A DNA stretch of 64,000 nt, from NCBI GenBank assembly GCA_020137815.1, contig CM035356.1, forward strand, positions 2,418,001 to 2,482,000, written 5' to 3'. The notes below the pieces were generated by a model. It was not told where the DNA came from. It ran no database searches and saw nothing but the letters and a program-made list of their open reading frames with translations. The position numbers were made by a program, and so were the translations under genes. Numbering within the stretch: position 1 is the stretch's first letter; the number at the start of each line of letters is the position of its first letter. Source of the DNA: Hormiphora californensis (taxonomy: Eukaryota; Animalia; Ctenophora). This document shows, one piece after another, positions 1 through 64,000 of this stretch.

Positions 1-830
1 CATCAATAGCTTGGAGAACTAGAGGCACCTGCCAATCAGTGAAATCATTCAGCCTTCCCAGTAGTTTGTAGGCTGTGTGGTGCTTCAAGCAGTACCCTGG
101 TCTAACTTGAGTGAGAGCTGTTATAGCCAACACAATCACTCTCTCATCAAAATCATTGACCATCTCCTCTAGATGGTGGAACATCATTTGCTCTTCAAAT
201 ACATCTAAAGACAGCCCATGGACCTTGAGACACCCACCAATTGCTAGCCTCCTCACATACACACTACTATCACTCAGGGCATGTTTCATGGGTCCTGCAA
301 TGTACTCAGCCAGGCTGGGTATACACAGGGATCCCAGGGTTTGGAGGGCGTGCCCACGGTGGATGGGGTCACTGTCGTGCATGATCTCTTTGGTTAGCTG
401 GTTGACACAGAGAAGGGCGGTGTCCTGGTGGAGATGGGCATATTGGGCAGCAAACAAACCAATCAACCTCTTGATACTACCCTCCTTTACTTGAACCTGA
501 TGGGGTTAGTTGGTTGTTAAAACGGGGAAGGGAGGAAAGAAGCGGGTTAGCATTAGTTTAGTTTTAAAACTATTGGCGAAACTGAATCAATAAGTTGTCC
601 AATCATTCATTTTAGTCACATAGTTTTGGATACAAACTATTTTATTCATTATCGAAACTACCTAAACTATAATTTCTCACCTGGAGGACAATATCAGGGA
701 AGAGAGGGGACATATCCTTGCCTAGATAGACATTAGCCATTATCTTGGACATGACCTTCTTCAGCTTCTCTAGATCCCCGTTGTGACTCCTCAACATGGA
801 CCTCAGGTCCTCCAGCTCCGATGTCGACAT
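1..830 (-). CDS. AP4B1: AP-4 adaptor complex beta subunit, 5' part (exons 830-681 and 496-<1; continues off-window)
   Basis: Spliced translation MSTSELEDLRSML...LGKDMSPLFPDIVLQ|VQVKEGSIKRLIGLFAAQYAHLHQDTALLCVNQLTKEIMHDSDPIHRGHALQTLGSLCIPSLAEYIAGPMKHALSDSSVYVRRLAIGGCLKV...AYKLLGRLNDFTDWQ has the beta-adaptin N-terminal motifs and best resembles AP4B1 from recall. GT-AG intron 680-497, phase 0. Confidence 0.8.
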
Positions 831-1091
831 GTTGAGACGTGGCTAGAGGGGAGGGGAGAGGGGGTCAGAGAGTTAAGAGGTGGCTATAGAGACGGGGGGA
901 GGGAGGGAGAGTTGAGGTAAAGAGAGGGGAGGTAAAGGGAGGTAGGAACCACAGAGGGAGGGAGAACGGTAGGACGAGGGAAAGAGAAGGAGAAAGGTAG
1001 GGCGAGAGATAGAAAAGGCTAGAAAAAGAGAAACTAGAAAGTGATAATGAGTAACAGGTGCCAAACGTAAGAATACAGCATAGCTTCTATA

Positions 1092-4000
1092 CAGGGTGTG
1101 AACTGCATGTCGTGTTTGCTAGTCGCGAGCGCGCTTGCGAGACAAGCAAACACGTCAAGGTTCATTAACAAGCATGCTGCTCAGTCATTTTAGATTTAAT
1201 TCACAATGTAAGGATACCATGTAATAGGTGAGACTCTTGCCGTCACCCTCGTTCAAGTCCCGTGAAAAACGGAGCAGTACACGCAAATTGATGCCAATTT
1301 TCCTCGCGTGACCCCGATTCAGCAGTTTGAGACACCAACTCTTTAGGGGGCCATATCTCAGGAACCAGACAAGATAGGAAAAATCGCCGTCTAACGAGGC
1401 GTACAGTTTTTAATCTAGTTTACCACTGTACCGGCCGTTTCACTCTCCGACCTAAAACAAAAATCGCAACCCCACAAAACTTCAAAATAATGAAATTCGC
1501 ATCTCGCATGTCGTGTTGCATGTCGTGTTGCATGTCGTGTCATGTTATTGACGCGCTCGCGTTCAACTCTCACACAGCAGCTGCAGAACATGGCGGGAAA
1601 CATCGAGGAGTAGAGAGAGGGTCGGTGCCGAATCAAATATTTCTTGATCTTGATCTACTCCATCTCTCAGCTATCCTACCCCTCATCAACTCGATCTCTC
1701 AGCTACCCTACCCCTCATCTACTCCATCTTTCAGCTACCCTACCCCTCATCTACTCCATCTTTCAGCTACCCTACCCCTTATCTAGTCCATCTCTCAGCT
1801 ACCCTACTCCTCATCTACTCCATCTCTATGCTTCCCTAGCCCTCATCAACTCCATCTTTCAGCTACCCTACCCCTAATCTAGTCCATCTCTCCGCTACCC
1901 TACTCCTCATCTACTCCATCTCTCAGCTACCCTACCTCCCATTTACTCCATCTCTCAGCTACCCTACCTCCCATTTACTCCATCTCTCAGCTTCCCTACC
2001 TCCCATTTACTCCATCTCTCAGCTTCCCTACCTCCCATTTACTCCATCTCTCAGCTACCCAACCTCCCATTCACTCCATCTATCAGCTTCCCTACCTCCC
2101 ATTTACTCCATCTTTCAGCTTCCCTACCTCCCATTTACTCCATCGCTTACCTTCCCTACCTCCCATTTACTCCATCTCTCAGCTTCTCTACCTCCCATTT
2201 ACTCCATCTCTCAGCTTCCCTACCTCCCATTTACTCCATCTCTCATGTATCCTAACATTCCTACCCCTGAGAGATGGAGTAAATGGGAGGTAGGGAAGCT
2301 GAGAGATGGAGTAAATGGGAGGTAGGGTAGCTGAGAGATGGAGTAAATGAGAGGTAGGGAAGCTGAGAAATGGAGTAAATGGGAGGTAGGGTAGCTGAGA
2401 GATGGAGTAAATGGGAGGTAGGGAAGCTGAGAGATGGAGTAAATGGGAGGTAGGGAAGCTGAGAGATGGAGTAAATGGGAGGTAGGGAAGCTGAGAGATG
2501 GAGTAAATGGAAGGTAAGGAAGCTGAGACATGGAGTAAATGGGAGGTAGGTAAGCTGAGAGATGGAGTAAATGGGAGGTAGGGTAGCTGAGAGATGGAGT
2601 AAATGGGAGGTAGGGTAGCTGAGAGATGGAGTAAATGGGAGGTAGGGAAGCTGAGAGATGGAGTAAATGGGAGGTATGGTAGCTGAGAGATGGAGTAAAT
2701 GGGAGGTAGGGAAGCTGAGAGATGGAGTAAATGGAAGGTAAGGTAGCTGAGAGATGGAGTAAATGGGAGGTAGGGAAGCTGAGAGATGGAGTAAATGGGA
2801 GGTAGGGTAGCTGAGAGATGGAGTAAATGGGAGGTAGGGAAGCTGAGAGATGGAGTAAATGGGAGGTAGGGTAGCTGAGAGATGGAGTAAATGAGAGGTA
2901 GGGAAGCTGAGAAATGGAGTAAATGGGAGGTAGGGTAGCTGAGAGATGGAGTAAATGGGAGGTAGGGAAGCTGAGAGATGGAGTAAATGGGAGGTAGGGA
3001 AGCTGAGAGATGGAGTAAATGGGAGGTAGGGTAGCTGAGAGATGGAGTAAATGGGAGGTAGGGTAGCTGAGAGATGGAGTAAATGGGAGGTAGGGAAGCT
3101 GAGAGATGGAGTAAATGGAAGGTAAGGTAGCTGAGAGATGGAGTAAATGGGAGGTAGGGAAGCTGAGAGATGGAGTAAATGGGAGGTAGGGTAGCTGAGA
3201 GATGGAGTAAATGGGAGGTAGGGAAGCTGAGAGATGGAGTAAATGGGAGGTAGGGTAGCTGAGAGATGGAGTAAATGAGAGGTAGGGAAGCTGAGAAATG
3301 GAGTAAATGGGAGGTAGGGTAGCTGAGAGATGGAGTAAATGGGAGGTAGGGAAGCTGAGAGATGGAGTAAATGGAAGGTAAGGAAGCTGAGACATGGAGT
3401 AAATGGGAGGTAGGTAAGCTGAGAGATGGAGTAAATGGGAGGTAGGGTAGCTGAGAGATGGAGTAAATGGGAGGTAGGGTAGCTGAGAGATGGAGTAAAT
3501 GGGAGGTAGGGAAGCTGAGAGATGGAGTAAATGGGAGGTATGGTAGCTGAGAGATGGAGTAAATGGGAGGTAGGGAAGCTGAGAGATGGAGTAAATGGAA
3601 GGTAAGGTAGCTGAGAGATGGAGTAAATGGGAGGTAGGGAAGCTGAGAGATGGAGTAAATGGGAGGTAGGGTAGCTGAGAGATGGAGTAAATGGGAGGTA
3701 GGGAAGCTGAGAGATGGAGTAAATGGGAGGTAGGGTAGCTGAGAGATGGAGTAAATGAGAGGTAGGGAAGCTGAGAAATGGAGTAAATGGGAGGTAGGGT
3801 AGCTGAGAGATGGAGTAAATGGGAGGTAGGGAAGCTGAGAGATGGAGTAAATGGGAGGTAGGGAAGCTGAGAGATGGAGTAAATGGGAGGTAGGGTAGCT
3901 GAGAGATGGAGTAAATGGGAGGTAGGGTAGCTGAGAGATGGAGTAAATGGGAGGTAGGGAAGCTGAGAGATGGAGTAAATGGAAGGTAAGGTAGCTGAGA

Positions 4001-6110
4001 GATGGAGTAAATGGGAGGTAGGGAAGCTGAGAGATGGAGTAAATGGGAGGTAGGGTAGCTGAGAGATGGAGTAAATGGGAGGTAGGGAAGCTGAGAGATG
4101 GAGTAAATGGGAGGTAGGGTAGCTGAGAGATGGAGTAAATGAGAGGTAGGGAAGCTGAGAAATGGAGTAAATGGGAGGTAGGGTAGCTGAGAGATGGAGT
4201 AAATGGGAGGTAGGGAAGCTGAGAGATGGATCAAATGGGAGGTAGGGTAGCTGAGAGATGGAGTAAATGGGAGGTAGGGAAGCTGAGAGATGGAGTAAAT
4301 GGGAGGTAGGGTAGCTGAGAGATGGAGTAAATGGGAGGTAGGGAAGCTGAGAGATGGAGTAAATGGGAGGTAGGGTAGCTGAGAGATGGAGTAAATGAGA
4401 GGTAGGGAAGCTGAGACATGGAGTAAATGGGAGGTAGGGTAGCTGAGAGATGGAGTAAATGGGAGGTAGGGAAGCTGAGAGATGGAGTAAATGGGAGGTA
4501 GGGTAGCTGAGGGATGGAGTAAATGGGAGGTAGGGAAGCTGAGAGATGGAGTAAATGGGAGGTAGGTAAGCTGAGAGATGGAGTAAATGGGAGGTAGGGA
4601 AGCTGAGAGATGGAGTAAATGGCAGGTAGGGAAGCTGAGATATGGAGTAAATGGGAGGTAGGAAAGCTGAGAGATGGAGTAAATGGGTGGTAGGGTAGCT
4701 GAGTGATGGAGTAAATGGGAGGTAGGGAAGCTGAGGGATGGAGTAAATGGGAGGTAGGGAAGCTGAGAGATGGAGTAAATGGGAGGTAGGTAAGCTGAGA
4801 GATGGAGTAAATGGGAGGTAGGGAAGCTGAGAGATGGAGTAAATGGGAGGTAGGGTAGCTGAGAGATGGAGTAAATGGGAGGTAGGGAAGCTGAGAGATG
4901 GAGTAAATGGGAGGTAGGGTAGCTGAGAGATGGAGTAAATGGGAGGAAGGGAAGCTGAGAGATGGAGTAAATGGAAGGTAAGGTAGCTGAGAGATGGAGT
5001 AAATGGGAGGTAGGGAAGCTGAGAGATGGAGTAAATGGGAGGTAGGGTAGCTGAGAGATGGAGTAAATGGGAGGTAGGGAAGCTGAGAGATGGAGTAAAT
5101 GGGAGGTAGGGTAGCTGAGGGATGGAGTAAATGGGAGCTAGGGAAGCTGAGAGATGGAGTAAATGGAAGGTAGGTAAGCTGAGAGATGGAGTAAATGGGA
5201 GGTAGGGTATCTGAGAGATGGAGTAAATGGCAGGTAGGGAAGCTGAGATATGGAGTAAATGGGAGGTAGGTAAGCTGAGAGATGGAGTAGATGAGGAGGT
5301 AGGGAAGCTGAGAGATGGAGTAAATGGGAGGTAGGGTAGCTGAGAGATGGAGTAAATGGGAGGTAGGGTAGCTGAGAGATGGAGTAGATGAGGAGTAGGG
5401 TAGCTGAGAGATGGACTAGATAAGGGGTAGGGTAGCTGAAAGATGGAGTAGATGAGGGGTAGGGTAGCTGAAAGATGGAGTAGATGAGGGGTAGGGTAGC
5501 TGAGAGATCGAGTTGATGAGGGGTAGGATAGCTGAGAGATGGAGTAGATCAAGATCAAGAAATATTTGATTCGGCACCGACCCTCTCTCTACTCCTCGAT
5601 GTTTCCCGCCATGTTCTGCAGCTGCTGTGTGAGAGTTGAACGCGAGCGCGTCAATAACATGACACGACATGCAACACGACATGCAACACGACATGCGAGA
5701 TGCGAATTTCATTATTTTGAAGTTTTGTGGGGTTGCGATTTTTGTTTTAGGTCGGAGAGTGAAACGGCCGGTACAGTGGTAAACTAGATTAAAAACTGTA
5801 CGCCTCGTTAGACGGCGATTTTTCCTATCTTGTCTGGTTCCTGAGATATGGCCCCCTAAAGAGTTGGTGTCTCAAACTGCTGAATCGGGGTCACGCGAGG
5901 AAAATTGGCATCAATTTGCGTGTACTGCTCCGTTTTTCACGGGACTTGAACGAGGGTGACGGCAAGAGTCTCACCTATTACATGGTATCCTTACATTGTG
6001 AATTAAATCTAAAATGACTGAGCAGCATGCTTGTTAATGAACCTTGACGTGTTTGCTTGTCTCGCAAGCGCGCTCGCGACTAGCAAACACGACATGCAGT
6101 TCACACCCTG
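1092..6110. mobile_element. 5019-bp Foldback-like non-autonomous element (long TIRs plus internal 32-bp minisatellite)
   Basis: CAGGGTGTGAAC...GTTCACACCCTG termini. About 560 bp of unique outer arms are mirror copies (paired ORF coordinates sum to 7202). 5-bp direct repeat CTATA at 1087-1091 and 6111-6115. No transposase. Confidence 0.9.
1653..5550. repeat. 32-bp minisatellite CTCCATCTCTCAGCT(A/T)CCCTACCTCCCATTTA: ~18 units on the left arm, ~102 inverted units on the right arm
   Basis: Read directly. Orientation flips at a ~20-bp spacer near 2246-2266. The translation has a 32-aa period (three units). Confidence 0.95.
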
Positions 6111-6461
6111 CTATAATTGGTAAAAGTTGTACACAAACTTATCAGACTGCTGCCTGTTATTACTGATGCATATTATGAAAATGTTAAAATAGTTTTGCAC
6201 CTGTTTTTAAGATAAAAACACTTTTTAAGATAGTAAATGACTGAAATAAATGCACACATAATTCTGGTAAATCTTCACAAAAATATACAGGGACAAACAG
6301 TGTAAACACCCCTTTCATCAACATTTAAAATCTAGAATCACTATTACACGAATAGCTCTCAAAGAACACACATCAATCATCAAAACTAATATCTTCTCCA
6401 GCTATAGTATAGCATTGTGAATAGTCAAAGAAATCATATCTAACATTGGTGACGCTACATT

Positions 6462-7553
6462 CTAATCATCTTTACTGAGCACAGCGACATAACTCCCGGT
6501 CATAGGATCCAGTTTATTGTTCAGCATCCTAACTGCATCCTCCATTGAAACCCTACTGATGGGGTTGGGCAACACCAGCTCACCCTTCTCAACTCTATCC
6601 AAACATGACACCAAGAAACTCTGGAGAGATCCTAGTCGAGACGGGGAGGAGATAAGGGCACTGGGGTTGAGATATTGTAGGCAGATTGATTTGTTGAACA
6701 TTAACTCAGACAGGGCTGGGGAGAGTGGTTGTTGGTAATTTGAAAGGACCACTTTAGCTCCAGCAGTAGCAGCCATGAGGGCCACACCAATAGGCAGGGT
6801 TCCTGGTGAGAGTTGTTTAGATTTAACCACCCCGTCAGGATAAAATGGGCTGGCCTGCTGGAGAGTTATTATGACATTGAATCCCATATTTTCTGACTCA
6901 GAAATGAGTGTCTCTACCAGAGATTTGGGGTTTCTGTGTAGCCATCCCTCAACTGTTGAATCCACCTTGGAGCGATATGGCCCAAACAGAATATCTCGCT
7001 CTCCCTCCTCCCTCATGTAGACCACAACTTTACAACCCCTGGAATCCAGGACCTGAAGTGCCATCTGACCCGCTGGGGTGTGGGCATCACATAGCAACAC
7101 CGTGTCACCTCTCATTGCATGCTGGGTAATCACAAAAACTGGTATCAGAGCTTCAACTGCAACCGCAACGGAATAATCCTCTAGACCAAGGCCACCAATC
7201 TCGACACACAGACATCTCAGCACGATGACAGATGTTGCTAAACCGGAGTGATGGCTGATCTCTGGAACTAGAAAAACAACTCGTGCCCCAACCCTAATAT
7301 CCGTCACCTCGGACCCAACTTGACTGATTGTCCCCACTCCCACTGTCCCCACTCCCTCCGGTTGATCAAAGAAGTCCTGGCCAAACAGGTACCTCATCTG
7401 ATTTGTGAGACGTTTCCGTTGGACAGTACAGCAAGAGACCTGGACCGCCACCTCATGTTCCTGGAGAACTGGCTCAACCTGGCCATAGACTTTGGAGTAC
7501 TCGAAAAAGGGGACAGCTCCAGTGTGGTCAATGCCACACACAACTCGCTTCAT
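6462..7553 (-). CDS. CRYZL1: Quinone oxidoreductase-like / zeta-crystallin-like protein (CRYZL1/Fy-4-like), single exon, 363 aa
   Basis: MDR-family layout (VGTISQVGSEV, GDTVLLCDAHTPAGQMALQV..RGCKVV). The C-terminal part QQPLSPALSELMFNKSICLQYLN resembles CRYZL1 [22 protein letters not shown] from recall. Confidence 0.7.
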   Translation of the reverse strand: MKRVVCGIDHTGAVPFFEYSKVYGQVEPVLQEHEVAVQVSCCTVQRKRLTNQMRYLFGQDFFDQPEGVGTVGVGTISQVGSEVTDIRVGARVVFLVPEISHHSGLATSVIVLRCLCVEIGGLGLEDYSVAVAVEALIPVFVITQHAMRGDTVLLCDAHTPAGQMALQVLDSRGCKVVVYMREEGERDILFGPYRSKVDSTVEGWLHRNPKSLVETLISESENMGFNVIITLQQASPFYPDGVVKSKQLSPGTLPIGVALMAATAGAKVVLSNYQQPLSPALSELMFNKSICLQYLNPSALISSPSRLGSLQSFLVSCLDRVEKGELVLPNPISRVSMEDAVRMLNNKLDPMTGSYVAVLSKDD

Positions 7554-8169
7554 AATTTCATCTCACCTAAGGGTAGAAAGTATTATCACTTCGTCCCTTT
7601 CAAATCGAAAATATCTAAACCCTTGTATGGCGGTCGACGGATAGAAGAATGTGTTCCGACACCGGACAATGCTACGGGTATTTTGCGTATGCTACAGACT
7701 CCTTTAGCGTGGAATAAGGTTGGCAAACGTTGCAGGCCCCTCTAGTCTCTACAGATATGAGGAGACTGAACTCTGAAGCGTATTCAAGGGGATAAGCCTA
7801 TAATAAGGCAGCGGCGTTCAAAGCGAACGGATTTAAGATTTTAAAATTTTAAAACTTGTGAGTCAAAAAACTCAAATTTGTTTAGAATAAGTGCGCGGCA
7901 CGTCAATGCGTCGTTAAACTGTTTAATTTTCGCGTGTTACATTTCTGACATATTTATTGACACCAATTTTTTCCCTGCCCGGGTGATTGCCGAAGGCAAT
8001 CACCCGGGGGGCGCGATTATAATCTGGGTGCCTTGCAGCGTGTTTGCAGGTGCGCGCTGCCAAAAAAGCACACCTAAAACCACTTAGACCGACTTTTTTC
8101 AAACGGCTATAGCCGCGTAACCACATGGCCGATTTGAGTAAACTAAACGGTATCTGATAGAGAATCGAT

Positions 8170-8230
8170 AGCCCTAACCGATAACCCCAAACAAAACCCT
8201 AACCCGACCCTAACAACAGCCCTAACCCGT
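8170..8230 (+). repeat. Degenerate telomere-like CCCTAA(C) repeats
   Basis: Four to five ccctaac(c) units in an intergenic stretch, probably part of a dispersed repeat. Confidence 0.45.
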
Positions 8231-8668
8231 CGCGCGCGCCAAAATCGATGAATTGTTAGCAATGAAAGGCACCCAGATTTTAACGTTTTCCTCACCCGGG
8301 ATGATGTTTTTAGCACGCACGTGCTAAAAAGATCATTCAGGGTTTAGAAATCAGCAGATTGTGTAGTTAACTAAAATGTCCGTCCGTCCGTCCACCGTTA
8401 CACATAGCAACAAAGTCTGCTCCTTCATAAATCTTTCAACTCACACTTTGTTGATGCAACAAAGGAAATGATTAACACACATTGTGGCGCGCAATTACTC
8501 ACTCGTATCACTTCCTATTTTCACCTGAAATCACTTTGGGTACCCTAAAGCCGTACCATGACGTGGTAGCAAGTCTTCCAAGCATGAAACTACTATCACA
8601 CAATAATTGCAAGTGACTGGTGTTAAGATTACTGAGGGTAAAGGTGAAGCGCTTGGTCACCAACTAGG

Positions 8669-8745
8669 GTCTCCTAAGCAACTGTCTTGGTTATCATAGC
8701 AACTGCCTTGGTTACCATAGCAACCACCCTGGTTACCATAGCAAC
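8669..8745 (+). promoter_or_regulatory. Four tandem RFX X-box motifs at 21-bp spacing upstream of CCDC180
   Basis: GTCTCCTAAGCAAC (8669), GTTATCATAGCAAC (8690), GTTACCATAGCAAC (8711), GTTACCATAGCAAC (8732). The last two match the X-box consensus GTNRCC-N0-3-RGYAAC exactly; the first two have one mismatch each. Confidence 0.75.
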
Positions 8746-9117
8746 TAACATCGTATCAGCCAAAAATTGCTCTTAGAGTGCAAAATTCATCGGAAAATCT
8801 GAATTTGAAGCTTAGTCATCAATTTTACACCCATCTGGGGCAGGGAAACACCGCATTATGAATACATAATGCAATAATTCTTGTTCATATTTTGTTTCCT
8901 GGCCCGGAAATTTAAAAATTTAAAATAAAATTCTCGGTTTTAGAAACCAAAAAAGAGAAATTCTCGGTTACTTTTCCCTCTCTTCCGACTTCCACAACTC
9001 GCCCGTGCTCTTTTAAAAGCTTCTCATTAGTACCAAGATTCTTATTTTTCCATCATAATGATTGCCGAGGTTGCCTTTTTGAAGTGATTTGACAAACTCC
9101 ACCCCTTTTCAGACCAA

Positions 9118-12100
9118 ATGTGCGATGTTTCCCCACCAAACCAAGTCAAAAACCTTCCAGATTTTATCTGTCAACCAACCAGAGTATCTGACAGGGTCAG
9201 CAACATTTATTCAAAACAATCGGACCACCACGAGCAAGCATTGATTGAATACCAAAGTAAAATCAAGAATGTGAACTCAAAAATAGAGAGCCGGATCCAG
9301 TACAGGTGTCAGGCGGCTGCCAGGAAACTTGCTGATGTGTACGGCTTCATTCAGGACAACCACATTTCCGCTCTCCGGGATCAGAAGAAATTCTCCTCTG
9401 TTGATCAGTTTAGGGAGATATGGGTTTACATACAACGTGACATGCTTGAGGCATCTGTGATAATCGATCAGCTGGAACATGATCTATTAGTTTCCTGTGA
9501 ACACGTTAGAATCAACAAAATCAACAAAATAATGACAGAACAATTTGAGGTTATCCTCGACTGTGGGAGATGGAGTGAGGCAAAGCTGGTGTCGTTTCTA
9601 GACAGCGAATCCCAAAGACTGAACCAGCTGAGTATTCAAAACTACCGACTTTACTTTTCTCTCACGGGAAACCTCCGGGTCAAATCAGTTGAAACTCTGA
9701 AGAAGTACAAAGAGGAATGGGATAAGCTACTAATGACATGGCGAGACTACCTAGTGAGGGAGAATCTGGTGGTTATCAAGAACATGGTGAATAGCAAGGA
9801 GTATTCAGACCCAGTACAGGTTGCCGAATCAAAACAGGAATGTGTGGATGAGCTACAAAGGCTGGATGGGAAGATTATGGAGATGTTTGGGGATGTGGTA
9901 AAGGGTCTACCGTACAACAAAGCAATGCTGGTTAACTTTAGCCGATCTGTAGAGAGCATCCTGGACAATAAGGATCACATTCGAACCCGGTTCATGGAAA
10001 GATCTCGTGCTCATTTTCATATGCTCATTGATAAGTTAGAGAAGAGGCTTCTCTCGATGAAGGAGTTCTTGTCTAAGGAAGCTTCATGTGATGATGAACA
10101 GTTTCTGAAGACATTTTCTAAATATGTTGGACAAGGTTCTGAGAGTTTTGAGGTGAAATGTGAGCAGCTGATGGATAAATACAACGCAGAGATATCTCGG
10201 AACTTGACTGTCATGGTGGATGTGTTTTCTTATGCCATGCAGTTTCTAAATGGTGTATGTGATCTTTGGGAGAACAATCTGTGTAGCGTGACAACCCACA
10301 AAGCCACCATGACCTCTGAACTGGGTACCATCCGGTCTGAACACCAGAGTGAAGTGAAGATCTTGGAGTACTCCGTCGATAAGAGTATGGAGAAGCTGCC
10401 CCAGACCCCTGAAGTTGCCCAAGTGAACAGGTTGCTGGAACGGATCATGACTCACATGAAAAAGATTCAGGACGGTACAAAACAGGCTTTTAAAAGTTAC
10501 AATGAAGTCCTTGAAGCATACCCAACAACTTGTCAAGATCAGATACGAGAATACACCAAGGAGATGTTGCAGTTTATCGGTCTCCAGTTGGTCAGGAAGA
10601 AAGCCCGGAAATCCCTAACCTCCACTAACTCTAAATTCCTGGAGATTAACGGTCATCAGTACTTCAAATTAGATCAAATCCCGGGATTCTTTGACAAGGA
10701 CGGACCTCCAGCTGATGAGGTTGTGAAGACCAAGTTCTACACAATTGTGGGCCAAGCGAGGGAGTTTCTCATCGGGCACATCAACACTCACGAGAAGAAG
10801 CACAGAGAGGAAACGGAGAGATTGGTAACCAAGCTGAGACTCGAAATGGAGAGGGAGATGGATCTTAGAAAGAGCTTTGTAGCACCCCGGAAGCAGAACA
10901 TCAGAGAAAGTTTCAGTCTCCGGAAAGAGGAGCTAACACAATTCAAGGATGCCTTTGATCTGTTTTACAAGAATACCCAACTCTTTGAGAAGGAGCTATG
11001 TCGTCTCGAGGAGGATCTAAACGTTGAGAGTTTGGAATTTGTTCGATCTACTGAGCAGCGAGTGAAGGACGAGTGTGATAAGCAGCTAAAACAAACAAGG
11101 AGTAAGAAGTTGATTGAAGCTCATGAAACTTTTGAAAAGGTCATGTTCGATATTGAAAACAGGCTTCCGGAGATTTCCAAGACGTCAATTGCTAACGTGG
11201 ACAAAGCTGCGAAACAGATGAAACAAAATGAAGATTCATTTGTTCGATTCGCCGAGGCGGGCAACTACAGCTTCGGTCCAAAAACCAGATTTCATTTTGA
11301 GTTTTGTGAGCTAAGAGAGAAGGCCAAAACTCTCACAACTCAGACAAAGCGTACTATCAAACAATTGGAGGGTATACGAGTCAAGAAGCTGACAAGTGTA
11401 ACCCAAACCTACAAGATACACTACAAACACTGTCTGTTGGGACTCTACTTCAGTGAAATGCGGTCTTGTCATCTTTCTAGGACTCGGCTGAAACTCAAAT
11501 CGGTCCTGAGTCACGGAGAAAAAGACCTCATGATCGTGAATGATAAAATGAAGGAAGTGAGAGATATTATCACCTCTATCACCGATTGTACTATGGCTGA
11601 GGTCCCTGAAAAGTCTGAACAGGTCATGGTCTCCTTCACAGATCTATTCGCTAAACTCAAATCCACCATCAACTTCTTCAACCACCGCTGTAGCTCAATT
11701 TCGGTGCCCCACAAATCCTCCCTGGCGGAGATCAAACAAAAGTACGACAACTTCGGAACGAATGATGCAAGTTTGTGTGAGACTGTATCGTTTACACAGG
11801 AGATAGTGGCCATCACATCGGTCAAACCGCTCACCGTACATAGCGGATCTGAAGACGATCTCGAGGGAAAGGAGAATAACTGGGTGATTGATCGGCATGA
11901 GGTGGACAGGAAGTATATCCAGGGTCGAATATCCTGTGTTTATGGAATTGGAGCAAACATTCTCGATATCCCCAATAATCCATGGGCCGGGGTTTGTGCC
12001 ACTCTCACAAGTACCCCCAACTCCTATTGGCTGAGCAAGAACGCAGACGGGCTTCAGGCGTTGAAAGAGCTCAAGGAAAAGAAGGAGAAGATATTTGAGC

Positions 12101-13473
12101 AACAGGATAACCCTGAGAAGGAGATGGTGAGACGGAAGAGTACTAGAAGTGAGAGCACCGCTCCGACCAATAAGAACTGGAACACTCTGAAGATGGTCCT
12201 TATCCCTGAGAATGAGGAGATAAACGTAGAGAAGACTAAGAGTATTCTCCCTGCCATTGATCCCAATATACTGAAGGACAAGAGGAAGGATTCTACCGCA
12301 CAGTGGAACATGGAGGCTGCGATGAAAGTCACAAAAACCGCCAAAATCCTCACAACCGAGGCGATAAACAAGAAAAAGAGGTCGACGTTTTTCAAAAGTC
12401 AAGTCAAGGTGAAAATATACGACTTTTTAACGATGGATGAGACTGAGCTGAAGGGCATTGTGTTTGAGCCAGCTGCATTCTTCAATCTTGACAAACGGAA
12501 TTACAAGGTGGATCAAGTTTGTGAGTCGATTGATAGTGTCACCGAGAAAACAAAGTTCTTCCTTTTTCACCTTCAAGAAGATTTCGTTATTTCTTGCATC
12601 ATCTTCTACCGGCAGAAGCACATGAACATCAAATATCCGGACAGAGTGCAGCCCAATCTTGATTCTGCTGTCAATAGTTTCGTGAAAACTACCAAGGGCT
12701 ACCTGGACCGGGTAAACAGTGCGTGTTCTGAAAATGTTGCTAAGATCAAGAGCCTTCTCAAGAAGATCTATGCTACTCTGAAGGACATGCCCAAGGTGTT
12801 CTTTTCCCACGTTCTCACCCAATCATCTAACAACTTCATTTTGTTCTACCAGCACCATCTAGAGGAGCACACTACCCTAATGACTGTGAACAAGGAGGAG
12901 AAGAGGATCCTCTTCCACCGTCTTACACCCTCCCTGGAACACCCTCAACGGGCTGCCGAGCTGGCTGAGCTGTGCGAGTCAATGCAGAAAAGTAAAATTG
13001 CTGGAACTATAACTGAGTTGTATAACTCTGGAGTCTCTCATATGGAGGAGCTGAGGGACAGGTTTGTAGCAACGATCGAGGCAACTGCAACGGATATGAT
13101 ATCGGTATGCGAGACTGTAATTCAAATCGAGGATATACGAAAAGTGGGATCCACCGAGTCGAACTCCCTCGAGGTCAAGAAGAGACTCCGGCAAAATTTA
13201 AATCTAAACACCGTGACGAATGAAGGAAACTATAACTCGGTTCTTCAGGCGTTCTCCCGGATGAATGGGACCCAGCATAAAATGAAAAACACTGTTCTGG
13301 AGGCCAAAACCAATGCGATCAAAGATTTCGAGACTCTGTTTTCTAAAATCGTCAGTGAATATACAGAGTTATTTGAGGACTCTGTGAGAGAGGAGAAGGA
13401 CTGGGTGTTCAAGTGGGAAAAATGTCTCAAGGAGGTACGAGATGGACAGGCTTTGTCCAGAGAAGTGTTGTGA
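9118..13473 (+). CDS. CCDC180: Coiled-coil domain-containing protein 180 (CFAP76-like motile-cilium protein), intronless, 1451 aa
   Basis: Long coiled-coil ORF with a C-terminal DUF4456-like signature (FYRQKHMNIKYPDRV, RLTPSLEHPQRAAELAEL, VIQIEDI, EEKDWVFKWEKCLKEV) that matches CCDC180 from recall. Confidence 0.75.
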   Translation: MCDVSPPNQVKNLPDFICQPTRVSDRVSNIYSKQSDHHEQALIEYQSKIKNVNSKIESRIQYRCQAAARKLADVYGFIQDNHISALRDQKKFSSVDQFREIWVYIQRDMLEASVIIDQLEHDLLVSCEHVRINKINKIMTEQFEVILDCGRWSEAKLVSFLDSESQRLNQLSIQNYRLYFSLTGNLRVKSVETLKKYKEEWDKLLMTWRDYLVRENLVVIKNMVNSKEYSDPVQVAESKQECVDELQRLDGKIMEMFGDVVKGLPYNKAMLVNFSRSVESILDNKDHIRTRFMERSRAHFHMLIDKLEKRLLSMKEFLSKEASCDDEQFLKTFSKYVGQGSESFEVKCEQLMDKYNAEISRNLTVMVDVFSYAMQFLNGVCDLWENNLCSVTTHKATMTSELGTIRSEHQSEVKILEYSVDKSMEKLPQTPEVAQVNRLLERIMTHMKKIQDGTKQAFKSYNEVLEAYPTTCQDQIREYTKEMLQFIGLQLVRKKARKSLTSTNSKFLEINGHQYFKLDQIPGFFDKDGPPADEVVKTKFYTIVGQAREFLIGHINTHEKKHREETERLVTKLRLEMEREMDLRKSFVAPRKQNIRESFSLRKEELTQFKDAFDLFYKNTQLFEKELCRLEEDLNVESLEFVRSTEQRVKDECDKQLKQTRSKKLIEAHETFEKVMFDIENRLPEISKTSIANVDKAAKQMKQNEDSFVRFAEAGNYSFGPKTRFHFEFCELREKAKTLTTQTKRTIKQLEGIRVKKLTSVTQTYKIHYKHCLLGLYFSEMRSCHLSRTRLKLKSVLSHGEKDLMIVNDKMKEVRDIITSITDCTMAEVPEKSEQVMVSFTDLFAKLKSTINFFNHRCSSISVPHKSSLAEIKQKYDNFGTNDASLCETVSFTQEIVAITSVKPLTVHSGSEDDLEGKENNWVIDRHEVDRKYIQGRISCVYGIGANILDIPNNPWAGVCATLTSTPNSYWLSKNADGLQALKELKEKKEKIFEQQDNPEKEMVRRKSTRSESTAPTNKNWNTLKMVLIPENEEINVEKTKSILPAIDPNILKDKRKDSTAQWNMEAAMKVTKTAKILTTEAINKKKRSTFFKSQVKVKIYDFLTMDETELKGIVFEPAAFFNLDKRNYKVDQVCESIDSVTEKTKFFLFHLQEDFVISCIIFYRQKHMNIKYPDRVQPNLDSAVNSFVKTTKGYLDRVNSACSENVAKIKSLLKKIYATLKDMPKVFFSHVLTQSSNNFILFYQHHLEEHTTLMTVNKEEKRILFHRLTPSLEHPQRAAELAELCESMQKSKIAGTITELYNSGVSHMEELRDRFVATIEATATDMISVCETVIQIEDIRKVGSTESNSLEVKKRLRQNLNLNTVTNEGNYNSVLQAFSRMNGTQHKMKNTVLEAKTNAIKDFETLFSKIVSEYTELFEDSVREEKDWVFKWEKCLKEVRDGQALSREVL

Positions 13474-13648
13474 GATTTGAGTGAAGAGTGAACTATCTTG
13501 TCTGATTTTAGTTTCTTTTTAAACTTTTACAAGTTTACATTTCAATTTCAAATATCGCTGTGTTTTTATTCCACCCATTCCTGGACTCAGTACTAACTCT
13601 CATCTCTATCTCGATTTAACAACTCACATCACTCTTTCCATGACTTAG

Positions 13649-15752
13649 ATGACGGATGAACCGTTTGGCGAAACAATCCCAAGCCAGCAACCAAACATTT
13701 CATTCAAAAAACGGGTCAGTTTAAATTCAAGGTTAATCTCTTTTTGTAATGTTCTAGCCCTCCTTTACATTTGTAAAAGAGGGCGGGGCGGGGAAACAGG
13801 GTTGAGAAAGGCAAATCTCTTTTATCACCTGCCTCATTTAATTTGATCGCTCACAATAGACCCCATTAAGGCCAGAGGGGGGGGTCGACGGGTTTTTTGG
13901 GGTGTTTTTTGAGGTATACGTTATATGAAAGCGCTGGGCAAGGCGGATCGATTAGAACAGACGTCATCGATGTTGCGCGCACCGTTTGGCCAAAATTTGG
14001 GGGTTAACATTTGGCCTATAATGGATGTTAACCCCTATAAATCAGGATTGGTGGGGTCTAGAACATCCATCATTGTACCAAAGGCTTCGTCTTGTCTTGA
14101 TACAACTTCCTGAAAAGTTTTATGTCGTTACTCCAACTACTTCTTGATTTTTTTGGGGTTTACAAAATATGCGGAAAAAGCCCTTTTTGCCTCTAATTTT
14201 GCTCTTTTTTGGGACATCCTGCCTCACTTCCTGAAATAACGGCTAGGACTCAGACCTTGCCGTTTGGCATAGTTGTTCTAGAGACCGTGTTCTTCAAATT
14301 TGATGTAGCGATTTTTGATTAAGGCCCCCGTTCAAAAATTATAGGGGTTAACATTTGTTTTGTCCATGAAAATTTTATGTAAACCCCTATAATTTTTGAA
14401 CGGGGGCCTTAATCAAAAATCGCTACATCAAATTTGAAGAACACGGTCTCTAGAACAACTATGCCAAACGGCAAGGTCTGAGTCCTAGCCGTTATTTCAG
14501 GAAGTGAGGCAGGATGTCCCAAAAAAGAGCAAAATTAGAGGCAAAAAGGGCTTTTTCCGCATATTTTGTAAACCCCAAAAAAATCAAGAAGTAGTTGGAG
14601 TAACGACATAAAACTTTTCAGGAAGTTGTATCAAGACAAGACGAAGCCTTTGGTACAATGATGGATGTTCTAGACCCCACCAATCCTGATTTATAGGGGT
14701 TAACATCCATTATAGGCCAAATGTTAACCCCCAAATTTTGGCCCAACGGTGCGCGCAACATCGATGACGTCTGTTCTAATCGATCCGCCTTGCCCAGCGC
14801 TTTCATATAACGTATACCTCAAAAAACACCCCAAAAAACCCGTCGACCCCCCCCTCTGGCCTTAACACCCCTTCACATCCCACAGAGACATGTAGCAGTG
14901 CACAACAGTACGAATATATTCCAGCAGTGGGAGTTTAATGATTTAACTCAACCCTCCCAGTCCACACCACCACCCCCACACCAGGAACTTGTTCCTGATA
15001 CACACCACGATCCTCAACCTGATACACTACCACCTGCAGCAGCTCTCACACCACCAGAGAGGAGAAGCAAAAGGAAGAAAACTGCAAGAACGAACTATGT
15101 GTTCTTCGTTGAACAACCACCACGACCATCACACCCCATTGAGAAACAGAAAAGTAGTAAAACGCCTAAAAAGAAGCAGAAAAAAGGAAAACCAAAGAAA
15201 GTCGTTGCAAAACCTAAGAAGCCGAAAATGGCATCAACAAAAAAGAAACGAAAGCGAAAAAAAGACGAAGAGGATATTTCTGAAGATGATGAACCGGCGG
15301 AAAAGAGACGAAACTACGGGAAAATAAAGATCACACTCACTCGGCCAATCCACTCCATCCCCTACAGATCCCTGCCAAGGGCTTTCACAGAACACAGCTC
15401 ACGACAGAAACGGCGAAAAATAGCACCACCTCCTCCTCCAGTCGGCAACCCGGAAGATCCATTTGCGTTTCTGAGCATTCTCGACAGAATCGAGTTCATA
15501 TCTCCGGAAAATGCGTGTCAGAAACTTTCAGGAGAGTTTGATAGAGCTGAGAGGGAGTTGTCTAGGTTAGATCAGAAGTGGAGTCATTGGCCTGAGAGGT
15601 TTGCGGGTGTGACTAATGGGCAAGATGATACTGGACAGGGACAAGATGATATTCCCAGTGGAGAGGGTGAGTTACCAGATGATATTGGAGAGGGTGAGTT
15701 ACCAGCTGATATTGGAGAGGAGGGTGAGTTGCCAGTAATTGTTGTCCTGTGA
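13649..15752 (+). CDS. Uncharacterised Lys/Pro-rich, probably nuclear protein (~310 aa; exons 13649-13714, 14886-15752)
   Basis: Phase-0 donor CGG|GTCAGT and acceptor CACAG|AGA join MTDEPF...FKKR to the 284-aa ORF. Basic NLS-like tracts and a C-terminal GEGELPxDI repeat. Confidence 0.7.
13870..14861. mobile_element. 992-bp palindromic Kolobok-like MITE inside an intron
   Basis: TTAA TSD (13866-69, 14862-65), GG...CC termini, ~485-bp arms with few mismatches, ~22-bp spacer. Confidence 0.85.
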
Positions 15753-16010
15753 AGTAGTTCTGGAGTAAAACAGTAGTTGTACAGACCTGGACAGTGGACT
15801 GTGGACATGTTTTCTATGGATGAATTAGTATTCGTCCGAGTTGTGAATTGTTTTGAAATCCATGGTTTTTAGTAAGTTGTTGCCGTTTTATTTAAAATCC
15901 ATTTCGTACCAAACTCAAAAGTTTTAAATTAACCGTCTTACCCATACTAAACTATATTTCCCTAACAAAACACTACATTCACTTCACCTCTCACCTAATA
16001 GTAGTTAACC

Positions 16011-16298
16011 ATGGGGGAAGGACCAGCTCACCATAGCAAGGCCAGAGGCAGTAGGGCAAGTCACGCTAAGTTCTACTCTGATTTTGTCCGGGGGAGTATA
16101 TCAGCGGGGGAAACTCGCCGGAGAAGCTCCCGAAATATGGTCAAGAAAAGTATTTGGAGTAAAATATTTGGAAAATGTGTGCTCTGTGATTGTACCAGTA
16201 CAGCAGAATCAACAGGATCGAAGATAGTAGTGATTGAAAATAAGGCTGCTACACACCAGGAGGAAGAGACTGGTGAGAGTAGCACCACATGTCAATGA
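16011..16298 (+). CDS. Small orphan protein, 95 aa, single exon
   Basis: ATG-initiated ORF with a good context (ACCATGG), preceded by a branch point and acceptor and followed by a T-rich UTR. No recognisable homology. Confidence 0.5.
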   Translation: MGEGPAHHSKARGSRASHAKFYSDFVRGSISAGETRRRSSRNMVKKSIWSKIFGKCVLCDCTSTAESTGSKIVVIENKAATHQEEETGESSTTCQ

Positions 16299-16504
16299 AC
16301 GTTCCCCACATTTCTAATAATAGGTTTTATCGTGTGTTTGCTTTTTTGTAATACTTTCCCGTGTGTTCATTATTTGTAATTCTTGCTGCCGATATTTTGT
16401 AACTTTGTGTAAATTCATTTCGTACTTCATTATATCACGATTGTTTTATTCCACGCCTGACTACACCTAATAACCCCATCTCTTCCACATCTAGCAGCTG
16501 TATA

Positions 16505-19500
16505 ATGTGTGGGGTAAAGGTGGTTATAATGGATATGAACAAGCACCTAGGGTGTGAGGTGTGTGAGGTGATAGCGGATATCCTCCTAAATGAGCTGTCA
16601 GTGTTTGGGGATCAGACTACTCAACATGGCCTCATGCTCGCCTGCCTTTCCTCACACACTGAGGTAAATAATGTGCTATACCCTTGTGTGACTCACACCG
16701 CATTTGGTAGATCAACTATAACAAGGTCTCCTAGTAGTGGTAGCTCCCAAAGCTTGCCTTGCTCGAACCTCTCTCACCACGCCCTACACATATTGTAAAG
16801 CTCAGTAATGAAACCTTTCAGATTATGTTTCCCCTACAAGTCACTAAAGAGCAGACCCTGTCAACTCTCAAGCGAAGTATTGAAAGTCTTGTCAAGTATT
16901 ACAGGTACAGTCAAATTGGGTTGGTTGGGGGTAGGGGTGAGGGAGGCGAGGGGTTTGGGATATAAGTGGTTCCGGGTTAGGGTTTAGAGGGAGAGGTGGA
17001 TGGATTAGCTAATGTTCGCCAAGAATTTAATAGTTCAAATCTTCAAACAATGTAGTTTTGCCAAGAATTTACTTATTAAATTGCCACTACTCCAGGGACA
17101 CGCCATTGGTGAAAGAGTGTTCTTCGACTGCTGTGTCACAGTGCCTTGAATTTGCCTTCCAAGCCAGCTCTAAACTACTCTCCAACACTTACAATCAGGT
17201 TAGTGGGAGAGGGAGAGGGAGAGAAACGAGAGTGTTCCTCTCCGACACTTGGAAGAGGGGGGGGGGAAGGAGGGAGAGAATATTGTTGCTAACTAAACAT
17301 CCTGCATAGACCCTCCTTTGATCCTAGGATTGAGGGAGCTCCCTAACCCTCCTATAATAATTTAAGTACAATTATCTGTTATATAGGTGACCGGTGGAAC
17401 AGAGGTTCTGATGATCACGTGTAACCCAACTTTTAAAACTACCGTCAACCAAGTTATGGGCAGCCAGAATCTCGCAGGGGTAAATTCACAAAATAAGAAA
17501 TTCACAAAACAACAAATACATGGAATACATATTTCACTGATAGACTCTATCCGATACACCTTCTGATAATGTTAAATACCCCTTGTTAGAGAGTGACAGT
17601 GCTAACTTTAGGAGAGGACACTAGATCAGACGAGATAGAATGTCTGACAGAGATAGATGATGTCTTAGTACCACCTGACCGTATCACCCTGGAGGTAATT
17701 GTCTATCGACTTGACTTACTTGACTTAAGGCGGGTGGAATTCCCGAACGCCTTGAACAAGCTTTCTCCACGCATCACGTTCCTCCATAACTGAAGCTATC
17801 TCCTTCACGTCTCCAAGACCCGTATCTTGCCGTAGAACATCCACAAAGGTTTTCGAGGGCCTGCCACGCTTACATTGACCGTGAGTAGGCTCCCAAAGGA
17901 GGACTTTGTGGAGTGTCAGCTCTGAGTGTCGTTGTGCATGTCCGGCAAGTCGTAGTCTATCGGGTGAGATTCATTGTTTAGGTTGCCTGGCTAGACTGTG
18001 TTTCGGGCGCCCCGCACCCTACAAATGTAAAGGGAGGGTTTTTTTTAGAACATAACAATGTTTAGGTACTGGCACAAGAGACAAGCTGATCAAGTCCAAC
18101 ATATCGGCTATATATTTTTTTTGGGGCATTAATATATCGGCTATATTAGTTCGCCCCTGAACTGTACCTATATCTCAGTGTCCCTCCCCTCTCTCAGAGA
18201 ACGATTAGAAAGTGGTTGTTCAGCTCTGATCTCCGGATGTTAAAACTGGAACTCCCAAACGGTGTATCTCTATCTTGTGATATTGTTCCCACCCACATAA
18301 ACCCACACCGTCTATCTCTGGAAGCCCAGGAGAGTGTTGTGTTTGATCCTGCAAAGATTGAGGGTAATAGGGGGCAGGAGCCAGTGTTGCTAAAAGCTAC
18401 AAAGGTCTTCCGAGCAGGTACAGGTTGATGAAGTTTCACTAATTATAGTAACCCCCCCATCCCCAAACCGGGATATGTGTAGTTACCCACCCCCACCCCC
18501 ACAGCAGCTGACCATGTACCCTGCTTCTAATATATCGTCCCCAGACCAGATATGCGAGTCTGTATTGTTTGGAAGTGGGAGGATTCTTCTCCCGGCTACC
18601 CATTGGTCCATTGATTGGGACGAGTTGGAGCAGATACAACAACGATTTGGTGCACTCTGTAAATCACTTTGCGAAAAGGTACTTGGTGCTGCTTCCTAGA
18701 GAGTTACTGCTATTCATTATTATCAGTAGCCAGTATCCTTGGTATCGAAGACACCTCACATCGCGGCCTTCGTTTGGTGCGCTTTGCGCGCCGGCAAGGG
18801 AGGGGTAACTTCGTTACCAACCAGTATCCCAAATTACAAATATCTTGTCATGGCCTGTGATTTGTGCCACACTTTCTGTCATGGTGGCACACCTTTTCTT
18901 GAAACTAAACGTAGCGCGCGGCACTTCTGTCATGCTGAAAGTTTTCAAAGGATGACTCTACCTTGACAGGGCGGGATCCACGCCGCGCACACGCTCACTC
19001 AGAGAGGTCCTCAAACATCAGATTCAGACCAATTCGGGGGCAATTTCTCATTTGCCGCATACGGCGTCTAGACGGCGTCGCACCGCCGTCTAGACGGTGT
19101 CTAGACGGGTTTTGATAAAATCAGCTAAAAACGGTACCAAAATTGCTTGAAACGGGTTATAGACGGTATCAGACGGGTTATAGACGGTATCAGACGGTGT
19201 TGCGACGGTATCAGACGGTCTCTAGACGGTACCGTCCCGGTGTCTAGACGGTGTCTGGACGGTCTCTAGACGGTACCCGTCCAAAGTTGAGACGGCACGT
19301 CTAAAAATTGTACCAGACGTTGAGACGGACTTTTAGAACTCCGTCTGTATTTCAGACGGAGTTTTAAAAGTACGTCTCAACGCAGTCTAAAGGAAAATCG
19401 ATGAAAGTACCGTCTAGACAACGTCTCAACTGAAACCGGTCAACATACCGTCTAGACAACGTCTAAACAGAATCTCGCGATTCAGTTTCAAATACCGTCT

Positions 19501-21209
19501 AGACAACTTCTCCAGCAATTTCGATACGAATACCGTCTAAACAACGTCTAGACAACGTCTTAAGCGAATCCGATACAGATACCGTTTAGACAACGTCTCA
19601 ATACCTACACTATCTATCACTGATAGTATCAGCCATAGACAGTATCTCACAGTTGTATTACAACGCTTGTTATAAAATAAAATAAAAAAGGTTTGAACAA
19701 AACAACTGTTTTGGTATCTCCACATTCACTCTTACATCCAGCTATCGCGTTGTAATACAACTGTGAGATACTGTCTATGGCTGATACTATCAGTGATAGA
19801 TAGTGTCGGTATTGAGACGTTGTCTAGACGGTATCTGTATCGGATTCGCTTAAGACGTTGTCTAGACGTTGTTTAGACGGTATTCGTATCGAAATTGCTG
19901 GAGAAGTTGTCTAGACGGTATTTGAAACTGAATCGCGAGATTCTGTTTAGACGTTGTCTAGACGGTATGTTGACCGGTTTCAGTTGAGACGTTGTCTAGA
20001 CGGTACTTTTATCGGTTTTCCTTTAGACTGCGTTGAGACGTACTTTTAAAACTCCGTCTGAAATACAGACGGAGTTCTAAAAGTCCGTCTCAACGTCTGG
20101 TACAATTTTCAGACGTGCCGTCTCAACTTTGGACGGATACCGTCTAGAGACCGTCCAGACACCGTCTAGACACCGGGACGGTACCGTCTAGAGACCGTCT
20201 GATACCGTCGCAACACCGTCTGATACCGTCTATAACCCGTCTAGAGACCGTCTGATACCGTCTATAACCCGTTTCAAGCAATTTTGGTACCGTTTTTAGC
20301 TGATTTTATCAAAACCCGTCTAGACGGTATACCGTCTAGACACCGTCTAGACGGTGGTGCGACGCCGTCTAGACGCCGTATGCGGCAAATGAGAAATTGC
20401 CCAATTCGGGCTGAGGGATGGCCTCGAAGGACCCCTGACCCAGGATCCTTTTATTTATTTCTTGTGACAATTTCGAATCTTCTCACTGAAGAAACTTTGT
20501 TTCAGGACCGCGTTTTGCTCTGCCAGGGCTGTACCGAGGAGCAAGTTCAGGGGCTGTTCATGATCCTACCTAATCCAAATGGGAGTGCTTTAGTTAGACC
20601 AGTCCTGTGTTCCGAACTAACCCTTCCCCTGGCTAGGACCCAGTGTGCCACACCGGACAGTGAAACCGTAGCAATGATAGGTTTGTGTTGTTCTATCCAG
20701 AACCTTTTTTATCATAAAATGACTAATTGGTACATAATATTGACACTTTTCAAAATTACGACCCCAGACTCTATACTATTCCTGATGATAACCGGCACTT
20801 TCCAGTACCTAATATTCTTTTTTCTAAATGTATCTACTGACTCTAAACATCCATTGATTTCAGATGATTCTCTGTCACTGCTTGAGGTCTCTCCTGACCC
20901 CTACTCGCCCCTGAACCACACCTCCCATCTCCACGCCTTCCTTCAGACAAGGAAGCAGCAGTGTGAAAGTAGACCTCATTACCAGCAACAACCCAACAAT
21001 CGACAGACGGGAATTCAGCAAAAGGTTAAAATTAATAATCGCACATACAATTCACAATTCAAATAATCTCGGCCTGTTTTCTCTGGGGTCAATCAAAAGG
21101 CAGGGACATGATCGCTAAAATATTCTCTGTTTCTCAGGGACCAGAGCAACTATCACGATTAACGTATAACGGTGCACGTGCCATGGAAAACTCTCTCTAC
21201 AACGGCTGA
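16505..21209 (+). CDS. M1AP: Meiosis 1 arrest protein, 10 exons, ~434 aa
   Basis: Exons 16505-16663, 16822-16904, 17096-17198, 17387-17479, 17590-17694, 18198-18417, 18545-18678, 20506-20680, 20864-21024, 21138-21209, all phases consistent. ICESVLFGSGRILLPATHWSIDWDELEQIQQRFGALCKSL and YSPLNHTSHL match M1AP (LCESLTYG..ILRPTSCWQLDWDELETNQQHFHALCHSL; YNPLHVQSHL) from recall. Confidence 0.85.
17709..17954 (-). mobile_element. 5'-truncated RTE-clade LINE in M1AP intron 5
   Basis: Minus strand encodes RLAGHAQRHSELTLHKVLLWEPTHGQCKRGRPSKTFVDVLRQDTG...WRKLV..*, followed by an (AAGTC)n tail. 8-bp TSD GTCTATCG at 17701-17708 and 17955-17962. Confidence 0.85.
19039..20401. mobile_element. 1363-bp palindromic element with 9-bp TSD (Merlin/Mutator-like) in M1AP intron 7
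   Basis: GGCAATTTCTC...GAGAAATTGCC termini, TSD CAATTCGGG (19030-38, 20402-10), ~630-650-bp arms full of (CC)GTCTAGAC(GG) subrepeats, ~80-bp spacer. Confidence 0.85.
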
Positions 21210-21348
21210 GAGAAACACAAAGCTGATTCAACAGCACATCAAATAGGTCAACTATCGGACAATTAATATATCGGACCGGGAATCTCAGTATATAGCTCTG
21301 GCGATGTCAGATCTAGTTAAATCTTCATTCAGTCTGTTAGATTCCTGT

Positions 21349-23512
21349 TCAAAAGCACAGGAATTTGATAGCTCCGCTCCTCTTCGCACATCGACACACC
21401 TTACTATCGCTCTGTGGGAAGAGACGCGTTAGAAAACAGAGTGATTTTGTTACTGTTCGAGTAGATATTAAAGTGTTAGAGCAAATACAGGGTGTCCCAT
21501 ATATTCTGTGGGTCGGTTGGCGAGCTGTCACGCAAAAACGGTGATAGTTGTGTGAAAACAAACTACGGGAGTGTGCTGGATTAATTCCTTCCTAACTGAT
21601 GGCTTTGTTTTGAAATTAAATTTCAAAAGTTCATTTTTCATGAATGAACATTCCTGTCATTCATTCGTGAATTCTGAAATATTGTTTACCTTGAGTAAAA
21701 AACTTTTCTTTGGCTCGAAATTATCTTTCCAATGAGCACCATAAAAATCAAATTGAAGCACCGGATCGCATGGCAGGTGAGAAAATGCAAATGCATGATT
21801 TTGGCCATTCCTGCGACTTTCAATCAGCTGTATCACCGCTACTTTCAGTTCAATCCTTTTAAAAGTTTGGGTGAACATTGGTGAAGATAAGATCTTTGCT
21901 CACAAGAAAAATCAAGGTCAAAACTCAAAGTTCATTTTTCATATTTGGTAGTTCATTCCACTCATTCAGGAACAAACATCCCTAAGGTGACGAAAAGGTT
22001 TGGGTTTTGTTTGGCCCATGTCCTGAAACGACAGAGAGGTGTAAAAACGTGTTTCCGAGCTAGTTAGTGGGTGTCCATGTGATCATTATGATATCTGACA
22101 CCTTCGCTGAGCCATAATTAAGAGATTTTCTCAAATTCAAAAATGGGATACGAGTATTCTGCGATTGGTATCGTGCACCAATAACAAGAGATCCCATAGC
22201 ACCTCAAAAATTATGATTAGCTAAATGAAATGAGTTGATTAACGATTGAAAATGTTCGTTTAGTCCGACTTTACATTGGTTTTAATCTTTTCAATCGTAA
22301 ATCAACTCATTTCATTTAGCTAATCATAATTTTTGAGGTGCTATGGGATCTCTTGTTATTGGTGCACGATACCAATCGCAGAATACTCGTATCCCATTTT
22401 TGAATTTGAGAAAATCTCTTAATTATGGCTCAGCGAAGGTGTCAGATATCATAATGATCACATGGACACCCACTAACTAGCTCGGAAACACGTTTTTACA
22501 CCTCTCTGTCGTTTCAGGACATGGGCCAAACAAAACCCAAACCTTTTCGTCACCTTAGGGATGTTTGTTCCTGAATGAGTGGAATGAACTACCAAATATG
22601 AAAAATGAACTTTGAGTTTTGACCTTGATTTTTCTTGTGAGCAAAGATCTTATCTTCACCAATGTTCACCCAAACTTTTAAAAGGATTGAACTGAAAGTA
22701 GCGGTGATACAGCTGATTGAAAGTCGCAGGAATGGCCAAAATCATGCATTTGCATTTTCTCACCTGCCATGCGATCCGGTGCTTCAATTTGATTTTTATG
22801 GTGCTCATTGGAAAGATAATTTCGAGCCAAAGAAAAGTTTTTTACTCAAGGTAAACAATATTTCAGAATTCACGAATGAATGACAGGAATGTTCATTCAT
22901 GAAAAATGAACTTTTGAAATTTAATTTCAAAACAAAGCCATCAGTTAGGAAGGAATTAATCCAGCACACTCCCGTAGTTTGTTTTCACACAACTATCACC
23001 GTTTTTGCGTGACAGCTCGCCAACCGACCCACAGAATATATGGGACACCCTGTAGTAGCAGAGAATCAGAGAAAATCTCGTAATTGTCCCGCGGGGGCCC
23101 AACTAAAAGGTTGAAAAAAATGTTCGATATAAAAGCCAGCTAATCAGAAGAATTATATGTTATAAGCTGGGGGAAATGAAGTGTGTAAGTTCGGTACCTG
23201 TATGACTGAGTTGATGGGGTAGAACTTTCCAGCAGGGCTGGTACACCCCTGTTGTTGTGAGGCCGCCACTGGCTGGTAGTTCCTTGCTGCGTGGGCCCGA
23301 CTCTAGGTGAATAATGGTTAATAAACCTAATTTAGTAATTTGGGTCCTGATAATTCATAATACTGCAGAGTGAAGGAGCTAAAATCTTGATATGTTGTTA
23401 CCTTGAGGTTTAGTTGAAAGGCAGAGTCTCCGTTTGTTATTCGTCCAGCGAGACTGAGGGAAACAAGGACGCACAGGACAGCTGCAATCATCAAAACACA
23501 TCGGTTCATCAT
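21349..23512 (-). CDS. Small secreted 4-Cys peptide precursor, 92 aa, 3 exons (23512-23402, 23302-23198, 21411-21349)
   Basis: Spliced product MMNRCVLMIAAVLCVLVSLSLAGRITNGDSAFQLNLK|SRAHAARNYQPVAASQQQGCTSPAGKFYPINSVIQ|SDSKVCRCAKRSGAIKFLCF*. Signal-peptide-like N-terminus, canonical phase-0 introns. Confidence 0.75.
21488..23052. mobile_element. 1565-bp palindromic Tc1/mariner-type MITE in intron 2 of the peptide gene
   Basis: TA TSD, CAGGGTGTCCCA...TGGGACACCCTG termini, ~765-bp near-identical arms (mirror ORFs sum to 44540), ~35-bp spacer. Confidence 0.9.
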
Positions 23513-26500
23513 TATTATTTGGTAGCTAGGGGGCTAGATGAGGGATTAGATCGAGAACATACAGTATAGCAATTCACAAAACACCCCCTGAATTACAAAA
23601 CTCGAGAGGTGTGAAACTATGAAAGATATAACAGTACCTAGATAATGGGATTATGGGTGCATATATTTAATCACTGTAGACTCGGAACAGTTGCGAATTC
23701 AACTTTCAAGGCGTTATATAGAAATGGTCTGATATTGTGACACAATTCGAGTGACAACGCCCCTCTATTGTCTGCTTGTGACGACCATTATTACTTTAAT
23801 GACGATCAGAGTGGGAAGTTGTCAGCTCAAGGAAATTGCAAAAGTTTCGTAACGTCTGGTGGTAGTGTGGTGGTTTCATAAGAAAAGTTTGTAACTTCAA
23901 ATTCTGCATTACGAGACTGACCGAGCATTGGCCTGACTCTATTCTCGGAGCGTGCAAGAACGTTGGTCAGAGCATCGGCCTGACAGGTATGAGATGAAGT
24001 TTATAGGAAATGAGAAGAACTATATCAGAGACGTTAGTGTTACAAAATGAAATTGCAAAGCTAGAATTAGAAATATGACACACAACATTGTTATGCATTC
24101 CACTTTGAGAATTGTTGGGCAATTGCCCGACAATCCTCTCGATTACTAGGACACCACTGAGGAATGAATTAGTGTGGAGCTTTGTCCCTAAGCCCCGGAA
24201 GCAACAGGAAGGGAGTTCGATTGATTATGAAACATCGAGAGAGAAAACAGGCCACCCCAAATCTTTCGTTTCCTCCCCAAGGCCGTCATCTCTATCTCCG
24301 TCTCGCTCTCTCTCTCCCTCCGTCGTTCTCGACTTCTCTCTAACCTTCTTTCTATCTATCTCACACATCCGGAAATCTAGGCATATAATAGTAACGATGT
24401 GTGAGATTGCCAAAATCAGCTCGCCCCACCGCATCCCCAAATTACTCCTTTCCGCTTCAACCGCATGATTATAACCAAGTCCCAATAATATGTTTCTAAT
24501 TCGATGGTCGAATTGTTACACAAGCTATAGCTTCTAATAGCGGGACTGGTGGATATTGAAACTCTATATATCAGGATCCAATTTTGTAAATGGGCAAATA
24601 ACGAGACAAATAGTTGAAGTCTAACACGGTCGCTTGTAGTGGGAAAACGGTAATGGAAAAATGAGATACAGTAAGACGACACGCAACCGTGGCCAATCAG
24701 GGCGCTAGTACGTGCTGGACACATGCACATTTTACTGCGTGTTATGCAACGTGCGCGTCTCATTACTGTATTTCTATTATGGTAATACGACTACAAGCAG
24801 CACTGTAAGGAGACTCAAACAAAAAGGCGGTTTTGTAGTTGGACAAGTGTATTACAAAGTGCAAGTGATTCTGGAGCGCCATCCCAATATAAATGCTTTC
24901 CTAATCACGTGTTAATCACGAGGCAGCTGTGGTTCGGGACGTTCTGTTTACAAACGTCATTTCGCCTACGTCACACTCTCTCTCTCCCTCTCTCTTTCTC
25001 TCCCTCTCCACGTTCTACTTCTACCAGTCAGACAGAAAAGTGGAGAGAGAAAAAGAGAGATAAATACTGTGAACTAATGCCCTTGGCCTCTCCTGTGAGA
25101 AAGATAGTTATTAGTTGTGCAAGAGAGAGAGAAAATCAAACCACAAATGATAATTCCTGGTCAGCTATCAGATGTGTGGGAAATTGTGGGTGTGTCTCAC
25201 TGTCTCATTTTCTAGTCGCGTAGTCCGGAAAGATTAGGGGCCTATAATTATTACAGTTAGGACTTAGGATCGGTCTTTGCGTAACGAATGGGCGTGGGTT
25301 GGTTGTGACGTACCTAGTACGGGACTTGCTGAGTAATACGGAACAGCGCCATACCCCAATTTGATTCGACAGTGTCACAGTGCGCTCAGATGGGGTCGTG
25401 CCGCCAGACAGGGAACAGGGCGGATGATACATCGGTTAGTATCAAAACGTTTTCATGGTCATTGGTTCTATTAGCAATGCTTGTTGAGCCCCCTTACTTG
25501 ACAAAGCAAAGCTGGATAGATTATAAGTAAGAAGAAAAGTTTTTATGTATTTTAGAGAATTGAGTTGGCTTTAAAAAGGTCCTGAGAGGGTTCACGCGTG
25601 ATTTCTTGAGGCGAGACATCTGATTGGCTAATTGACGTCTGGCCAACCCTTGTTCATTTACAATTACATAGTGGGAGAGTTTAGTGGCTATCCTCTATAG
25701 TCTATGCTAGCCTGGTTATATCTTTTTGTTGTCTAAATTTGATGAATTAGTTGATGAAGTAGTTGTCCGTTGATGAAGTAGTTGTCCGTGAAGTAATGAA
25801 CTAATAAAAGTACTCCCTAGAAAAAAGTAGTAGCAGCCAGCAACCCAGTCCCCCATCATAGTTAGGTGGTGTCGGAAAATTCTGCAAATCTGGAGCTCTA
25901 GAACCACATAACCAGTTACGGAAAATTGCAGAATTGCAAAATTATGGGTTAACAACATTATATATAGGTTGACAAGGCTTTTAGGCTTTCTTTATTCTCC
26001 ACTCTCGCTATTATACGAGACTCGATTGTCAACTACTGACGAGAAACATGATAGAAACCCCGATGGATCTCTGTCTGGCGGCACCATTATTATATGGTGA
26101 CCATACCTCGTTTTGATTCTAAGTGCGCTCAGATCTTGTTGTACAGTGTACCGGTTACCCTCTATTACCGGGAAAGGGAAATAAGTGGATGTAATTTTTT
26201 AATTTGTTTGAGAAAGTTAAAAGCGTTATATTGTAAACCATGAAAAACTGTGTACCACTAAAAGATCACAACATTTATACCCTTTTTATCCAATAACTTA
26301 CGTCTCTCTCTTTGTCTCATTTGGGTTGTCATAAGGCGCTGGAATGAATCGCAAAACCTGACTGTCTCTTTTCACTTTTTTATAAGCCCCGGGCAATTAC
26401 AAAAAGACAGTCATACTAAATGAAAAGAGACAGTCAGGTCTTGGTCGCAACTCGCATAAAATCAGGACAGAGGTCGTTCTGGGTTGTTTATTTTCCCACG

Positions 26501-27054
26501 GTGTTGGTGCGCGGGAGCATGTTGCGCGCACCTCCTAACAGCTGAGTCACCGCGCATTCCAGCTACGACAACCCACGAGATATATTTACTGAACCTCATC
26601 AACAGATCAGTCACTTCTACTGTCACACAGTTACACACACATGGCACCCTCTACATTATAAAACAAATCTGGTCACACAGGAGGGCTTGTCATGGGGCGG
26701 AATAATTCGGGCACTATATCAAATTGTCTGTATCACCATTCCGGATTAAGCTCTGTATCAATTTCATTACGAATACGAACAAATACACACACAAACCAAC
26801 AGAAAACAACAAATACAAAAGTGTCTCTCGCTCATATCTCACTCTCTCATATCTCATGCTCTCACTCCCTCTCTCAATTGTTTTTTCTCTGACTCAGAAC
26901 ATAACTGTCTCTCAATCTCCCCATTCCAGTACCGTGCACCATTGCTCAGCAACGGACACATTAAAAACAATAACTCAGCTCTCTAATAAAACTGATATCA
27001 GTTCTCCCATGTTGAGTCCACACATGGGTTAATTGTTTAAAAAACAGTCAGATA

Positions 27055-29356
27055 CTACACAATCGTCTCATGCGTCATTGCTACAAAGACCTTGCCAGAC
27101 TCAAGTCCATGTCTAATGACATCACTGAGCCTCTTTTTGTTACTGTTGCTTGACGAACTAGTCGTCTTCTCTCGATAAGTTATCTCCAACAGTTCGGAAT
27201 CATCAGTCATCTTAACTACATAGGGACTCAACTCCTTAAGGTCGTCCAGTGCCTCACTTTGTGGCTCCTCGCTGGGAGTTGTCGAGGAGGTAGAGGTGGA
27301 GTAGGCGGATGTGGAGTAGAGACGCCATGCTAGGAATAGGAAGACATCGGAGAGAAGTTTAACTGAGATGAAGGCACCCGTCACTGAGTATATCAACCTG
27401 GAAAGGAAGGTGGGGGTTAGAGCTTGTACAATGAGGGGGCCGGGGGAGGGTTAGAGCAGGATAGTGTGTTGCGGGAGTCAGGGTTTCTATTTGGGAGGAG
27501 GGAGGATATTATTATATCATTTGCGAAGATGGTAGAGAAATCTAAATTCTGTCTCTGAGTAATATCAAGTCACCATCACAAATGCATATATTTGTGCAGA
27601 CAAATATTTCATTGCTATATTTTACCCCCAACGCCATGATACATGCGTGTATTGTGTATTCAAAACATCGGTGGTAAAACATTCTACAGCACGAATGACA
27701 GCGTCGCTATACCCCACACATAGAGAAATTGGGAGTGGGGAGAAATGCCGGGAACCAAGTCACATACACATATGGTCGTACTACTCCTTTCCCATTTGGC
27801 TGGTAAATACTTGCCTGCTTCTTCACAGGAACAAACACACCGCGGCCAAATCTATTCTCAATTAATGCTAATGGTCTATCCCACACCTCACCGCCATATT
27901 AATCCAAATCGGTGTTATTACATGAATTGCACATGAACATTTCTTTTAGTCACACAGAATAACAACCATCATTATTCCAAATAGTTACCCGCTAATATTA
28001 TCACTTGGTACTCATTATTCGGCGAGACTTGGCTGTGTGACTGTTTACAGTCCCAGATGAACAACCCAGACCAAACCAAACTCACTAGTCATTACCCCAT
28101 GTTCCCATTACAATCACACATAATAATACAGGACTACCCCATATATGTTATGTATAACTCACTTGGTAGTGTCGTGTTCCCAGCAGCTCCCAAAGCTACC
28201 ATCACAACCCCTCTGCCACACCGCACAAGCAGTATCAATAATGATACCAAACGCCACCGGGCCAGGGATAGTTCCAACAGTACGGAACAGCAGGTTTCTG
28301 ATACCATACGCCATCGCAAGATGCTCCGGGGACACAGACCTGGAGAGAGAGAGGAGGTATATGTTAGTTTGAGAGTAGCATACGGAGTAGCATACGGTCA
28401 TCAGTTAGAGAGAAGATGGGAATTCATTAGAGCTAGAAATCACCTCATTTCTATTTGCCGTAAGGTACGATTCTATATGGAATGATCACACAATATTGAG
28501 TTAAAGTGGAGCTAATGTAACTAGCAGAGTGAGTGTGATTCTAGATGTGAAATGGAGCTGAAGTACTATACAGCTGTGAGTGGAAGAAGAAGAAGAATTG
28601 AAGTGAGTGGAACGATGACTGATGAGTCAGGTGTTGTTATGTCCATTCAGAGATAGAGAGGGAGAGGCATAGAGGGGGGGGGGGTTGAGAGAGGTAGGCC
28701 CTCTATTTCATTATTATTGTTGTGTGGTAGGTAGCTTGGAACAAGGCCAAAACTCCCCCATGTGTGCTAGAAAGAGAGAGAAGCAATGGCAGCTGATATA
28801 TCACGAGGCCAGTACTTTGTGAAACATGATAATGAAGGGAAAAACATAAACCCATAAAATATGTTATTAGTGAAACGGATGGTTACTCTCTTGCTGATGG
28901 TAAGATTCCTAGCTAAATTGCGATCTCACCCTCGTTAATGAAACACATACCAATTATCTCTCCTTACTAAAAGTAAGGATCTCACTTCCTACCTGTTAAG
29001 TGCGAGCATACTGGCGGGTTGAGCTAGGAAACAGAAAAACAGGGTCAGGAATGCTGAGCCCAGGTAAACAAATGGGACATGTGATTTACAGGGTTGTTCA
29101 CATTTTCCATTAACTGCGTGTGTAGCGTTCTCAATGTTGATTATCATCTCGTCTGTAGAGAGGCAGGAACAGTTGGAAAACTTCTGAAAACACGGGAGAA
29201 CTGGTGTCAAAGGGGGTGGGGGGTGAGAGGGAGGGGGTGTTAAATTGCCGATTATGATATGTGGGTTGTACCACGCTCGAGACGACGTGGCTGTGTAACA
29301 GTGAAAGGAACATGCATGCGATGTGGGACGTTGAAGTGCTCCTAAAATTCCGAGAA

Positions 29357-29435
<79 letters not shown>

Positions 29436-32400
29436 GAGAGATAGAGAGTGATACTGCAAAGGTGTCTGTGTACATCTTCATGCTACTTTCAGTTTATTTA
29501 GAACCCTTACTCGATATTCTAGAGTGGTATGCTAACATATGCGAATAATTAGCATAAACCGGATATGTAACAATTTCCGTTTTTACACCCCCGCTCTTTG
29601 TGGTAAATCCCGCGCAATTTAGAACGCTTCATGCCTCAAGAATTTGAGATCTAGATGTTATATTATTGTTCAATGTTCAGAATAGATCTAATAAGATCAC
29701 ATCTTTTCAGAATATAGTTACACGTCCCTCTATGGCATTTTAACAGATGATGTTCCGAGTGAAGTAATAAAACAGTGAACAAAGGATACAGCTTACAATG
29801 ACTCTTCAATTCTAAAGAACTTGTGTTATGTTGTATGAAGGGGCCACATAATAGAAAAACTAACAGTGACCAATATTTTGTCAGTCACTGACTATCATGA
29901 TAACTTCAACTTACATAATATTTCTTGTCAATTAGTTCCCTGTGGGTGCATCCCGCGTGACATGGCGAGTAGAATGTAGTGTCTAGTCCACACACAGGAT
30001 CATAAACTTTAGGGCAGTTGCACTTGTCTGCACATACATTGACACTGTAGCCAGGATCCAGGGGGTGCATGGAGTCAATTATCAACCTGAAATCAAAACA
30101 ATACTGTCACTGCGTGTCCTAAAACGTAACACTTTTCAGTCACATACGGTTTTGTGTGTAAAAGAGGTTAGCATATGTGTGTGTGTAGGTGTAAGTCAAT
30201 TGGAGCTAGTCACATTATTGTCACTAATTGACTCAGGAAAATGCCGACACCCATTTCCTGGGACGTGTGTGAATGTGAAGTAGTGCTTTTCCGGGGTATA
30301 ACTTGAGTAACCCTGGAAATTAAATTAAAACAGACACAGACACCAGAACCTCTGACGGATAGCTAGTAACATACCGTCCTATATCATGGTAGTACATATC
30401 TAACTGTAACATGTATTATTACTTAACCTCTTGTTACTGTGACATCTAATACAATACTTACCCTCCTGAGCTGCTACTAGTATAATACAATGTTCTACTT
30501 ACCTTCCTGCTACTAGTATAATACAATGTGTTACTTACCCTCCTGCTACTAGTATACTGTATAATACAATGTTCTACTTACCCTCCTGCTACTAGTATTT
30601 TAATACAATAGTATTTTAATACAATACTAGTATAATATCACTTACCCTCCTGCTACGGAAGGCTCGCCCATCTCCACACCCGGACAGTGTAACAGCATAC
30701 CAAAGGAAGGAATGAAGCCACACATAGAAAAGAAGAAGGCATACTTGGCTGCTGACCTGTAACACGTTACATATATTGGGTTATATTCAGCTTAACATGA
30801 GACTCTCACCGTACTAACTAAAATAATTCTCGTTTTATCTATTCCTAACTTTCTAATTCCATAGTCTTTTCATTTCTCAATCCCTCTCCTAACTTCTAAA
30901 TTCTCGTTTTATCTTCCTAACTTTTCATGGTCTTATCATCAATTCCTAACTCCCCTATCTTCTCACCTGCCGGTCATTTTTAGTTTCTGAGCCATGAGAC
31001 CCCCAATTAGGTATCCTCCCCCTGCTGCTGTAACAAGCACAGATCCAAGGTAAAAACTGGCACGGGATGGTTCAAACCTGGAAGGGGAGAGAGGATTGGG
31101 TTAGGTTTGTTTTGTTCGTGGTGAGATCAGGATTGAGCAAAAAAACGTTAGTACACCATGGTGTGTGGTTCACAATGGTTTGTGAAATTCAGGTAGACAT
31201 TGTGAAATGAAGAGAAAATGAAGAGAAGAAAGCATATTCACATCATCATGAGAGTGCTAGGTTACATACGAACACACACATGGTACATCTCATCCCTCAC
31301 TCTATGATACACCGGACATGCCCATCCACCCCTCTCCCTCTCCAGTCCCCTCATTTGGGTTGTTGTTATTTTAACCCACTGTTCCCATAGTGCACCTCAG
31401 GAAGTGGATATATTACAGTGCTGGGGAACGTAACCCCCCTGTGCTACATCCCTCACGGGGCTGGGACAGCGAAGAAGAAGCAGTGTGGAGAAATGGAGAA
31501 ACTTGCCAGTCTGTCATTCCAGCTCGCGTAATCTTGGTGAAGTAACCCTAACGTGACAGATGCGAAGCTCAGCCCTCTACAATTTTAACAGACAAACCAT
31601 ACGTCATTTAGTTAACGCCCATACCCCCAAAATATATTTCTTATCTGGCCGGACCGCACGCTTTTTAAAACAAGGGGAGGCTTGTAGGGAGTTATCAACG
31701 GGAAGTATGATTGTCGAGAAATTTACCCTTCGCCCAATGTGTAATTTGATTTATACAGCTGAGCTCTGAAATCACCCTCTCAATGCGACTCCATGTCACC
31801 CCTCCTTGTATAATAGTGTAGTAGTACAATTGTACATGAGTGTACAACTGTACACATTCGTGACGTCACACAATCACATGATACAATAAATTGTGTTGAA
31901 TACAATACAATACAGTACAACACTAACATTGGGGGACACTGTTATATGCAGAGATCATAGCTAGCACTAAACTTACTTTAGTCCAATCTGCACCAGTTTA
32001 GGAAGGAATGTACACGCTCCTATCAGGAACCCAGTAAACGCCTGGGAGGGGTCAAATATTGGTTGTCTAGACATGTCTCGTAATCTGTGGACTATTGCCG
32101 TAAGTCTACGTGACTGCATAACGTCTCGCCCGGTTCGGAGAGGACACTCTTTTGTGAGACAAATGGACTAGAGAGTTGTACTGCATTCTACTACTGGTTA
32201 TAAAATCGCCCTATTACGCTGAGGGTTAATTTAACTAATTTCATTACCAACTCTACTTCAAAACTGTGACTAACACGTACCTGTGAGAGGGTACAGCACA
32301 TGAAAGCCCCGTTGGAGAATAAAGTTTTGATGTCTGGCCAGAATTCATGTGCCATCTCCATAGGGGTCATCTTCTCTTTTTGCTTGTTATCTGACATCTC

Positions 32401-35400
32401 TGGGGATGCCAAACCTGGGAAGGGGATTGGTTATATGAGAGAGAGCGATTAGGATGGTAGGTATGGTATTCGGGACAAGAACGCTAGGTCTGAGACTAGG
32501 AGAGAACTAAACGATTGGAATTTGATTATAGCCTATACAGCCAGAGCACTCCTCCAGGATGCGCTATACGGATGAGGTGATTTGTGGGTAAGATCTGCTG
32601 AACCTCTAGGCGGCGTGAGAGCTACTTAATACTAGCAGCAGTAGAGCTAGGAAGGAACTAGAATTGCAGCTGCTGGAGCTAGTGAGTGATCTATGAATCT
32701 TTGTTACGTCATTTGCACCTCTGATCTCTCTAGAAGATTACAGTGCACAGCTCTGCAGAGATGAATGACCTTGAATATTATTGCAAGGTATCACTATCAC
32801 TACCCAAGTAGTACCAATTATAGTTTATAACCTCCCCTGCCTTGCCTAGCTCGACCCTCTATCCAGAAGTAAAGGAGGGTTAGAAATTAGAACATAACAA
32901 CCCCTTCCTACCTTCAGCTATTTTCATGGTCAGTACTTTATCTGCCTCAGGTAGTTTCCTTGGGAACATTAGGAGGGGTATGGCTGATAGAATGGCTGTT
33001 ACCCCCGCCATGATGAACCCAGTCCACCAGGCGCCCACCCAGTCTGGATGCATGGGGTCGAGACCATCGGGCTCCGAGAAATCCACGTAGAATCGCAACA
33101 TGAATCCTGGGTGGGGAGGGAGCATGGGTTAGTTGAGATCCAGGATATAACTATGTAGGTAACTGCAAGTAATGACTCATGGAGTACAGGGTGTCCCACT
33201 GTCACGCAAAGACAGTGGGACACCCTGTACATCAGTCAGAAAATCTTCCAACACTAACCTCCAAACGCGAACCCAAATATAGGACCCAGACAGCTCATAC
33301 TCCCCATGACCCCATAGTATCCCCCAACTTGGGAGGGCGGGAAGATCTCATCTAGGAAGGGTGGTCCGAGGGAGTTTATGGGTGTTCCACCCAGACCAAA
33401 TAGCAGTGCTCCAATAATGAAGATATAGTACCACCGAGAGGGCGAGTTTGCTGCTTCCTCTGAAAACAGAATATATCGGGTAGTTAGAAAAGAGTGTTTT
33501 GTATTTATTTTGAATGCTGTTCTATTATTAGAACCTCTCTCATCAAGGGATGGAGAAAAGATAGGATTTAGGGGAAATAGAGAGAGAGAGAGAGAGACGA
33601 TAGGTGGAGTGATCGTATGACAAACAATATCGATTGTCATGCAGGCCAGTTTAAACATATAGCTATGCATAACTAGCTAATTTAATCGGTTTTATAATCT
33701 TTGAAAATAAAGAATGACGCAAATCAGTGACCATACTCTAGCCTTTCAATTTCATAAAGAATGTTGAAAAAACAAAGAAACATCATTCATTCGGACTATT
33801 AGCAATGATGTGACTGACAGTACTGGCTAATGATAAACAAGTAACTCACCATCGGAGTTACAGTTAGTAACATTCAGGGGTGAGTTGTCAGCACTGCAAA
33901 GAGCACTGTCTGATCCGGGGATAATGCTCTTCCCCTCTGTTGAGGTTGTCTCTACCGGGGCTAGGGAACCACTGCCTGTTATCCTTACCCTGAGGGGGAT
34001 AGATGAGGTGTTACCATGGTAACCATGGAGTGGTAACATCCTGCAGGGGTTGCTAGAGAGGTTGCACGCAGCTTCTTGGATACTTCTAGAGGGGGGGGGG
34101 GTTCTTGTCCTGTTCTGATAGATTGCTTCACAGATCAATCAAACATTATCGTGCAGTAGGAGAATTAAAGAGAGAGAGAGAGAGAGCGAGTAACTGAGAG
34201 GATGTGTGTGACAGACAAACGTGTCACAAGAGTTTTATGAAACTTGGGTCTAATAGATTTCTGAGCACTCTCATTCTTCATTCTTCTTACAAATACGTAA
34301 GCATAAAGTATCTCACTGCATTTCTTTTAGAACATTACAAAGTTAAATTTCTGTAACTCGGTATGCTTGTAAGAATCAGCAGATTGTGTACGTGTGCTTC
34401 ACGTACGGCCGGTAGATGCTCCACATATTTACACGGACATGTCAAAACCGGAAAAAGAACATGCAGCTTAGAGAGAAGAAGATTTGTGAGTCTGTATGTG
34501 AGTTGAGAGGGGAACTCAGTTTCTTGATACTGAGACCCCTTGTTCTCTCTCTCATCACACACACACACACAGGAACAACATTGGAAGATGGAGTTCTGTT
34601 TTCTTGGAAGACTGCCAGAATAAGAAGTAACATGCAGTTATACACACCTGGATAAATCTCTCGCGGGGACTGTGAAAAATTTTCTGCGAAAAAGGTAAAA
34701 ATATGAACTAACGAAATCAAACACAACATGAATTGTTATTTCACACAACGATTAAAGCTAGATTCCACTTTCTAGTCCAGTGGAGTATGGAACAGTGGAG
34801 TATGGAACAGTGGGGGAACAGTGGGGGAACAGTGGGGGAACAATGCTAGCCCATTCATATAGTTACACTTACGTCTCAGTGAGATGAGGAATAGTAAATA
34901 TGAGCGCACCGACTCCCATCACAATAATTCCCAATCCGATCCACTTGGGCTTGTTGTGCCGACAGAAATGTGATATAAACATGACTGTTAGAGCACAGGA
35001 AATATCATAGGCATTGATAATAAAGGAACTCTTGGTGGAGGATAACTCGAACTGTTTCTCTATCGTTGAGAGGTTTACTGATATCTGGGAACGGGAAAGG
35101 GGTGTTATTTAATTCCTGGTAAAGTGCTCAACAGAATCTGGATTCTGGAGCTAAGTAAGTACGATGTTTCACGTATTACTTTGTGGTGTTATGGGATAGG
35201 TATGTGAAATCAGATTTTATTTTCTAACAATTCTTGTGCTCCTTCTATAATATTTTAAAACAAATCGTGTACTTCCCCTAATGCCCTACCATGGTATTGG
35301 TCATGTGATGAACAAGGAAGGCCAGGCAGAAGAAGGCGAAGAACCACTTGGCCGAGTTGAATTTCTGAAGGAAGTCTGGTCTGATGTTGAGGAGGCCACA

Positions 35401-35433
35401 TCGTAGTGACTGTTTCTCTTTGTCTAGCGACAT
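27055..35433 (-). CDS. Organic anion transporting polypeptide (OATP/SLCO, SLCO4-like), 13 coding exons, ~748 aa
   Basis: Exons 35433-35290, 35084-34873, 34040-33850, 33459-33259, 33106-32912, 32414-32281, 32041-31977, 31077-30967, 30756-30646, 30086-29915, 29183-28993, 28339-28163, 27397-27055. OATP signature DWVGAWWTGF, STIEKQFELSS, Kazal-like CNC..YDPVCG..FYSPCHAGC and GTIPGPVAFGIIIDTAC. Confidence 0.92.
29355..29448. repeat. (AG)n microsatellite
   Basis: Read directly. Confidence 0.9.
30405..30656. repeat. ~36-43-bp tandem repeat made of copies of an SLCO exon/intron donor junction
   Basis: ACTTACC(C/T)TCCTG(CTACTAGTATAATACAAT) occurs about five times; the last copy is the real donor at 30645/30646. 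Confidence 0.8.
33187..33227. mobile_element. 41-bp hairpin mini-MITE of the same family as 21488-23052
   Basis: TA|CAGGGTGTCCCACTGTCACGCAAAGACAGTGGGACACCCTG|TA. Confidence 0.8.
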
Positions 35434-36359
35434 GGCGCTCCTGAAACGAGAGAGGGGATTGATTAGCTGAGTTGATTGGTAATGAAATCAACTGTATCAG
35501 TCTGCAGTCATTGTTACACGGTTATGTTCGGTCCAGATCTGTCAAATCTTATTCTCATCTATATCGGGTGGCCCCTAATTTGGGTTTTGGCAACATAATA
35601 CCAATTGGAATATGTTGGAATGAACATGAAACATGTCTCGTGCAGCTCTCAAAGGAGAATTTATCAACTCGATCACGCGGGAGAGAAAAGAGGGAAATAT
35701 GAGTTGCCTTGAAATACTATACACACACACAGCTGGGGCCTCACGTGAGACAAAACCCCATAACACAGTCACATACGGAGCAATTGAAGCGTCCCTTTTA
35801 GTTGTACAAAAAGTGAGGTTTATAGACATGACATGTTTCTCAATATATCAGGGCTGTGATGGCGTCCCAATCGCTCAATACTAAACCACCGTGGGCGTGG
35901 TACGTGGTATCCATGGGTACCTACAGCTGTGTGTCCTGCAGTTCCCAGCACTATTATACTAAGCTGTATTGGTAACCAAGTTAGGAACATTTACACAGAA
36001 AATACACATGTTCTGCAGCAGCATGGATAAAACAGGTACTGTGTGACACACACCCCTACCTACCGCTCTGAAGACTGCATGGAAAACTAACAACTATAAT
36101 TGGTGCAATCGAGTGAGATGTTAGTCCAGTATCAATCACACAGACCGAAGAATAGAAGGCACATAGTGAACTGGAATGTGTAAAATGAAACGAGATGACC
36201 ATGTTTGATAACACCGTATGGTGAAATGAACACCAATGTCGCACACCAATTTGACCATGACATATGTTTTCCTGAAATGACCAGGGTACATTCGCACAAC
36301 GGTGTGAAAAGGAATATTATGTTGGTCGGGTAATAATAGGCGGTTTGTTTTTCAATATC

Positions 36360-36517
36360 ATTCTCTCTCTCTGTCTGTTTCTCTGTCTGTTCTTTCTTCT
36401 GTTCTCTCTTTCTACCTCTCTCTCTCTCTCTCTGCTCTCCTCTCTCTCTCTCTTTCTCTCTCTCGCTCTCTCTCTCTCTCCTCTCTCTCCCTCTCTCTTC
36501 TCTCTCTCTCTCTCTTC

Positions 36518-36568
<51 letters not shown>
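36360..36568. repeat. Imperfect (CT)n microsatellite
   Basis: Read directly. Confidence 0.85.
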
Positions 36569-36569
<1 letters not shown>

Positions 36570-36877
36570 ACACACTCTCACTACCCCATTTTGGAGATGA
36601 TCTATTCCTATCTCATGAGGAGAATAAACAAGAAACACCACTACTCTTTACACTGCTCATACCCCCCCCCCCACACAGACACACGTGCACCAGGAGAGAG
36701 AGAGAGAGGGAGGGAAAGTCAGAGAGAGGATATTATCGAATCCTCAAATGACCATGATATCATGATATTAAAATGATGAATGATATCTGGCTGATTCCCA
36801 CATCTGAAGTGTGCAGTGTTAGATCATTTGAATGCTGCCAGCTGCACTTCCGGAAAGCCTAAATTTCATACGTAGAA

Positions 36878-37338
36878 TACAGATAGAGAGAGATACAGAT
36901 AGAGAGAAATGTAGAGAGAGATACAGATAGAGAGAAATGTAGAGAGAGATACAGATAGAGAGAAATGTAGAGAGAGATACAGATAGAGAGAAATGTAGAG
37001 AGAGATACAGATAGAGAGAAATGTAGAGAGAGATACAAATTGAGATACATAGAGAGAAATGTAGAGAGAGATACGTAGAGAAGAGAGAGATACAGATAGA
37101 GAGAAATGTAGAGAGAGATACAGATAGAGAGAAATGTAGAGAGAGATACAGATAGAGAGAAATGTAGAGAGAGATACAGATAGAGAGAGATGTACAGATA
37201 GAAGGAGATAGAGAGAAATGTAGAGAGAGATACAGATAGAGAGAAATGTAGAGAGAGATACAGATAGAGAGAGATACAGATAGAGAGAGATAAAGAGAGA
37301 TACAGATAGAGAGAGAATGTAGAGAGAGATACAGATAG
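36878..37338. repeat. 28-bp minisatellite AGAGAGAAATGTAGAGAGAGATACAGAT
   Basis: Period of 28 between 36901 and 36929; about 16 units. Confidence 0.85.
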
Positions 37339-38512
37339 GACATTAGAAAATTACAGTAACGTCACGCTTCACGGTAGAAATTAATACATTGTACACTGGT
37401 GTACCAGTTGTACACATTGTACGTGTTGTTACATCGTTAATAAAGCAAGAGTGAGATCACGGAACCAACACAGAATTTAGTCGACAAAACCAACGTAAAC
37501 CAACAATTACTGTCTCTCTCTCTCTCTCTCTCTATGTGTTCTACCTAATTTTAAGTGCCATATATTTCTGAACCTTCTTCTGGACAAGAACCTCACTGAG
37601 GAGCCTAAACAAAGTTCCAATGCCCACTCTCCCAATGTGAGTCCTCAGCACATCGCCCATCTTATCAAGAACAACTAGCAGCCCCATGACGATCACGTGG
37701 TAGTAGACTGGTAGTGACAATGAAACAAGGCTGATACATCACAATAGCACACTTGTAGATCAGACACGAATTAGGGGGGGGGGGATGACGGGGTGAGGGC
37801 AGCAGGCTTACACATTCCAGTAGTAGTAGTAGGGACATGTATAATGTGTGGAAAACACATGATGTCTGGTGACATGGGTAGCGGCATTTTGAAACAAGGT
37901 ACATGGTGGTAATATGCCAATAATATGTGCACATATTACCGGCAGATTTGAAAGCTTTCTACTGATGTTAGTTCAAAGCCAGGGTATAACATCTATCCAG
38001 CTACGTTAGACTTTAAGGTCCCTCAATCTCACCAACTAGTTCTTTGCCATACTGTACGTGACTGTAATGTCCGATTCGGAAAGAACACTGGGCAGTCTTT
38101 AGTGAGGCAACTAAAAATTCACATTCCAAACAACCCTTACCCTTCATCCTCTTCCTCGATGAAGGAATACCGATCCTCCCTGACCTTATAACTTCTCCTT
38201 CGAACTCGTCCCATGTTATATACACAAGCAAGGTATTACACACACAAGAACAACAGTAGCGCTAGAAAAATATGTGCTGTCTCTCTATGTCGGCGAGGTA
38301 AGAAAGTGGGTTCTCTCTCTTTATCTCTCTCTAGTTATTCAATGTATCTCTCTCCCTCTCTCTCTTTATCTCTCTTTAGTTGTTCCATGTATCTCCCTTC
38401 CACTCACTCTGCGGCCGGTCTCGTGATGGCTTGTTATCTAAACCAGATTAGAACAAGCCGTTCTTGGGTAACAGCTGGGTCACTGGTGAGAGAAATGGAC
38501 GGATAGAGAGAA

Positions 38513-38711
<199 letters not shown>

Positions 38712-39537
38712 TGCCGGATGGAGTTAAAAAGAGTCACATTGCATTGGTCCTTGAGACAGGAAGGCGATTTCAGGTTACAGTGACCTGGCATTAGGTTGCA
38801 TAAAACCCTGCATTTTTCTGAGAACCTATAAATCACCTCTCTCTCCCTGTCTCCCTATCTTTATAGCGTATTTGGGGCATTAAGAGGGGCGTGTGTCAGA
38901 GATAATAATTATCGTGTGCAGCAGTGTTGCTAAAAGCTGCACTCGTGCAGTAGTAGATAGGCCCCGGGTACTAAGAAGGGGCAGGATGCTACCGAGGGAT
39001 GTTTTTTGACATGCCGCTTCTTGATTCTTATCTCTATTTGACCACAACTTTTTAACTGTCCTACAACACTATCTGGTATATCATCATCCTGGTACTCAGC
39101 CCACCAGGTGTTATCGCTACATCATGAACACACAGTGAACCATCATCTAATCAGTGGTGCTGGTATCAGTAAGGATTGGCCCCTGTGTAGGCCCTGTAGG
39201 GTTCCCAAACAGGGTTCAAGCCCATGGCAACCGCTCTAATCAATAAAATCAATACAGTGAACAGTCGTGTTTCATGCGTGTACCTTTTGTTAGACACAAA
39301 GATGAGTTTCATGATAAGGCGTTGTTCAAGCATGTTCTCTCGATTCTGCAGCTCCTATTTGAGGTCTACCAAGCAGCGGGTCAGAAGAATCTGTAACAGA
39401 CCAATCCTCAAGAGTTGACCAAACAGAGAGCAGAAACAAGATGGAGACACGCTCACAACGAAAAGGGGGTAAAACTAAGGGGGGGTACCTTTAGCACACG
39501 CACTCTCACACCGAGACGATTTCCTACCTTTGGGATC

Positions 39538-39605
39538 TGGCCAATCACAGAGCAACATCCGGGGGAGATCTGACCAATGGGATGAGAGGATGGAGGTCAC
39601 GTGAC
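39538..39605. promoter_or_regulatory. Candidate promoter cluster (two CCAAT boxes plus the palindromic E-box GTCACGTGAC), possibly for SLCO
   Basis: Motifs are visible, with possible minus-strand 5'-UTR exons nearby (~39283-39390). Function is inferred. Confidence 0.3.
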
Positions 39606-42439
39606 TTATTGACGGACACACATTACATATGTTAACCAGACGGCGGAGAGAGAGTGAATAACAAGAATGAACCGCCGTGCGGGGAGATTAATAACATTGA
39701 AAGTGACAGCCGGTCTAGATCGGAGTTTAGAAAGAAAAGAAAGAGATAGACGGAGAGGGAGAGATAGACGGAGAGGGGGAAGAGAGGAGAAGTGAGGTGA
39801 CTGGGTGTGTATGTGTTCCGGTTTGGGTAGCTCTATTGTTCGCAGTTTTTTATATCCTCTTTTTGGCCCCTTTCGTCTAGTCTACCTGTGCTCACCCCCC
39901 AATTGTCCGTCTGTCTCGCTGTCTAGGATCTGTCAGCATGTCTCATGTTACAGTTGAGTTGTTCGTCTGTCTGTCTGATAATGTCACGTCTGTCTGATTG
40001 TCTGCAATACCTGGATTTCTTTTCTTTGCCTCGCTCCCCTCTCAATCGGTTCCATGTTTTGGGTCGGAAAATTCTAAAAACATCGATCAAGCACTCTGTA
40101 ACGATGTTAGGCATCTGTCTAAAATAGAAAACAAGGGGGTTAGATGAGGATGTTTGGTTATGGAAAATTTCATGAAATAGCTGAACATAATGTTGGGGAC
40201 TCTCGTGCTAAAAGTTTGCTACTCCACAAACTGCTACAAAAGATAAATAATAGGAATACAAAGTATCGACGGCAAAAGGTTTATGTCTTGACAAATGTCA
40301 AAAGAGAGGAAGGCTCAATGCCCAAAAGAGGCACAGCTACTGGCTATTGATTGAGAGATGAGGGTACAAAGTACACGTTATATAAGGACTAAGGAGGTCC
40401 CTTTGTTGTCTGGATCAGAGGGCATCTTTGTGAAAATGTGAGAGGGGAAACATTGGTACTGGCACTACCATAATTTAGATCATCGCCCTCGAGATCAATC
40501 TTTAAGAAATTGAAACTATTAATATACCATTTCTTATACAACCACCTAGTTTTAAAACTGCACAACTTACAATCAAAACATTCCAAATTGAACGAAATCA
40601 AACCATTCCATGAACAATAGCTCGTAGAGTGTTATAGGAACAGGTGTGAGGATAGAAAAAGAAAGAGAGAGAGAACGATGTGCGTCAGATAGAGAGAGAG
40701 AGAAAGGAGAATAGATAGAAAGATAGAAAACGATGTTTAAAAAGATGTATTTATAAGAACAATTCGATGAAGTTCTCACTGCCAAGTGCCAAGTGAAGAA
40801 AATCTGTCAGTGTCAGGTTTTAAAGACGAACAAAATAAAAAATTCTGTACGTTGAGATGAGGACATATATCACAATCACTACCAAGGCTCAATCTAGAGA
40901 GGAATAAGTCGCTAAAACGTTGTTTTACTACTGCACACTATCACGGCAGCATGCAGGTGCAACAATCAGATTGGCTCGGTAACATGGCGTGATATACTGT
41001 GGAGCGTGCTATAGTGCCAACAGGAAAACGTACCTCCCACCTCCCTGACCAGCCTCTCTATCTCTCTATCATTCTATCTCTCTCTCTCTCCTTCTCTCCT
41101 AACCAGTGCTTGGCGAAAGACGACTGAGCAGGTGTACTAGCAGCATCCTTACTTACATAAACACAGACATGATACCACGTACCAAGAAGAGGACTAAGAA
41201 GAGGAGAAATGGGTGAGGGAGAGAGGGAGGGCACTACATGAACATCAGGGAAAGTGGATTTGCCTCATTTCGGTAATCTCATCACACTGCACTGGAAAGC
41301 AATACTGTTCCTGCGTGTACTGTGACACTTGTATGTATCACTATCTTGTAGATTAATTTCATTGTGCTGTAACAAAAGCTATTACACTTGAATTAATTGT
41401 TCAAACCACATAGAATGAACAACTTTAATCCTCGGGTAGCTACCGGTAGGTCTAACTAATTGTCGTGGTTTGATTGTATATGAACGCAATTACCACCACT
41501 TGATCACTCATTTGCACAGACTGTGCACAGCTATACTAAATTAGGACTGCGGTTTGGTACAGTGCAGCAGGGTAAACTATTATAGCTGAGATGAGTAAAC
41601 AACAATGACGATCTACAGCAACACTCAATAGCCTGATGATGGAGTGGTAGTGCAACTACCAACAGAGAACACAACAGTGAGGCACGCTGGCAACTCTCCA
41701 ATAAAAACTACCAGGAGGAATGAGCTACGATCAGGGAGCTATATCAGAGCGGTTGTAGTATCTTGCGGATAGCTGTCTGAACAATCTGCTAATATACCGT
41801 GTCAGATATCGTGAGAAGAAGGCCTGATCCAATTACAGCGCCCAATCAGCAATTAATTAATGATACTCAAGGCGGTCTATTACTGAGTAAGAACTGCTGC
41901 AGTGCCTACCTACTCGCCTCATGAAATAGGTACGAAACCCCCGGGTATAATAATACCCTCGTACTAAGAGAGACATTTTAACAGAGAGGTGCAACAACAA
42001 TCAGATGGTGCATGCTACCGGATGTTGGAGATTTATGCGGCTGTTAGTTTAGCATCTTCTTTCCTTGTTAGTTCTCTCTCAACCTTTCTCTCTATCACTG
42101 AACCTCTCTTTCTCTCACTTAGTGCTTGCACTGTCTCTCATTTTCTTTCTTTCTCTCCTTTTCCTCTCTCATCCTACGGCAGTGCTCGTGCAAAACAAAC
42201 AAAAAAGTTTCAAACTACGGTCCCTTGATATCGCATTGATATGACCTCGGTTAGAAGCGGAAAGAAAATGAGCATGGCCTACAGCTTTGGCTTAAGTCCA
42301 AGCTTTATCATTCTTACCCTGCCAACTTTTTTTGATATGCTGAAGTTAACTGACTAAAGGATAATGGAAGAAATATGCTCATTCGGTCGGAGAAATAGTG
42401 CCCTAATCCCTACCCTGCCAACTCATACTTCAAATTTAA

Positions 42440-42724
42440 CAGGGGCGGTGCGCGGCGTTCATTCACGAAAAAATTTTTGGGTCCAGCGCTGCAGAAAATG
42501 TAACACGCGAGGTGGGTCTGGACCCTATTGGTCAATAGCGCTGCCGCATAAGCTTTTTCTTGCGCGCATTCGTTTTTTCAATTGAAAATCGGCTCATTTT
42601 TTCACTTTTTTTTGTTTGTTTTTGCTGATTTTTTCACTTTTTAGCAAGTTTTCCCATTTTCTTCTCCTCTCTCGTCCAAAAAGTGGGTCCTGGACCCAAT
42701 GGACCCAGCCTTGCTTCGCCCCTG
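42440..42724. mobile_element. 285-bp hAT-type MITE
   Basis: CAGGGGCG...CGCCCCTG termini and 8-bp TSD AAATTTAA (42432-39, 42725-32). Confidence 0.85.
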
Positions 42725-42940
42725 AAATTTAAGCATTAAAATTTTGTCTGAAATCAGCTGTTTCAATTAGGTTTTGGCATACGCTTGAGAGCACGACTCT
42801 TGCTCCAAAGCGTACGCCTGAGCCTAATTTCTACCGACCTCGTGTACCTCCCATTCACCCCCGTACATTCTGAACTTAAAATTGATGAAATACAGGTTTC
42901 AAGAGATACTAGCTGCATTTTCAACGCAGTGGGAATAACT

Positions 42941-43528
42941 TAAAGTCGGATTTTTTGAAACTGTCACCCCCCTGGGTATTTTCAAATTTCGTAAATGACC
43001 ATAAATCCGGTTCCTGACGAGATAGAGACTTGAAATTTGGAGGTTACGAAGATCTTGCTAAGTTCTTCCGAACCTCCAAATTTCAAGTCTCTATCTTATC
43101 AGGAACCGGAGATATGGCAAATTTTGTTATTTCAGGGGGGTGACAGTTTCAAAAAATCCGACTTTATGGATAACTAGATTCATAGCGCTTGCTGCTTGTA
43201 GTTACAAAGTTACAAAGTTTTTCGGAGATTTTTGAAAAAACCAAAAAAAAACGATTTGAAAATTTTGCGATCGTGATTTCTAACTTTTTCCCCCGCGCCG
43301 AAATTTGATGTTTTTAACGCGCGCGCTTGGACACGCGCAAAACAAAAACGCGCATTAACTTTTCATCATCAGGTAAAGTCGGATTTTTTGAAGTTGTCAC
43401 CCCCCTTTTCGTGCGCGGAAAGTTTTAGCGCGTCACATCACATGATAACGTGTGGTGTGCGCGTCAAAATTGATAAATTTCACATGCGCGGTCATTTTGG
43501 GGTGACAACTTCAAAAAATCCGACTTTA
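42941..43528. repeat. Two adjacent inverted-repeat units sharing the end TAAAGTCGGATTTTTTGAA..TGTCACCCC (42941-43166, 43374-43528)
   Basis: The motif is present four times as two inverted pairs, with an internal hairpin CCGGTTCCTGA...TCAGGAACCGG. Confidence 0.7.
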
Positions 43529-44053
43529 TAGAATTCTAAATAGAACATGGTTAAAAGTTTACCATTTATTATTGCATCATTCAATTTTAAAACCCATATC
43601 CAAACAGCAATTGAAAATTAATGCTTTTTCGATCTCTATCTCCACCTCTCATTCTGTCTCATTCTCAATCTCAAAGTCAAAGTCACTGCACACACGCTTT
43701 CTCAATCTCCACTTTTTTCAAACTCAATTTCCTGAGCCAAGTATAATCTCTGGTCATTTTATTTATTCGATATCGTACGACTGTAATACATACCATACAA
43801 TCACGATATGTTCCACATATATTTTAACTAGTCACACTTGGCTTGCACGAAAAGGCAATTATCAATTTCCCTGCACATGCGTGACGTGCAGCACTGCTTT
43901 AAACTGTAACTAGATTTGTATCTTGTTTTGACCAAGACTCTCTGTGGGCCAACTACAGTATTCTGATCATACTAATTAGTAATTACTAAATGCTCACTTT
44001 CTCCCCCAGTAGTCACAGTGAGTGTTTAACTTGACCGGTATCATGTAAACACC

Positions 44054-47000
44054 ATGGCATCACCATGGGGAAAACCACGTAGATGGGATCTGAACAGTTA
44101 CAGTCTTATCCACCGAGGAACCGGTGAGAAAAGCAACCTTTATGTCATAATATTGTCATGTCTTTCCTCTGATCTCATTCAAGAATCAAATTCTACAGAA
44201 ATGAATGACCCCACATTCCCTTCAAGTTCTACAGAAATTAGCGTGACAGTGCCACTAGCACTGTCACGCTAATTTCTATAGAAATAAAACGTCTTGACGT
44301 TACCGCATTCGCTAATGACGGGTGAGCAACTGCACAGACAACCCTTTCAAGTCTAAATATACCACAGGACTGACCTCGTATGTTGGTAAAACAGGACCAG
44401 TAAATCCACAACATGGGGGTCGAGGAGGAGGGGGTCTATCCAAATCAAGGAGTGCCTCGTCCCTACCAACCATTAAGAGGAGCCCATCTACCGGGAATAC
44501 AGCCGTTAGCATGAGGTCGTCCCTTCCACCTCACATGAGACCTGCAGGTAGGTTGACAATCTAGTAGCCACTATACTAACACACCTCTAAAAATAAATAG
44601 TGATTTAGGGAATTTGGTATTTTATTTAGGGAATTAGGGATTGCAATTTGTTTGTAAAATATACCCACTATTTTCTAGGTGGTCCGGCTGCCACAGGAGG
44701 ATTACGGAGATCCTCCTCTACCCACGTAATGAGAGGTGGTGGTGGCACTACCAGAGCACCTGTAACACCCATCACCACCCCTGTTTCCAACAAGAGGAGG
44801 GCACCTCCTGTCTCCCTTCGGAACATGAATGTTAGAGGTAACCAAATGATACAGACACAACAGAGACCTGTTATTACACCACCTGCAAACAGATCGACAA
44901 ACAGACAGACAGGAAACACAAACAGACAAACAGGAAACACAAACAGACAACCGGTGACAAACAGACAGACAAACACCACGGAAGATATTAGTAGGGCACC
45001 GGTTACAAGCAAGCAATGGCACACTGCCTTCAATCAAACGGGGAGCCAGACATACGGACAGACAAATAGACAGACAAACAGACATATAAACGGACAAACA
45101 AACGGACAGACAGACAGAATGATACCAAACAGATCGGGAGCTAGGAGACCTATGAACGGGGGCTTGGGAAACAAGCCCATAACTCCAATACTAAACATTA
45201 GGTAAGATCTGACACTAACACTGAATACAATACTTTTAGAGCCACCCTTGTCGGACCCAAAGTAAAACCCAATTCCCCAGGTGTCCATCGTACCCATTTA
45301 ATAAAACCTCCTACCTTGTTCTGAGACTTCAGCCCCAGTCCCACTTTCTCCGGAGACCGAGGATAAACAACCGTGAGCCATGCTCCAAGGAAAGAAAAAC
45401 AGCACTGTCAGTCCTTCACCGGTACATCAGGAACCTTCGGTGTGTCCCTGAACAGAGAGATATTATCAAGGTTAGTATAATCTTAGATTTTTCAAGAAAA
45501 TTATAGTGCCCACTCGCTCCACTCACAGAGAGATGGTCAGCCTAGAAAAAAATACTACTAATAATGGAATAATTGTCTGAAGCCTCAATTTTTCATTGAT
45601 GAATCCCATATTTCAGTTCTATACGCCGTTTGACAGTGCAGTGATGAGACCAGAACGGGATGAGGAAGTATCTAGTAGTGAAGCATGGCATTGCTACAAA
45701 GTAAGTGTAGCTAAATACAGTCAACTGTCGATTGTGTGGCCAAAACTTGTCAAATGTCAATACACTTCCAAAAGTTGAAAATCGCTATCCATTATTTTCT
45801 CTTAGGACACTTTAGAGTTAGACGACTCAGAGGAAAGTGAAGTGATGTCATTTCATGAGTGGGAGACAAGAAGGAGAAGAGAGGATGCCACCACCCACGG
45901 AATAGACCAACTTGAGAGTAGTTGCTGTAGTGATGAACTCTCAGAGGGTGATGATGGTAATGGGATACCTGCAGATGACCAGAATTCTGGAAAACTAGAA
46001 CACGAGACAGAGAATTCTGAAAAACTAGGAAACGAAACAGAGAGTGCTGAAAAACTACAAAAGGAGACAGAATCCGAATTAGGGGCAGATTCTGTTTCTA
46101 CCTCATCAGCTTCCAAAGAAAAGGACTCCGGTAACTTCTCCCAGAACTACACTTCTCCCGAGGAGGAAGATTCTGAGTTTGCTGTCATGAAGAGACTGCA
46201 GGAGATTATTGAGGAGGAGGTCCGTGAAGTGAGTCCTGAGAAGGAGATGGAGTTGGTAGATCTGATATCTGAGGAGATGTTGGAGCGGGAATTGAGGCTG
46301 ATATCCCTCTCAACCTCGTCTGATGACAGTGCTGATAAGGAGTTTAGGGCACTGGCCCTCACTCCCACTGATAGAGAGGTGCTGAGCAGGTTGGGTAGTA
46401 TCACTCCAACCAATAATAATAACCTGCTTTCTACACCTGGGATGCAGTGGCCCGGTGATGAGGGGATGATAGCATCAGGGTCAGGGGGGATAGCATCAGG
46501 GTTTAATGGAGAAAGAGAGGCATCGGTAGAGAACAGTGTGGGGAAGGAATCGTTAAAAGAGAAGCAGGAAATGGAGACAACGACAGAGAAAGAACAAAGC
46601 CCACCCTCAGAAGTGGAGCAATTCGCTGAAATTGTCAACCCTGTTGAGCAACCTGTTGTGGAACCTGTAGAAACCGCAGAGACAATTCCAGAACCCTACT
46701 CTAAATTTGAGAATTTAGTACCACCTGTAGAAGATCGAGTATCAAGTGAAACCCCTCAGATAACACCAAACTCACAACCTGAAACTAAAAACAGAAACAG
46801 GAGTGTTTCAGAGGTACCAGCAGTTAGAAAGGAAACAACGAAAGAAAGGATAGCACGCATAGCTGCCGAGTACAACAGAAACAGAAGTCACTCTGAGGCA
46901 TCTGATCAACATAGGAGAGACCGGCCTAACGCGGTGGCGTTCTTCTTCGATCTTTCAACTTCCACCAGTAACTTGAACCCTTCAGACGAACCATCGGAGA

Positions 47001-48458
47001 GAATTGTTCAAAATGGCTCAACACCTCCATCAGTTTTAAACAGCAACTTTTCCCATGATAAGTCTCCTGAGTTGAGTATCCATGATCGGCCGGTAGACTC
47101 TGTGTTCGGTGAGATAAGTCTGGTAGAAAGGAGTGTTCTACCCTCAGAGGTATCTCCTGACAACTGTACCAGAGAGAGCAGCCCAGGAGACCCCACTATC
47201 AGGAGTTTTGAGGGGGCAACCATTGGAAGTTTGAACAGCGATTCTGATAAGAGAATGAGCGATGGAAACCTTGATGGCAGTGAGGTAACCCAGGAAGATG
47301 ACAAGATATCACCTGTTTCGGTTGTCTCCAAGGGGACAGAAAAGGAAATCTCTAATGAGGGACAGATGAAGTCTCATAGTGAGGGGACAGAGGAACTTCA
47401 AAAGGAAGAGGTGGATGAGAATTCTGTGTCGGAAGCAGACAATACACGTTCAGATATCCCCCTGAATCAAATCTGTAAGCTCAGTGTGAAGGATGAGAGT
47501 TCTGAAGAAGTAAGAAGTTTGAGGGATGAGAACAGTTTAAAGGACGTTGAAAGTCTGAAAGACCAAGACAGTTTGACAGATAACAGCTTTGAACCAAGTC
47601 CTGATAGATTCGAATCTGGCCATTCAACCCATTATATAAGCCCTGAAAGGTGCGGTTCAATAAGCTCAACCATGACTAAAATAAGCCCAGAAAGGTCCGG
47701 GGTAGTCTGTTTGCAGAGTCCGGAGAGACTCACAACAGAACAGGTTCCGGAGAGGTTCACAACTCCACATTCAGATGGTTCGCCTGAACGACAGCTGACA
47801 GTTCCTGATAGTCACGAAGATGGAAGACTTGAAGATCAACATGTTGGTCATCCAGCGACGTTCATTGAGGGATCAGATCTCGACAATGAGGGATCTCTTA
47901 AAAGTGATTCGATCAGTAGTGATCTGCAACTCTCTGGACCGGAACCAAATAACGAACAATACAACTCGGAAGATCTGTATTCAGACCAGTACTCCGAGGA
48001 ACCTGACAATATAAACAGTCTCAAGCAGGAGGGTCTATTGTATAACGGGGGTCAAGATTCAGACGATATTCTAACTGGAGATCTCCTAAGTGAGAGTTCA
48101 GAGGAAGTAGAGGGGAAGTTGTATGATTCGGAGGGGAGGGACGCCCAGGGGAGGTTGTATGGGGAGGTATCTAGTCGGGAGGGTAGGTATGAGAGGATGG
48201 GATCTAGGGATGAGTCTTATACATGACTACACTGACTATACAGGAGGGTATACAGACGAACAGGCAACTTACAATACAACAGATCAGGATGTTTCAGAGG
48301 TAGCTCCTCTAGACCACAACAACTCCAGGTTCGCTCCACTCCCCGCCATTCGACCACTCAGGACCAGCTTCTCCGCAGGAACCCTGGCATTCCTCAGAAA
48401 GCAGGGTAATGATATGGACCTAGAGGAAAGGTCTGAACCTGAGGAAGAGGGAACCTGA
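44054..48458 (+). CDS. Large disordered orphan protein (~1.2 kaa; basic N-terminus, acidic Ser/Glu-rich C-terminus), apparent 1-nt frameshift near 48223
   Basis: Phase-consistent exons 44054-44123, 44338-44547, 44679-45201, 45240-45261, 45333-45470, 45617-45700, 45806-48226. Coding-like sequence continues in another frame to 48458. No recognised domain. Confidence 0.65.
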
Positions 48459-48676
48459 ATTGGAGAGAGTGATGTTAAATGTATGAAAATGATTTTTTAT
48501 TGGAATTAAAACTTCTTGTACTTCAAATTGTTTAAAAAACACTCGAAAGTTTTCCCACATTCTTAGTTTGGAATGCCAATCACAAGCAATTTCTTGGTTC
48601 TTGGCGGCAGTTCAGCTGTGATCTGGGACAACCGCCAACGCATATCTCCCACTCATATTGTAGACTTACCCACACA

Positions 48677-48677
<1 letters not shown>

Positions 48678-48761
<84 letters not shown>
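48678..48761. repeat. (CT)n microsatellite
   Basis: Read directly. Confidence 0.9.
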
Positions 48762-48765
<4 letters not shown>

Positions 48766-48886
48766 ACTATTCGAAGAGCACGTGTATGTTTACACTCTTA
48801 CATTTGAAAGATCGAACGTTGCGGATATATCTTGAGGCTAGTGCATCATTCCGGCCTCTATTGCAAGTAGTTCACCTTGTTTCAAT

Positions 48887-55646
<6,760 letters not shown>

Positions 55647-56215
55647 AAACTGCCCAAAATCAGAATATATAAATCGAGTTTGATTATAATATGTCTGCTA
55701 CGAAGCTGTGTTGAGAATCTCAATGAGTAATATTCGTGCATTCGTGCATTCGTTAATATGAAGCAGAGGATGTCAGATGTTCTTTATTTTATTGTTAAGT
55801 TATGACCATTAATATGCTACTGATTTTTAAATTTACAACGAATTGTAAACATCACGACTACCGGTTAATAAGTTTTTCTAAAAATAAAATAAACGCGTAT
55901 TAAATACTTTGTACAACAATATAGATTTGTGTAACATTGGTAACATAGGTATGAAGGTGCATTCTGATTAACGGTAATATGGGATAGGGGTGTGTAATAT
56001 GCGTGATTTCTAAACAAAGGTATGGGTTCTAATAAGTATATGAAGCTTTTCAACAAACTCGGGCGTGGGAAGGTGCTCAAACAACAAAATAGAGTTTTTG
56101 AAAAACACTCCAGTGTTCACTACTATACCCCGTAAAAAAGAGTACCTTGTGTGTTGGTGGGTGTTCACTACGTCTCGCATGCACATGATGTTTACCCGGC
56201 TCTAGGTCACTATAC

Positions 56216-59200
56216 CTAGAAGGTTATATCCTCCACATAGTCAGCATCACCGACACTATCTACAGAAATAGTGTGGTCCGAGGTCAACATGGAGTCGTCA
56301 GCCGTCGCAGGGCCACCCTGGGGGGACGAGAGGGAGTTGTTTAAAAAACATTAATAAAGAGTAAGTGGGATCTGTCAGAGCATTGGCCTGACCATATATA
56401 TTCTCATTTCTTTTTGGAGCGCACGAGAACTGTGGTCAGAGCATCGGCATGATAGAGTGGAATAGATAGCGGGTGGAATCTAGGTACTATTATTTTCTTA
56501 TTGTCCATTATTAAGTAAGATTTCATTGTATGGGATGATCCCGGCCACTTAGATCATATTGTACTGATCACGTACTGATATTATAAACAGGGTCCTGCTC
56601 GCATACAGGGACTAGAGAGGGCCAATAGTTTGAACTTGGATGGCCGGAGGATGGGAGAGGAAACGGAATGACGTGGAAAAACATGGAGAATCTAAAATTT
56701 AGAATTAGTCTTCATCCTAACCGACTATTGAAGGGCATTATTATCCAAGACAAATACTAGTGAATTAATATATCCCAAATCTAGTGAACATGGAATTTCT
56801 TCCGCAGACCATATTACGACATGCATAATAACCTAAGTAGATTATTACTGATATATGTTTATTTGCACACATATTCGGGCATGGGCCTAGCCCCTAGGAT
56901 ATTAACCAAATTTAAGCCGGTTTCGGGTCGGATAACGTAAAAACTCCGCGTTTTGATCGAGATTTTATCCTTATGCAGAGAATAGTTCGAAATACTAGAA
57001 GGCAACTAGAGAAATTTCACCGTATATGCACCTTGATATGGTAACTGTTCTTGGAAACTCGTATCCGAATAACAGAACCGCGATCTATGCTGGTTTTGAT
57101 TTTGAATTTTGATTTCGTGTTGTGACCCCTATAAATATAGTTGTTAAAGCCATGTTATTCTACTGGACGTTCACTGAGTTATGCCCAACGTGTGCTGAAC
57201 ACTAGCTAGCCGAGTAGTTACCGGAGTAGTTACCCGTTCTATTATAGCTACGTAGTACTATATTCTTGTTATGTTCTAACCCTCCATTACATTTGTAAAA
57301 GAGGGTTGTTTTGCCGTGCGGGGCGCGGTGAAATAGGGCCGAGCAAGGCAACTGTATACCTTGTCTGTGGTAATCTTTCCAGAGGTCTGTAGGAGATCAT
57401 CAATATCAGATGTTACATCTTCAGTAGCTACACTTGCCTCAAAATCATCCTCATCATACATCTTATCGGTTGGAGTTTCTATAAAGAAAGATGGGGTTAG
57501 ATATTGTTGAGTATCATCAGCTGTACGAGCTGTAGCTAGAGAGGGGTTAGCTTGTGTGGAGGGGTAATTTCATTACAGTCGGACCCCGATTTACCGGAAC
57601 CCCGATTTACCGGGAGCATAATCTTCCCCCGAAATAGGAATTTAACAGTATTTGACCCCGATATACCGGGCAGCCCGATTTACCGGGCAAAACCCTTTCC
57701 CCCGAGCATCCCGGTAAATCGGGGTCCGACTGTACCAAAGCTAGAGAGGGGTTATAGATGAGCAGCTGTAGGGGTTTCTAGAGAGGGGTTATAGATGAGC
57801 AGCTGTAGGGGTTTCTAGAGAGGGGTTATAGATGAGCAGCTGTAGGGGTTTCTGGAGAGGGGTTATAGATGAGCAGCTGTAGGGGTTTCTGGAGAGGGGT
57901 TATAGATGAGCAGCTGTAGGGGTTTCTGGAGAGGGGTTATAGATGAGCATCTGTAGGGGTTTCTGGAGAGGGGTTATAGATGAGCAGCTGTAGGGGTTTC
58001 TGGAGAGGGGTTATAGATGAGCAGCTGTAGGGGTTTCTAGGAGAGGGGTTATAGATGAGCAGCTTGTAGGGGTTTCTAGGAGAGGGGTTATAGATGAGCA
58101 GCTGTAGGGGTTTCTGGAGAGGGGTTATAGATGAGCAGCTGTAGGGGTTTCTAGAGAGGGGTTATAGATGAGCAACTGTAGGGGTTTCTAGAGAGGGGTT
58201 ATAGATGAGCAGCTGTAGGGGTTTCTGGAGAGGGGTTATAGATGAGCAGCTGTAGGGGTTTCTAGAGAGGGGTTATAGATGAGCAGTTGTAGGGGTTTCT
58301 AGAGAGGGGTTATAGATGAGCAGCTGTAGGGGTTTCTGGAGAGGGGTTATAGATGAGCAGTTGTAGGGGTTTCTAGGAGAGGGGTTATAGATGAGCATCT
58401 GTAGGGGTTTCTGGAGAGGGGTTATAGATGAGCATCTGTAGGGGTTTCTGGAGAGGGGTTATAGATGAGCAGCTGTAGGGGGTTATACAGATGGAGAGAG
58501 AGAGAGTGGGATTGCGAAAAACGAATACGAGAGAGCAAAATTGAGGAGATTATTCAATTTTAACATGATTGGCCCTCACACTCAAATAGTCCTGAGATAT
58601 AACTCGGTTTGCAAATATTTTCACGTGTACAGTTACTGTATCACCCCCTGATCGTGGCCACTTGTGGTGGAGACTAGACTGGATATGATGCTATTGCTGT
58701 CATGTTGCTCGTGGCCCATATCGTGGTCATTTCGTGCATTTTGTTTTATCAAACCCCAATTCTTGCTAAACATTTTCGTTTTACGGTATCTAAGAAACAC
58801 TTCAGCCCGTTTGGCCCCTCCCTCCCCCTCCCCCATGGCTTAACATGTGTCAATGTTGCTCTCTCCCACCACGCCCCGCCACAAAGGTCCATCATATTTC
58901 CAACTAACTTGTTGGGAAAATGTTCTAGGTAAGTATAACATCCTTCCCAAAAAGTTATTTAGAATCTAACCCACTAATGAGGTTAAAACCCGAAAATGCC
59001 CCACTGAGTTAGTTAGAACTTAAAAGAAAATATGGAGTTAGTAAGAAAAGTTGAGGGACGGTTTGTGGAAAATTCGGTAGAAAGCCCGTAGAAAGTGATA
59101 TTGGATTTGCAGGGGTGGAACTGGAGGAGTAGGTTCACGCCATTAGGAAAAAAGGTAATGGAGGTCGAAGTGATGGCCGTTGATTCAGTGTGTTGGTGTG

Positions 59201-61799
59201 TCCCCGAAGGGGGTAAAATCTCTAAGTATAACTCAAAGTATACGGACCCTACCCCATTTGCACCCAAACAATAAACAAGTAAAGCTGAAATATTTCAGAT
59301 TTTCGAATTTTCCAATCAGCCATGTCCTATCATCTCTATCATGAATGGATATGTGGCGACTAATCGGGGTGATAGAGGTAGAGAATTACATATTATATCA
59401 TATAAGTGTGTGATTACAACTGCTTATGAGCGTGAAAATTAGGTCTATATTGGGTCAAAAATGTATCACCCCGATATACCAGCTGCAACCCCGATTGCCA
59501 ATGTACCGGGCAAAATGGCTTCCCCCGAGCATCCCGGTAAATCGACTGTAGTACCATGCCCCGGTTTAATAATTATGTTGCAACGCTCTCTTTACTACTA
59601 AGTAGTTATCAATATAATAAATCAATCCGGGTAGTATATAACGACTGCAGTACTGTATGCTGGGGGGTGCGACATGTTAATTTTGTTAACTTTGTTAATA
59701 TTAACATCGCGAAAATAGGTGATTTATTAACAAGATTAACAAAACGTTAACAAACGTTAACAAATGCCATTTATGCCATCTAAATCACCTTTAGCGCGTG
59801 TTTTTGGTATTAAACAATTGTTCTGCGAGCAAAGTTGTTCCTTCTGCACGATTTGCACACCCCTACTACCTCTACTACGGCTTTTCTACAGCGATTTGGT
59901 TCATTATGTAAATTTTAATAAAAACTAGCAAAACTAAACCGCAATTGAAGTCAATTGACCCTATAGGGTCCTAATCCACATTTTTCAACCCTAAAAACTA
60001 AATAAGACTCATGATTTTACCTTGAAACAAAAAATATCCCAAAAATCAATTTTCTAAAAAAACACAAGGATTTGTAGCGAAGCAAATTTTCAATCTTTGA
60101 CCAAAAAATTGATTTTGGAAATATTTTCTTTCTTTTTCCAACAGAAACGTTGTGCATCATCTTCTTTCGTCCAAAGAATCGATTATCAATGAAAAATTAC
60201 GTTAAAGTGAGATTTTGTACGCTAAATTGAAATCATTGTGACTTTGGATTTTTATCGATTTTGAGCCAAAAAACATGTATGCCGGACTTTGGTTATCGGA
60301 AGAGGCCTTGTTTGGGTATATTTGTGTTAGATAAGTCATTAAACTATAAAATTAAACCAGTTAAAGAAGTACTCTCAACCAATAAGAACAGTCTTTTAGC
60401 ATTTGTTAACTTTGTTAATTTTGTTAATTAACGTTAATTAACAAAATCGAAAAAAGAGGTGATTTATTAACAATTAACATGTCGTCCCCCCCTGTATGCT
60501 TTAACTTGTTATGTCCTAACCCTTCCTTTATAACGCTCGACCGAAAAGAGCTAGGCAAGCTTTTATAACTTACTTATTCGACCCTCCTTCCCCCGCCCCG
60601 GGGAACAAAACAAGCTTTTATAACTTACTTATTCCAATGTTGTCCAGTTTCTTGCTGAGATCCTTGCATTCATCCTCCCACTCTTTCGTTGACATTCCCC
60701 CATCCTGCAATTGTTGAACTTAACAACAAGCAATGAACTGGGTTATAGTGGATAGTGTGGATAGAGTTATAGAACAAGATCAGGTTTTTAAAGGTAGGGG
60801 TAGCCCCATTCAAAACAATTTGAAACAACCACTTAGAATGAAATATCAAGTAGATCTAGATCATCTCTGGGGTGCGAAAATTCTGTAGGGGTAGTCGGGG
60901 AAAAGGACGAGGACAACTCTTACAGTAGAGTCCCAGTTGAGGGGACTATCAGTGGGGAGGGGCATTGTGAATTTGATAAAAAAACCCAAGGGAGATGAAA
61001 AACTAGTGAAACAGGAATGAATTCAGAAGCTGCAAGTATAACTAAAAATAAAATCCAACCTGTTGACCCTGCCTGCAGCTGCGAGACATGAATACCATTA
61101 TATAATGCAACTGGTTATACATAATTGGTTAGAGGCTTATTATTATACCTCATTGCAGCGATAATTTCAGAAACGTATCAGGATTTTAAGTTTTTACAGG
61201 TAAGGGGGAGTTGTGCGGATCACATCGTATAATGTGATTTCATTTTCCTGATTTTAAAGATCCAAGAATCAGTTACCTTGTCAGTTGGAAGATCCTCCGA
61301 TAGATTCTCAGTAATGTGTTCTGAGATCTGCTCAGAAATTGGGGAATCCTCTCTTTGCGGCTGAAATTGTGTTTGAAAGAAATTTAAAATTGAGTAGATG
61401 AGATCAAAGTTACGAGAGGATTTCTGAGAAAAAGTTGGTGCAATTAAAATCTTTGGTACACGACCTGTTTTGCATTTAGCTGTGTACTACTCATAACCTT
61501 CGCACGATCAGAAAGTTGGGTATGATATCCCCTCGTTTTCTCCCTCCTGTGCTGTCCTCTCACGATGTTGCACACGCTACATTTAGTTAGTTCCCAAAAA
61601 GAGAGGGGACATCGTACCCAACAGAAAGTAACAGGTGTAACTAAATTACCTGTGCAGTGTATTTGTTTAGCATCTCATCAATGGGTTTTCTGTTGCTGAG
61701 GAAGTCCATGCTGTCGTTGACACCTGCAGGAGCTATCACATCGTCCTGGATACTTGTTGGGGAGGCTGATCGGAGGTGGACGTTGTGTCCCGTTACCCG
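56216..61799 (-). CDS. 3' part of a centrosomal CEP43/FGFR1OP(FOP)-like gene (exons 61799-61650, 61360-61277, 60704-60629, 57478-57360, 56317-56216)
   Basis: Phase-consistent exons. The C-terminus DDSMLTSDHTISVDSVGDADYVEDITF* resembles FOP TQDLTVSQLSDVADYLEDVA* from recall. The N-terminal LisH region was not seen (low-quality sequence or off-window). Confidence 0.55.
57576..57732. mobile_element. 157-bp pogo/Tigger-type MITE (partial copy ~59468-59550)
   Basis: TA TSD with CAGTCGGACCCCGATTTACCGG...CCGGTAAATCGGGGTCCGACTG termini. Confidence 0.85.
57741..58490. repeat. 37-bp minisatellite GAGAGGGGTTATAGATGAGCAGCTGTAGGGGTTTCT(A/G), ~20 copies, intronic
   Basis: Head-to-tail units with no spacers. 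Confidence 0.95.
59662..60491. mobile_element. 830-bp Mutator-like MITE
   Basis: 9-bp TSD CTGTATGCT (59653-61, 60492-500), GGGGGG..CGACATGTTAATT termini, GTTAA-rich imperfect TIRs. Confidence 0.75.
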
Positions 61800-61829
61800 C
61801 TGATGAAGGGGGAGAGAGTGAGGGAGAGA

Positions 61830-61878
<49 letters not shown>

Positions 61879-62079
61879 AGCGGAGGATCTGACTTGCATC
61901 TCTGCGTCATACCCCTTACTCGCGTCTTGCTCTCTCTCTCTCTCAGTCTCGTTCTCTTCGTCCTCGCTCTCCCGTTTCTCTCGTCTCCTCTTCTGCTCTC
62001 TCCTTTTCTCTCCCTTTCTCTCTGTCTTCCTTCTCTTTCTGCTTCTCTCTCCCCCTCTCCCGTCCTCTAAAAGGGAAAT

Positions 62080-63400
62080 TTAGAAAAAAAAAAGTTTTTA
62101 CGGGGAAGGGGGAGGGCATAAATTTTGGGGGATTTATTTTTGGGTTTAAGATTTTACCTTGCTTTGGTCCCCGATTAGTTTTCAGTTTTTCTGAGTCGCT
62201 GGGGGGTTCCTCTCTTTCCCGGGGTTTGGGGTTTTTTTTTTTTTTTTAAAAAAATTTTTCCCATTTCCCTTTCTTTTCCGCTTTTTCTTTGCTGGTACTA
62301 ATACCTTCCCCAAAAAAAGTTTTTTTCCCCCTTTTTTCCCCTTTTGTTTCGTTTTCCCGATTTGTTTTTTTTAAAAGGGGGGGACCTTTTTGAATCTAAT
62401 GAACAAAACCGGGGTTTTAAAAATTTTTTAGCTTCCCAAAACCTTTTTTTTCTTTTTTAAACCCTTTTTTGGGGGAAAAAACCCCCCCCTTAAAATTTGG
62501 GGGTTTTTTTGGGGAAAGGGGTTTAGTTTTTTTCCCCCTTTCCCCCCTTTTTTTAAGGGGAAAATGGGGGGGAAAAGGGGGGGGAAAAAAAGGGAAAAAA
62601 AGGGGGAGGTTTTTTGGGGAAAAACAAAAAAATTTGTTTAAAATTACCCGATAAAAGAACTTTTAAAAGTAGGAAAAAAAAATTTTTTTGTGCCAATTTT
62701 TTTAAAAAAGTTTTTCGCGTGGCGAACCAATTCTAATTTACTGATCCTTTTTTAAACCCCCCTCAAGGTTTTTTAAAAAAAATTTTTTTAAAGGGGTAAA
62801 AATTTTAAATTTTTAAATTTTTCAATTGCGGGGGTTTTTTTTAGGGGACCCGGTTTTGGGGGAACCCCGGAAAATGGCTAGTTTTCCCAACTTTTTCTAT
62901 TTTACGGTCCTTTTTTTTTTCCCAATCAAGACGGGAGGGGACCCTAATTTTTTTTTAAAAGGGTTTTAAACCCCCTTTGGCTTTTTTAAACCCTTTTTAG
63001 TAAAAATTTTTTTCCCTTCTCCCCCCCCCTTTCCTCCCTTCCTCTTGCTCCTTTCCCTTCTCCCTTTTCCCCTTTTCCTTCTCTCTCTTCCCGCTCTCCC
63101 CCCTTCTCTCTCCCCTTTTTTCCCCCCTCTCCCCCCTTTCCTCCTCCCCCTCTTTTCCTCTCCTCTCCCCCCTTTTCTTTTTTTCTTCTCTCCTCCTTTT
63201 TTTCCCTTTTTTTTTTTTTTTTTTTTTTAAAAAACCCCCCCTCGACTTTTTCGTAGAATCCCCCAATTTTTGGGGGGCCCCCCCTTTTTTTTAAAAAGGG
63301 GCCCCAAAGAGTGCACTCCCCCTTTCCCCCCCTTTTCCCCTTCTCCATACCTCTTTCTCTTTTTCCTCTTCTCCCCCCCTCTTTTTTTTCAACATGCCAG
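62080..63400. other. Homopolymer-rich, probably low-quality or unpolished sequence
   Basis: Abrupt shift to runs of G/C/A/T homopolymers following an (AG)n/(CT)n tract. Confidence 0.7.
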
Positions 63401-64000
63401 TCTCCTTAAATTTTCCCCCGGTCCATCAGGGGGTTCTTATAGTATTATTATTAGCCACACCCTATTTGGGACTACTATTCGAGCGTCATAGTCCTTGCGG
63501 CTTGCAGTATTCAGGTCTTTGGGGATGACTACCGTAAACGTAGTAATTATAAAGATTAATAAAAATTGCAGCTCTAGTCCCTAGATGAACTTGTCTATTA
63601 AAAAACAATTTTGCAACTTGCCTAAATTGTATCGTTTTGTCTTTTAAAATTTAAAAACTGTTAAAAATGAGGGGGACAGAGGAAAAGGAGGGGGGGGGTC
63701 TATATGACGATTGCAGGTGCAATGCAGGTATAAAGCCCCCCCCCCCCCTTCGGCCCTTCCTCCCCTCATTAACAGTTTGAAGCCGTGACTGACGAGTTCT
63801 TCTTTATATTCAGAGGAGCTGGAAGAGGGACGATGTTGGTAAAATAATTAATGGAGAACACAGTTTTCTAGGCATACCCTTTTTTACTATTTCCAAGAAA
63901 CTGCAATTTATACCCAGTAAAGGGATATATAGGCTTGGGGCACTCGGGCAGTATAAAAGTTAGAAACTTGTACTTTGTAGCGTCGAACATAGAACAGTAT

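What the first reader, a model, noticed from the sequence alone, without database searches (positions are those of the whole stretch)
1092..6110. 5-kb foldback with unique outer arms, an inward-facing asymmetric minisatellite and an unusual CAGGG / 5-bp TSD combination
Seen: identical-looking ~560-bp outer arms, then 32-bp repeats that are divergent at the outer edge and homogeneous inside, ~18 units left versus ~102 inverted units right. GCATGTCGTGTT occurs at the terminus (1105) and about three times at ~1506-1541 (candidate transposase sites). The TSD is CTATA. Known: CAGGG ends usually go with 8-bp (hAT) or TA (Tc1/mariner) TSDs, while 5-bp TSDs go with Transib CAC ends. Inference: a young, hard-to-classify element acting as a vehicle and nursery for satellite DNA, inserted between two same-strand genes.
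Basis: partly seen in the sequence, partly recalled or inferred. Interest (0 to 1): 0.75.

Follow-up and report, generated by a model that had tools for sequence, protein, structure and literature searches.

The report
Comb-jelly foldback transposon carrying a minisatellite
This is a real, recent 5-kb mirror-image jumping element in a comb jelly that copied 5 bases of its landing site and carries a growing 32-base repeat; it belongs to a multi-copy family likely moved by a hAT5-type enzyme encoded elsewhere, a layout already known from fruit-fly foldback elements.

Summary
The arms are identical for 736 bp, with 18 repeat units on the left and about 102 on the right. A public contig runs from the left flank straight into the right flank with one CTATA, so the duplication is truly 5 bp and the insertion is polymorphic. 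The 14 other junction contigs shown are not TA-flanked. Arm, centre and 32-bp unit are all highly multi-copy in the host (a Pleurobrachia comb jelly by its neighbour gene), with roughly 50-55 units per centre. Arm and unit also occur, diverged, in a related organism. The right array grew by nested block duplication: an exact 910-bp repeat at 27 units. Three bases that are rare in the family are mirrored on both arms, which points to arm-to-arm copying. 'Hard to classify' is overstated: 5-bp duplications define the known hAT5 group, and the CAGGGTG end resembles hATm's TAGGGTG. No transposase was found, so membership is unproven. The layout matches Tetris and Galileo of Drosophila. 'Vehicle' is supported, 'nursery' of free satellite is untested, and the 102-unit length is not confirmed by long reads. 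Verdict: a modest new variant of a known kind.

The parts
1087..1091 (+). left copy of the 5-bp target site duplication (CTATA)
   Evidence: empty-site contig with a single copy in run X3
1092..1652 (+). left outer arm of the terminal inverted repeat, non-coding, starts CAGGGTGTG
   Evidence: 561 of 561 identical to the right arm; multi-copy in X3 and X4, about 90% alike in X10 and X11; no Pfam hit in its longest frame
1105..1116 (+). terminal copy of the 12-bp motif, candidate transposase site (inferred)
1506..1540 (+). three tandem inner copies of the 12-bp motif (two exact, one 11 of 12), candidate subterminal transposase sites (inferred)
   Evidence: 3 of 2000 base shuffles of the arm hold even one 10-mer of it
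1653..2245 (+). left 32-bp minisatellite array, about 18 units; units 1-8 old type, first five mirrored exactly on the right
2246..2266 (.). 21-bp central spacer at the head-to-head junction of the two arrays
   Evidence: bridged by many contigs in X3 and X4, no cover in X10 and X11
2267..5549 (-). right 32-bp minisatellite array, about 102 units, two alternating main variants, nested block duplications
2457..4230 (-). exact 910-bp direct repeat at a lag of 864 bp (27 units = 15 + 12): youngest visible expansion, or an assembly over-expansion
   Evidence: run of 27 matching units against at most 8 in 300 shuffles of unit order
5550..6110 (-). right outer arm, ends CACACCCTG
6111..6115 (+). right copy of the 5-bp target site duplication (CTATA)

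Best explanation
This is a non-coding foldback DNA element with a true 5-bp target duplication, one recent insertion of a multi-copy comb-jelly family, likely cut and pasted in trans by a hAT5-type transposase, whose internal 32-bp repeat likely grew on one arm by block duplication while the outer arms were likely kept identical by copying from each other. Step 1 (shown): it inserted at an AT-rich site with a 5-base duplication; the empty allele exists. Step 2 (inferred): a transposase made elsewhere binds the CAGGGTG ends and the repeated 12-bp motif. Step 3 (shown): the 32-bp unit is an old part of the family, joined to the same arm in a related organism, and the head-to-head centre is shared by many copies in the host. 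Step 4 (pattern shown, process inferred): the right array grew from an alternating 64-bp dimer by nested 12-, 15- and 27-unit duplications, likely by slippage or template switching in gap repair or by unequal sister exchange. Step 5 (inferred): conversion between the two arms stops inside the array, so the outer 736 bp stay mirrored while array lengths drift apart.
For: Empty site: a 3054-bp contig of X3 covers 500-1091 and goes on with the 25 bases that follow the right CTATA (tables 7 and 8); a 1531-bp X4 contig also runs on past 1091, its letters not shown. Not TA: 12 contigs in the rows shown leave the window at 1092 and 2 at 1091, so none is TA-flanked (201 less-supported rows were not shown). 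Multi-copy: summed depth steps from 80 (X3) and 232-480 (X4, unique flank) to 1e5-1e6 at 1092. Centre depth 0.87M and 0.78M, peak unit depth 49M and 40M, ratio 55 and 52. Block history. Mirrored rare bases: at 1201 and 1296 all tallied depth in all four runs reads another base, at 1288 over 99.8% in X3 and X4, yet both arms of this copy carry the window base. Class: hAT5 = hAT with 5-bp TSDs (PMC12730594, PMC9004415, passages); hATm ends TAGGGTG, and hATm-NA6 matches 8 of our first 9 bases.
Against: No transposase was found or linked: the element has none, no genome is held, and two metagenome scans gave 0 hits. I found no paper showing hAT5 end sequences (supplement search gave 0). All hATm ends found start with T; CAGGGTG had 0 hits in those supplements. 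The same first 8 bases (CAGGGTGT) start two TA-flanked Tc1/mariner-like elements in this window (21488, 33187), so the end alone does not decide the class. Only one TSD is proved. The tool warns that summed contig depth is not a copy number and that contigs drop rare variants; the spacer-based element count differs sixfold between runs (354 and 56). The 910-bp exact repeat may be an assembly error; without it 75 units remain.
Confidence: 0.6

Rival explanations
1. The element is real and mobile as described, but is moved by an undescribed or non-hAT transposase with 5-bp duplications, for example an odd branch of the CMCT group.
For: CMCT elements mostly have CA..TG ends and 2-5 bp TSDs (PMC12730594 passage), which fits CA..TG and 5 bp. 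No hAT5 end sequence was available to compare.
Against: Transib's invariant CAC, A-rich nonamer and GC-rich targets (PMC1131882 passages) are not met; the five flank pentamers seen hold 3-5 A/T each. The end is one base from hATm's TAGGGTG.
Confidence: 0.25
2. It is a Tc1/mariner-type foldback (TA duplication) and CTATA is an accident, such as three filler bases at the right end.
For: Its first 8 bases equal those of two TA-flanked elements in the window, and the left flank ends in TA.
Against: The right end is followed by CTATA, not TA; the empty site has one CTATA; 14 of 14 other junction contigs shown are not TA-flanked.
Confidence: 0.04
3. The element is real but the 18-versus-102 asymmetry is mostly an assembly over-expansion, and the mirrored rare bases are polishing errors.
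For: An exact 910-bp repeat lies in the right array; no long read was available; the three bases are not tallied in contigs.
Against: Variant units are ordered in a nested history over the whole array; removing the duplicate leaves 75 units; the family mean of about 50-55 units per centre makes long arrays normal; errors would not be expected at mirrored positions of both arms (inference).
Confidence: 0.1

Closest known systems
Tetris foldback of Drosophila virilis (PMC4079207; parts 2-4 of 6 read)
   Same: Long inverted arms made of an outer non-repetitive domain and an inner block of tandem repeats, no ORF, no autonomous partner found, repeats more uniform in long arrays, shared by two species, arrays expanded inside the element.
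   Different: Tetris has 8-10 bp TSDs (assigned to Mutator), a 220-bp AT-rich unit and few intact copies; here 5-bp TSD, a 32-bp strand-skewed unit, a 21-bp centre, a high-copy family and a polymorphic insertion between genes. Free arrays were studied for Tetris and are untested here.
Galileo (P superfamily) of Drosophila mojavensis (PMC3573991; passages)
   Same: Two-arm non-autonomous copies, tandem repeats inside the arms whose number differs between the two arms, 98-100% identity between arms of one copy, repair from the other end proposed.
   Different: 7-bp TSD, about 210-bp repeats in 0-3 copies, known transposase.
hAT5 group (described in PMC12730594 and PMC9004415, passages; the original Repbase Report and Putnam 2007 not seen)
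   Same: 5-bp TSD; found in invertebrates and fish.
   Different: Defined by a hAT transposase, which was not found here; hAT5 end sequences not seen; no foldback or minisatellite form and no comb-jelly member turned up in my searches.
hATm family (PMC6004678; passages and supplement rows)
   Same: Ends TAGGGTG..CACCCTA against CAGGGTG..CACCCTG here.
   Different: First base T, and 8-9 bp TSDs.
Transib (PMC1131882; passages)
   Same: 5-bp TSD.
   Different: Invariant CAC, RSS-like nonamer and GC-rich targets are all absent.

Membership tests
hAT5 | 5-bp target site duplication | tested here: met
   CTATA on both sides and single in the empty allele; one site only
hAT5 | hAT-family transposase in the element or an autonomous partner with the same ends | not testable with these tools
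   no genome held; element has no coding frame; scans 0
hAT5 | end sequence like known hAT5 ends | tested here: inconclusive
   hAT5 ends not found in print; resembles hATm TAGGGTG but also TA-flanked elements of this window
canonical hAT / hATm | 8-9 bp TSD | tested here: not met
   only length 5 matches among 2-12; empty site
Transib | 5-bp TSD | tested here: met
Transib | invariant CAC end and A-rich nonamer | tested here: not met
   end reads CAGGG and no A-rich nonamer lies in the first 40 bases (definition)
Transib | GC-rich targets | tested here: not met
   five flank pentamers hold 3-5 A/T each; four are consensus of mixed contigs, so weak
Tc1/mariner | TA duplication (definition recalled) | tested here: not met
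   14 of 14 other junction contigs shown are not TA-flanked; right end followed by CTATA
PHIS NuwaII | CTNAG target and GG ends | tested here: not met
   target CTATA, end CA (definition PMC4482050)
Foldback architecture (Tetris, Galileo type) | long inverted arms with inner tandem repeats and no coding middle | tested here: met
Mutator-type foldbacks (Tetris) | 8-10 bp TSD | tested here: not met
TE-derived satellite DNA | long arrays of the unit free of the element's arms | not testable with these tools
   short-read contigs cannot span arrays; about 50-55 units per centre can be explained by arrays inside elements

The most novel reading that the evidence does not exclude
An undescribed lineage of cut-and-paste transposons (CAGGG ends, 5-bp AT-rich targets) is now spreading hundreds of self-expanding minisatellite hairpins through a comb-jelly genome, each copy keeping its arms identical by copying from itself while its array grows, so that the population holds dated, single-locus stages of satellite birth.
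Probability: 0.2. Interest if true: 0.65.

Novelty: new variant of a known kind. Interest (0 to 1): 0.35.

Why it matters
Published foldbacks with inner tandem repeats are mostly Mutator- or P-type and mostly from flies; a 5-bp-TSD, likely hAT5-driven one in a comb jelly would show that the layout arises again from another enzyme family. Because the insertion is polymorphic and the family is large, array length can be read per copy in long reads, which makes the question of whether arrays grow before or after jumping directly testable. The insert also puts a 5-kb hairpin into a gap of only about 610 bp between two same-strand genes, 250 bp from a splice acceptor, so an effect on expression is possible but untested.

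Tried and rejected
No whole genome is held, so copies, TSDs and a partner could not be tabulated. Metagenome scans with a 21-base end pattern and a 27-base unit pattern gave 0 matches each. No look-alike of the arm in earlier scan notes. Rfam: 33 matches at E up to 1, all below their gathering scores, the best being miRNA hairpin models on the central foldback; no tRNA in the window, so a B-box-like stretch near 1250 was dropped. The 1122-aa open frame in the array is a repeat by-product: only Pro-MCH and YLP low-complexity hits with 0 passing stretches. The 32-bp unit has no clear source in the arm (best local score 20). No standard poly(A) signal among 9 hexamers in the intergenic gap, so whether the insert lies in a 3' UTR is open; no RNA run was examined. 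Lack of cover of the central spacer in X10 and X11 is not proof of absence. The protein atlas gave no answer. Three reviews were not held. The ctenophore loop-anchor GC motif (PMC12221973, passages) could not be compared because its sequence is in a figure. 'hAT5_DR' in PMC3517528 (passage) sits in the Buster clade and was not used. PMC12220107, PMC9659126 and the EDTA v2 preprint, passages only, added names but no end sequences. ADAR-type editing, noted for other hairpin elements of this genome, does not fit the three rare bases (A>T, C>T, C>A, mirrored on both arms).

Full report
Observation. The element runs from 1092 to 6110 with CAGGG and CCCTG ends and CTATA on both sides; only a 5-base duplication fits among lengths 2-12. 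The outer arms are 561 of 561 identical and the first mismatch comes after 736 bases, so the first five repeat units are mirrored too. The arrays hold 18.4 and 102.5 copies of 32 bp, head to head around a 21-bp spacer. The 12-bp motif lies at 1105, 1506, 1518 and, with one change, 1530, and nowhere in the window outside the element. Both neighbours are on the minus strand: an adaptin-beta gene and an ADH_N-domain gene. The latter is 98% identical to a EukProt record of Pleurobrachia bachei, so the host is a comb jelly of that genus or close to it.

Empty site and TSD. No genome is held, so I used public runs. One search listed 12 runs; I laid four (X3 and X4 of organism A, two samples; X10 and X11 of organism B). 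In X3 a 3054-bp contig at depth 80 covers 500-1091 and continues with the 25 bases at 6116-6140, so the empty allele has one CTATA. An X4 contig of 1531 bp also runs on beyond 1091; its letters were not shown. The X3 contig stops exactly 30 bases after the start of CTATA, which is where a second path from a filled allele would join a graph of 31-letter words; this is a hint only. Other junctions: the rows shown have 5, 3 and 4 contigs leaving at 1092 and 2 leaving at 1091, so none of these 14 is TA-flanked; 201 weaker rows were not shown. Their mixed consensus ends are AT-rich.

Family. Summed contig depth jumps from 80 (X3) and 232-480 (X4, unique flank) to 1e5-1e6 at 1092. The tool warns that this is no copy number; the lowest per-base values listed give about 580-670 times the flank, so several hundred arms is a rough reading. 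The central spacer is bridged by many contigs at depth 0.87M and 0.78M, so the head-to-head centre is a family trait and not a fold-back artefact of this assembly. Peak unit depth over spacer depth is 55 and 52: arrays are normal cargo and this copy, with about 120 units, would be about twice the mean. Against precision: the spacer-based element count differs sixfold between the runs (354 and 56). Organism B holds arms at about 90% identity and units at mostly under 90%, and one X10 contig joins a unit to the same arm junction, so arm and unit are an old pair. Some contigs share only the first 33-38 bases of the end, and others skip parts of the arm, which suggests sister families and deletion forms.

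Growth of the array. The right array alternates two main variants (33 of 42 adjacent pairs of these two alternate). It holds an exact 910-bp repeat at a lag of 864 bp, made of 15- and 12-unit blocks that themselves recur; the run of 27 matching units compares with at most 8 in 300 shuffles. This is block duplication. The process (slippage, template switching in gap repair, unequal exchange) is inferred. The duplicate could be an assembly error; without it 75 units remain against 18.

Arm copying. At 1201 and 1296 all tallied depth in all four runs reads a base other than the window's, and at 1288 over 99.8% in X3 and X4, yet both arms of this copy carry the window base. Contigs drop rare variants, so this shows rarity, not absence. 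Three rare changes on both arms need copying from one arm to the other at some time, in this copy or its recent ancestor (inference). Identity ends five units into the array, where lengths diverge.

Class. A hAT group with 5-bp TSDs, hAT5, is described and placed in the Blackjack lineage (PMC12730594, passages; PMC9004415, passages; the original reports not seen). hATm ends read TAGGGTG (PMC6004678, passages and supplement rows). Transib fails on CAC, nonamer and target composition (PMC1131882, passages), NuwaII on target and ends (PMC4482050, abstract and passages). Against hAT5: no transposase is linked, I saw no hAT5 end sequence, two TA-flanked elements in this window share the first 8 bases, and CMCT elements also have CA..TG ends with 2-5 bp TSDs. 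I put hAT5-type at about 0.6 and another 5-bp lineage at about 0.25. It works like a hAT-type cut-and-paste passenger; membership is not shown.

Known layout. Tetris has the same anatomy and was shown to seed satellite arrays (PMC4079207, parts 2-4 of 6 read). Galileo has arm repeats that differ in number between arms (PMC3573991, passages). Searches for the present combination found nothing: CAGGG with 5-bp, hAT, TSD and TIR 0 papers; AGGGTG with Blackjack 0; hAT5 with ctenophore 2 papers, one read in passages with no ctenophore element and one unrelated by title; listings showed no comb-jelly foldback by title or abstract start. Repbase and Dfam could not be searched and may hold this family; supplements of ctenophore genome papers and of bioRxiv preprints were not seen.

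Setting. Without the insert the stop of the ADH-type frame and the adaptin ATG are about 610 bp apart; an AG acceptor behind an 85% pyrimidine tract lies 12 bases before the ATG. The window holds at least five other palindromic elements with TTAA, TA or 9-bp duplications, so foldbacks are commonplace in this genome.

Verdict. Real, young, with a proved 5-bp TSD and a family-wide minisatellite cargo. The layout is known and the TSD has a known home. What is new is the combination and the host, plus a legible record of array growth and arm copying. Interest 0.35.

Noticed in passing
window 21488-23052 and 33187-33227: Two TA-flanked palindromic elements starting CAGGGTGTCCC (1565 bp with 753-bp identical arms; a 41-bp mini form); they share the first 8 bases with the 5-bp-TSD element.
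   Followed up: partly
window 13870-14861 and 49865-50314: Palindromic elements with TTAA duplications (GG..CC and AG..CT ends).
   Followed up: partly
window 19039-20401: Foldback with inner 10-11 bp repeats and a 9-bp duplication (CAATTCGGG; a 7-bp reading with one more end base also fits); likely Mutator-type.
   Followed up: partly
window 42941-43166 and 43374-43528: Two small related palindromes with TAAAGTCGG ends, likely TA-flanked.
   Followed up: no
window 830-1091 and 6116-6462: The two same-strand genes are only about 610 bp apart without the insert, with a long pyrimidine tract and AG acceptor 12 bases before the adaptin ATG; this could be a trans-splice site (recalled feature of comb jellies, untested).
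   Followed up: partly
window 6405-6475: The ADH_N-type frame stops about 19 codons earlier than its 98%-identical EukProt relative and their last residues differ.
   Followed up: no
window 1241-1318: In organism B runs this part of the arm has 40-80 times the depth of the rest of the arm, so a short piece may be shared with another repeat.
   Followed up: no
window 1092-1129: Contigs in X3 and X11 share only the first 33-38 bases of the end and then diverge: candidate sister families or the autonomous partner.
   Followed up: no
window 57741-58481: A second minisatellite, 37 bp times 20 at 96% match, not in the family studied.
   Followed up: no
window 45806-48226: An 806-codon acidic open frame with no Pfam match; not identified.
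   Followed up: partly
window 2267-5546: The array is strongly strand-skewed (45.5% G, 3.4% C) with G-runs of 2-3, a possible weak G-quadruplex former that might add to instability; untested.
   Followed up: partly

What the first reader, a model, noticed from the sequence alone, without database searches (positions are those of the whole stretch)
9100..21209. Operon-like cluster CCDC180 - orphan - orphan - M1AP: a candidate trans-spliced germline/flagellar polycistron
Seen: four same-strand genes separated by only 175, 258 and 206 bp (stop to ATG). Each ATG lies 0-10 nt behind a pyrimidine-rich 3' splice acceptor (AG ending at 9112, 13648, 16001, 16494), and the short spacers leave little room for promoters or upstream donor exons. 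Known: unpaired acceptors before ATGs in tightly packed genes mark SL trans-splicing and operons (nematodes, tunicates; SL also occurs in ctenophores). CCDC180/CFAP76 is a motile-axoneme protein and M1AP a meiotic crossover factor. Inference: one RFX-driven transcript co-expresses flagellar and meiotic genes, and the two orphans may be unknown gametogenesis proteins.
Basis: partly seen in the sequence, partly recalled or inferred. Interest (0 to 1): 0.85.

Follow-up and report, generated by a model that had tools for sequence, protein, structure and literature searches.

The report
Comb-jelly four-gene operon candidate
Four comb-jelly genes (a cilium protein, two unknown proteins and a meiosis protein) sit head-to-tail under 260 bases apart and the first carries the animals' standard spliced leader in relatives' RNA, so they are likely made partly as one long RNA that leader splicing would cut apart, while a shared sperm-or-meiosis purpose remains untested.

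Summary
The anatomy is real. There are four same-strand coding genes: CCDC180/FAP76, two orphans under purifying selection, and M1AP. They lie 175, 258 and 206 nt apart, each ATG 0-10 nt behind an acceptor. RNA contigs of relatives (2 of 4 runs) join a non-genomic leader exactly at 9113; it caps many other comb-jelly mRNAs, so CCDC180 is trans-spliced. But acceptor-next-to-ATG is the ordinary comb-jelly gene start (13 of 18 leader-capped contigs; two flanking non-cluster genes too), so it says nothing about operons. What does point to an operon is room: RNA cover ends within 96 and about 63 nt of the next acceptor, and full RFX X-boxes occur only upstream of gene 1. Not shown: a leader on genes 2-4, a read-through RNA, a single promoter, synteny or co-expression. 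Best reading: a leader-resolved operon, perhaps with internal promoters (0.5); separate overlapping promoters 0.33; the full RFX germline/flagellar polycistron 0.12. No paper found describes ctenophore operons, but three key papers were not held. The scan noted similar candidates in other animals, none in a comb jelly.

The parts
6462..7553 (-). Divergent intronless ADH_N (zinc-binding dehydrogenase/CRYZL1-like, name recalled) gene; control: acceptor 13 nt before its ATG although it heads away from the cluster
8690..8745 (+). Three tandem RFX X-boxes (8690, 8711, 8732), 367-422 nt upstream of the first acceptor; likely promoter of the unit
   Evidence: 5 matches in the window, 0.58 expected, 0 of 100 shuffles reach 5
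9093..9112 (+). Trans-splice acceptor of gene 1; leader joined at 9113
   Evidence: loose ends of 24 nt (X1) and 13 nt (X4) before 9111; leader verified
9118..13473 (+). CCDC180/FAP76, intronless, 1451 aa, central-apparatus protein of motile cilia
   Evidence: 97% to a Pleurobrachia bachei protein over the region searched
13474..13648 (+). Spacer 1 (175 nt): T-rich 3' UTR covered by RNA to 13552, 9-mer at 13566, C/A-rich tract, TAG acceptor
13649..15752 (+). Orphan gene 2, model 13649-13714 + 14886-15752, 310 aa, basic and proline-rich; exon 1 has no RNA cover; the intron is 171 nt plus a 1-kb palindrome
13866..14865 (.). Palindromic insertion (489-nt arms, 100% complementary) in gene 2's intron
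15753..16004 (+). Spacer 2 up to the tandem TAG acceptors 16001/16004; holds a GTAAGT donor at 15872 with A at -1
16011..16298 (+). Orphan gene 3, intronless, 95 aa; covered by RNA contigs in 3 of 4 runs
16299..16497 (+). Spacer 3: T-rich 3' UTR covered to 16414 (to about 16431 by bin depth), 9-mer at 16446, acceptors 16494/16497
16505..21209 (+). M1AP, 10 exons, 441 aa; one RNA contig runs from 18679 into sequence like the 20506 exon
19038..20402 (.). Palindromic insertion in M1AP intron 7
21285..23512 (-). Predicted convergent small gene with a signal-peptide-like start; control: acceptor 13 nt before its ATG; last exon unverified, stop 76-195 nt from M1AP's stop depending on the model

Best explanation
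The four genes likely form an operon that spliced-leader trans-splicing would resolve into single mRNAs, possibly with extra internal promoters. Shown: in relatives the leader is joined to CCDC180 at 9113, the mature CCDC180 RNA ends soon after its stop, and RNA cover of genes 1 and 3 stops within 96 and about 63 nt of the next acceptor. Inferred: polymerase starts near the X-boxes, the roughly 300-400 nt upstream of 9113 is an outron, 3' cleavage in the T-rich part of each spacer frees the upstream mRNA, and leader splicing at 13648, 16001/16004 and 16494/16497 recaps the next one. Membership probably reflects packing of functionally unrelated genes rather than a dedicated germline programme (inferred).
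For: Leader at 9113 in 2 of 4 runs; the other two had no cover there. The leader is genuine: 23 of 23 public loci continue with AG, 19 lie at contig ends, and 3 are followed by a GTAAG donor as SL RNA genes are. It is absent from the window. X4's 4418-nt contig starts 13 nt before 9111 and ends near 13506; an X1 contig ends at 13552. The gaps of at most 96 and about 63 nt match the roughly 100-nt gap of C. elegans operons (PMC7986045 passages). Two of three stop-to-ATG spacers are under the 250-bp cut-off used for chaetognath operons (PMC12460157 passages). If genes 2-4 had outrons as long as gene 1's apparent one, their starts would fall inside the upstream coding sequence. Full X-boxes occur upstream of gene 1 and in 0 of 3 spacers. 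Hydra shows that such a spacer alone suffices (PMC3273482 passages).
Against: No leader was seen on genes 2-4: no listed contig reached those acceptors, 19 loose ends were not shown, and 0 of 23 leader loci match the window. Acceptor-near-ATG is the default (13 of 18 contigs, 16 distinct genes) and also marks the divergent and the convergent neighbour. The convergent gene's predicted stop is only 76-195 nt from M1AP's, so tight packing occurs where no polycistron is possible (unverified model). A 9-mer in spacers 1 and 3 also lies upstream of the divergent gene and could be a promoter element. Three RFX half-sites lie 276-333 nt upstream of gene 3's acceptor. 0 of 3 spacers hold AATAAA or ATTAAA. 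All RNA evidence is from assembled contigs of relatives, which cannot show true ends.
Confidence: 0.5

Rival explanations
1. Four independent genes in a locally compact region. Each has its own promoter inside the upstream gene's 3' end and a short outron that the common leader replaces; there is no polycistron.
For: Leader use is general in ctenophores. Both flanking non-cluster genes have the same start. The convergent neighbour is packed as tightly. The 9-mer shared with the divergent gene's upstream region (post-hoc p about 0.02) may be a promoter motif. RFX half-sites lie upstream of gene 3. In tunicates one leader serves monocistronic genes too.
Against: Only 96 and about 63 nt are left between RNA cover and the next acceptor, so three promoters in a row would have to overlap upstream genes. 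No full X-box lies in the spacers.
Confidence: 0.33
2. One reading: one RFX-driven transcript co-expresses flagellar and meiotic genes in the germ line, and the orphans are gametogenesis proteins.
For: X-box triplet upstream of gene 1. FAP76/CCDC180 is a central-apparatus protein. M1AP promotes crossovers in mice (abstract start of PMC12162868). [quoted passage not shown]
Against: No expression or synteny data could be obtained. [quoted passage not shown] The orphans have no family hit. Chaetognath operons are enriched for protein metabolism and broad expression.
Confidence: 0.12
3. Part of the pattern is ordinary cis-splicing: the 16001/16004 acceptor pairs with the donor at 15872 (a 130-nt 5' UTR intron of gene 3) or with the donors at 15667-15724 in gene 2.
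For: GTAAGT at 15872 and three GGTGAG sites in gene 2. The intron length would be typical of this locus.
Against: 9 of 9 M1AP donors have G at -1 and 15872 has A. X1 cover runs on past 15667 to a loose end at 15697 with no joint to 16004 listed. The gene-2 donors are phase 1 and would not read into gene 3's conserved frame. This explains one junction at most.
Confidence: 0.05

Closest known systems
Ctenophore spliced-leader trans-splicing (Hormiphora californensis, PMC8527503, passages read)
   Same: A leader of about 45 nt with the same first dozen bases and the TTGAG end (compared by eye), added just before the ATG.
   Different: The middle of the leader differs (a variant). That paper's main text has 0 occurrences of operon or polycistron.
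Hydra RFC140-flp bicistronic operon (PMC3273482, passages read)
   Same: Non-bilaterian; short T-rich spacer ending in an acceptor; unrelated genes; intronless downstream cistron (gene 3 here).
   Different: Hydra's was proven by reporters (no promoter in the spacer, acceptor required). Here there are four genes and no such test.
Chaetognath, Ciona and Oikopleura operons without a dedicated leader (PMC12460157 and PMC7986045, passages read)
   Same: One leader type may serve first and downstream genes; operons are called by distance plus leader. This cluster has a leader on one gene and 2 of 3 stop-to-ATG spacers under 250 bp.
   Different: Gaps here (at most 96 and about 63 nt) are longer than Ciona's median 1 bp and Oikopleura's about 30 bp. 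Downstream leaders are not shown.
C. elegans SL2 operons (PMC7986045 passages)
   Same: Gap of about 100 nt between the upstream 3' end and the next acceptor.
   Different: No evidence for a second, downstream-specific leader; no AATAAA in any spacer.

Membership tests
SL-resolved eukaryotic operon (Hydra/tunicate/chaetognath type) | Same-strand genes with very short gaps | tested here: met
   175, 258 and 206 nt stop to ATG; at most 96 and about 63 nt from RNA cover to acceptor in spacers 1 and 3; spacer 2 not measured
SL-resolved eukaryotic operon (Hydra/tunicate/chaetognath type) | The lineage has SL RNA genes and leader-capped mRNAs | tested here: met
   3 SL-gene-like loci and 19 contig-end loci of 23; PMC8527503
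SL-resolved eukaryotic operon (Hydra/tunicate/chaetognath type) | Downstream genes receive the leader at the spacer acceptor | tested here: inconclusive
   Leader seen only at gene 1; no listed contig reached 13648, 16001/16004 or 16494/16497
SL-resolved eukaryotic operon (Hydra/tunicate/chaetognath type) | Polycistronic precursor across spacers | tested here: inconclusive
   No listed contig bridges a spacer (tables cut); precursors are short-lived and contigs cannot show absence
SL-resolved eukaryotic operon (Hydra/tunicate/chaetognath type) | One promoter; none in the spacers | not testable with these tools
   Needs CAGE, chromatin or reporter data; X-boxes only upstream of gene 1 are a hint
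C. elegans SL2-type operon | A dedicated second leader for downstream genes | not testable with these tools
   No leader read on genes 2-4
C. elegans SL2-type operon | AAUAAA-type signal about 100 nt upstream of the acceptor (feature recalled) | tested here: not met
   0 of 3 spacers hold AATAAA or ATTAAA; the ctenophore poly(A) signal is unknown to me
CCDC180/CFAP76/FAP76 | DUF4455 plus DUF4456 architecture | tested here: met
   FAP76 hit; table in PMC6548120
M1AP | Full-length similarity to named M1AP proteins | tested here: met
   Profile E 8.8e-56, residues 5-418; names; 44% to the Bolinopsis protein XP_063683131 over 351 aa
RFX ciliary regulon | X-box near the start of transcription | tested here: met
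   Three X-boxes at 8690-8745 for gene 1; none for genes 2-4; the true start site and RFX binding are untested

The most novel reading that the evidence does not exclude
Comb jellies have true operons, and this one puts a motile-cilium gene, two new genes and a meiotic crossover gene under one RFX promoter, with a short spacer motif marking where the precursor is cut and re-capped. Operons would then extend to the sister group of all other animals, and read-through behind a strong promoter would be a route by which new ctenophore genes get expressed.
Probability: 0.12. Interest if true: 0.7.

Novelty: new member of a known kind. Interest (0 to 1): 0.42.

Why it matters
Leader trans-splicing is known in ctenophores, but four searches listed no paper that describes ctenophore operons. 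If the cluster is one, operons arose in yet another animal phylum. Ctenophore promoter annotation and single-cell marker interpretation would then need to allow for read-through units. The locus gives exact acceptors and RNA ends for a direct test with long reads and with the ctenophore chromatin data already published (PMC12221973 passages). The plain operon is an expected consequence of leader splicing, so the surprise is moderate; only the germline/flagellar coupling would be striking, and it has no support yet.

Tried and rejected
No whole genome was held, so no genome-wide spacing distribution could be made. Only four runs were offered, all contigs of relatives, with word shares of 0.00-0.06. 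Uncovered parts are not evidence: 13606-13760 in 4 of 4 runs, 15826-15963, and most M1AP exons. M1AP had one short junction contig while genes 1-3 were covered more widely, but contigs cannot rank genes. A poly(A)-ended X1 contig matching 8915-8954, 30 nt behind an AATAAA, was considered as an upstream cistron. Its 5' part is not in the window, only 40 AT-rich bases match, and unrelated contigs pile up at 8853-8892, so it was set aside as a repeat match. Pairing between spacer RNA and the SL RNA: 0 of 6 regions beat shuffles (best 29 of 200). The relative search for gene 3 in metagenome contigs found none among 281 pattern hits. The whole-protein homologue search for CCDC180 found none among 3748 candidates; the regional search found 1. 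The orphans had no Pfam hit at E 0.1 and only chance-level PDB hits (E 0.3 or worse). The protein atlas gave no answer. No full homologue search and no structure prediction was run on the orphans, so 'orphan' is only weakly tested. A resemblance of gene 2's helical part to the sororin C-terminus (recalled) was not supported by Pfam. Synteny and expression: the readable supplements of three Mnemiopsis papers had no CCDC180 or M1AP entry (one scanned file unread). Derelle 2010, the Pleurobrachia genome paper and the 2018 single-cell paper were not held and may bear on novelty.
Full report
Setting. No whole genome was held. The lineage is a cydippid comb jelly by inference: a region of gene 1 is 97% identical to a protein filed under Pleurobrachia bachei, and gene 4's best distant hit is a Bolinopsis microptera protein. 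Earlier scan notes on this genome say the same (unchecked AI notes).

The observation. Gene 1 (9118-13473, intronless, 1451 aa) has DUF4455 and DUF4456 and matches FAP76. PMC6548120 lists that architecture as FAP76/CCDC180 of the ciliary central apparatus (passages). Gene 4 is a 10-exon, 441-aa model with GT-AG introns and an open frame. It matches a profile of 31 homologues of 460-600 aa at 8.8e-56, and 6 of 10 clusters looked up are named meiosis 1 arrest protein. One RNA contig supports the splice over the palindrome in intron 7. Genes 2 and 3 are real coding genes. Of the substitutions listed for relatives, 19 of 26 and 8 of 9 fall on third codon positions (p 4e-5 and 1e-3; only the listed, best-supported sites were used). 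Gene 3's listed coding indel is 3 nt; gene 2's are in frame upstream of its C-terminal repeat. Gene 2's first exon is a model without RNA cover. 4 of 4 starts pass an acceptor filter met by 86 of 2170 ATGs (post hoc).

Trans-splicing is shown for gene 1. Four runs were offered, all assembled contigs of relatives; pieces were mostly 90-95% alike, and X4 is more distant and only guessed to be RNA. In X1 and X4 a contig begins with 24 and 13 non-genomic bases directly before the AG at 9111-9112; X2 and X3 had no cover there. This sequence is not in the window at up to 3 mismatches. A 20-base part of it found 23 metagenome loci, and all 23 continue with AG. 19 lie within 29 nt of a contig end, 3 are followed by GTAAG like an SL RNA gene, and 1 is internal before a PHD-like reading frame. 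14 of the 23 come from one assembly. By eye it shares its start and its TTGAG end with the Hormiphora leader in PMC8527503 (passages), which is on at least 56% of long reads.

Why the acceptors do not prove an operon. Of the 19 contig-end loci, 18 have a frame of 60 codons or more, and 13 of these 18 start within 13 nt of the leader; two pairs are the same gene, leaving 16 distinct genes. The divergent gene upstream (ATG 7553) and the predicted convergent gene downstream (ATG 23512) both have an acceptor 13 nt before the ATG. The first heads away from the cluster; the second lies about 3.5 kb behind an OATP gene. The feature is the ordinary comb-jelly gene start. As in tunicates, where one leader serves monocistronic and operonic genes, only distance and promoter data separate the two (PMC7986045 passages).

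What does favour an operon. X4's 4418-nt contig spans gene 1 from the leader to about 13506, and X1 cover ends at 13552, 96 nt before the next acceptor. Gene 3's cover ends at 16393 (X3), 16414 (X1), and about 16431 or later by bin depth, about 63 nt before M1AP's acceptor (the last figure is an estimate). Contig ends are lower bounds for the 3' UTR, so the free space is at most this. Three X-boxes lie 367-422 nt upstream of gene 1's acceptor, and there is no full X-box in any spacer. If that distance reflects an outron, equivalent starts for genes 2-4 would lie inside the upstream coding sequences. C. elegans operons have a median gap of about 100 bp, chaetognath operons were called under 250 bp plus a leader on one gene, and in Hydra such a spacer alone builds an operon.

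What counts against it or is missing. No leader was seen at 13648, 16001/16004 or 16494/16497. Gene 3's contigs begin at 16018, 16032 and 16063, no listed contig bridges a spacer, and the tables were cut (19 loose ends and 26 pieces not shown; 9 pieces). None of the 23 leader loci matches the window. The predicted convergent gene ends 76-195 nt from M1AP's stop, so packing is tight here regardless of strand, though that last exon is unverified. A 9-mer occurs exactly 3 times in the window: in spacer 1, in spacer 3 and upstream of the divergent gene, always on the sense strand (p about 0.02 after allowing for the choice of word, with five or six regions). In the spacers it sits just behind the RNA ends, as a cleavage element would; its place before the divergent gene fits a promoter or outron element instead. 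It does not decide the matter. Spacer 2 holds a donor-like GTAAGT with a non-standard -1 base. Three RFX half-sites in gene 2's C-terminal repeat are probably a by-product of codons but could serve gene 3. No spacer has a canonical poly(A) hexamer.

The germline/flagellar idea. CCDC180 is needed wherever 9+2 cilia beat, in a comb jelly above all in somatic comb rows (own knowledge; RFX is reported up-regulated in ctenophore ciliated cells, passage). M1AP acts in meiotic crossover formation in mice (search listing and abstract start of PMC12162868). Spermatocytes could transcribe both (own knowledge), and chaetognath germline markers are mostly trans-spliced or operonic. But I obtained no expression, synteny or family evidence for the orphans. 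This part stays a hypothesis.

Comparison and novelty. It works like the Hydra, tunicate and chaetognath operons. Membership is not established, because downstream leaders, a precursor and a single promoter are untested. Searches listed no paper on ctenophore operons; the main texts of PMC8527503 and PMC12221973 contain 0 occurrences of operon. Three likely sources were not held, and I recall Derelle 2010 only as reporting several ctenophore leaders. Papers seen: passages of PMC8527503, PMC3273482, PMC12460157, PMC7986045, PMC6548120, PMC12221973 and bioRxiv 10.1101/2022.11.11.515474; supplement term searches only for PMC10876535, PMC9170174 and PMC6278862; listing only for PMC12162868. The scan holds similar candidates from other animals and none from comb jellies or for this protein.

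Verdict. Observation confirmed; trans-splicing shown for the first gene in relatives; operon about as likely as not (0.5, or 0.62 with the single-promoter germline version included); germline/flagellar coupling unsupported. New member of a known kind, interest 0.42.

Noticed in passing
window 7709-7717 (-), 13566-13574, 16446-16454: The only three exact copies of one 9-mer in the window all lie on the sense strand 49-151 nt upstream of a start acceptor; in two cases just behind the RNA 3' ends. It could be a comb-jelly cleavage, outron or promoter element.
   Followed up: partly
window 13866-14865, 19038-20402, 21481-23059, 1092-6110: Large near-perfect palindromic insertions, at least two of them in introns; an RNA contig supports splicing over the one in M1AP.
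   Followed up: partly
window 21285-23512 (-): Predicted small gene with a signal-peptide-like N-terminus converging on M1AP; several exon models fit and none is verified.
   Followed up: partly
window 9118-13473 and 6462-7553: CCDC180 (4.4 kb) and the divergent dehydrogenase-like gene are both intronless, although CCDC180 is intron-rich in vertebrates (recalled); possibly old retrocopies.
   Followed up: no
L012, L013, L018 (601 onward): Genomic SL RNA genes of this leader variant: leader, GTAAG donor, two predicted hairpins around a T-rich, Sm-like stretch (fold of L012).
   Followed up: partly
L020 (601 onward): A leader copy inside DNA, behind a T run and in front of a PHD-like reading frame; looks like a leader-capped retroelement copy.
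   Followed up: no
window 15667-15735: Gene 2's C-terminal 27-nt repeat carries three strong donor-like sites and three RFX half-sites; the repeat differs in the relative X1.
   Followed up: partly
window 8853-8954: A short hairpin-containing element matched by unrelated contigs in 4 of 4 runs, followed by an AATAAA; one contig ends in poly(A) at 8954. Probably a widespread small repeat.
   Followed up: partly
window 27055 to about 34000 (-); 34010-34023: OATP/SLCO transporter gene, with a perfect palindromic X-box at 34010.
   Followed up: no
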